Positions 1-64,000 of a stretch of 64,000 nt of DNA are shown here, in pieces. Both the position numbers and the translations under genes were made by a program. Under the pieces are notes generated by a model. The model saw only the letters and a list, made by a program, of their open reading frames with translations, had not been told where the DNA came from and made no database searches. The number at the start of each line of letters is the position of its first letter. Within the stretch, counting starts at the first letter, position 1. Origin of the DNA: Mytilus californianus (lineage: Eukaryota); NCBI RefSeq assembly GCF_021869535.1, contig NW_026262701.1:58156001-58220000 (forward strand). Direction: 5' to 3'.

Positions 1-2689
1 AATTACACATGTTAAGGGAAATTACGACTTGATGCATTTGTTATTTTTGATAAATTCCTCAAAATAGACATGACAGTGAATAGCCTATTTCCTACTGAGA
101 AATGCATTCCATTTTATATGATTTCTAAAACAACAAACATGTCATAAGTATAGTTGTTACAGGTTTAATAAAATATATGTTTAATTTTGCGAAATAAACG
201 ATGACAAATACTAGTAATAACATTTTTTAAAACACACTGTACTCATTTCATTATCAAATCATTTCGCTTAGCAATGTTTTTGTTGTGTATTTGGAATCCT
301 TTGCAATATTGTACTGTACACATTTTATTCTTATCAATGCTTTCTAAGTATGCACTTTTTGATAAACAAGATTTCTAGATTGTTATCGAAAGCCTAATTT
401 TGTCATTTTTCATAGCAATGCATCAAGTATTATTTTGTTAAATTGTATTGTTATATATAAGGAATGAATCAGTTTTTTGTCTAAATTGATTCATTTTTTT
501 TTCTTTTTTGGCCTTTTATAGCCGACTGCACGGTACTGGTTTTTCGTATTGTTGAAGGCCATAAAGTGATTTACGATTGCTTATATCCACTTCATTGGAA
601 TTTTGGTGAATAGATGTCTCATTGACAATCCAACCACATCTCTTTATTTTGATATTGTGATTTATGTCGAAATGAGAACTATTTTGGTGCACGTATCTGT
701 TGAATATTTCGGGACTATTTTGTAAAACCACTATACTATTTCTGTTAACTTTTTTTATTAAAACACAAATCAAAGTAATTTGAACCTGACAGTAAAGGTT
801 GATAGCACGGTCAACAATCTAGTTGGTATATTTAGATAGAATTATTAAGCCTTTTGCAAATGGCATTTATAATTTAATCCTATTATGGAGTGGATGTTTT
901 ATTGGCAACCGGTATGCTGAAGTAAATGTCTTCTTTTATCACGTACTCACTAATAGAAACGTATACAAAAATACTGAACTCCAAGGCAAATTCAAAAGGA
1001 GAAGTCCATAAAAACTGACAAAATAAAACGCTATCAATCAACGGAACAAGTGAAAAATAACTGCCATATTCCTGACTTGGTACAGGCATTTTTCGAAGAA
1101 AATGATTGGCTAAACCTGGTTTTAAAGCTATCGAAACCTCCCACTTGTATAACGTTGTGTATAGTTCCGTTATATTGACATAATTTGGTAAGCAACTCAC
1201 ACAGACATAATAAGTTAGTGTGACAATAATTGGGATCCAGAAGTCAAAACAGTGCAAACACTGATCACAGAAATACAACATAGCTGACCAAAAAATTCAA
1301 ACCAACACACACACAACCAACAAAGACGCCAACAAAAAGACTGTAGCAAACAGCAATAACCCAGGACAGATGTCAAGACCAAAAAAGATACGTTATGATA
1401 TAGAAATGCAAATGTTTCTTACAAAGCTGCACTTTGTATGTAAATCATAATCTGACAATGATTAAGTCACAGACGATTAAATTTAATAGAAAGGAAGCCA
1501 TGTTGTTTGTTTACGATTCACTTCGTATTTTACAAATTCCTTTCTTACTTGACATAATGCCATTGACCTCACTTGAATTAATACAAAAAGCAATTTTTAT
1601 GCGATATTAAAGTTCATTTACTAAATCTCCCTAGGTAAATGTGATTATCGAGCATATTTGATAGATTTCATATGATCATTAAGGTTATTTCTTCAGAAAC
1701 CCCTTTTCCTTGTTTTTTATGTACTTTTATATGTCCTGATCTGCAAAATACAACACATGAAACTGACACAATAGCAACACGGTTCCTGTCAAAACTACAA
1801 GGAGTAAACTCAGGTGTTTCAGAAAAAATACGTAGTTATTACAAATCTGGTGATCAGCCGCTGTATGGATGTTTTGAATCTACCTTAAATGTGTTCAAGT
1901 AAACATCGTACATTTGGTAACTTAGTCTATCAATTTAAGGGTTTCAATATGTGTAAATTTTCATTTTGACTATACATGACAATTAAAATCATTGCAGAGC
2001 ATAAACTACTAATGTGACAAAAAGCAAAATGTATCTAAAAGATAATATGGTCTGTTTTCTAAAATTTACATACATGATCAATATCCAGCTTAATTTGATT
2101 TAATTTTTAGCCATATTAAGTCCTAACCTACAAAAAAATTGAAAATCATAAATAAACAACTAATAGCAAACGGTTAAGATCATATATGCCTCATGTGCCT
2201 ATAAGATAAATCCTTTTGGTTTTATTTTGATTATTCAATATTTTATAAAAAAAAAAAATACCATATCAAAGAAATGTCATGTAATTACAGGAGTTCTGAC
2301 TACTGGACAGGTGAAATACGCAGGTACAAAACGTTTCCCAACAGTGGCATCGAAGTAGTTGTTGTATAAACTCATAAATTACCAGACTTCTTAACCTGTA
2401 CACGAACAGTTGTGGATGGTACTTCTCAACACCACGCAATCCTTAGCAGAAAAAAGAAAAAAGAAACACCATGTAGTGTAAACAAGAGGAAAATATTACC
2501 ACCAAGGTTTCTTTAAGAAAAAGTATACACAAAACTATCAGTAGATATTATTCTCTGCATCACGTACAAAATAATAAGATTTAGTATACAGTTACATTTG
2601 GAGAAAATAATTGTTAAAGAAATGTTTTGCTGGTTTTTAATGGTTCCTCGAAGTAAATTCATCAAAGATACAAGGATTAAAATTGTGTA

Positions 2690-2731
2690 CGGCAGACGCT
2701 CGTTTCTTCTACAAAAGACTCATCAGTGACA
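2690..2731 (-). ncRNA. Minimal type-I hammerhead motif, mildly mutated
   Basis: GUCA CUGAUGA GUC UUUUGUA GAA GAAA CGAGCG UC UGCC. The closing C of stem II is replaced by A and the palindrome is broken. It lies in an insertion of about 2650-2905 absent from the paralogue. Confidence 0.65.
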
Positions 2732-2934
2732 CTCGAATAAAAAATCTCAAAAGGCAAACAAAAGTACGAAGTTGAAGAGCATTGAAGACCCAAAGCTCCG
2801 AAATGTTTTGCCAAATACAGCTAATGTAGTCTATTTCTGGGATAAAAATCCTTAGGATTTCGAAGACCATATCAATGATAATGCATGTCAACACAGAAGT
2901 GGTGATAAAATAGTGACATTGGAAAATGCTACAA

Positions 2935-3063
2935 GCTGTAGTACGTCTCCGGGTGCGTGATTTTGTTGCTGTGTTGGAGACCCATTGGTGGCCTTGGACT
3001 GTTTTCTGCTCTTTGGTCGGGTTGTTGTCTCTTTGACACATTCCCAATTTCCATTCTCAATTT
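2935..3063 (+). mobile_element. Short 3'-terminal fragment of the Naiad tail with a 5-bp TSD
   Basis: Matches 58850-58973. Flanked by TACAA at 2930-2934 and 3064-3068. The paralogous site near 41780 is empty. Confidence 0.7.
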
Positions 3064-3180
3064 TACAATTGGTCATTGTCCAACAATTTAACAGTTAAAT
3101 AGATAGTATGAAATAACACATTCAAATATGGGCGATTGTTTTCAACAATCAATCCCGTCATCTTCAGGAAAATACATTTT

Positions 3181-3238
3181 TTCACTCATGACATTCATAA
3201 AGAATGTTTCAGGTTTACCTTGTTTCATCAGTTGAATC
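3181..3238 (-). ncRNA. Hammerhead-like motif with a full stem III
   Basis: CUGAUGA AACA AGG UAAA CCU GAAA CAUUC UUUAU GAAUG UC. GUC triplet, but a 4-nt insertion before stem II and an A-A mismatch at the base of stem I. Confidence 0.4.
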
Positions 3239-5513
3239 CAGCGATACCATTACAAAGTCGATATATACAATGGTGCCTATCATTTATCACTATCCTGGGT
3301 TAACAGTTTGAAATAAGCGCTAACAGTTTGTAAAAGGTGACGTCATGTATTGCCTTGGAGCATTCATAAGTAATCAAAATTTGATTAACATGATTAAGCA
3401 GTTTTATAAGAATGCCTAAATGATTATCGTGGTTTCGCAGTTTGAAATGAGCGCTAAAATTACACAACAGTTTTTACAAAGGTGTCTTTCATTTAATATT
3501 GTCTTTGAAAAGAAAACATTTACAGATACATTATTTGATCTTATATATCAGTTGAATATAAAAGAGAGGCAAAAGATACCAAATAAATATTCAAACTCAT
3601 AGGTAAAAATAAATGACAACGCCATGGTAAAAAAAGAATAATTTAAGGACAAATAACAGTATTCAAAACATAACAAAGAAAACTAAAGACTGAGCAATGT
3701 CACTAAAAATCTCCTAGAAAACACTGACAACTTTTCCGTCTTGAGTATAACACACAATCATGAAGACACAGATACCTAACATTATCAGTCAAACATAACC
3801 ACAGAGACAAAGATACCTAATATTATCAGTCGAAGAAAAACTGACAAGGTTATAGCAAAAATACGAAAAACAACGTAGACAAACAACAGTCTAAAACCAC
3901 TACATACAAAAACTAAAGACAGAGCAACACGAAGCAAATCAAACACCAGGGAAAATATCAGGTGCTCCGGATTGGCAAGCAATCATAGTGCAGTTAATGG
4001 AAAGAAATATTTCAGTGAAACATTGTGTGTCGATGCCATAATCCATGACGGTTTTTGGCTATGATATTATAACAGGTGTAATAGGTGACAACATATACGT
4101 TGTCACCTGTTACATAAATGTGTCGAAACAAAGCTACACTGGTAGTTTATGGCAGTTGGGTAAATATCCCTAATGCGCCTCAAAATGAGGACATATTGGA
4201 CATGTTTCTATTTGTAACAAGTGACTGAGCTTAACCATTTGTGTTGATTTGGAAAGTAGAGGAATATAGAATAAATGTGTAAAAACTATGGAGCTATTAA
4301 TGTGTTCAAAGTATTTAATTTTCAAAGAACTTATTGTGTTAAAAAAGGGTTTTTTTACCTCGAGGAGCCGCATCACGAAAGGATTTTCAGGGTATGCTAA
4401 TTTACGGAAAAAGTAATCTCACTTCGTACCCCGAAAATTTAACCACATATGTGAAAATGTCTCAGCTTCGAAACGAGCCATCATACATATCCAAGTTTAC
4501 GATATGGGCTGAGCTACATGAAAAAACGTTACTATTTCCGCCTATGGAAAATCAATTAAGGATATTGGCCCAGTTAACGTTAAAACGGTTGCATGTTTTA
4601 CCACAAACATGCTTTCCATATTAATAAATAAAAAAGCTTGGTGTACGTAAAAAGATTGCAATCAAACGACACAAATATCAAAAGATCTATAATTGAAAAT
4701 ATATTCTTCAACAAAAGAATAGCGTATATGCAATATCCCAGCTCCACCTTCCCTTGACGATATAAACATTTAATGACATTTAACATATGCATGAAAAGAA
4801 TTGACATCAACACTAAATACCATCAATTACAAAATTTAAACAGCATAAAATGATTAACCACTACCACACACAACGACTGATGAAGTTCCTAACTTGGCAT
4901 CAGGACATGGGCCTTTTATAGCTGACTGTGCGGTATGGGTTTTGCACATTGTTGAAGGCCGTACGATGACCTATAGTTGTTAATTTCAGTGTCATTTTGT
5001 CTCTTGTGGAGAGTTGTCTCATTGGCAATCATACCACATATTCTTTTTTATATGAATATGTTTTTGTGTTTAGTAAATTTGTTAAAGCATACCGACTCGC
5101 CTCTCACGTTCAATCTTAACATTCGAATATCAATAATAACATAAGCAAACGTTCAATATAGATCAGCACAACATATGGTTTACTCTACGTTCAAGCACAA
5201 AAATTATCAAGAATATCATATCACATCATGAAAGATACCAGTTCTTGAAATTAAGCTCTGAGTGCATAATATGGTGATATGAAACGGTATTTTCCTTCAC
5301 TCTTACATCTTCAACTGTACTTCAGAATAGATAGTATACAGCGTTATAAAAAGTGAAAGTAGATTTGAATCAGTGAAATGCCTTTACACTCAATCAATTG
5401 GATATTCGGCTTGTACTGTTTGAGCTTTTAGTCGTAGATTCATGCTTTTATTTATTAGTTGTTATATATTGGCTTTGAACAAACATTCAGTAACTGCAAT
5501 CACAACCAAATCT

Positions 5514-6120
5514 AAAATTGAGAATGGAAATGGGGAATGTGTCAAAGAGACAACAACCCGACCATAGAACAGACAACAGCAGAAGGTCACCAACAGGTCT
5601 TCAATGCAGCGAGAAATTCCCGCACCCGGAGGCGTCCTTCAGCTGGCCCCTAAACAAATATATATACTAGTTCAGTGATAATGAACGCCATACTAAACTC
5701 TAAATTGTACACAAGAAACTAAAATTAAAAATAATACAAGACTGACAAAGGCTAGAGTCTCCTGACTTGGGACAGGCGCAAAAATGCGGCGGGGTTAAAC
5801 ATGTTTATGAGATCTCAACCCTCCCCCTATACCTCTAGCCAATGTAGAAAAGTAAACGCATAACAATACGCACATTAAAATTCAGTTCAAGAGAAGTCTG
5901 AGTCTGATGTCAGAAGATGTAACCAAAGAAAAATAAACAAAATGACAATAATACATAAATAACAACAGACTACTAGCAGTTAACTGACATGCCAGCTCCA
6001 GACTTCAATTAAACTGATTGAAAGATTATGTCTTCATCATATGAATATCAAGCACAATCCTTCCCGTTAGGGGTTTAGTATCATACCATCATAACATATA
6101 TGAGAAGAACATAACCCGTG
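5514..6120 (-). mobile_element. Solo 3' end (SECIS plus tail/pseudo-LTR) of the Naiad family
   Basis: Near-identical to 43797-44340 and to the reverse complement of 58370-58973; no RT sequence; absent from the paralogous site near 46290. Confidence 0.85.
6026..6114 (-). promoter_or_regulatory. SECIS element in an ORF-less Naiad 3' fragment
   Basis: Same fold as 44245-44333: AUGA at 6092-6089, AAA at 6076-6074, UGAU at 6050-6047. Confidence 0.8.
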
Positions 6121-7593
6121 TCTGTACCCAAATCATGGTGTGGTAAGGGGAGGATAAAAGATTAATGTATAAATTAGTAAACATAAAACAGACGTAGTGT
6201 ACAGACATCATATACAGACTAAGAAGAGCATTGAATTGTGCAATTCCAAAATATAAGTACGTAATATCGACAGGATTTAGACTCATAAATTTTTATTAAT
6301 GAAAAAGCAATACATATTTTTATTTTTTTTTAAATTTATAAAAAAAAATCAATGTTAGTAACGATAAATTCAATATCCGGTAGTCTTACTACGTTGTTAA
6401 ACTCATATGATTAATTTTATTTACAGGATAAACAATTTTGCATGGATCTTATTTAAATTTACGTTCTTTATAAACAAGAATACCTTTAAAAATAGGATCT
6501 GATATCCCATTTTTATACGAATTCTTAAAGGTACATCTCTAAACCGAATATGTTAATCTTTGAAAGAATTTAGTAAAAGTTTAAAGCAATTGATGGAAAT
6601 GCAACGTACACAGATATATCATGTGTATGTAGATCAGGTTAATTGAAATCTAAAACAACTCTAAAGTACAGTACGTGTGGGTAGGCAAATGCAAAAAACA
6701 TGTAAAACCAAATGTTTTAATAACAGCAAAGTCGACCGTGAAAGGCAAACTTTTCTGTGCAAGATATTTTTTTTTTAAATTATTAAATGATAATAAAAAC
6801 AAAAAAACTGATAATGACTAAAAAAATGAAATAGAAAGAACAGACTTCTGTTTGTGTCGTCGGGCTGTGGCCTCATTGACGTATACTCCCAATATCTATT
6901 TTATGCATATAATATATTACTAGTATATTAAAACGATGCATTAACGCACAAAAATGCATTAATCAAAGACATAGAAATGCTATATTTATATAGTTATATC
7001 TGTTAAATGTTTATGCTACATAGTAAAAGATAAAGGGTTGTAATATTTATCGATGTTGAGTCTGAATAGCCGTCTATTTTTTTTTTACTCCAGTGAGGAA
7101 CTATGAACAATAACGTATATATCAGAATGACTTATTTGAATACAAGAATGGAAATAGATCATAAAGAAGCCTGTTATTTCTTTGAAATCTATTTTAGATA
7201 AAAATTTAAATCCACAATAGCATTTAACGACAAGAGATGATAGGAGTTTAAATCGATCTTCATGTCAACAGAAAAAAACAAAAACTACAATCGACGCGGT
7301 GCATTTCAGCTTTGAGCATTTACACTTAGTTGGTTATAACATCAAGCCATTTAATAACTTCTATTTTACCATCTTGTCTTGATACAGACAATGTTAGAGA
7401 TTACTTGTATATAAAATGTTCAATGATAATAACTAAAATTGGCTTGCACAGATGCGCTCATTGATTGTTATAAATTTATGGTCAATACTTGTATTTGATA
7501 AAAAAAGAAGAATTATAAACATTATTTTGTCAACGGTGTTGTCTGTATTTTTGGGAATTATGGTTTTTGGCTATATCCTTCTTATCTTCTCCC

Positions 7594-7616
7594 TCTTCTT
7601 CTTCTTCTTCTTCTTC
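7594..7616. repeat. (CTT)n microsatellite
   Basis: Seen directly. Confidence 0.85.
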
Positions 7617-9673
7617 CGGTAAGCGGCTACCGTCAACTGGTTGACTATTCTGCCACATTTTGGAGTGAGCGCATGAAATATTTTTGAAATTTAACAAAAA
7701 GAGAATCGGTGCAATTTAATATATATACAGGTGCAATTAAAAACATGGCATTTAAATCTAATGACGGAGCTGATATTTATACAGATAGACGATATGTAGA
7801 TAATTTGCAAGATATTTGATCTAGACAAATATTGCCAAACATTCCGTTCTGTAAAAAAATGCGGTGCATATAATCGATATAAGAACTATACGGACACAAT
7901 CATAAAATAGACAAAAATGTGAAATCCGAAAAAGTCACTATACTTACTCGGTTGGATTTATTTGGTATGCTGATTTTGCATCATATCATTCATATAATTT
8001 TATTTCAAAATAATTTCTTCAAGAAAACTTACAACAAAATAAGCAATGGCAATAACATCATTCTACACTTATGACGCAGTGTTATCGTTTTATTTTATAA
8101 GATCGTAGGTTATTTAGTTATATTACTTAAACTGATTTATAAGCGAACTTCAACTTTTTCAAACTTTGACTTCGTTAAATGACCGCTACGTCGTGTCGTT
8201 GTCCTCTACATTATGCTAAATCTTATGTGACCTTCATTATGCACATAAATACAATAAACTTTTAATAAACGAAAATTAGATACAAGTATAGGACTTTCTA
8301 GAAACTCACTTCAAAAAGATTAAATCTGATTCAAAATTACAATTGAATACAGATTCGTTCCATTCTTGGGAAGTATACTGCTATAAGTACTGGTTCGCTG
8401 CAGTGCGGATCTACAGTAAGAAGTAAAATAGAAAACAATGAGTTTCTTTGGTTAACAAAGATTTCCAGCTTTCGAATTAAGTTTGATATCGAGTAAGTTG
8501 GAAGACAAATTAACATTATTTTTATATTTATATAAACCAAATGTTATCTTCAAATCAACAGGGATAACATAGTTGACTATTCTTTGAGCTTTATCACAGC
8601 GAAGCAGTTCAACTTCACCAAAAAATAGATAACCAACTTCCAATTATAAGTTTGAAGTAAAGTTTATGATTCCGGAAATGAGTTTCTGGAAAGAGTGATA
8701 ATAAAACACACTGTATCGAAACACTTTCAAATATCAGAAAATATAAAAAAAAAATTAAGTGATAAATGATAATTTTTAATGTTAAATTACTTACACTTCT
8801 AAAAGACAGCTGCTAAAAGTTTACTCACAATTTGATGAAAATATATGCTTAAACCTGTATTATTAATAAAACTGAATGTAATGTATTTGATGAACAATGC
8901 ATCAAGCATATTGTTCACAGAAAACTCAATTTGAAAATCCGATGTACCCTTGAAGTGTTTTTGTTAGAATTACATATCAAATTAAACAAAAACTTTTAGA
9001 CATTAGTAAAAATAAAACAACACCATATTGGAAAAGTATGATAAATATCATTATCATTCAATATTGAGGAAATGATCTCTTGAAAACACCGATATTGTGA
9101 TATTGAAATTCTTGTTTATAGTCCAAAAAGCTGTCCAATAAATTGCCAAATTAATCACTTTGTGGTAAAAACATGAAACTTTGCCCATTGTTAGTTAGAT
9201 GATAAAAAAAAACATTTTTGAATATAGAGCAATCTAACAGAATACCACAGTGACTATAGCTGCCAAATTCAACATGTCCCCCATTTGTCTTTTATATTAC
9301 ATATAGTTCAGAGGAATCAGAACAATTGATCAATTTATGATTAAAGCGTGAAACTTGACAAAGGGAAAGATTAAGGGGTGTGGAAAAATTCGTATAAAGA
9401 GCCAAGAAAACAAATCCTAAATGACCGCCAATTTATGACTGCCGACAAATGGTACACCATACACCATACAATTTATTGAGTCTGCGAATATTCAATAGTA
9501 CAGATTAAATCAAAATTCAAGAACATACAACGAAGATATGCCAAAACATATTTTTTGTCAACCTTATACATATGAAAAATCATTCAAATACCGCCCAAAT
9601 CCAAAATGACGACGTCAACAATGTCAAAGTTTGACAATATTTGTATATATTCGCTATTATTGTGGTATTATAT

Positions 9674-9812
9674 AAATAACACATAGCTGAGAGGGTGATA
9701 GAGCAGATTGTTACCCCGAGAAAACATTGTCAACTGAGGCGAAGCCAACGTTGACAATGTCTTTTCGAGGGGTAACAATCTGCTCTATCACCCTCTCAGT
9801 TATGTGTTATTT
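9674..9812. repeat. ~140-bp near-perfect inverted repeat (hairpin MITE)
   Basis: AAATAACACATAGCTGAGAGGGTGATAGAGCAGATTGTTACCCC ... GGGGTAACAATCTGCTCTATCACCCTCTCAGTTATGTGTTATTT, with central GGCGAAGCC. Confidence 0.9.
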
Positions 9813-10976
9813 AATTTATTATACTGAATGTTCTGTTATTACTGTCTTTTAAATATCAAATTCAAAGAAATAAACTATATCGTCTTGTACATAACAACCA
9901 TCCGTATTTAATAAAGCGCACACTTGATCAAGCGTCTCCGTGAAGGGTAATAGAGTATATGCCATGGGATAGAGTAAATTGTCTACCTCGTATTAACCAA
10001 TCAAAATCTGGCATTTTGACATGAAGTATAATAAAGAAAAATAACACATCCGTGAAACTGATCATCTGATATAGGCACAGCTAGGCCAACAATGAAGTGA
10101 AAATACCTGGCGATATAGATAATGTGTTTTCAAAATGGTGGTATACTTTAAAATGGCGTCGTCAAAAATGTCAAATTTGATTGTTTTTGCATATAGACTT
10201 TTAATGTGGAATACAGAGATGAAAACCTTTAATGGAACATGTTTGAATACAAACAAAAAACTAACATATTATTATTGGAAACAGGGGACATTCATTATTA
10301 GATGAAAATGGCGATACAATTCACAATGGCATATGACAAGGTGTTCATTTTCACAGTTAACGTTAATATTTCATGGCTTAAGGTTTACTTGCAATGACAA
10401 AGAAATGTGTTAAATCCTATTATGATACAAAACAAGTATTTCTTTTCGAATGGAGACGATAATACTTGACTATTGTTATTTATACTGCACTCGTTCTATT
10501 TGAGCAGTCAAAATGCGTTGACTGTATATTGCTATGTCATATACAGTCACTGACCCGATATCACTTTTCCTCATGAATATTTAAATAGAAGTTGCCGAAA
10601 CTATATTTAATTATTCATACGACCTCTTCAACCTGTTCTTGTTTCCAATGTATACAATGAAGTGTGGAACGACCCAAACTTATTTCTTTTACAATTTTTG
10701 GAAAAACATATTTCACTTGTTAATATTTTTTGTTTGAAACCTAAAAATCATTATGTTTTATGCTTATTGTTGATAGTTTAATCCATACTCAAACGAATTT
10801 GTTCACCATTGATTGCGGGTTTCAACAGGTAATGTACATTTCATTGCGTTGTCTATTTCTCCGCCTGATATCGGTATAAGGCCTTTTTAAAGGGGGATTT
10901 TTCCAATATTTAAATCAAATAAATAACATTTACACATTAAACAACAATTGAAAATGTTTTTTTCTAGATTGCAGTA

Positions 10977-11131
10977 TAAAGACAATAATAGTGCATTTAC
11001 TTGACATATCAACGATATAAGGATTCGGCCCGAAACGGGGAAAAAGCTCGGCAGAGCCTCACATTTCCCCGTTTCTAAGCCTCATCCTTATATCGTTGAT
11101 ATGTCAAGTCAATGCACTATTATTGTCTTTA
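10977..11131. repeat. ~155-bp near-perfect inverted repeat (hairpin MITE)
   Basis: TAAAGACAATAATAGTGCAT.TACTTGACATATCAACGATATAAGGAT ... ATCCTTATATCGTTGATATGTCAAGT.AATGCACTATTATTGTCTTTA, with central CTCGGCAGAGCCTC. Confidence 0.9.
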
Positions 11132-13409
11132 AAACATATTCAATTTATTTATAATTTGATTTGGATAATATTCAAATGCAAGACAATCAACATTTAACAC
11201 AGCTTTTTTTCAGTTTCATCACGGTCCGGTGAACAGACATAATGCTGTGCATTTCAAGGATTTACTTACCCCCTGACATCCTTTCTTTCAGCCACAGTGG
11301 AGTAGCTCTTGATACAATATTGCATCTATTGCATCATTGACTAGAATGGCACTCACGAATCATCAAGTTTTTGACAACCAAATAAGTTTGGTAGTTGCAT
11401 ACTATGATTTGCCACTAAATAAAGGCAACAGTAGTATACCGCTATTCGAAATTCATAAATCGATTGGGAAAAAAACAAATCCGGGTTACAAACTAAAACT
11501 GAGGGAAACACATCAAATATAAGAGGAGAACAACGACCCAACAGAAACTCAATACTAAAATGCAACACATACAGAAACGAACTATAATTTAACAATAGCC
11601 ATTTTCCTGACTTGGTACAGGACATTTGAAGAAAAAAATGGTGGGTTGCACATGGTTTTTTGGCTAGCCAAACCTCCCGCTTTTATGACAATGTTAAATA
11701 TAACATTAAAATGACAAGATTACATGACAGGACTACAATACAAATAAATGGGAGAACATACAGGACAGAGACAGATACAAATAATAGCTATCAAAAGGTA
11801 CCAGACTTATAATTTAATACGCCAGACTAAACAAATACCCCAAATCACACTTCCTTGGTACGCTGCGCGTATTATTTGCTTGAAGGTCGATCTTGTGTCG
11901 GTGGAATGTTGTCGATTGTTCTTGTCTTCTGTGTGAATAAGTGTTTTTGCAAGTATAGCATACAGTAAACTAGACTTGCTATACAAAGACACGACATACC
12001 GTTCTATAACTTTTATTTCATCTTATGTTTCTACTTCATTTTAATTTTCCAAAAATCTGCACAAACGCTGCTAAAAAGTCTTCAAATACGCATCATATGT
12101 CCCTAGCGGGTTTCGTACTTTTCCCAGAAAAATCTGTAAAAATGCCACAACTGGTGAAGACACCAAATCAGTGGTAGCACTTTTGATCTTAATGATCCAA
12201 GAGAAAGGCATACCTATGAACTGGAATACATGGAAGTTCTTTCAGGTGCCAAAACCGACTCACAACTTTTCAATCTATACATGCTGAATTCAGTGGAAAC
12301 AAAAAAGATAACACAAATACGTTTCAATGGTTCCTATCAATATTCTAGTGTTACCTTTTTGGGCAGAATCTTTGGATGTTTCAGCATTCTGATATCTGTC
12401 TCTTCCTGTGAACATGGACTCAATGATTCGTAGATGTTTTCTGTAGTATTTCCAGTGGCGTTGTCCTTGTTAATTACTATGATTTCAATTTTTATGTCAA
12501 TTAAAAGAGATCAACTTTATTATCGTCCAATTCTATTATGTAATTTTTTGACACACTTCCCATCGCTCACTTTTTCATCACGTCAAATCAATATCGTTGC
12601 TACTAGTGGTTGTTAAACAACAGCGGTTCTCGCATGGATACAGAAATTCAGTTTCGTGTCATAATTTATGCAAATCATAACGATTGCAGATACCGTAATG
12701 CAACACCTCTAATTTATAAAATTTCATTAGATCTATATCCATCATGTTTAAAAAAATGAACAGAAATTGTAAATTTCTTTTGAATCAGGGAAATGTATAT
12801 GCATATTACATGTGTGTGATGATATACCTGGTGGTTTTAGGTAATCACATTTTGGCGAATGTTGCATGGGCACTAAACAGCTATCATCATAACGAAACAG
12901 TAAATATTTCTACCTCTACCCAGCCTTGTGCTGTTGTAATATTCAACATTACTTATACATGTACTGCTCACTACCAATTATGAATTTAACATAGTTGCCA
13001 ATAAAACGTCAGACAAACTTCAACATAAGATAGAAGAAAGGAACTAATATACCAAGCAAATGTACATAAGATTGATAAAATTTATCTGAAAACACCAATA
13101 TAGTCAGCATGCATACAGTTATACCGACGACCCCCTACCATAGTCCTGAAATGAGCAGTACATGCAATATAATATTGTACTTATCTATAAAAATAAATCA
13201 ACAAATTTTCAGTAGTTTCAGGTAAACGGGTGGCTTAAAACGAAAAAGATATGGGTAGGATAATGCGATTATTCTCGTATAAGCATATAAGCTTTCTAAA
13301 AGAAATTTGTTTTCGAAGTTTTAATTCATTAATGCATTGAGTATACACTTTTGTAATATAATTTCCTTCCAACAATCGTAAATTCAACATTCATAGACGT
13401 TACAGATGA

Positions 13410-13690
13410 TCATTATGTTCAAGAGCCTGTAAATCAGTGGTTGTCTTTTGTTGCTGTATATCATATTTGTTTTTCGTTTATTATTTTATACATTAATCAG
13501 GCCGTTAGTTTTCTCGTTTGAATTGTTTTGCATTTGTCATTTCGGGGCATTTTATAGCTGACTGTGCGGTATGAGTTTTGCTCATTAGTGAAGTCCATAC
13601 GGTGACCTATAGTTGTTAATTTCTATGTCATTTGGTCTCTTGTGGAGAGTTGGCTCATTGCTATCATACCACATCTTCTTATTTTTATAT
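13410..13690 (+). mobile_element. Representative copy of an abundant SINE-like repeat family
   Basis: Core GGCCTTTTATAGCTGACT.TGCGGTATG...GTTGAAGGCCGTACGGTGACCTATAG...GTCTCATTGGCAATCATACCACATC. Also near 510-650, 1010-1260, 4905-5050, 11400-11800, 18330-18655, 31190-31330, 37600-37880, 38150-38335, 46540-46745, 46980-47190, 50470-50880, 57295-57660 and 60640-60995, in both orientations. Confidence 0.8.
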
Positions 13691-15984
13691 ATAGTGTGTT
13701 CTTAGAAGCAAAAACGTATCCAATTGTGCATGAACGTTGTCTTGATTGCAAATTTCAGCCACACACTACTATGTACGGAAGATACAAAATAGACAAACAC
13801 ATTCACTGAAGTCAATGTTTGCGTTTTATTACAATCATGTTTTTTTTAAATATGTTGCAGACTGTATGATTTTGTATGATCTTCAATCGTTAAAGAACAA
13901 ATAAAATAAGCTAGCTAGTCTTATGAATATTACGTTTTAAAATCTTTTGAATCATCGTTAATTACACTTATTTGTGATTACAGCTTGGTAATATGTGTTT
14001 GTCATTTACAAGCCTACATGTATTTGTTATTTACAAAGCAGGATATTTGTTAAACCTATACATAGCTCTTATATACATAAGCATTAAAACATTAAAAATT
14101 TTGTGTAATTCGTTTTTATTGTATCATTTTTACAGTTCAATAAATGTATTCCCCTGTATGGTTTCGCTAAAGTGGAAACACTTTGAAATTAAGCTCATTG
14201 TTGAAAATAGTCATGTAGCTGTTCAGACGAAGAAACTAAATCCTTTAAGATTACATAGTATTCACATTACTTCTTGTTAACTTGCTCTGCTTGCATTTAT
14301 ATGTATCTTTGGCCTGCCAAACTTTTGTTATGATATTTCTGATGAAAAATTTAGAGCCGTCTTGGCAACCTCAGTATGCTTAACTTTAACTATTTCTATT
14401 CAGTTTATGATGTTATCAATTTGACAGATATGTCAGGATAAAAATCAAAACGGTTACGTTGTCTGTAAACCATAAGTTGTGTGAATATAGGAATAAGACG
14501 TAAATTTAGTGGTAACGTTTGTTAAAGTCACTATACCCTGCAGTATACGTGGTATATCAATGTGTAACTTAAATGTTAAGCGATTAATATATAGTTGCAA
14601 CATAAATCTTTAAATATACTCTTTAAAACAAAATAATATCCTTACAATATAGCATAGATAAAAAAAATGAATATCACTTTCATAACAATGAAACATTAAA
14701 GTTTTTATAAACTACATAATCTTAAAATAAGGCTTATATATTGACAGATATTTCCGTTTTACATAAAAAGCATAAAGTTTGAAGCCTTAAAGGATATATA
14801 TACTTCTTGTATTTAATAGAAGTATGTCTAGTCAATATCTGAAGTATATTAATTTATTGTTTTCTAATTTTTTCATATTTTCCAAATCATGCTGCAAAAA
14901 CGGTGGCATAATCAAAACTAATCCATTAAAACAAATTCTTGCTTTTATTTATATTCCAGAGATAGGGGACTAACCTACATGAGGCAATCAACGGACGACA
15001 TAAACACCAAATATTTTGTATTTATAAGCAGTAGATAAGTTTGTATGCATCTCCATGAATCTAAAAACAAATAACATGTTTAAAGAACTGACATCAACAC
15101 CATGATATTGTATACAAACCTCAACACCAGTATTTAGAAAGTTACTGACTTTGGGTAGATACAATGTTATCAATAAAATTGAAATAGCAAATAGTTGAAA
15201 GAAATACGGGTGGTAGTAAATTAATTAGAATATATGATGCTAACCATCTCGTCGTTTACTTTTCACCGTTTCACCAGCCCAGAAGTCAGCACTGCAGTAT
15301 CGACATGAATTGATATGGTCATAATAATACATTAGCTGTTTATAAAACTTTGATATTTTTCGAAATACTAAGGGTTTTCTACCAAGGAATAGATTACCCT
15401 AACTTTATTTGGCAAAACTTTTCAGAATTTGGGGTCCTAAATGTTCTTCATATTTTTTTTATATACGATCGTGTAGCGTACAGAATTTTAATCCTGGTAT
15501 CTATGATGAGTTTATTCGGAAATACTACTATGTCGTGTTTAATGCTCTTGACAATATTTGAAGGTATCACACGGATAAAGAAATTCAATTTTACTTTCTA
15601 TTTTAAGACAACCAATGTGCTTGCAAACATATTAATGTAACATCTCTAATTTGTTAAATTTTATCAGATCTACGATTGTTTCTTCAAAACATGAAACTAT
15701 TTTATTTTCCCTAGAGGTTTTAATGAAATATTGTTTTCTTTGTATTTACTAAATGTGCATGCATATGATATGATTTACCCTGTAATTTATGTTGATCACA
15801 AACGATAATCACATTTCGGCGAATGCAGCAAAAGAGAAGCGATAAATACCAAAGGGAGATTCGACTCGTTAATTTTGCATTAGTATTAAAATATTCAACT
15901 TTTCTACACTTTACACAAGTATTCCCAATTCCAAACTAAAAGACAAATTGAAACAGTTGGCCCTGCTTTGTTTCATAAAAAAGA

Positions 15985-16703
15985 ATGGCCTACGCAGATA
16001 CACGTTTCTTGTCTCAGGGAGGGATACATCGTACTTTGTAAACAATCGCTCTACAAAATTTCTCTGAAACTGACGTTATCAAGATGCTCGATTTCTTGAT
16101 TGACAACATATTTTTTGTTACGTTTGAAGGACGTGTTTTTGAACAAACAATCGGCATTCCCATGGAAACCAAATGTGCTTCTCTTATTGCCGATTTGTTC
16201 CTTTTTTCATATAAGGCTTACTTCCTGCAGGAACTTCTTAGGAAGAAAAAAAAAGTTAGCACTACATGTATCCTTTAATTTCACTTTCGCTATATAGATG
16301 ATGTTCTTTCACTAGATGATTCAAAATTTTGTGACTATCATGTTGAACGCATCTATCCCATCGAACTTAAGATAAATGATACAACAGATAAGTTAACATG
16401 GTTAAGTCTGCCTCATATCTTGACTTAAATTTAGAAATTGACAATGATGATCGGTTGAAAACAAAACTTACGACAAAAGATATGATTTAAGCATCCCAAT
16501 TGTGAACTTCCCATTTCTATGTAGCAACATTCCAGCAGCACCTGTATACGAAGTATATATCTCCCAGTTGATACGATATTCCAGGGCTTATATTTCCCAT
16601 CATGATTTCCTTGATAGAGGGTTGGTCCCCACAAGGAAGCTATTAAACCAAGAGTTCCAAGTGTTGTAGTTGACGCCGTTCCTTCGTAAATTTTACGGAC
16701 GAC
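15985..16703 (+). mobile_element. Decayed RT fragment of the second PLE family
   Basis: Collinear with 42890-43525; MLDFLIDNIF...GIPM.T.CA.L.ADLF; several stops and frameshifts. Confidence 0.85.
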
Positions 16704-19700
16704 AAGTTTTACTTACAATGTAAGGAATGAACATACAATGTAATAATAAATAAGTTAGTTGAAATATTCTCGAGAAAAAAAAAACTATGTAATCAGTATG
16801 CATAAAATTATAATGACGAACCGTATGATATAATAATAATATTGTATGAGCTGAATGCTTCACCATAAAGTCAGTGACCGTTAATATTTTTCAAAAATAT
16901 AACTTCGTTGTAATACCAGAATTTAATTGGCAAAGATCACACAGCTTCTGTGTTTTTGTTATAAGACTTTAGTCTGCAAAATAAACAAACAAACGAAGAA
17001 AAAAATCGGTCCGATAAAGCACTTAATTTTTTTTAACTGGTTATAACAATGAAAATAATATTTGATTCATTCCTGCGTCTGAAGCACTTTTCTTAATTAA
17101 CAGTCATCGGCAACGTTGAAACGCAAACATTTGAAAGCCAAGGCTGTGTTCGACATAAACACGAAGAATATATGACCAAAAGGTACACACAACAGAAACG
17201 CACCTACACCTTATGATTTGCGTAGGTACAACGAGTTCTTACATACAACTTTGTTATTAGGATATTTAAAATCTGTTAATGACATGCATTGACATTTCGA
17301 TAGTTTTAACCCAGACATTATATGTACTCTTTTAACGTCACCAGACAGTTTATATAAATTTTTAAGCAGTTGTCTCTTTTATGATTTCTGCTTTTAGAAG
17401 TTAGATGTAACGTTTAATGTCACAACAAAGGACAACAAAAGTATAACATGTTTAATACCAGAGGAATCTCCAATCTTATCAATATGAAATGACCAAAGAG
17501 TAGACATCAAACTTCATTATAGAATATATGCTTATAATTATGTCGGCAAACAATCGTTTTATGATATACAGCTGAATTTATACATCTATACAGACACATT
17601 TAGGGTCTCTTGACATGATATGTAAAAATAATCTTGTATGTTCAGAATTGAAAGATTCTGAATTATGGCTATACGAAATTAACGCATTAAAAAGAATTGT
17701 CAAGCTTATCTCCGGTAAGAGGCAATATCAGTTTATCGATGTTCAAACTCGTAGATCCATGCAGTGTTATAATTCATGTTTATTATTGTATATTTACACA
17801 TATTTTTACACATATATGTCTGAAGGTTGCTTAATAATAAAATCTTGAATAGAATCTTGCCATCTTGAATAATACACATAAATCAAGATACAAAAAAAAC
17901 CCCTGAAGGAATCGCAAATTACAATAAAAACGAGACCTGTTGTCTCAATAGGGTAAGCATATATTGCTACAATGTATTTATTGTCATGTAAATACAAACT
18001 TGGTTAAATTCTCGCCAGATGGAATAATAAAACATCAAGAATCGGTAAATTTGCAGATAAGACGACAATTCTGATATTCTTACATTTAGGAAGACATCGT
18101 TTCGATGTCTGTTGTGAATTGTAACACTGACACTTTGTATCGGTCAGACTATTCATGATGATGACCATTAACTTGTATAGTGTCGTTTTTCGTCGTTCCT
18201 TCTTATAACCTTGCTGGAGGAAGTTATATATTAAGAGGAGATCCTTGTAAATGTTATCCGTATAATATAAACATGCGCATATGTTTTGTATCAATTTGGA
18301 AATAAAAACGCCCTTCAATATGGTACCGGTTATGTAACAACTAAGCAATGTAACATGTTTAACTCCGCCAGATTCTTTATGTGCCTGTACCAAGTCAGGA
18401 GCCTGTAGTTCAATGGTTGTCGTTGGTCTATATCTGCTATACTTGTTTTTCGTAGATTGTTTTGTTATAAATAAGGCCGTTAGTTTTCTCAATTGAATTG
18501 TTTCATATTTTTCATGTTTGGGCCTTTTATAGCCCACTATACAGTATGGGTTTTTCTTATTGTTGAAGGCCTGACTGTTGCCTATAAATGCTTTGGCTCA
18601 CTTTATTTGAACTTTGGTGGATGGTAGTTTCATTGGCAATCTTACCACATAAAATATTTGGCAACTCATGTGTTATTTTTGGTGGGCGTTTTTTATATAG
18701 GTATATGAGAAATATGTGTGTAAAGGAGTATCACCTGTCCTTCCGTTCTTGCCAACTTATTTCTTTATGCGTATTTCAAAATTCGGGACTTTATTGATCC
18801 AATATTTTTCTCTAAACCCTTAATAATTGATTACGTAAATACATTGAAATGTGCTTCATTTCTCTATTTGCGTCTAGAAATTCATAATGAAGTTCAGATG
18901 AAAACTAAACTTCAGGACAAAAAAAGATTATTTCAATTCTTACATGAGCAACTAAGGACGTGCCACAAATGCACCACGCACATCTTATCCTTTTTAAGCA
19001 ACTGCGTAAAGTGCTAGTTTTTGGTTTGGTTCTTTTAGCGTAATCTTTAGTTTTCCGTGTTTTGTTTTGTGTTTTGTTGTTTGTCATTTCGTTACCTGTC
19101 TTTTTGGTCACTAAATTGATATTTTGAATTTGTTTTGATGAATTTCTTATTTGTTTTGTTTAAACGTTTTCACATGCTGCCTTCGAAGTCTCGAAGAGTA
19201 TTATTTTTGATAGATTTCATTTGTTGATATATCTTATCTGTTAATCTTTTTTAGTCCACAGTTTCTTTATCATTTGATCTTATTTCATACCATCACTTTT
19301 CTTCATAGTTTAAATACAGTATAGTTATGCGACATATTAATACTATTTGATACAACAGTTTTCATCTACACAAGACATGAACTTATTTTAACCTTTTTCA
19401 GATCAGATAAACATTGTTCTAGATATGACTTGTGAGATTTTTTTTACAGAAAACAAGTAGTGTTATATGCGATGGTTTTCAAGATTTATGATTTAAATTT
19501 AGTTGTTTGGTTTTCTGCAATAACAATAAGAGTGGTATAGTAAATGCTTCTACGTGTTCATAAAAGGTATAAGTTAATTCAAAGGAAGTGAAAAATAATG
19601 ACACAAGAAAATTATTGAACGCCTTTGGTTCTGAAAAAAATGTAAATCTATTAAACACAGACTTCGAAAACTCGCAATTAATATCAACTTCTTTCTTGTA

Positions 19701-20206
19701 CATGAATCTACTGAAAAAAAAATTTGTTTCGTCTGCAGAACTGACAAAAAACCTATCATGATAAAAATAAGACAAAATCACGAAGCAAAAAACACAAAGA
19801 CAAAAACAGCAAAAAAATTAACTAAAAACAACCTTCACACAAAAACAAAAAACAAAAAACAACTAAAAAAAAATAAAAAATTACCAGGTCTTAGAGCTTT
19901 ATCATGTTTTTATACCTAAAAAATTTAAATTGCACTTGTTATTATCATAGCTTTTAACAGTGTGTTGTAATTACAATTATGGTTGCTTTATTCGTTGATT
20001 TTTTAGTTTTTTAATACTCATTTAGTATGATTAACTACTAATTTTGAATTTTGATAAAAAAAATCGTTTATCCATTTAATTATTGTTACATGATTAACCA
20101 ACCAATGTTGATTATCAACAATCTTCTTATTTCGTCATCCTACAGCTTTTATCGAAGTCAACATACTATGTGCTGCATAGAATAAGTTTCTTGATAATGA
20201 AATCCG

Positions 20207-20331
20207 ATTAACCAATAGATGACTGACATTAACATCTAAAATAACTGAAAACCATGTGATCACTTAACCTTCATTGTGAAATACAATGTAGTATAAATAT
20301 CGCATGATATTCGAAATTGTTTACATCAGTC
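20207..20331 (+). promoter_or_regulatory. Candidate core promoter of the RGK gene (CCAAT, TATA, Inr)
   Basis: CCAAT near 20212, TATAAA at 20292-20297 and Inr-like TCAGTC at 20326-20331, about 120 nt upstream of the ATG. Motif spacing only. Confidence 0.4.
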
Positions 20332-20449
20332 TTTGTATACCATCAAATAAGTTGTGTAAATCATTGTGAATTGAAACCTGCTTAAGAATTTGAGGAAAAC
20401 AATTTTATCCTGTTTAACTAAAGTGCCACAATTCAAATTGTATTGAGTT

Positions 20450-20996
20450 ATGACAAAAAAGATATATTCAGAGATGCAAGATAACAACGACATGCATTAT
20501 ATCGATACAACAAGATGTGTCCTCCCGGAACTATCATCATCGGTTATAAGGAAGGAAACACAATCGGAGCCGAATTCTCGTACTAGTTCTTTAAAGAAAA
20601 AGAAGCAGCAGGCACATGAATTTATAAAAAAAGATATTAGTTTTAATCTTCCAATGGACACATTATCAAAATATTCTAATGACTTGACTGTGAATGAAAT
20701 AAAAAAGAAATTTAAAAGACGGTCTTTTGAAATGACATCAGATGGACTTTTAAATGACAGTCTTCCATTTCGTCGTAGACAAAGCAGTGGTTCGTCAGTA
20801 TCATCTCACTATAGATCAAGACTTACAAGTGATGCATCTAATGCAAGCTCATTTTCTTCTTCTTGGAGTTGCTCATCATCATGTTCAACTGGATACTACA
20901 GGGTACCAATTATGGGAGCTCATGGTGTTGGTAAAACAGCATTAGAGAATCGGTTTATGAGCTCGGAGTACATGTCGCATATAGAATCAGATATCG
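20450..20996 (+). CDS. RGK-family small GTPase, coding exon 1 (Ser-rich N-terminal extension plus G1 box)
   Basis: ATG at 20450. Encodes RRRSF and RRRQSS motifs, then RVPIMGAHGVGKT (G1/P-loop). Donor G|GTAAG at 20996/20997, phase 1. Confidence 0.88.
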
Positions 20997-21453
20997 GTAA
21001 GTTATCTGGTTTATCGGATTCAGAAAATAGATTTTGTCCAAACGGAGTTTAACGAACATTTTTTTCTGAAATCAACATCTATATCTTTATATTAATTTAA
21101 ATATTTAAAAAAGACAACTAGATTGTCTAGATCATTAGAGTTACAGTATATAGCACATAAACCACGAATAAAAGAGGATATGGAATTTATGCCAATGAAA
21201 TAGCAACATACGACAGCAATACTAAAAGCCATCGACAGGGCATCAGAGTCATCAATAGTAAACATGTTTAAATGCAATACGTCAATTTTTCAATCGTCTA
21301 GAATCTTTAAAAGTGGTGAAGAAATTTGAGATAAACAATGAAATTTATTCCATTAACACCACATTCTACAAATATTAAAACACATAAATAAAAGATATAC
21401 AATAACCACAGATACAGTTTTACTCATCTAACACTTTTGTTTAACATTTGTAG

Positions 21454-21536
21454 ATGAATTCGACGAAAGAAAACTTACTGTCGTCGTCGACAATGAGGAA
21501 TCTACAATGGAATTTATGGATTTGCTATCCATAGAG
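21454..21536 (+). CDS. RGK-family GTPase, coding exon 2
   Basis: Acceptor TTTGTAG and donor GAG|GTAGG. Continues the frame as DEFDERKLTVVVDNEESTMEFMDLLSIE (switch/G3 region). Confidence 0.88.
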
Positions 21537-21923
21537 GTAGGTATAATAATAATAATTAGTTTTTCTTTTGATTGTTTCTTTTTCTCGTTGCTGATGTATG
21601 TGAAAGTCTCTATGTTGTGTAATTACATGGTAAATACTGATGGGCTGGAAAATATCAATGTTTACTTATCGAATGACAAAAAAAAATGATATGATAGAAA
21701 GAATCACTTAAATATATATTGTTTTTGTCAGGAAATTTAAGGAAAGCACTAAAGACTTGTTTTTACCTTTGAAATTTTAAATACAAATATGCATGAATCT
21801 TTATTTGAAAAAATTCTTAAGTGAAAAAACTGAATTTGTACATAAAATGTTTGTAGATTAATTTCATCAAGAAAGTGAAAAACCAAAATAATTAAACTAA
21901 CATTTATAACTTGTTTCATTTAG

Positions 21924-22101
21924 CACGATGTTTTACCAGCAGATGCCTATGTTGTTGTGTTTTCCGTCCACGAAAGCGATTCTTTCACACTGGCAGAGGG
22001 ATTTCTACAATATCTACGCAATGAACTTGATAGTGACAGACCAATAATATTAGTTGCGAACAAAATAGATTTAGTCAGGAAACGACAAGTCACCAAAGAA
22101 G
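21924..22101 (+). CDS. RGK-family GTPase, coding exon 3
   Basis: Acceptor CATTTAG and donor G|GTAAG. Encodes HDVLPADAYVVVFSVHESDSF...PIILVANKIDLVRKRQVTKE, containing the G4 box NKID. Confidence 0.92.
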
Positions 22102-22361
22102 GTAAGATGTCCTATCATCACAGTGAGTATAATGTGCTTATCATATTAATTTGTTTATATCATTGTTAATTTTTTTATAAATGTAAATGAAATTGTTAAG
22201 AAATATGTACATTTAAAATGCACTTTATATCTATTGCAAAATTTTGAACAAATCTAAAGTCAAGTAAAACAGTATTTAAAGAATTCTCAACTTATATGAT
22301 GGGCTGCTGTTTTTAATACTGATAAACATAATGTTTTAACCATGGTTTATTATGTTTTCAG

Positions 22362-22618
22362 AAGCACGCCAGATTGCAAAAGAATTTGAATGTAAATACA
22401 TCGAAACATCAGCTGTGTTAAACCACAAAGTTGACGAACTACTAGTTGGGTTGTTAAAACAAATAAAACTAAAGCTAAATCCAGATGCCATTCAAAAAGC
22501 AGCTATTTTGACACAGTGCAAAGGGAAAAGGCATTCTCTTTTTAAAAGACTTCTTAGTAAAATCTTAAGACGCACATCAAAAACTTTATCACAGTGTGAA
22601 AATTTGTTTCATCTATGA
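22362..22618 (+). CDS. RGK-family GTPase, coding exon 4 (G5 box, basic amphipathic tail, C-7 motif)
   Basis: Acceptor TTTTCAG. Encodes CKYIETSAVLNHKVDELL (G5), a polybasic tail KGKRHSLFKRLLSKILRR, and ends SQCENLFHL* with Cys seven residues from the end, as in RGK proteins. The four exons sum to 1065 nt in frame with GT-AG introns. Confidence 0.92.
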
Positions 22619-22658
22619 TTTGTTATATATTAGGCACTAGTGGATGTATCATGATATT

Positions 22659-22664
22659 AATAAA
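22659..22664 (+). terminator. Candidate polyadenylation signal of the RGK gene
   Basis: AATAAA 40 nt after the stop; a second lies at 22770-22775. Weak evidence in AT-rich DNA. Confidence 0.3.
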
Positions 22665-25600
22665 GCATAATTCAATTGTAGTATATTTCAACCATTAAAT
22701 GCATTTTTATATATATATCATACATGTAGATTTTGTAGTTTCGAGCAATACAAACGCCCGAACACATTTAATAAAAGCAATATAATCATATCATCAATTC
22801 TCATTCTATATGCAAACGGTTTTGAGAAAATAATGTTTAAGTTAAGATTCCTAGTAAAACAATACAAAAATGTTACAGTAAAGTGCCTTATCTTTTTGAT
22901 CTTCAACGTTTTGATAGAGATTTGTTTGTGATTTATTTAGCCTTTATTTTTGTATACTTTAAGAAGACTTTTGAGTTATTGTTTTCTTTATTCTATTTAT
23001 CCTCAAGGGTTAAGTGGACAACTTATAAAATGCTTGATATGTTATTATTTTCTAACGTCTTTGGCAATCTGTACAATCATGTGCTGTTATCATATATGCA
23101 ACTATGACAATTACCATGAAAGTTTTATTAAACATTGTTTAACAGTTAATGATATTGTTACATTATTACGAATAAAAATATTGAAAAATAAAATAAAAAC
23201 AAATTATATCATGTGCATTTTTGATTTTTTCAATAGATAATTTTAAACAAGGTTTAAGATTGATTGGGCATCATATCAATTTTGTTTTGAATGTCACTTA
23301 TGGTTCTTAGTAACAGGAAACGTTCGTCCGGCGTACTTATAATATACGCCTGTTATCTTGGGTCCTTTTTTAAAAAGATAGAAGAAAACATAATATATAG
23401 GTAAGATGAGTAATTAAAATCGTCTTTAACTACTCAAGACCAATATATTAAAAGACTACGTTGATTCATTTTGATTTTTAATATGTTGTTGGTCTGTTTA
23501 GAACTGAACTTTACAAAAATAGAAATCATTTAATATTACAATGATTGTGTACTCTCATTTTTATGTACCAATATTCCAGAATTGGTCATTGGCTTCCATC
23601 TTAGTATCTTCTTCTTTTCGTTTAACTGTATGAGATCACTTACATTGAATTATGCACAGCTGGATATGCTAAGCACTTTGAGACAACAAGTGTGTCAGTG
23701 AAAAGATCTCTTTCGACTTTAACTATGATCTCGTGTGATTTCAACTATTTTCGCACCTATTTTTTTACATCAACCCCTCATCATGGGAATGGACCAGTTT
23801 TTGTTAACATTGAATTGACGCTTGTTGCGTTCTCGTCATGATGCAGGTTTGACAAGATTGTATGCTGTCAAAGCTGTGAGAATATTGAACACGTTTTTGT
23901 TTATTTGAAGAGAGGTACACAGCATGGAAAGTGCATACCGAAAGGGAAACAATATTAATAAAAACAGAACAATACCCTTCAAAACGAAACACAGAAATAC
24001 AATAAAATCCAGAAACGTTCTATTGTATATAAAAAAGAGAAGTGGTATGAATGTCAATGAAATAAATATCAACCAAATGAATTGAATCTTATTAACTATA
24101 TTTCACCGTACAGCCTTAACAATGAGGAAAAACATACCGTAAATTTTACTAGAAAGTTTACTACAGAAGGTTCCAAAATTTAAAAAAAATATAAAACAAC
24201 TGAAACAAAAAATTCCGAGTCCTGATCTGTAAAACAAAAAGATAAACAAATAATAAAAAGAACAGAAAGCAACCATCAACAAACACTGGATGACAGGATC
24301 CTGACTAATGACAAAAACAAATCGAATAAGGCGGTGTTAAATATGGTGTTCGTGAGCGCTCACCCTTTCTAACCTGTAACAGTGATTTCTTATATAATAC
24401 AAAATAACAGAAAATTGTAAACATAAGTTGGAAATGGCTTGATTCATAAGATATAAAGACACACACTACTGATCTAACTTAACTTGGTTAGTATTGTAGA
24501 TTCCATTTTGGTCCTATAGCGTTTCAAGTGATTCACGACTTACATACATCCATGGCTTTGCAAGTTTTGGGTTTGAACTTTCCTGAAAAGATAAAATCCC
24601 TAAACAAACTCAAAGTATACATATTCAGTTTTATTTGGTACCTTATATGCAAAGCATTATGAGTATTTCCTCATATCCCATCCAAAGTTTAGAATCCTAA
24701 TGTAAAAGTACAATATATGACTAGAAAATTACAACTGATTTAGATATTAATGCAATTTTACATGCTTGAACTTTCAAACGTCAGGGTAATGCCACAATCA
24801 CATCAAGTGCGGTCTTTAGATGATATAAATTCTGCTTAAGCCGTTGAAATTTTAATATATTGTTAGACAAGGTTTACATCGATTTAAAATGATTTGTAAA
24901 CTGTTTCAAGGTAGAATTATCGTTACTTTTATATAACGAATTGTTTTAACTCAACTTTTTTTTATTTCTATCGAACATTACATAATTTTGATGAATGATT
25001 TTCTTTTTATGAATATTGGTTATTTGTGTTCACACATTGAAACCGTATCATAACATATCATTAATCTAAGTGAACACGAAAATGAGCTTGATGGATAAGT
25101 ATTAGCAACACAATTTGGAAAATGAGTAGACAAACATTATAAGAAATAAAAGATTTCAAACTGTGGTGAAGGTTTTGACTCTGTCTAAAGATTTTACTGA
25201 TTGGCTTTTTAAAAACACGCGTACTGCCTTTGCTCTGGGTCAAAATCCTTGATACCTTCAACGGATTCTGCATTTAGGTTCAATTTTGTGTTAGCAATCG
25301 TGATAGTAGTTCGTCAAATTTATGGTTGAAAAGTGCTTATGCTTCAATGTATTTCCATTCGAATTATTTGGCAAGCTGGCGTGCCTCTAAGAAATAATAA
25401 GAAATAGTAAGAAATATTGTATGTACCAGTATCACCAACTGCAGTCTATCATATTGGTCGCATCACCTTAGATGGATTTGCCTTAACTTTTTTTCCGTTA
25501 TGAACAAATGAAGAAGAGGAGTATATCATGTATATGTCAATGAGACAACAACCCGAGGACAACAGTAACTTACACGATATCTAGAAGACAGGATTCAGTC

Positions 25601-26639
25601 ATCTACACAAAATGGGTGTCTATACAATATCTCAAGCTGTAAATCAAACAGAAATAATGGAAGTTGCAAATCAATTGAACAGAAATAAGCAAGGATCTAC
25701 TGTCATCTCCAAATTCTCCAAATAACCACAAACATTAAGAAATACCATAGCATAACAACTAACGAAGTTCAGGACTCGTAAGCCCTCACAATATGTATCT
25801 AAGAACTTATAAAGTTCCTGACAATCTTATTTGAAATAAACTTTTCCACTCGCATGAATGTAATATTCAGTTGAACAATTAAAAAAAAATACCAAAAACC
25901 TTTCATTTCAAAAGTTATATATCATCCTTTAAGATTCGATTTTGCAAATTCCTTATGTGTCCCTTAGTTTGTTATTTGTTCAGAAGTCTTGTGACCTTTA
26001 TCAAACTTAATTCCTCAACGTTGTTTACACTTAAGTCTAAAATAGGAAATAGTTACTTAAGATATAAAATAATAATATAAAAACGTGATCAGTGTTTACA
26101 AACAAGAATTTGTTACAGAATGATAAGCAGTTCCCTCATTATACTTATCACAGAGAAAGGGACTTTTATTATGTTACAAACTTTAAACATTTTAAGTGCA
26201 TTTTGTTATCAAGGCTCAACTGACCTCTTGATTTGACTTTATTCAAGAATGTGTTTCATGGTCAGCGCATTGTATAAGTATGATTTCATTTTTAACCATT
26301 CTAGTGTAGACTATATCTACTAGTTTCGGCAAACTACAATAAATTGTGTTGTATTCATTTTTTATTACATTAAAACGGTTCAGTATTAAATGTTTGAATT
26401 GTTTCTTTATTATGAGGTTGAATGCAAATCGTTTCTTCCTTTGATGAAAAATACCTCTCATTTTTTCAAAATTTACCGTTGTGTAAATCGATACATTTCT
26501 TAATTTGAGTACCTATCTATGTAGTTTATTTATATTTGATTGCACATCCACTGCCCCTCTCAACGTCAAATATTACTTCGTTATGTGATGTTTAAAATTA
26601 AATTTAAACATTGATTTTCAAATGAAAATTGAAAAGATA

Positions 26640-27000
26640 ATGTTCCTCATATGAGATTTTAATGCTATTTTACTTTCTGCTTTTATTGTATTTGAATATT
26701 TGAAATTGGTGTTTTCAACAACGATGGATCTAGTAATTGAAGACTGGGTTAACCTATTAACTAAATAATTAAGTTTTATGAGATTTTTGTCTCTTTTGTA
26801 TTTAGCTATATTTATTCTTATAATTTAACGAAATGTATTCTTATGTTTATTTAAATTTCAACATATTTACATTTTTTGTTGCTTATTTTAAAATCCATCT
26901 TTTAATAGATTCTGATCAGGATCACTTCAAGCTGATACACGTGCTTCCGTATCTTGTAACTCATTTAGTAAAATTATTTAGTCCCTTATATGCTTATTTT
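26640..27000 (-). mobile_element. Possible very decayed PLE RT C-terminal fragment
   Basis: Interrupted minus-strand translation loosely resembles the ELIRY.R.C region; weak. Confidence 0.3.
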
Positions 27001-27049
27001 GAACTGCGATAAAACAACATGATAATCCCATTCTAAGGACACGTTTAAA

Positions 27050-27247
27050 AGAGGGACGAAAGATACCAGAGGGACAGTCAAACTCCTAGATCGAAAACAA
27101 ACTGACAACGCCATGGCCAAAAATAAAAAGACAAACAGACAAATAATAGTACAGATGACACAGCATAGAAAACTAATGACTAAGCAACACGAACCCTACC
27201 AAAAAATGGGGGTGATCTCAGGTGCTCCGGAAGGGTAAGCAGATCCT
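27050..27247 (-). mobile_element. Solo 3' tail of the second PLE family
   Basis: Reverse complement of 43695-43796 plus its continuation (GGATCTGCTTACCCTTCCGGAGCACCTGAGATCACCCCC). Related pieces lie near 3580-3980, 18950-19120 and 49440-49580. Confidence 0.75.
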
Positions 27248-27525
27248 TAAATATTGTTGCGTCTGAGTGCTTTTCTAGATATTCACCATCAATAACGTTG
27301 AAAATTCGAACGTTTAAAGCCATGGTTAAAGCTATTTGAGGGGCTGTATGGCCAAAAGGGGTTAACAACACAGAATCAGGTAAGGTCAATTGTGCCTGAG
27401 AGATTTTAAACCTTTGCATCTCACCAAACAATTGAGTTAATAAAAGAAAAAAATAAGAAATGTATCTTCAAATAAAGTTGTTGGCGAAGTACGTTAATAA
27501 TAACATAAACGGTACCAATTTTTCT

Positions 27526-27569
27526 GCACCAGATGCGCATTTCGACAATCAATGTCTCGTCAGTGATGC
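27526..27569 (-). ncRNA. Minimal type-I hammerhead ribozyme, intact core
   Basis: Minus strand: GCAUCA CUGACGA GAC AUUGAUU GUC GAAA UGCGCA UC UGGUGC. 6-bp stem I, 3-bp stem II, palindromic AUGCGCAU in place of stem III, AUC cleavage triplet. Confidence 0.8.
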
Positions 27570-30439
27570 TTGAGGCCAAAATATTTGAAAATCCAAAGCT
27601 TATTATATGTGTATAAAAGGTTCGATGTCTGCCATAACTATGCCACAAACTATTCAAATATGACGTCGTCAAGGAGACTTAAACACGTATTCGTGATTGA
27701 GTTAAGAAGTATCAACATTTATTGCATTTCAATAAAGGACGTAACGTACAGTAGCGATTCATAAATATCATGCTTACATTGACAGTTTTACATGCGAATA
27801 CTACTACATATACGGAAAATTCTTTCCCATTTTAACTCACTTTGATTAATATACCTCTCATTCCATGATCTTTCAAGTTAATTATCCCATTGATTTTATA
27901 ATTTTGTCTTACATCACACTTCCATAACTATCTTTCTGTACATAGTTCATATAGTACACATGACGAGGATTCAAAACGCACACGTTTCATTCTAATATAA
28001 ACAAAAACTTAGAGCTCTTACATTTGTTCATAAATCTTTGTTTTTTATTATCGAACTCATTGGCAATCGTACAATTAAATATATTCCTTTCAAGGTATTT
28101 TATTTCATGATCAACTGTTATTCGATTATGTAGGCATTTAATTTTGCATATTGTTGAATTTGAATAACACACAACATTGATTTAGATGGTAGTACCCTTG
28201 CACACATGGTTTCATTTATTGTTCAGTTCGAGTCTTGTTGTAATTAATAGCCGTTACGGTTGAAATTCCTTACTTTTAAAAGTTCAAAAAGTCATGAAAA
28301 ATTAGAATAATTGTTGTAAAAATTGATTTTAGCTGCCAGACTTATAATGCATTGGGCAAGACGCACCTTTCATCTACAAAAGACCGATCAGCGTCATTCA
28401 CATCAACACATTTGGAAGGCCAAATAAATAAGAACTGAAGTGCCTTGAACACTAAATAAGGAAATTGAATGTTGCCTTGAAAACTAAGAACGTCTTATTT
28501 ATAGAAAACGTTCTCAGTTTTCAAGAACACAACTGATTTAGTTTGTCGATATGTATTAATAATAGTATATAAACAAGTCTATATCAGTTGAAAAAGGAGA
28601 ATTTATAGGATTGCTAATGAGACAAATATTCACCAAGGACAAAATGACTGAGATGTGAACAACTACAGATCAGGGTAGGGCATTCAAGTATTCGCAGAAC
28701 CAATACTGTTCCACATATCAAAATAACATGTAAATAAGTGGACACATTTTTGTTACGCAAACTGAATTCGAAATGTTGGAAAATCGGGAATTGTTCTGCT
28801 AGTGATGTATTTGTGCAATTTTGTAGCAGTTATATACGTGTACTTAATATAAATCATAAAAAAGAAATTTGATTTTTACATAATTTATTTTTATCATATG
28901 AAGCACAAGTTCATCCAACAAGAAAAATTTATATAATATTGACATGTCATACACCGCAAGACTAGTCACAATAAAGCACGTATCAAACACTATGGACTTC
29001 CCGACTTTAGTAATTGAGTGCGAAGACCAGTGGATATATTTATCTCTTCTTTTTTTCTTCCTTTTTTCAAACTTCAAATATTTTATTGCACACAATTGTG
29101 AATAAAACGTAGAAGCTATACAACCCTGAAGTAAGTTTTCTACCCTGTATTGTTAATTGCTTGATAAACCAGGGCTTTAACTAGTAAAACAACCATTTCT
29201 CAATTAACCAGTGTGTTTAGAGCATATAGCTGCTCAAATAGTGACAGACAGGTGTTTAAAGTTTCACCTGCATTGATTGTATTATTGTCGTTTTTGGCCA
29301 GGTATATGGCCTGCAAGGGAGGTAGATATCAGCATAACGCTAGGTTTGAATATTCGAATGCATTTACAACATAGAGTCACATAACGATTTGAATTGTTAT
29401 AGATTTGCATTATAGGTATCGACTCATAATATCATGTGGGTTTATTTATTCTTGCATCGTAGGCATGCATTCACAAACCGTTATGAGTTGACTTAGGCAT
29501 GCATCAAATGCATGTTTGCAGGTATTGATTTGCATAGCAATATGAGTTGATATAAGCTTACATCGATATCGTACGCATGAACCCACATACAGTTCTAAAT
29601 TGACGTATTCATGCATTACATGAATTGACATATATTTTACTGGGAGGCATATACGAACAAGTTACAAATTCACCATCCTGGAGTTATACCATGCATCGTG
29701 ATCTGTCATAACATACACGAATAACATTGTAGGCATATGGCGTTACAGAGTCCCCGCTATCTGAAATTGTATCGTAGAAATTTATGATATGACCCATTTT
29801 CTACAATATGATGCTTATATAAAGTTGTACATTTTAATCTAGAATCTTGGTAATTATTTCAAAACTCTTTATATCTTCTTATTTGGTAACTGAATATTGG
29901 AATGTCATTTGCTCTGCGCTAATGCATAAAAAATGGTAACTGAAATCCCCTTTTTGAATTTACCTTCGACATGTTGGAGTTCGGTATTTTTGTTAAAACT
30001 TTTTATAAAGCAATTGTACCTTGTTTGAATGAGATTTCTGTCTTTTTGTTGCATTATCTTCATGTATAGTAATATATATATATATATATATATATAAAGA
30101 TGATATAATAAATCGCCAAAAATACGTTAAAGAGAGGCAAGTTAAAATTCTGTGATAAGTCGTAATCGAGAAAAAAGGGTTGCGGTTACAACACGTGGTA
30201 TGTCCCATTGCCATCTTAAACAGACGTTTCGTTGATTGTCCGCAGAATCACAATCGCATCCGTAATTCTCTCGAGGGAATATATTGAAAAACAGTGAAAA
30301 CTACACTTGCAATGATTTGAAGGGGAAAAGTAGGTCAAGGAATTCAGTTATCGTAACTTACAAATACGTATAGTCCCTTATATGGTTAGTATATTACCTG
30401 CACATATTTCAACCTAAATGATATTTATTTAAGATTACA

Positions 30440-33400
30440 AAGGTTTTCTCACCATGTGTATGTTATGAAATGTTTGTGCAGCTGTTTGTATTTCTAAATG
30501 CGTCATTTGTTGATTGAAATGGTTATATATTAGGAATTATTTTTGGTACACTAACTAACTATCTAAAAATCCAAGGATGGATGGCTCTCAATTTTAAGCG
30601 AACAACTATTAAGTTGTTTTCGAAATACAAATTTAGATAAAAAATGAAACTAAACTGAAAGTAAGAACCAATTGATTCTTTCTGTGCAGGGGATTTACCG
30701 ATTGTTGCTTAATATAACATTTAAGAGCAACTATTATACACTGTATACGTTGGTTATGTGTTAAATCATTTGACAGTTCAGCAAGCACACTAGTTTTTGG
30801 TCGCCATTAATAACAGATATTAGATAAATCATACTGCTACGAACAGGTAGAAAATATATTTAATTTGACAATACCCCAGCGGTGCCAATACTTAAAATAA
30901 AGCCCATATTATTAAAGAACAGATGCTATCATAAATGGTATTTTGAATTTAAGATTTTATATGATAATGAACGCGTCATTTGTTGATAAGAAGGATTTTA
31001 AGATATGTCTTGTTTTGGTATATCAATATACTATCTAGAAAATATAAAATGTGTGCCAATTGTCATTGTAAATGCACTCAAATGAAGAACGTTGTGCACG
31101 ACTTAAATTAGAAGAAAAAGTATTAGCAGAAGTAACGACCTCCAAAATAAATTAAGGGGGAGGTCAGTAAAACCTTACAAAATTAAACGCTCGGCTATAT
31201 CAACCAAAATCGACGAATGGAAAACAACTGTCATATTCCTTACTAGGTACAGGTATTTTCCGAAGAAAATGCGAGTTAAACCTAGTTTTATAGCTAGGTA
31301 TATCTCCCACTGTTCTGACAGTTGTTCATAGTTTCTTAACCTTGACAAAATTTAGTGAGCCATCCAAAAAGACATAATGTTTTAATGTCACAATCATTAC
31401 GATCTATCAAATTAAAGTGCGTAAACATACAAACTTGATATTAACTGATTGCTTGCGTATTTAGCTTATTTTGATACCATCAAATACAATTGTGTATGAT
31501 GACCATAATGTAATTGTTATGGTTAGTTTTATGTTAGTATCAGTGCAATGCAGAAGAACTTTTTATTCTTTTTTATATACTTTTCTTTTGTATTTTTGTA
31601 CTGGAACTTTTTATATTGCAAAAGCAACCGATGTAAGATACTCAAATTTGATAATGCAAAATGTATTCAATCTACAAATTTAGATGAAAGAAAAATAAAG
31701 CTGGACAGAAAGTAAAATAAATTAATTCTTTTGGTGCAGAGGATTAATTCATTGTTGCTTACCATTACATATAAGTGCAACTAATTTACATGAATTTATA
31801 TGCGCTTTTTATGTTAATTTTTGGACTATTCAGTAAGCACACACATGCATATGTTTTTTTTCTGTCAATTATAATTTGAACGAACATATAATGAAACGAC
31901 TTGTTAGATAGAGTTGTTTTTTGTCGTTATCAATAACCGATCGTATATATATCATACTGCTAACAGCAGGTGGGACATACTTTAATTTGAAATTACCTAA
32001 GCAGTGTAAAATTCTTAAAGTAACAGTCCATATTATCAAAGAACAGATGCTGTAATTAACAACATTTCAATTTCAATCTTCTGTATATTTCTAAACGCGT
32101 CATTTGTTCATTATAATAATGGAACATTAGAATATTTTTTTACACTAATTTATTATTTCAAAATCCAAGGATGCATGGCGCATTGTTTCGAGCAAACAAC
32201 CGTTTAAATTGTATTAAAAATAAATACTAGATAGAAAGTAAAACAAATTGATTCTTTATGTGCAAGGGATTGACCGATTGTTGCTTAACATAACGTCTAA
32301 GAGCAACAATTATACATTGCATATGGGGTTTATGTGTTAATTGTCTTGACAATTCACCATGCACATATATAAATAGAGTTTGTGTTTGTCATTAATTACC
32401 GATATTAGATAAATCTTACAGCCAAAAACAGGTGGAACATATGCTATAATTTGACAATACCCAGCGGTGTTAAATATTTAAAATGAAATTCCAAAGTATC
32501 AAAGAGCAGATGCTATAATTAACGGCATTTCAAATTTAATATTTTGTATATTAATGAACGCGTCATTTGTTGATAATAAGGACTTTGCAATATGACTTGT
32601 TTTGGTACACTTAATATATACTATCTTGATAATATGAAATTAGGGGTTTTCTTTCGTCATTGTTATGCACTTAGATAAAACATTTATAAATAAATTGGGA
32701 GCAAAATCAATTAAACTGGTTGTCTACATATTTAGGTAATTGTGTTACTCTCACAGAATTCTGTTTTTTTTTTTTTTTTTGGAATGATCGTAAAGTAGTG
32801 TTAAACGTTGAATATATTGTACTATATCAATGAAGTACAACTTTCTATCCGGCACTCGAAGAATTTTAACAAGTAGTATGAAATAAACGATAGACAATTT
32901 ATGTTTTTGTAGCTAAAAAACGAAATTAAACAATTTATTTAAACGTTTACATGAACTTTTTATTAAGTCAAACATTACAGATTTCATTATGCATGTTATG
33001 TGAATTTACCTTGCATTCAGTAAGTTCGAAAACTATATGATACTTTGTTTTCAAGTATTGATATATTTAAACCATTGTTTGGTAATTTATCATTTTACTT
33101 GTTATATAGAAGTGAGTACTTTTTTTTTGTCATGTTCCGTTTTCGTGCATATCAGGAGACGCTTACCCCGTCGATCTAATAAGCAGGCTTCGTTTGAAGT
33201 TCATGCGATTCCGTAAGTTTTTTCATCTTGATTATTAAATTAAAAATAAATTACAAGGTTTAAACATTAATTTACCACAGTTGTCTTTCAATATCGAAAT
33301 ACGAGTACGGGACAACAGCTAGTTAGCGATACATTGTATTTGTGGGTTATGTTTTGTTATTGTATACTTATATACTATTTTAAAATTATGAAATCTGTTT

Positions 33401-33700
33401 TATTTCGTCATTGTAATGCATTAAAATAAAGAACTTTATAAAAAACTTAGATGCAAAATAAATCTATTAACTGATTGTTTACGTATTGACGTTATTTTGT
33501 TACTCTCAAAGATGTTTTTTTGGTTTTTTTTTTTAATGACCACAGTGGAGTTTCGAGTGGAACATATATCGTATTGCAGCAGTGCAGTACAACTTTCTAT
33601 TCGAGAATTGACAAATTTTAAGTAATATTGAATTATCGATTGACAATTTCTGTTTTCAATGGTAAATAAAAATTTCTTAAGTCAAAAATGTAAAACAGGT
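30440..33700. repeat. Degenerate local tandem repeats (~460-bp period plus shorter duplications)
   Basis: CGTCATTTGTT recurs near 30500, 30974, 32099 and 32560; ACAGATGCT near 30920, 32044 and 32507; GATTGTTGCTT blocks recur likewise. Confidence 0.7.
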
Positions 33701-33964
33701 AATGTTGATGTACATCCGACGTTTCATTTTAGTAAAGAGTGAAAAACAGCTAAAAAATGCATCTATCGAAACAGTATCTGAATATTAATTTCTGGAGTAA
33801 AGGTATATCAATGATCGTCATTTTCATGATTAAGTTTGTTTTTTAATCAATGTAATCCATTTAATCCATGTAATCGAGGGATTGAGGTTCTTTTAGGGTT
33901 CTTTTTCATGTTTTATTTGTTCTGAAATATACAATAGTGTCACACAAACAATAATGTTTACCCA

Positions 33965-34831
33965 TTTTAGCTCACCTGGTCCGAATAGCCAGTGTGAGCT
34001 TTTTGTTATCACTTGGTGTCCGTCGTCTGTCATCGTCGTCCATCGTCGTCAATCGTCAGTTAATTTTTCCATAAAGCATCTGTTCTGAAACTACTTGGTC
34101 AAATTCAACGAGCATGGCCACAATTATCAATGGGGTATAAAGTTAAAAATGTGTCCGATGAACCCTTCTGCTGACAAACATAACAGACATGGCTACAAGT
34201 AGAATTGAGGGGTAAAAAGGCAATTTCTGTCTATTAATCTTGAAAACAACAATGAAAGATCTGACTGTGGCATAATTGTTCAGAATGAAGAGATCTACTT
34301 AATGTTTACTGAACTCAAAACTTTCAGATGACTTCTGATATGAGTAATTGCCCTTAAACGACGAATTTTTCCAATTTTTCCAATTGTTTCCTTTTTTCTC
34401 GAAATAATAATAGATAGAAACAAACAAACAAAAATACCAAAAGCGATCAAAAAGAAAAGATCTACAAATTAGTCAAATGACTTAAATCGTCACTTGACAC
34501 ATTATTGATGTGATTGCCCTTTATAGAAGATTTTCCCCATTTTTTTACATGTTTGCCTATTATCTTAAAAGTTATGATAGTTAGATAGAAACTTTAATAG
34601 CAAAAATGATTAGCAAGACAAGATCGACAAAAAAGCTAAATGGTCGAAATCTTTTGTCTTGGAGTTATTTCCTTTTATTGATATTGAAGATCTACAATAA
34701 TGTCAAATGACTGAAAGTGTCGGTTAACTTTTAATAGAGTTATTTACTTTTAATTATGATTTTTACTAAAAAGAAAAGGGCTATTGTTGAAGATACAGAT
34801 GAGCGACACATGATCTTTAGAGCCTCTATTT
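33965..34831 (+). mobile_element. HINE-like (Helentron-associated) non-autonomous element
   Basis: 5' TTTTAGCTCACCTG with a nearby inverted GTGAGCT, a (CGT)n-like microsatellite, 3' subTIR CAGATGAGC and a degenerate terminal hairpin before T-rich sequence. Confidence 0.7.
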
Positions 34832-35120
34832 ATATATTTATTAACAAACTAAATGAGAATATTGTGTCCATGTTTAGAATATTATGTGTCGTTGGTTTAT
34901 CCCTGTTCAAGTAAAGAGTTATACTGAACAAGTATTTTATTGTGTGTTTTAGTTTTTTAGATTTACGGTCTTAATTGGTAAAAGGAAAATATTGTGTAAA
35001 CGTAACACTGTTTTATTCCAACCCCATTTTGTTTTTGTACAAAACCAGTCATAGGAATCATGTGCTGAAGATTGCTGTAGTTTTATTTTAAACTGTTCAC
35101 TATATTTGCTGAATTCTGTA

Positions 35121-35715
35121 AAGGTAGATCATAGTTATATATTTCCTCAGATAGAATTTTTTTATACTTTGCTAAAATAAAGATTTGTCTATGCTTTTTC
35201 CAAACATATAATAAAAAGTATGGGTCACCGTGCTATTTTTCAAGCTACGGGTCGTACGAAATTGCACAAATTTGCTTAGATTGTTCATGAAAAAACACAT
35301 TTTTGTGCATAAAAAGAAATCTATGAGATAGAATTTTGAAATAAAATATGAGAAGATAGGTTTTATAATATGCTTTAAGAGAATAAAAAGAAAAAATGGT
35401 GTCACCGAACTTGTTTTCTTGCTACAAGTAAAACAATTAAAATTTCCCTATCAGTGCAGCATAATTTTTTTAATAAAGAGTTATCTCCCCTTAAATAGCC
35501 AAGTTGAAAAAATGATTCTAAAAACACAATTATTTGGTATATATTTAAACATTTTGAATAATGCAATAAATCACCAAGTTTTCTTTCATTAAAAAAACAG
35601 TCTAACCTATGAATTGCCTATCTGTCTCCAATTTTGCAGATTAGGGCAAAGATCTAGACCGATTGTGTACTGCGATTGTACAATCCAAGATGGCGGTATA
35701 CCATGAATCTACCTT
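35121..35715. mobile_element. MITE with short TIRs
   Basis: AAGGTAGAT.CAT at the left end and ATGAATCTACCTT at the right end, in TAA-type flanks. Confidence 0.5.
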
Positions 35716-36891
35716 AAACCTTTTATGTTTTATACTGGATCAATGTAATCTCAGCCTTCGAAAGACAGCTTGAAAGATTGAACTGGAATTTAGATATAAT
35801 AGAGAATGGAAACGAGGAATATGTCAACGAGACAACAACCCGTCCAAAGAGCAGAACACAGCCGTAAGATATCTGTAAGTTCATGTTACTGAAGGATTTA
35901 TTGATATTTGTTTTGGGTATTAATAATATTACATATCAAATCTTTTCACCGTCATTTTTAAATAATTTTCGTCGTAAAAGTTTAAATTGCATGTTTAAAC
36001 ACAAAAATTAAAGTAAAAGTATTAAATTGTAGCAGAAACAATATTTCAAAGCATCTATTTTAAAGATTGATCTCGACAATTGACAATATTAAAAATCAGA
36101 GTTTAGAAATAAAATGTACATCACAAAATGTAAATAATCGTCTCTTTAAAGCTTCTTTACATTTTTTTTTGCAAATCACTCCATACCTTGTATACCATTA
36201 TTAATTCAAAGGTGAATCTGAAATAAATAAAAATTCAAACAAAATAAGAAGAGCTCACTAATTGATGTGTATAACATGTCATCTATACTATTGGATTTGA
36301 ACTCAAGGATGCACATACACTGTATAAAATTTTCCTATCTTGACTTCACCTGGCATTGATTTAAAAACTTAACTGTTCTAACATTCGCGTTGAAGAAATG
36401 GAAATCATCTACTAAGCACCAAAATTATAAACTGTTATCTGTGTTTTCATATTCAACAGGAGTTTGTTAAAGAGCATTCACAACGTAAAAGGACTATTGC
36501 TAACAGTTGAAAGTGTAGAAATAAGCATAGTAAACCATTTAAACCTTCAAAGCGAAGTCTGTATCAAGAAATGAACGTCAACAACCCTATTTTACACCAA
36601 ACGTCCTCTGCATAATCGGATCAACATTTTGAATGCCATATGCTAAAGCTTTAAATTATATACAAATATGTCCTGAGATAGATCATTGAACGAAGAACCA
36701 ACTTACCATGAAGGGGTTAACTTCCTTTGTTATTAGGTTCATCATTATTTTGTATCAAGAAGCCAAAACTGTGAACTATTTTATCACAGACATACATCAC
36801 AACTGACCATAGAGTATTTAAACAAACATACAAATAAATCTAACAAAAATGCTAACAAACAAATTGTTGTAGTTGATAGTCAATTGTAAGA

Positions 36892-37151
36892 TATTGATTG
36901 ATTGATTGGTGTTTTACGCCAGTTTCAGCACTGTTGTGCTATTTAGTGCGGGTTAGTTTTTATTGTTGGAGGGAGTCAGAGTGCCATGCGAGAACCTTTG
37001 ACCTTCGGTAAGAAAACTGACAATCCTAGTCAATTAATATCTGAGTCGAGCGCACCTGCCACTAGCGTAATTCGAACTCGCAACCTCAGTGTTGACAGGC
37101 TAGTGATACAGTAGTGTGACTACTTAGACCACTCGGGCACCGATGCCCCTA
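36892..37151 (-). mobile_element. tRNA-derived SINE with 10-bp TSD
   Basis: Minus strand starts GGGGCATCGGTGCCCGAGTGGTCTAAG (A box), has GAGTTCGAATT (B box) and ends in (ATCA)n. AATTGTAAGA is duplicated at 36882-36891 and 37152-37161. Confidence 0.85.
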
Positions 37152-39054
37152 AATTGTAAGAGAGAGAATGGATACCACATATATCTTGAATTTACCTGAC
37201 AGTTGTTTTAAGTTTTATTTTACTGAAATTCACGATAAAGTAATTGAAATCATCTATTTAAATGATTGATACAATTTGTAAGGAGCATTGTTTTTTTTTA
37301 TAAGAAAAAGAAGTTTGATAGCTTATATGTGTTTCTCATTAAAACAATGAGGACAAGCTATTGATGGTGTGTTTGCATAAGCTGCAGCTCCAATTGCTAA
37401 TATTTGTTATGAAATATTGCAAAAAATAAAAGATAAAAAGTTCTAAAAACATATTACACCATAAATATTTTTTACTATTTGTTGTCTTGAAGGACCATGC
37501 CTTGGATTTGGATTTGAACTTAAATAGAGATAAATACTCTTTAATGAACCTGGCTTATAATTTGGTACACCGGACTGGTGTGTCGTATAAATAACAATCA
37601 TCAGTTGCTTTACCCATGTCAGGATCCTGTAATTGATTGGTTGTCATTTTTTGCTATAATATTTGTTTTTCGTACATTGATTTGTAAATAAAGTAAGCCA
37701 TTAGTTTTCTCGTTTTAAGTGTTTTACATTTGTTATTCGGGGCCTTTTATAGCTGATAATGCGGTATTGGTTTTATCATTGTTGAAGGCCGTACGGTAAC
37801 CTATAGTTGTTAACTTCTATGTCATTTGGTCTCTGGTGGAGAGATGTCTCATTGGCAATCAGACCACATCTTCTTATGTTGATATGCACTCATTTCGATA
37901 CAAAATCTTTTTACTTGCTGTGTATTTAAACTTCTTTGCAATTTTGTACTTTACACAAGTATTTTAAACACTGCTTTATAAGTATGCACTTTTTCAGTGG
38001 GTACGATTTTGGAACTATGGAAATATGACAATGACGTGTTTGTACAAGCAAAATAGTAACACCATTTCTAGAATGATATTATAATCCTAATTTCGTTATT
38101 TTTGATAAAATTCCATTAGGACTAATGATGTTATATTGTATTGTTATATTTCAGGCCGTGAGGTTTTTGTTTGAATTGTTCCACATTTTTCATGTTGACG
38201 CCATAGATATCCGATTACACTGTATGGGTTTTGTTTTATTGTTGAAGGTCGTATGACTGCTTATATCCACTTCATTTGAATTCTGGTGGATATTTGTCTA
38301 ATTGACAATCATACCACATCTCCTTATATTCATATTGTGTTTTATTTTCAATAGCAAATGTTTCGGTTTTAATTTATTTGATGCAAATATCTGTTGAGTA
38401 TTTCGGGATTTATTTGAGAACCACTACACTATTTCTGTTAACTTTTATCAAAACATAACCGAAGTTAGTTGACCCCTACATTAAAGGTTGATAGCACAGT
38501 CAACAATATAGTTGGTATATTTAGATAGAATTATAAAGCCTTAAACAGTTCGCAAATGGCATTTCTAATTAAATCCGATTATTTAGTGGAAGTTTGATTT
38601 GCAGCCAGTATGCTGAGGTAAATGTCTTCTTTTATCATGCACACAATAATAGACACGTTATTAGACAGAAATGCAAATGTATTTTACCAAGCTGCACTCT
38701 ATATGTAAACCAAATTTTGATAATGATTTATTCGTAGAAGATTGAACTCGATAAAAAAAAGATGCAACGTTGTTTGTTTGCGATTAACTTCGTGCTTTAC
38801 AAACTCCTTTTTAACTTGACATAATGTCATTGACCTGCCTTGAATAAATAAAAACAAAGCAAGCTGCATGTGAAATTAAAGTTCACTTACTTAACCTCCC
38901 ACAAGTTAATGCGATTGTCGAGCATATTTGACCGATTTCATATGCGCTTTCTTTCAACGCAATGTCATTGCACCTCAGCCTCAGAACTGGTCATATATAA
39001 TTCCAAATTCCAAAACATAGCCTGAACAATTTTAAATTTGATATAGTTGAAAGA

Positions 39055-39620
39055 TTCCAGAAGCACCGTGATATGAAGTATATATCGCCAAGTTGCTACG
39101 ATATTCTAGGGCACGTGATCCTATCAAATGTTCTTGATAAAGAATTATTGTTGATAATAAGTTTATTGCATCAATAGTTCCAAGTTGTAACGTTGAAATC
39201 ATCCCTTTGAATGTTTTACGGACACCATCATGGTATGGTTAATCGTTATGGAATACCTGTGTCATATTTGATATATACATACGGATATGTTCATCCTGTC
39301 GTTACCACAATCCCGTCCTCTTAGTCATGATTTTGACATTACCGAAAGCGACTTATTACCATACATTCTGTTTAAGCAACACGACGGTTGACACATGTGG
39401 TGCATGTACTGCTTACACTTTCGGGTCAACTGCGTTCAACCCTGGGTAAAGAGGGGGGGGGGGGGGGTTGCTTTTGCTAAGTCTTGAATATTCTGTGTAA
39501 ATGTTGTTATTGTGGTCTGTCCTTTTGTCCTTTTTATTTTTATGGTATTGTTGGGTTTTTTTTTTTGTTTTTTTTTACTTATGAATTTCAAGTGCTCCCT
39601 TGGGGTGCTCCCTCTCTTTA
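39055..39620 (+). mobile_element. Older 3' fragment of a related PLE (RT end plus tail)
   Basis: Alignable by eye with 43360-43790; includes a G run near 39453-39468. Confidence 0.65.
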
Positions 39621-39680
39621 TTTCCATAGAATTCATAAACAGTTAAAAGTTAAAAGAAAACAATGATGATCATTAAGTTA

Positions 39681-40692
39681 CAGATGGGTGCGGTCCTAAC
39701 CTGTACACAAGTTAACTTAAAGCAGTCCTTACGACTGCTCTATAGGTTAACTTGGGAAAATTTTAGAAGACCTGTAAGTTAACTTTATCCCTAGCAGACC
39801 AGACCTCATGTCTGCCTTTTTATGACTGCTGCAGACCAGACCTAAGGACAAGTTTGCTAGAGCAGACCTGTTCCCAGGACAGGTCAGCTCGACCAGACCA
39901 GACCTGTGGACAGGTCTGCTTGACTAGACCAGACCAGACCTGTAGACAGGTCTGCTTAACCAGACCAGACCTGTGGACAGGTCTGCTTGACCAGACCAGA
40001 CCAGTGGACAGGTCTGCTTGACCAGACCAGACCTGTGGACAGGTCTGCTCGACCAAACCAGACCTGTGAACAGGTCTGCTTGACCGGACCAGACCAGACC
40101 AGACCGGTGGACAAGTTTGGTATTAAACAGAGCAGTCCTGTCAGTCATGGGGACAGGTCTGCTTTTTAATCGGTCCTATGGGTATTCTTTACCACGTTGA
40201 TACAAACAATAAAAGCAGTCATGTTTACAAGTTAACTTTGGATCATGTTAATTTTATCTTGAAAACAGACCAGATCAAAGTTAACTTGGGACCAAGTTAA
40301 CTTTATCTTAGAGGAACAGACCAGAACAAAGTTACCTTTGGATCATGTTAACTTTATCATGGACCAAACCAAAGTTAACTTTTATAAGAACAGGTCTGGT
40401 TTTACTGTTGATAGCAGACCTGGTCATAAGTTAACTTGCATGTAGGACTGCTTGTGGCAAAGTTAACTTCGTCCAAAGTTAACTTCAATTCTGGACATGG
40501 ACCTGTCCTGAAGTTAACTTTTCGGGCAATCATTAAACAGTCCTAGGACCAAGTCTGCTTTTTAAGTTAACACAAATTCTGTCCTAGGACCGGTCACAGC
40601 AGTCATAAAACTGGTCCTAAGTTATCTTTAACCAGTCATAAAGTCTGTTTATAAAGTTAACTAGCTGTACAGGTTAGAACTGCACCCATCTG
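39681..40692. mobile_element. Foldback-like TIR element with TA flanks and internal hairpin satellite
   Basis: TA|CAGATGGGTGCGGTCCTAACCTGTACA ... TGTACAGGTTAGAACTGCACCCATCTG|TA. More than ten AAGTTAACTT-like palindromes and an internal 26-31-bp repeat. Confidence 0.85.
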
Positions 40693-42889
40693 TAATTATT
40701 CAATAAAATTCAATGACAGTCTGCATCCATTTTTTTGTCACAGTTATGATCATTAAAATTATTTCCTCAGAAACACTTTTTCTTTAATTTTCATGTACAT
40801 TTATATGTCCTGATCTGCAAAATACAACGCATGAAATTAACATGAAATTAACACATTAACAACAAGGTTCCTGTCAAAACAACAAGGGGTAAACTCAGAT
40901 TTTCTGGATAAAAATAAGTAGTTATTGTCTTACTAGTATTTTCTTAGCAAATAAAGATCTGTTGATCAGTCGCTGTGTGGATATTTTGAATCTACCTTTA
41001 ATTGGTTCAAAATCACATCGTAACTTTGGTCACTGAGCCAATCATTTTAAGTGTTTTGTTATGTGTAAATTTTCATTCTGTCTATAAATTACAATTAGAG
41101 TTATTGCAGAACATAAACCTAATAATATTGTGACAAAAAGCAAAACGAATCTAAAAGACATTATGGTATGTTTTCTAAATTTTACATACATGATTAACAA
41201 TGATTAATATCCAGATTATTTTAATTTATTTTTTTTCCATTTAAAGTCTCAACCTACAAAAAAATTGAAGAGCATTAATGAACAACTAATTGCAAAATTC
41301 TAAAACCATCTATGAATGGGAAAATATACACCCGTTTTGTTTTAATTTTAATTTTTCACCATCTTGTGAAAAATTTCATATCAAAGAAATATGATGTCAA
41401 TACATGAGGTCTAACAACTGGGCTAGTGATTGCCTCGAGGACCAAACGTTCCCCAACATTTGCATCGATGTAGTGGTTTAAAAAAGGCGTATAATTACCA
41501 GACGTCTTAATCTGTACTCGAACAGTTGTGCATGGTACTTTTCTACACATAGCAGTCCTTAGCAGAACAAAAAAAGAACAACCATGTAAACAAGGAGAAA
41601 ATACTACCACCGAAATTCTTTTGTAAAAAGTATGCATAAAAATATCAGTAGATATTCTTCTCAGCATCAAGTACAAATTAATGATATTAAGTATATAATA
41701 ATATTGGGAGAAAATAATTCTTAAAGAAAGAATTTGCTGGTTTTTAGTAGTTCCTCTAAAATAGTGACATAAGACAATGCTATAATTGGTCATTGTCCAA
41801 CAATTTCACAGTTAGATATTTTGTGAAATAACAGATTCTAATATAGGCGATTGTTTTAAACAAGTCATCCCGTCATCATTCAGAAAATACCTTTTTACAT
41901 TTATGACATTTAAATAGAACGTTTCAAATTTATCGTGTTTTATCAGTTGATACCGGCGCTTAAATTACAAAGGTGACTCTTATTTATCATTGCCTTGGAT
42001 CGTACATCAGAAATCAACATTTAATTTTGACATTTTACAAGAATGCTTAATGATTATCGTAGTTTAACAGTTTGAAATTAGCGCTAGAATTACACAGTAA
42101 GTACAAAGGTGACGTTATTTATCATTTCCTCGGATCATACATAAGAAATCAAATTTAACCTGTGACATTTTACAACAATGCTTAACGATTATTGTGGTTT
42201 AACGGTTTGAAATTAGCACTAAAATTTACAGTTTGTACAAAAGTGTCTGTTATTTGAAATACATTGTCTCTGAAAAGACAACATTTATACATACTTTTTA
42301 TAATCTTATACATCAGAAGATTATAAAAGTCACCAACAATCTCTCATCCTGAACAATTTCACATAGCTGACATATAAGAGTAGGGACTTAACTAGAACAG
42401 ATCTGCAACCAAAACAAAATACTATATAATAAAAGAAAAACTGTAAAATATAACAATAAAAAAAACATACTGCCGACGTTTCTGTCTTGATTCTAACGGA
42501 TAACCATAGTTTCAAAAACTATCGAAAATTATCATTTTAAGGAAAAACGACAAGATCATTGCAAAAAAAAAAAAGAAACAACGTAAACAAACAGCAGTCT
42601 ACAAAACACTACAGAGAAAAACGAAAGAAATTAAACACCGGGGTACTTCGAATGGGTAAGTAGATCCTGGTTTGCTGGTTGCAACCATAGTGTTGTTAAT
42701 GGCCAGTTCTACTTCAGTGAAACATTGTGTGTCTCATTTGTCGATGTCATAATCGATGAAAAGAAGACGGTGCTCGGATACGATAACGGGAAAATATTTG
42801 TGGTCACCTGTTGCACAAATTTAGCATGTGTCAGAATAGAACTATCCCAGTAGTTTTACGCAGTTAACATGAAAACTGTTACATAAAAC

Positions 42890-43796
42890 TGTTTTTCTGA
42901 AACTGACATTATCAAGATGCTTGATTTCTTGATTGACAACATATTTGTTACGTTTGGAGGACGTGTTTTTCAACAAAGTGTCGGAATTCCAATGAAAACC
43001 AATTGTGCCCCTCTTCTTGCCGACTTGTTTCCTTATTATTATGAGGCTCACTTCATACAAGAACTTCTTAGGAAGAAAGATAAGAAGTTATCAATATCCT
43101 TTAACTTTACGTTCCGCTATATATATAGATGATGTTCTCTCACTAAATAATACAAAATTTGATGACTATGTTGAACGAATCTATCCCATCGAACTAGAGA
43201 TAAAGGATACTACAGATACAGTTAAGTCTGCCTCATATCTTGACTTACATCTAGAAATTGACAGTGAGGGTCGGTTGAAAACAAAACTTTACGACAGAAG
43301 AGATGATTTCAGCTTCCCAATTGTGAACTTTCCATTTCTATGTAGCAACATTCCAGCAGCGCCTGCATACGGAGTATATATCTCCCAATTGATACGATAT
43401 TCCCGGGCTTGTATTTCCTATCATGATTTCCTTGATAGAGAATTGCTGCTCATAGGGAAGCTATTAAACCAAGAGTACCAAATGGTGAAGTTGAAATCAT
43501 CCCTTCTTAAGTTTTACGGACGCCATCACGAGTTGGTTGACCGTTATGAAATAACCGTTTCACAGATGATATCGGATATGTTCCTTATGTCGTAACTACA
43601 ATACCCTTCCCCTTTCACGAATGAGACCTACAGAATTAGACTATTTACTGGATTTGTAATAACATAAGCTAGACGACGGGTGCCACTTGTGGAGCAGGAT
43701 CTGCTTACCCTTCCGGAGCACCTGAGATCACCCCCAGTTTTTGGTGGGTGCTTAGTCTTTAGTTTTCTATGTTGTGTCATCTGTACTATTATTTGA
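42890..43796 (+). mobile_element. Penelope-like element, second family: RT C-terminal half and 3' tail
   Basis: ORFs 42917-43132 and 43005-43595: QQSVGIPM.TNCAPLLADLF, YIDDVLSL, YLDLHL, AYGVYISQLIRYSRAC. RT is terminal, with no endonuclease after it. Confidence 0.9.
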
Positions 43797-46085
43797 AATT
43801 GAGAATGGAAATGGGGAATGTGTCAAAGAGACAACAACCCGACCATAGAACAGACAACAGCAGAAGGTCACCAACAGGTCTTCAATGCAGTTCAGTGATA
43901 ATGAACGCAATACTAAACTCCAAATTGTACACAAGAAACTAAAATTAAAAATAATACAAGACTAACAAAGGCTAGAGGCTCCTGACTTGGGACAGGCGCA
44001 AAAATGCGGCGATGTTAAACATGTTTATGAGATCTCAACCCTCCCCCTATACCTCTAGCCAATGTAGAAAAGTAAACGCATAACAATACGCACATTAAAA
44101 TTCAGTTCAAGAGAAGTCCGAGTCTGATGTCAGAAGATGTAACCAAAGAAAATAAACAAAATGACAATAATACATAAATAACAACAGACTACTAGCAATT
44201 AACTGACATGCCAGCTCCAGACTTCAATTAAACTGATTGAAAGATTATGTCTTCATCATATGAATATCAGGCACAATCCTTCCCGTTAGGGTTTTAGTAT
44301 CATACCATCATAACATATATGAAAAGAACATAACCCGTGTCATGCCAACAACTGGTTTTTAAATAAATGTGTTTAGTGCCGATGCAAAGACCCTATAAGT
44401 GAATCAATATTAACGCCAAAATATGCAATCTTTAATGACCTGACAACAGTATCGTAACTATATCCCTTCTTAATAAGTCTATTTAAAGGTTTTGTTAGCT
44501 TCAGAGGTGAATACTGACATTTTTGTGCTTTATAAAGAATATTTCCATAAAAAATTGGATGTGAAATACCTGAACGTATAAGAAGTCTGCATGTTGAGCT
44601 ATATTTACGAATGATGTCCTTATACCGATGATAAAATTTAGTAAATGTTTTGACTAGTTTGTGATATCGAAAACCCTGGTGTAATAATTTTTCAGTAATA
44701 CATAAATTTCTCTCGTTAAAATCTAAAACATTGTTACATACACAAGCGAATCGTACAAGTTGAGATATATAAACACCGTAAGATGGTGACAAGGGAACGT
44801 CACCATCTAAAAATGGATAATTAACGATAGGAAATGAAAAATCATCTCTTTTATCATATATTTTAGTATTAAGCTTTCCATTAATGATATAGATATCAAG
44901 ATCGAGGAAAGGGCAGTGGTCATTGTTAGTATTAGCTTTATTTAAAGTAAGTTCAACAGGATAAATTTCTTTAGTATACATACTGAAGTCGTCATTATTG
45001 AGAGCCAAAATATCATCCAAATATCTAAATTATTATTAAATTTGTGTATCAGATGTTGTTTCGATGGGTCTTTGCTGATTTTTGTCATAAATTGTAACTC
45101 ATAGCAATACAAAAAAAGGTCCACAATAAGTGGTGCACAGTTAGTCCCCATTGGAATTCCGATAACCTGACGATAAACGGAATCTCCAAAGCGAACAAAA
45201 ATGTTATCTAGTAAAAATTCAAGGGCATATATAGTATCAAAGCATGTCCAATTGACATAGTTTTTTTGTTTATTGCTACTAAAAAATGACCTAAAAGAGT
45301 TTGAACATATATATTCACATTCTGACTTTTTGAATGCCCATTTAATTAGGTGTGTGAATTCTTTCTTAATGAGAATGTGAGGCAATGTGGTATATAGGGT
45401 AGAAAAATCAAAACTTTGAACAGATTCAAAATCACCAATATATGCATGTAATTTATCAAGTACTTCCAACGAGTTCTTGACACTCCAAAAGTAATTAATT
45501 CCACTATTTTCGAAGGCCTTATTTGAACAATTTATTATCAGGTTTTTGATTGTACCAAGTGTACTGGTAAGAAGAATAGACAATTTAGTAGTGGAACAAT
45601 GGCTTGAAGACGAAATGAATCTATATTTGTAAGGTGTTTTGTGTAGCTTCGGAAGCCAATACATAGTTGGGACTTTCATTGTATTTGGTTCTGCTTGTAA
45701 AGCGGTAGCTTAAAGTTTATGTTTGTTACAGATGTCGTTTTTCTGAAAATGAAGTCAGTTGGAATGTTGGTGAATTGGTGATTTCTTTTTTCAGAACCTC
45801 AATGTAAAATTTACGTCAAACAATAATAATATTATTAGCAGCTTTATCGGCCGGGACAAAAACAAATTCCTTGGCTAGTTCTTTTAGTTTATGTTTGATA
45901 CGAGGAATAGGTTTATTGTGGTTATTGTTAAGAGTAAAATGTTCTTTAAAATGTTGAATACGTATATCAACTATGTTCATTACTGAATTAAAAAAAGAGT
46001 CCAAAGATTTTTTGTCAGCTTTTTCCCGTTTTATCCATTTCAAACAGTAAGTATGGAGTGAGTCGTGGATGATATTACGACACTG
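43797..46085 (-). mobile_element. Second copy of the same Naiad family (RT plus SECIS plus 3' tail), 5'-truncated
   Basis: ORFs 45816-46043, 44942-45679 and 44373-45020 join into a PLE RT (DKAANN, SFDFSTLYTTLPH, GIPMGTNCAP, YLDD) with small frameshifts. Highly similar to 54230-55828 plus 58234-58973. Confidence 0.92.
44245..44333 (-). promoter_or_regulatory. SECIS element (form 2) in the Naiad 3' UTR
   Basis: Minus strand reads UUAUGUUCUUUUCAUAU..AUGAU GGUAUGAU ACU AAA ACCCUAACGGGAAGG AUUGUGCC UGAU..AUAUGAUGAAGACAUAA. This gives AUGA-N12-AA-N25-GA, a fully paired 8-bp helix II, helix I and an apical ministem. Confidence 0.85.
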
Positions 46086-49000
46086 AACGACTGAACTTCG
46101 GAATATATATCATACAGCGTTATATAATGTAAATAAAACGTGATCCTGAGAAATGCATTTACACATACGCCATTGTATGTTGAATTTGTACTTGCTGATA
46201 TTTTAGTTTTAGATACAAGATTGGTTGCTTTTAATTATTTGTTATTTGCTTTGAACTAGTATTCAGTAACCGAGAGTACACTCATATCTGTGATTTGTGT
46301 CTAAGGTGTTTTTGTAAGATACCTGATTTTTTCATTAGTTGTTGTCGGCTTTAAACTAACTGTCAGTAACTGCGAGTAAAATCAGATCTGTACTTTGTGT
46401 TTTTAGTGGCTTTTTTTACTTGTCTTTGTGCTTTGTATCGATCTGATGAGTTATACCCATTTCTAGTTATTTTATTAGCTTTTTATCACGTTGTTCTGTT
46501 ATATATGTTTAACCCTTCCACATTCTATATGTGTTTGTCTCAAATCAGGAGCATGTAATTTAGTGATTGTCATTTGTTGCTGTATATCATATTTTTTTCC
46601 GTCTATTATTTTGTACATAAATCAGGCCATTCTCGTTTGAATTGTTGACATTTATTATTTCGGGGTCATTTATAGAAAGCTATGCCGTCTGGATTCTGGC
46701 GAAAAGTTGTCCCATTGGCAATCCTTCCACATTTTCTTGTCTCTATATTTATAAGGATCTTGTGAAATGCCTGGGGGAATTTGTATACAATTTGAATACC
46801 AGAGAGTATAGGTTTTACGTACGGCAAATTGTTGCATAATAAAATATATTACCCTGTTCTTTGCGCAACATGCATGATTGCCCTATATTATCTTTAGCTG
46901 AAGGATGATTTGGTTACATATACTTGTTTGGTATTAAATTCATAGGAAATGTTCAAGTAAATCTTTGAAGAAACCCAAATATAAAAAAAGAGATGTGGTA
47001 GTATTACCAATGAGTGCAAATAACGTGAATTCAACCTATTATAGGTCACCGTACGGCATTCAACAACGATACAAAGCCATACAAGTCAGTTACACAATTC
47101 TCTAACATGACATAATACGAAACAATTCCAATGACAAAATAATTAGGACAAAATCGATATAATAGACAGCAACTAACCACACACTCTGAATTCCAAGCCA
47201 AATAGTGTTCTCCCAGACTAAAGTATCAATCAGTGTACATGCAACGGATTTGTGTGAGGACATCATACATTGTCAGAGAAAAGTATGATATTGTACAATG
47301 CCAAAATATAAGTACATAGTATCGACAGAATGAAGAACTATAAGTTTTTATAATTGAGTAGCAAAACATATTTAGTTATTTTTTAATTAGTTAAATCAAA
47401 TCAATGTTTGTAACTATAAAACCCATATCCGGGAATATTATTAAGGTGTTAAAATCACATGAATAAGTTTATTCACAGAAGCAATAATTTGGCATGGACC
47501 GTATTCAAATTTACGTTCTTTATCAAAACTAATACCTTAAAAACTAGGATGTGATTTTTTTTATACGAATTTCTACAGAAAAAGCAAAACTTCTAAACCA
47601 AATTTGAGAAATTATGAAAAAATTTAGTAAAGGTTTAAAGCAATTTCATTAGCGTTTGCTGGAACGTAATTAAATAATGCAATCAATTGTCTATCTTGAT
47701 CAAGAGGTCTCCTGTCAGGTCAGATATACCTCTACAAGTGATTAACGATCTTTAGCCGGATTTTCCTCTTTAAAATTGTAATCAGGAGGAACCGTATTTT
47801 TCCTTTGATTCCGATGTTTACTATGTACAAAAACGTATGAATCAGAATGACGTATTTGAAAACAAGAATGAAAATAGATTGTAAAGAAGTCTTTTATTTC
47901 ATTGAAATCTATTTAAAACAAAAGTTAAATCCACAATAACGTTTAAAGAGAAGAGATGGTAGGAGTTTTAATAGATTTTCTTGTCAACAGACAATACTAA
48001 AACATGCAATCGACGTGGTCTCTTTTAGCATTTGTACTTGGGTTTTAACATCAAGCTGTTTTATTACTCCTTTTGTCTTGATACAGGCAATGCAATCATA
48101 TAATATTTCAAAGAAAATAACTGAAATTTGCTTGCTCAAGTTTTTGAATTATAGTTAAAATAAATGTCCCTTTGAATTTTTTTTTTGACTAGCACTAGTA
48201 AAACAATTTTGAAATGAAACCGCAATTTTGATCTTAACAATTCTTAAATGAATGAAGATTTTTTTTAAGTCATTGACAAAAGCTTTACGATGGCCATCAT
48301 GAATCGGTACGATGTGTAGGTGTCTCAACTCACTGACATTTTATCACAGTCCTAGATCTTTGGAAATTTTTAGTATAGTCTTCTGATCTGAAATGTTACT
48401 CAGTGTGCCATATTCTCGATTGTGACATTTTGCCTATGTGTGAATTCGCGGGGCGGGTGATTTATAGCAGGAGACTCTTACCCTGTCGACACACCCGGTG
48501 TCGCTTCGTTTTGAGTTCATGCGATTCCCTCAGTTTGTGTTGGTAGGGTTCGTGTTGTTTAATCGTAGGTTGTGTGTGTAGTGTTTTGTCAATTGTTTTT
48601 ATATTTAATTTGGTTTTTTTTTCTTTTGTCCAATGTGTTGTCTGAATTTCTTGGCATTATGGTTTTGGTATTGCCTTTCTTATCTTTTCCCTCTTTATAC
48701 AGATAGACGATATGTAGATAGTTTGCAAGGTAATTGATCTAGACAAACGTTGCCAAACACTCCGTAATGTAAAAATCACGAGGCACATAATCGATATTAG
48801 AATTATACGAAAGCATTTACAAAAATTAAAAAAAAATGAAATCCTTGTATCTATCATTACTCTTTTTTATTTATTTGGCATGCTGATTTTGCATTATAGC
48901 ATGCAAATAATCTTCTTTCTTCAAGAACACTTACTACAAAATAAGTAATGTCAATAACATCATTCAACTTCTATGACGTAGGTTAATAAGTTCCTATTAT

Positions 49001-49764
49001 TAAATCAGATTAATTAGACTTCAACTTTTACAAATATTGACTTCGTAAAATGACCCCTACATGGTGTTGTTGTTCTTGCCTTTATGCGAAATCTTATGTG
49101 ACTTCCCTTCTGTATGCGTATAAGCGAACTGAGAGTGAGCTTTCATAACCAAAAGTAAATACAAGCATACTTATAAGTATAATATATATCAAAACACAAT
49201 GCCGTACTAGTTTACACTTTCCCGATAAAGGACAAATTAAGTAAAATATAAATACAAGAGTAAACACAATGAAAACAACACGATAAAAAACTCTTTCGTT
49301 CGAGTCGCACCTCTGGACCCACGTGGTTCAGGAACGCTCATACCAAAAACCCGATAATTGGATTCACAAATACCGAGTAACGTCAAGAGTAATACGACGA
49401 AAAGGAACATAATAGCACAAAGACAAATAAGGAAAACTGTAAAAGAGAGACGAAAGATACCAGAGGGACAGTCAAATTCATAGATCGAAAACAAAGCGAC
49501 AACGCCATGGCCAAAAATAAAACAGACAAATAATAGAACAGATGAGACAACATACAAAAACTAAAGACTAAGCCACGAAAAGTAAATATAAAGGTAAAAT
49601 GTAAAGTAGATAAAAAGATACATAGCTTCAACACCTAGAATCTATAACGCAAGACTATCTTGCATTATTTATGTACTAGCCACTGCATATGTATTTACCA
49701 GGTCTAGGTACATTCCGATGAACTCTTTAAGAAAAAAGACGAGACGTTCTTTGATAAAACCCTG

Positions 49765-50090
49765 GCTTATTTATTTTCGCTCAGACACTGATGACGTTTT
49801 ACAAAGTCTGGGTAGCAACTGCAAGCTCTTGAATATTGTATGAGTTTAGGATTGAACATTGTATGAGTTGAGGATTGAATATTGTATGAGTTGAGGATTG
49901 AATATTGTATGAGTTGAGGATTGAATATTGTATGAGTTGAGGATTGAATATTGTATGAGTTGATGATTGAATATTGTATGAGTTGAGGATTGTATATCAT
50001 ACGCGGGTGTAGTTGATATATTGCTGCTAAGATGAGAAAAATTCATAATTTCAATATTGAAAACGATTTGTTGGTCATCAGACGCACCAT
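49765..50090 (-). mobile_element. PLE RT C-terminal fragment containing an internal minisatellite
   Basis: Minus strand encodes IMNFSHLSSNISTTPAYDI...QLIQYSRACSCYPDFVKRHQCLS, homologous to NFP.L.SNIP..PAYG.YISQLIRYSRAC. Confidence 0.75.
49831..49991. repeat. 23-bp minisatellite, 7 copies (GAATATTGTATGAGTTGAGGATT)
   Basis: Counted directly; three single-base variants. Confidence 0.95.
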
Positions 50091-53000
50091 ATTGAAAAAC
50101 GTTTCAAATATCAGAAAATATAAAAAAGGAATGAAGTGATATATAATCATTTTTAATGACAAATTACTTCAATTTCTAAATGACAGCAGTCAAAACTTGA
50201 CTCAAAGTTTCATAAAATTGTATGCTTACTTGGATTCTTAAACGGAATGCAAAGTATAATGTTCACAGAAAACTCCATATTACGTTTGAACATATTCGAA
50301 AATCCGATGTACATGTATAGTGTATTTGTTGGAATTGCATATTAAATTGGACAACAACTTTTAGACATTAGATGAAAAACACAATATAGGAAAAGTTTGA
50401 CGAATAATATCAACATTCAATATTTAGAGAATGGTTTATTGAACAACAATATTATGATATGATATTGAATAGATATAGGAAGATGTGGTATGAGTGCCAA
50501 TGAGACAACTCTCCATCCAAGTTACAATTTATAAAAGTAAACCATTATAGGTCAGGGTACGGCCTTAAACACGGAGCATTGGCTCACACCGAACAGCAAG
50601 CTATAAAGGGCCCCAAAAAATTACTAGTGTAAAACCATTCAAATGGAAAAACCAACGGTCTAATCTATATAAAAACGAGAAACGAGAAACACGTATGAAC
50701 TACATAAACAGACGACAACTACTGTAATCAGATTTCTGACTTAGGACAGGTGCAAACATTTGCAGCGGGATTAAACGTTTTAATGGTACCAAAACTTCTC
50801 CCTTTTCTGAAACAATAGTATAACATCACAACATAGAAAAAACACACTATAAAATATCAATTGGAAGGCTTAACTCAATTGAAGTTCTCTTTACTACTCT
50901 TTGTCTACACAATGTCAATCTCCTAGACTAAAATATTTTGTTTCATGAATTACAATTTAAACATGTTAAAGGTCAATTATAAACCACACATAACACAATT
51001 ATAAAATAATGTTTTCGAACGTGTCTGAAACCGACTTTGCCAAATTTTAAAAATGGGGTATATGTTAAATCAAACAATGTATGCAGTAACGAGAAGTACA
51101 AAGCCAAAGAAAGGAATGTAAATAATAAATAGCAAACATCTGAAAACATTAAAAAAAAAAAAAAAAAAATGAAAAAATAACTCCTACAATTTGCAAACTT
51201 TTATATATAATTTAATCATATGTTTTGACTTATTAAGTGACCTTCTGCAAAATCCTGTTTGTGTCCAACTTAATACCAGGAAGAGTCTATCAATTTGTCC
51301 GATTGATTACGTACATTCATATAGCAAACCATTCCAAATGAGTATTGGAAATACATGAGCAATTTTATTTTGATAGACAAAAGTTAACTTTAACAAAACT
51401 GTTCATCCACATCTTAAGATGATAATGGTCAGGCAGTTTAGATTATATATGTTGCTTCTTTTTGACAAGTAGGAAAGGCAACTTGTCAGATATCTTTAGG
51501 AGGATGCAACAACAATGTTTTTATGTAATTGTTTTTAACAGATTGACATCCGATTACAAAATAAGTGATTTTTACCAAAGGTTTTTTTCAATGAAAATGG
51601 GGTTCATTCTTTATCTGTTTTGTTGAGTGTGTCAAGCATGTCAAGGTGATCATTGCATTCAAAAACATAATCTAATTTATTTCATTAATGAACAGCCTAA
51701 TGGTGCCTCTTTTTCCAAAGAACCACCAATATGTACACGTTTCCGTGCTTAGAATTTCAAATTCACAAATCGGAAAAAAATGAAGTACTGAGTGTCTGGC
51801 AAATCCGAAAAGCGCTATCACGTTTTAACTAATCATGGTTGAGCTACTGCAAATATATGAAGTTATTGTGTTCAGTAGTATTGGATGAATACTTGAGGAA
51901 ACTTTTATTCGACATATTGAAAAGTGTTAAAAGTATCGGCAAACAAGAAGTTATGACAAAAAAATGAAGCCCTTTAAGATTTCAAAGTACACACATTCCT
52001 TGGGATTGTTGATTTAATAAACCAACTATCATATGTCTTCTAATGTATTAGATCGAAGCTATTCGTGTAAGCTTCTTTTTTTAACATGATATGCAAGTAT
52101 TAATATATAGCTTTGCATTTCCAAACTTTTGTTTCTGATTTTTCTTTTCTTTTACCTTTTCCTTTTAGTTTTAGATACCATGAATGGGACAAATGTGTCA
52201 AGATTGAAATGAAAATAGTTACCTTTTCAGTAATGGATGAACGATGTGTATAAAAAAATTGATTGCAGAAATAGTAGTAACATTTGCTAAGGTCACTACA
52301 CAATATAGCCTTAGTAATTCCAAAAAGGGAAACCGATAACTAAAAGACAAACATATCAATCGATGTCAACGTTATATCATATCAATGTATTTTTCTATGT
52401 TTCAGACTCTATGATTTTGTAAGGTCTTAGATGTTTAAACAACAAGATAGAAAAAAATTCAAGCTCGTCGAAAACAAATCGCGTTTTCAATCTATGGAAG
52501 TGCTAATGAAACGTATTTATGATAATGGCGTAGTGATCAACTTTCCCTTCATAAGTCAATTTTATTTCCAATGTTATATACAATGCTCAATTTTAGTCGT
52601 AAATTGAAAAAAAGAGGTAAACAACATTTAAAATTAATGTGTTTAAAAAACCTAAACACATCATGTATATCAAAGTATTATGTTATAACCCCTTACATAG
52701 CTCTTTCTATATACTAAAAAATAGCAGTATGCGTATTTTTGTTTAACTTTTTCATTTTATAGTTGAAACCAGGTATTCCCTCTTATTGTTGCACTAAAGT
52801 GGAACACTTTGAAACTAAGCTCATTATGAGAAAAAAGTCAAGATGGCTGTTACGAAAGAAATAATGAAGTCCTTTAAAATTTTATTGTACACACAATCCT
52901 TGAGATTGCTGATTCAAGTTGACGAACCGCTCATGTGTCTTCTATTGTATTAGATCTGGACTATTCATTGAAGCTCTTTTTTTGTTAGCTCGCTGTTCAT

Positions 53001-55828
53001 GCATTTATATATACATGACATAATCTTTAGCCTGCTTAACGTTTGTTCTGATCTTAAATGATGAAAAATCCAAAGATCTGTTTCAGCAAACTTACATGTC
53101 CCCGTCTTTCCACCAACAATCCGGTAAGGTGTACGTTTAATGGTAGCACATTTTCTTTAAATTTTGAATCTGATATAACTTGAAAAACAAACAGTATTAT
53201 TTATTCACTCACATGAAACACAGCGGGATGCGATATTCAGTACGTAGGTGAAACTGGACGATATTTATCTAAACGCACGCAAGACCACCTGTATCGTTTT
53301 AAAAGACCCAATAAATTCAAAATTATCATTTATCAACATCTTAAAAAGCACAATCATCCTATTGAATATTTAACAGTTCAACCTTTAGAAGTAGTAAATA
53401 AGCAGCCTGGTGAATCTCATTCAAAGTTTGTACGATTACGGAAAATAATTGAATTAAATTGGATTAAAAAATTACAGACAGTCTACTCTCTCGGTCTTAA
53501 TGATAATATCATGGGAATTGGTAATATATCAAGAACCGATTCTGTTAACATTTTGGATATAGTTTCTAAAACTGTTCGTAAAAACCGTTTTCATGGGCGT
53601 AGAAAAAATCGCAATCAAAGAAAATTTCGGACCAACCATACAAATATTTCAGACCTAATTTCTATTTAAAAAATCAACGGCAGACATAATATATTAACCA
53701 AGCTCTGTTCTTTACCTATAAAGAAATGAAATAAAATTTTAGAGGATTGCAACACAATTTCATATTGCAGTCTTAAGTATGAAATCGTTCAAATTATAAT
53801 GGCATATTGTTATTCTAAACTGTTTCCCAAAATTGATCGCCCTGAAGATCACAAAAAACATTTTATTAAAATAAAGTATGTCAATAAAGGTTTTGATTTT
53901 GTAAATATTGCCGGTATTTTTAACGACCATTCTGTTAAAGAACATATTCCTGGATATTTTGATAATACTGAACTCCCTCTTATTTGTTATATTTACAAGA
54001 AATCTACATGGAAATTTGTGTTTAATTATAGCCAAGTCTGTAAAGATGTAAATATCAGTGAAACTACACCTACATGTATGTCATGTAATTGTAGTAATTC
54101 CGAATACACTTATGGCCCCATTTCCCATGTTATTACAGGAGACCTTAACATCGTTCGCGACCGAGAGTTAAAATCATTCCTCAGTAAAGGACCTAACTAT
54201 CACCCCCCCGTTAATTATTAATTGGAATGAGTGTCGTAATATCATAAATCGTGCTTACTGTTTGAAATGGATAAAATGGGAAAAAGCTGACAAAAAATCT
54301 TTGGACTGTTTTTTTAGTTCAGTAATGAATATAGTTGATATACGTAAACAACATTTTAAATAACATTTTACTCTTAACAACAACAATAAAAATCCTATTT
54401 CTCGTATCAAACCTAAACTAAAAGAACTAGCCAAGGAAGATATTTTTGTCCCGGCTGATAAAGCTGCTTATAATATCATTATAGTTTGACGTAAATTTTA
54501 CATTGAAGTTCTGCAAAAGGAAATCACGACTTCACCAACATTCCAACTGACTTCATTTTCAGAAAACGATATATGTAACAAATATAAACTATTAGCTACT
54601 TCTTTACAAGCAGAACCAAATACAATGACAGTCCAAACTTTGTACTGGCTTCCGAAGCTACACAAATCACCTTCCAAATATAGATTTATTTCGTCTTCAA
54701 GTCATTGTTCCACTACTAAATTGTTTATTCAACTTATAAAAACACTTACTACAATCAAAAACCTGATAATAAATTGTTCAAATAAGGCCTTTGAAAATAG
54801 TAGAATTAATTTCTTTTGGAGTGTCAAAAACTCGTTGGAAGTACTTGATAAATTGCATGCATATTGGTGATTTTAAATCTGTTCAAAGTTTTGATTTTCT
54901 ACCTTATAAACCACTTTGCCTCAAATTCTTATTAAGAAAAAATTCACACACCTAAATTAAAAGGGCATTTAAAAAGTAGGAATGCGAATACATATGTTCA
55001 AACTCTTTTAGGTCATTGTTTAGTAGCAACAAACAAAAGAACTATGTCAATTGGACATGCTTTGATACTATATCTGCCCTTGAAATTTTACTTGATATCA
55101 CTTTTGTTTACTTTGGAGATTCCGTATATCGTCAAGTTATCGGAATTCCAATGGGGATTAACTGTGCACCACTTATTGTGGACCTGTTTTTGTATTGTTA
55201 TGAGTTACAATTTATGACTAAAATCAGCAAAGACCCATCGAAACAACATCTGATACAAAAATTTAACAATACTTTTAGATATTTGGATGATATATTGGCT
55301 CTCAATAATGAAGACTTCAGTATGTTTACTAAAGAAATTTATTCTGTTGAACTTACTATAAATAAAGCTAATACTAACAATGACCACTGTCCTTTCCTCG
55401 ATCTTGATATCTATATCGTTAACAGGAAGCTTAATACAAAATTTATAATAAAATATGATTTTTCATTATCTATCGTTAATTCTCCATTTTTAGATGGTGA
55501 AGTTTCCTTGTCACCATCTTATGGTGTTTATATATCTCAACTTGTATGATTCGCTCGTGTATGTAACAACGTATTAGATTTTAGCGAGAGAAATTTATGT
55601 ATTACTGAAAAATTATTACACCAGGGTTTTCGATATCATAAACTAGTCAAAACATTTACTAAATTTTATCATCGGTATAAGGACATCATTCGTAAATTTA
55701 ACTCAACATGCAGACATCTTATACGTTCGGGTATTTCACATCCAATCTTTTATGGTAATATTCTTTACAAAGCACAAAAATGTCAGTATTCACCTCAAAA
55801 GCTAACAAAACCTTTAAACAGACTTATT

Positions 55829-58233
55829 AGACCTTTTCAACAATTGTCTACACCTACAGTTGAGAACGACTACGACAGGTGAGATACGAAGGGTCGTCTC
55901 AAAAATGAAATTTAAAAAAAAATTATTGATCGCATATGATTATTTTGATTGCCAATGAGAACTATCCAACACGACGTGTATAAAAGCATTTGTTGTGTAC
56001 CGTACCTTTTTTATTTATTAAGTATTTGCTTATCAAAATTAAAATTATTTATGAATTGACTATGCGGAAAAGGAAGGACTTCAATGTTTCATTTCTTTTA
56101 GACGTCGAGTTGGAAAATGGAAAAAAAAACAAAAAAAAAAAAAACAAACCTGTACTTTGAAGTAGATGTTTAATTAATCATTGCTTTATGTCTGACGACT
56201 AGGGCGGTACATTTTTTTACCATGTCTGTTAATTTTGGCTTCGGATGCCTCAACGTACTTTATTTCTTTTTAATTTACCAATTTAATGTTCAACTTGAAA
56301 GCGATATTGAGCGACAAAGCAATTTACATTTTGTGTCTTTCTCTTTAAATTATCCGGCTTACTGTGCCGTCGCTAGACCTTCGGCTCCGGCAACCAAATG
56401 CCGTAGCTGACCAGGTGAGAGGAGGACGCTAATTAATTGCCTCGCCCTAAAGAACCTCATTCGCGAGAATCAGCTGGAGTACAATTAATTCACAACAAAA
56501 TAGATACCAAGATTTTGAAAGGCCCTTGGTGTCTCTTCTGATTCAAATTCAGATTCAAATCATATTCTTTTTATTTTTTTTGTTTACTTGCTATTTTTAT
56601 GTTTTCCGTAATAGGAAATAAAATCACACAATGCAACATATAAAACAGATATTCAGATTGACACATGGTCTTGGTTAAGGACACCATCGCCAACCCCCAA
56701 AAAGGGGGAAAAAGGAAAAAAAGTTACTATCTTTGATTGAATAAACTGGAAATAAATATGAGAGCGAAGCATAATGTCAAAATACTAAATTGTAAACAAA
56801 AAATTCTATCGTGACAAAAATCTTACCAATTGTAATGACCTACTTGTTCAGGAATTGTTTCATGCGTATAAAACATGCGGTGGCGTTTTACTAGTATAAT
56901 TGGATCTTAACCTCCCCCATGTATGGTCAGAGATGAAAGTCAAAAACGATTATACACGCTTCTCACAAAACACACGAAGGTCATTTTCGGAAACAGGGAA
57001 AATAATCTAAGACAAAGGGACACGTTCTGTTGTCTTTCGGGACACGGACAACCTGTAACGGTCAATCAGTCCAAAAAGACACTGCAATGACAACAAGCTC
57101 TATTGAGATATAAATATCATACGCATCACTGAAGAGACAATACTTGTCAAAATGCGCATGTGGCGCGGACTTTAAACCAATAGGCGTTTACCCCTCCAAT
57201 AATTAAATGTATACAACAAGTGACTTGAAGATCGGTTGAGAAACAAAAACTCTAGTGGACGGACGGACAGTCCTGTTATAATATAATAATGTGATAAGTG
57301 ATTGCCAATGAGACAACTATCCACCAAAGTTGTAATGAAGTTAATGTAAGCAATTATGGGCAACCATACGGTCTTTAACAATGAAAAAAATCCATACCGT
57401 ATAGTCGGCTATAAAAGGCCCCGACATGAAAAATATGAAACAATTCAATTGAAAAAACTAACGGTCTAATCTATATCAAAACAATTTAAGAAAAACAAAT
57501 ATGACAGACATGAACCAACAACAACCACTGAACTACAGGCTCCTGACTTGGGACACGCAAATAAAGAATGTGGCAGGGTTAAACATTTTTGTGAGTGTTC
57601 AACCCTCCCCTAACTTGGGACAATGTTGTAACAGCACAACATAAGAAACAACTATAAATATGTTACTTCCACAAATTTCAAAAATAGCATTTCAAAAACA
57701 ATAAAATATTCTGATCCCAAATTTGATGAAAAAAAACATATTGTGGTCAAGCAGATAAAAAAAAATATTTTGAGTCCAGATTTTCCCCATATCTTATAGT
57801 GTTAAATTTTGAAACAAAATTAAGATTGATAGCGTCGAAAACTAAAAAAATACTCTGACTCAGACAAAAAACTATAACCCCCCTTAAAGTTAAATGGTTG
57901 CTCCCTAAATAATCACATAAAATTTACCAAGATAAAAACTTAAAAAGACAGATGACAATGTGAAATAATTGCAGTAATTATTTCCTTGAAAGTTTAATAA
58001 ATTCAACGTAAAATGTTGTATAAATACATGTTATTATAATATTTAACAAAAGTGAAAAGTATAATTCATATTTGTTTGAAATATGTTCTTTCGTCAAAAT
58101 AGTGCAAAATCGATAAATCGAAGTTGTAAACGTAAAACTATTCATGATGATTTTTAATTTTGAGACGACCCCTACATTTTACCTGTAAACTGTAGGTGTC
58201 ATTAGTCGGTGTCGAGAGTTGTTGAAAAGGTCT
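55829..58233. mobile_element. Non-autonomous DNA transposon with imperfect ~85-bp TIRs nested in the Naiad RT
   Basis: Starts AGACCTTTTCAACAA and ends TTGTTGAAAAGGTCT, with further shared blocks ACACCTACAGTT and GGGTCGTCTCAAAA. It splits the Naiad sequence GACTTATTAAGAAGG seen intact in the minus copy. TSD is ATT (or TATTA). Confidence 0.75.
57123..57166 (+). ncRNA. Hammerhead motif with inactivating G12A and C17G changes (repeated at 60368-60411 and 63670-63713)
   Basis: GCAUCA CUGAAGA GAC AAUACUU GUC AAAA UGCGCA UG UGGCGC; same family as 27526-27569. Confidence 0.65.
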
Positions 58234-58374
58234 ATTAAGGAGGGATATAGTAACGATACTGTTGTCAGGTCATTAAAGATTGCATATTTTGGCTTTAATA
58301 TTGATTCACTTATAGGGTCTTTGCATCGGAATTAAACACATTTATTCTAAACCCAGTTGTTGGCATGACACGGT

Positions 58375-58463
58375 TTATGTTCTTCTCATATATTTTATGA
58401 CAGTATAATACTAAACCCCTAACAGGATGGATTGTGCCTGATATTCATATGATGAAGACATAA
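58375..58463 (+). promoter_or_regulatory. SECIS element, copy downstream of the RT stop of the + strand Naiad
   Basis: ATGA 58397-58400, AAA 58413-58415, TGAT 58439-58442; one mismatch at the base of helix II. Confidence 0.78.
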
Positions 58464-59481
58464 TCTTTCAATCAGTTAAACTGAGGTCTTCAGCTGGCAT
58501 GTCAGTAACTGCTAGTAGTCTGTTGTTATTTATGTATTATTGTCATTTTGTTTATTTTCTTTTGTTTCCTATTCTGACATCGGTCTCGGACTTCTCTTAT
58601 ACTGAGTTTTACTATTCGTACTGTTGTTCGTTTGGTTTTTCTACATTGGCTAGAGGTATAGGGGGAGGGTTGAGATCTCAAAAAACATGTTTAACCCGCC
58701 GCACTTTTGCGCCTGTCCCAAGTCAGGAGCCTCTGCCCTTTGTAAGTCTTGTATCATTTTTAATTCTAGTTTCCTGTGTATAATTTGGAGTTTAGTATGA
58801 CGTCCATTATCACTGAACTAGTATACATATTTGTTAAGGGGCCAGCTGAAGGACGCCTCCGGGTGCGGGAATTTCTTGCTGCATTGAAGACCCATTGGTG
58901 GCCTTCGGCTGTTGTCTGCTCTACGATCGATTTGTTGTCTCTTTGACACATTCCCCATTTCCATTCTCAATGTTATCAGTAAGCTTAACTCTAATCTTTT
59001 CTACTCAGTTTTAAGATATTAAAGAGTCAGTATGAAAATCAAAACGATTATTTTTTTCTATAAAAATGAGTTATGCGCATATAGGAATCAGATGTACATT
59101 TAGAAGTAACGTTTGTTGGAGTCATTAAACAATGTTGTATGGGAAGTTGTGGAAATGAGAACGAAGAGACCAGCACATTAACTGATTTCAAAGATATTGG
59201 TACGGCCAGAAAGCCACCTTTTAATTGTAGCGAACAAAAGACACAGATCAATAATAAAATTTAACAAGATTTCTTATACTAAAGTTTACAAGAAGTATTT
59301 AAAATAAAAGAAATGTCAAGTTGTCTGTCAAAATAAATGTCTGATCTTTTGTCTGTTCTTTATCCGGAAGTCATTTCGGGAATCCACGCAGAATATTATG
59401 TGCAATAGGTCACAATCTAGTATGATATTGTTTGTAAATAAAAATGTTAATCCAACTGATGAGAATATTAATGTCAATCGA

Positions 59482-59528
59482 TGTCTATGTCTATGTCTAT
59501 GTCTATTTCTGTGTCTATGTCTATGTCT
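59482..59528. repeat. (TATGTC)n microsatellite (also at about 62783-62830)
   Basis: Seen directly. Confidence 0.85.
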
Positions 59529-59562
59529 GAAAGTTTAACGTTAGTGTCTGTATATTTATAGT

Positions 59563-60238
59563 TGTCACGGAAATCTCTAGAACACTGTAGAAAGGAAACT
59601 ACTAGAAAACTTTATAACGGAAACTTCTAGAACAGTGTTGACGTTTAAATTACATATCTTTTATATTTATGATCATTCTAAAACGTTATGTAAGTAAAAT
59701 AGCAAGTTCTAATCATTCCATCAGTCTCTGTGATTGTTCCAGTGATTTTTAAACTGCACAGTTACAATATAATTTTGTAAACAAGTACAAATTATGTAAA
59801 CATATTATTAGGCAACACAAAACAAATTAGGCCAACTGAATAAATATGATAGTTACAATATCATAAAACCTCCCCCCTTAAAAAAAAAGTTTGGGTGTAA
59901 CAGAACTTTTCACGAACAATATATACAAAATTACAGAATATGTATACAGTGTTTTATTAAGATCTAGATAAAGCATCTGCTATTACATTATCTTTACCTT
60001 TAATATGTTTTACAATAACATCATATTCCTGTAACAATAAACTCCACCTAGTCAACCTCTGGTTCTTGTTTCTCATTTTATGTATGAAGGTGAGAGGATT
60101 ATGATCAGTATAAACAAAAATGTGATACATAGTGGGATTTAGATATACATCAAAATGTTGAAGTGCAGACAACAGTGTTAAACACTTTTTTTCAATAATT
60201 GAATACTTTTTCTGATGTTTATCTAATTTCTTAGAAAA
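59563..60238 (-). mobile_element. Gypsy-type LTR retrotransposon 3' end (RNase H C-terminus, PPT, 306-bp LTR), Gmr1-like layout
   Basis: FSKKLDKHQKKYS.IEK.CL...YTDHNPL...RWSLLLQEY...HIKGKDNVIADALSRS* (stop at 59957). PPT AAGGGGGGAGG at about 59869-59879. LTR 59868-59563 ends CCGTGACA. Confidence 0.8.
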
Positions 60239-61718
60239 CAGGGAAAGGAATCTAAGACAAATGGACACGTTCTGTTGTCTTTCGGGACACGGACAACCTA
60301 TAACGGTCAATAAGTCCAAAAAGACACTGCAATAACAACAAGCTCTGTTGAGATATAAATATCATACGCATCACTGAAGAGACAATACTTGTCAAAATGC
60401 GCATGTGGCGCGGACTTGTTCATTCAGGAAACGCATCATCTTTAACATGGTATCTTGAAGCGGAGTAGTCCCACGTAACTAAATTATCGATGTTGCCTTT
60501 TCCGTTTACCTTTAAACCAATAGGCGTTTACCCCTCTAAAAATTAAATGTGTACAACAAGTGACGTGAAGATCGGTTGAGAAACACAAACTCTAGCGGAC
60601 GGACGGACAATCCTGTTCCAAAATAATAATGTGATAAGTGATTGCCAATGAGACAACTATCCACCAAAGATGTAATGAAGTGAATGTCAGCAATTATAGG
60701 CAACCGTACGGCCTTTAACAATGAAAAAACCCCATACCGTATAGTCGGCTATAAAAGGCCCCGACATGAAAAATATGAAACAATTCAATTGAGAAACTAA
60801 CGGCCTAATCTATATCAAAACAATTTAAGAAAAACAAATATGACAGACATGAACAAACTACAAACAACTTAACTACAGGCTCCTGACTTGGGACAAGCAA
60901 ATAAAGAATGTGGCAGGGTTAAACATTTGTGTGAGTGCTCAACCCTCCCTTAACTTGGAACAATGGTTTAACAGCACAACATAAGAACCAACTATAAATA
61001 TGTTCCTTCTACAAATATCAAAAATAGCATTTCAAAAACGATAAAATATTCTGATCCCAAATTTGATGATAAAAAATATTGTGGTCAAGCAGATGAAAAA
61101 AAAATATTTTGAATCCAGATTTTCCTCATACCTTATAGTGTGAAATTTTGAAAAAAAAGTAGATTGATAGCGTCGAAAAACTAAAAAAAAAATTCTGACT
61201 CAGACAAAACACCATTACCCCCCCCCCCTAAAGTTAAATGGTTGCTCCCTAAATAATCACATAAAATTTAACAAGATACAAACTTAAAAAGGCAGATGAA
61301 AATGTGAAATAATTGCAGTAATTATTTCCTTGAAAGTTTAATAAATTCAACGTAAAATGTTGTATAAATACATGATATTACAATATTAAACAAAAGTGAA
61401 AAGTATAATTCATATTTGTTGGAAATATGTTCTTTCGTCAACATAGTACAAAATCGATAAATCAAAGTTGTCAACGTAAAACTATTCATGATGATTTTTA
61501 ATTTTGAGACGACCCCTTCATTTTACCTGTAAACTGTAGGTGTCATTAGTCGGTGTCGCGAGTTGTTGAAAAGGTCTATTAAGGAGGGATATAGGCACGA
61601 TACTGTTGTCAGGTCATTTAAGATTGTATATTTTGGTTTTAATATTGATTTACTTTAAGGGTCTTTGCATCGGAATTAAACACATTTATTCTTAAACCAG
61701 TTGTTGGCATGACACGGG

Positions 61719-61807
61719 TTATGTTCTTCTCATATATTTTATGACGGTATAAAACTAAACCCCTAACAGGAGGGATTGTGCCTGATATTTACATGATGAA
61801 GACATAA
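61719..61807 (+). promoter_or_regulatory. SECIS element, copy in tandem unit 2
   Basis: ATGA 61741-61744, AAA 61757-61759, CCT-AAC-AGG ministem, TGAT 61783-61786. Confidence 0.78.
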
Positions 61808-62864
61808 TCTTTCAATCAGTTTAATTGAGGTCTGGAGCTGGCATGTCAGTAGCTGCTAGTAGTCTGTTGTTATTTATGTATTATTTTCATTTTGGTTATT
61901 TTCTTTTGTTTCCTATTCTGACATCGGAATCGGACTTCTCTTATACTGAGTTCTACTATGCGTACTGTTGTGCGTTTGGTTTTTCTACATTGGCATGTAG
62001 GGGGAGGGTTGAGATCTCAAAAAACATGTTTAACCTCGCTGCATTTTTGCGCCTGTCCCAAGTCAGGAGCCTCTGGCCTTTGTTAGTCTTGTATCATTTT
62101 TAATTTTAGTTTCCTGTGTATAATTTGGAGTTTAGTATGACGTCCATTATCACTGAACTAGTATACATATTTGTTTAGGGGCCAGCTGAAGGACGTCTCC
62201 GGGTGTGGGAATTTCTCGCTGGATTAAAGACCCATTGGTGGCCTTCGGCTGTTGTCTGCTCTATGGTCGAGTTGTTGTCTCTTTGACACATTCCCAATTT
62301 TCATTCTCAATTTGATCAGTAAGCTTAACTCTAATCTTTTCTATTCAGTTTTTAGATATTATGTGTCAGGATGAAGATCAAAACGATTATGTTTTCTATA
62401 AAAATAAGTTATGCGCATATAGGAATCAGATGTACATTTAGTAGTAACGTTTGTTGGAGTCATTAAACAATGTAGTATGAGAAGTTGTGGAAATGAGAAC
62501 GAAGAGACTGATTTCAAAGATATTGGTACGGCCAGAAAGCCACCTTTTAATTGTAGCGAACAAAAGACACAAATGAATAATAAAATTTAACAAGATTTCT
62601 TATACTTAAGTTTACAAGAACTATTAAAAAAAAAAGAAACGTCTGATCTTTTGTCCTTTCTTTATCAGGAAGACTTCTCGTGAATCCACGCAGAATATTA
62701 CGTCCAATAGGTCACAATCTAGTATGATATTGTTTGTAAATAAAAATGTCAATCCAACTGATGAGAATATTAAAGTCAATCGATGTCTATGTCTATGTCT
62801 ATGTCTATGTCTGTGCCTATATCTATGTCTGAAAGTTTAACGTTAGTATCTGTATGTATATAGT

Positions 62865-63541
62865 TGTCACGGAAATCTCTAGATCACTGTAGAAAGGAAA
62901 CTACTAGAAAACTTTATAACAGAAACTTCTAGATTAGTGTTGACGTTTAGATTACATATACTTTATATTTATGATCATTCTCAAACGTTATGTAAGTAAA
63001 ATAGAAATTTCTAATCATTCCATCAGTCTCTATGATTGTTCCAGTGATTTCTAGAGTACACAGTTACAATATAATCATGTAAACAAGTACAAATTATGTA
63101 AACATATTATTAGGCCACACAAAACAAATTAGGCCAACTGAATAAATATGATAGTTACAATATCATAAAACCTCCCCCTTAAAAAAAGTTTGAGTGTAAC
63201 AAAAACTTTTCACGAACAATATATACAACATTACAGATTATGTATACAGTGTTTTATTAAGATCTAGATAAAGCATCTGCTATTACATTATATTTACCTT
63301 CAATACGTTTTACTATAACATCATATTCCTGTAACAATAAACTCCACCTAGTCAATATCTTGTTCTTGTTTCTCATTTTATGTATGAAGGGGAGAGGTTT
63401 ATGGTCAGTATAAACAAGAATAGGATGCATAGTGGGATTTAGATACACATCAAAATGTTGAAGTGCAGACAACAGTGTAAAACACTCTTTTTCAATTATA
63501 GTTGAATACTTTTTCTGATGTTTATCTAATTTCTTAGAAAA
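62865..63541 (-). mobile_element. Second tandem copy of the Gypsy 3' end
   Basis: RNase H stop at 63257, PPT about 63171-63180, LTR 63170-62865. Confidence 0.8.
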
Positions 63542-64000
63542 CATGGAAAGGAATCTAAGACAAAGGGACACGTTCTGTTGTCTTTCGGGACACGGAAAAC
63601 CTATAACGGTCAATCAGTCCAAAAGACTCTGCAATGACAACAAGCTCTGTTGAGATATAAATATCATACGCATCACTGAAGAGACAATACTTGTCAAAAT
63701 GCGCTTGTGGCGCGGACTTGGAAAAATGGTGCCGTTGATGTTTCCAGTTCATTCAGGAAACACATCATCTTTAACATGGTATCTTGAAGCGGAGTAGTCC
63801 ATCGTAACTAAATTATCGATGTAGCCTTTTCCGTTGACCTTTAAACCAATAGGCGTTTACCCCTCCCAAAATTAAATGTGTACAACAAGAGACGTGAAGA
63901 TCGGTTGAGAAACACAAACTCTAGCGGACGGACGGACAGTCATGTTACAATATAATAATGTGATAAGTGATTGCCAATGAGACAACTATCCACCGAAGTT

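Follow-up and report, generated by a model that had tools for sequence, protein, structure and literature searches.

Two copies of one retroelement family that carry TGA at the same in-frame codon raise the question of whether the codon is a lesion of decaying copies or was carried, and read through, by the element from which they descend. In the window (the whole 64-kb stretch of Mytilus californianus DNA analysed here), the minus-strand copy reads DKAANNIIIV-TGA-RKFYIEVLKKEI, with the TGA at 45816-45818, and the plus-strand copy, read directly from the sequence, gives DKAAYNIIIV-TGA-RKFYIEVLQKEI, with the TGA at 54487-54489. Both are located eight codons past the motif DKA (DKA+8), at a site named in the published description of Naiad elements (PMC8557442), and are putative selenocysteine (Sec) codons. 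The original prediction of a shared stop was thus correct, as was its view of the column as Cys-type: among the best 150 matches in the protein library, 84 of the 124 that align at DK have Cys.

The two copies and their element

The minus copy (43796..46084, minus strand) is a 5'-truncated Naiad copy that retains the end of the linker, DKA, the reverse transcriptase (RT; two frameshifts and one private TAA) and the 3' UTR. It is 98% identical to the library protein P0249 over residues 1-216, and the true TAA stop of its RT frame (44373..44375, minus strand) falls at the residue where P0249 also ends. The plus copy is longer and more decayed: its body (~53127..55829, plus strand) is split from its 3' end (58233..58975, plus strand; last RT codons, TAA at 58333 and 3' UTR) by an unrelated insertion of 2403 nt (55830..58232) that has terminal inverted repeats (GACCTTTTCAAC...) and is flanked by a target duplication of 5 bp, TATTA. 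The family is further represented by a short 3'-only insertion (5513..6122, minus strand; SECIS-like hairpin at 6038-6102), 97% identical to the UTR of the minus copy and with flanks of its own, and by a second copy of the plus-copy 3' end (61577..62313, plus strand; SECIS-like sequence at 61731-61795). The latter lies inside a tandem duplication of ~3.5 kb (57170-60669 and 60510-63998, 91.6% identical) that doubles the Naiad 3' end together with its SECIS. Truncation at the 5' end is seen at 46084 and at 6122, and a pseudo-LTR was not found at the 5' end of the plus copy. All copies of the family in the window are themselves dead.

The two are members of a Naiad (Penelope-like) retroelement family from a mussel. 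The plus copy has, in order, an N-terminal GIY-YIG endonuclease, a KR-rich block, CxC, GxKY, DKA and RT, a layout that is diagnostic of Naiads (Craig et al. 2021, PMC8557442) and recurs in an intact relative (L001, 52% identical). By motif assignment, the endonuclease upstream of the RT (53127-53666) contains YVGETG with downstream R, H, E and N-type residues. The linker features comprise the KR-rich HGRRKNRNQRKFR, CxC in the form SCNCS (54084-54092, plus strand, TGT at both codons in the window family; CxC is found in P0004 too), GxKF/Y (KGPKY in P0004, KGPNY in the decayed plus copy) and the change of DKG to DKA (PADKAA in both copies). Just a degraded C...C segment of the CX2-5CxxC finger is left in the plus copy; the finger is present in L001, and tandem arrays are found in L001 and three similar loci (L001-L004). 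In a Foldseek comparison of the predicted L001 structure (pLDDT 87.6), telomerases fill the first 15 ranks (best E=1e-10), so that by this model, rather than by the broken window copies, the RT is predicted to be most telomerase-like. Pfam at E<=0.01 gave no match for the endonuclease (P0002), linker or RT pieces, a sequence profile search of the PDB gave a single irrelevant match, and no hammerhead was found within the window at the Rfam cut-off.

The two copies are 91.7% identical across 1583 nt. The copies were evidently inserted separately, as had been proposed: a 5' truncation cuts the minus copy off at 46084, and the sequences that follow the 3' ends, past 43796 (minus copy) and 58975 (plus copy), are unrelated. 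Judged against the intact P0004 and P0249 and the Cys relative P0003, all stops and frameshifts other than the DKA+8 TGA are private to one copy; the duplication as DNA of a single dead copy was looked for, and neither flanks nor lesions are common to the two. The example chosen earlier stands: the TGA at 55547 of the plus copy corresponds to CGA in the minus copy. This TGA, at an Arg column, and another at 53727, at a Leu column, are ordinary lesions of the plus copy. CpG decay of an Arg codon, which suits 55547, was rejected for DKA+8, a column that is Cys in relatives. Estimated roughly from the 60 transversions counted over 1598 columns, the chance of independent TGY to TGA changes in both copies is ~9e-5 at the DKA+8 codon and ~1e-3 at any of the ~14 Cys codons of the shared stretch, which agrees with the earlier argument that a shared stop speaks against random decay.

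Other sequences surround the Naiad copies. A second, more distant Naiad-like family is represented by RT fragments at 42887-43595 and ~15882-16712 (both plus strand; 44-51% identical to P0003), and the minus copy ends ~200 nt downstream of the first of these; a search of the supplement of PMC8557442 for three of its motifs found none, and the family is therefore not tied to Naiad_Mgal. An old degraded RT-end fragment (6413-6598, minus strand, 41% identical to P0003) is located near the short 3' insertion, and remnants of an RNase H of LTR retrotransposon type (Pfam RT_RNaseH, E=2e-20) are found once in each half of the tandem duplication (59957-60361 and 63257-63613, both minus strand). The window also includes a four-exon gene for an RGK (Rad/Gem/Rem) GTPase (20447-22618, plus strand), whose relatives are an expanded set in Mytilus; 10/11 matches of the exon at 20447-21049 are Mytilus proteins, with best identities of 78-93% per exon.

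Proteins and relatives at the DKA+8 column

Database proteins display an end or a late start at the column rather than the codon itself, and in this form the stop is a property of the family. P0004 stops at the column after 326 aa, and among the 15 listed members of its cluster (92% identical; 54 members), 11 reach DKA and 11/11 end exactly there, with no TGY seen in the family; the representative itself ends at the stop, so that a read-through member would fall in another cluster, and no read-through cluster more than 81% identical to the family appeared in the searches with the DKA region or the RT. Past the column, the P0249 cluster (98% identical; 133 members) has an intact 435-aa RT frame from its first Met, and 0 of the 15 members listed extends back over the column, although a late start alone may also reflect the choice of the gene caller or the end of a contig. 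The upstream and downstream clusters are joined via the window copies, not by one intact contig. These proteins support the conclusion that the family master carried the TGA, as the original prediction had suggested.

More distant proteins have the same break. Fifteen longer homologues of the DKA region comprise ten that end at the residue before the column, four with Cys and one with Trp. The best 150 of 949 library matches comprise 84 with Cys, 22 that end at the column, six with Trp, 12 others and 26 unaligned at DK; 52 of this best 150 end inside the query, 24 of them at position 90 and at most four at every other position. In the best 120 of 629 RT matches, 102 start past the column, six span it with Cys (one of them chimeric-looking), seven span it with Trp and five are unclear. 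Trp thus occurs at the column in six proteins among the best 150 and in seven among 117 RT matches. M. edulis and M. californianus are among the named sources of members of a related family (the P0255 cluster, 71%).

At the DNA level, relatives were obtained by a profile search of genome_contigs as 20 Penelope-like RT loci (L001-L020), none of which is a copy of the window family. These loci lie inside records of bacterial genomes or MAGs and are probably eukaryotic, presumably animal, contamination of bacterial assemblies. In the tandem copies of L001-L004 the DKA+8 codon is TGA in 7/7 seen, and TGA also occupies both endonuclease columns; the 923-codon frame of L001 has five TGA and no TAA or TAG. 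The first cysteine of CxC is TGA in 6/6 copies seen in L001-L004 (e.g. the 3446 region of L001), and a fifth TGA occupies an unconserved linker position in 8/8 copies; neither site is among the UGA sites given in the available text of PMC8557442. TGA at the first CxC cysteine was also linked with the proteins P0407, P0408 and P0415. Predicted proteins of a 3000-member cluster are interrupted ahead of three columns, namely pre-GIY-YIG, CxC and DKA+8. Four Cys columns are Trp in P0415, and at these columns members of its own cluster break. In the L001 model the DKA+8 residue lies at the end of a strand (469-477) that continues as a helix (478-491), where the model is confident.

SECIS-like hairpins and the reading of the TGA

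In eukaryotes, a SECIS directs the insertion of Sec at UGA. The minus copy has a SECIS-like hairpin (AUGA...AAA...UGAU; 44257..44321, minus strand) ~50 nt past the stop, with a score of 29.8 bits for Rfam SECIS_1 (E=0.0011) and a fold z of -2.29, and the plus copy has another (58387..58451, plus strand; 27.9 bits, E=0.037). Both lie ~50 nt past the true TAA stop of their copy, and both are full-length SECIS_1 matches in E-value mode that score below the gathering cut-off of 35 bits; a scan of the whole window at the curated Rfam cut-off gave no match, and the SECIS-like sequence at 61731-61795 had none at E<=5. Core and stem are conserved, with compensatory changes relative to related elements; the stem is 91% paired, with 6/13 pairs changed on both sides (34-53% in slid controls), a count made on seven hairpins from about three families with a structure drawn from the same sequences. 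Our own pattern scan of the window recovered 2/4 family hairpins and no other site. The 64 kb contain four 3' ends of the family with a SECIS-like sequence, three of them independent. Among ten of the relatives' loci scanned, L001-L004 have SECIS matches of 42-43 bits, above the Rfam cut-off, L006 has 39.3 and L005 29.2 bits, and no match at E<=1 was found in two loci with TGY at DKA+8 (L007 and L009) or in L016 and L019.

The plus copy has TGA at two further columns that are Cys in relatives, one ahead of GIY-YIG (53181..53183, plus strand) and one at the first Cys of a CCHH finger (53214..53216, plus strand), both putative Sec codons and both U in Naiad_Mmer and Naiad_Scon as printed (PMC8557442). 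With 54487/45816, TGA is therefore found at all three columns named for the clam Naiads, for which the chance by decay is at most ~7e-6. Deiodinases with UGA and SECIS are reported from Mytilus coruscus (PMC8481496), and the host group thus has Sec machinery.

Very probably, the TGA at DKA+8 is a Sec codon inherited from an active Naiad master with three UGAs and a SECIS. By analogy with established eukaryotic Sec recoding, Sec would be inserted at DKA+8, where selenium may have a function. The master would have had one long frame for a GIY-YIG endonuclease, a linker and a telomerase-like RT, with three UGAs at conserved Cys columns, and the SECIS in its 3' UTR would recruit the host Sec machinery, with Sec at all three UGAs and a single endonuclease-RT protein as the product. 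An RT joined to the endonuclease would require read-through, because the whole RT lies past the third UGA. New copies, made by target-primed reverse transcription, would inherit the UGA and the SECIS and would often be 5'-truncated.

We consider it quite improbable that the master had a real stop, as a dead or split element, as one mobilised in trans with the help of a Cys-type element, or as one whose RT re-initiates at the Met 46 codons downstream. That Met does open a 435-aa RT frame, Cys-type relatives 70-81% identical exist, and another Naiad-like family is present in the window; yet a real stop leaves unexplained the three TGAs at Cys columns, the SECIS, the frames open on both sides and the recurrence of the same stop in families just 38-62% identical. 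Less probable still is read-through of another kind, by a leaky stop or a near-cognate tRNA that inserts Trp or Cys, with the hairpin incidental. The Trp found at the column in relatives (6 of the best 150; 7/117), and at four Cys columns in P0415, would fit such decoding, but the members of the P0415 cluster break at those columns and its Trp is for that reason probably the product of gene calling with table 4, in which TGA is translated as Trp, or of decay from TGA to TGG; moreover, three serial leaky stops would yield very little protein, and SECIS matches track the TGA loci, not the two TGY loci tested. Decay, by parallel TGY to TGA changes or by DNA duplication of one dead copy, is scarcely credible: both copies have decayed and the plus copy has its lesion TGAs at 53727 and 55547, but the flanks are unrelated, one copy is 5'-truncated, the lesions are private, the chance is ~1e-3 at best and 11/11 listed family proteins stop at the column.

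Putative Sec families, Cys families and comparison with published Naiads

In RT trees the window family, L001 and most of the late-starting matches form one group apart from Cys outgroups (support 99/98; 100/100), and P0003, P0005, P0008, P0383, P0260 and P0270, which have Cys at DKA+8, are nested inside this TGA group. A topology that holds all Cys rows together was rejected (AU p=1.8e-172) in a test of 19 chosen rows, the grouping having been named after an earlier tree was seen. The same mixing of TGA and Cys families appears in a tree of the region ahead of the column, built from 53/81 selected rows, duplicates within a cluster and three rows that were chimeric or short having been dropped. 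The published clam and spider sequences stand outside these trees and were compared by eye. L007, which has TGT at DKA+8 and an endonuclease motif similar to that of Mytilus Naiads, falls outside the TGA group.

Close relatives of the window family, 70-81% identical, have Cys at DKA+8, and Sec is therefore not required at this residue. P0003, P0005 and P0270 begin just past CxC, and P0006 has Trp at CxC; judged from these proteins, Sec may have moved to CxC rather than been lost in the P0003, P0005 and P0270 families. The 102 of the best 120 of 629 RT relatives that start past the column are signs of a broad stop-bearing group. It is possible, and we propose it only tentatively, that Sec-coding Naiads are one broad and old group, with mussel families and high-copy families of other genomes among its members, in which Sec and Cys switch repeatedly between Cys columns (some families having regained Cys at DKA+8 and others having Sec at the first cysteine of CxC), and that the short SECIS-bearing 3' ends scattered through the mussel genome may be a source of SECIS for host genes.

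An apparent pseudogene stop becomes a probable recoded codon, and families of this kind can be mistaken for dead ones and are split by gene callers. Closely related Sec and Cys families offer a natural comparison for the role of selenium in a retroelement protein and for selenium supply as a limit on transposition.

Selenoprotein Naiads and the DKA+8 UGA site have been known since 2021 (PMC8557442), where recoding rests on prediction and SECIS elements were predicted with SECISearch3. The clam Naiads have UGA at the Cys before GIY-YIG, at the first CCHH Cys and at the Cys eight past DKA, together with a SECIS. The window family, from a mytilid mussel instead of clams, has in common with Naiad_Mmer and Naiad_Scon the order of domains, the three UGA sites and a SECIS past the stop, and its endonuclease (DITUKTNSIIYSLTUNTAGCDIQYVGETG) is, by eye, close to theirs as printed. 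It differs in that the SECIS begins ~50 nt past the stop, versus 1-21 bp in 3/4 published families, and has an apical mini-stem, whereas type I is reported; the UGA in RT6 of Naiad_Scon is absent. The Naiads of the spider Stegodyphus (Naiad_Sdum and Naiad_Smim), for which PMC8557442 infers a separate origin, likewise combine a SECIS with UGA at DKA+8 and at the Cys that precedes GIY-YIG, but their other UGA is in the CX2-5CxxC finger, the first CCHH position is Cys and the IFD is reduced.

Naiad_Mgal and Naiad_Mcor (PMC8557442) are of the same element type and come from the same host genus as the window family; as printed, they have Cys at both endonuclease columns, where the window family has TGA, and are not marked as selenoproteins. 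Five short DNA motifs of the window family were not found in the supplement of PMC8557442, in which a positive control was found, and among the titles listed from 2021 on, subscription papers being mostly outside this scope, no Sec-coding transposons beyond those of PMC8557442 were found. Relative to the published elements, what is new is the mussel family with putative Sec codons, which adds to the hosts of selenoprotein retrotransposons a group known in print for Cys-form Naiads, together with the signs of a broad stop-bearing group, the CxC TGA in relatives and the Cys families nested in the TGA group.
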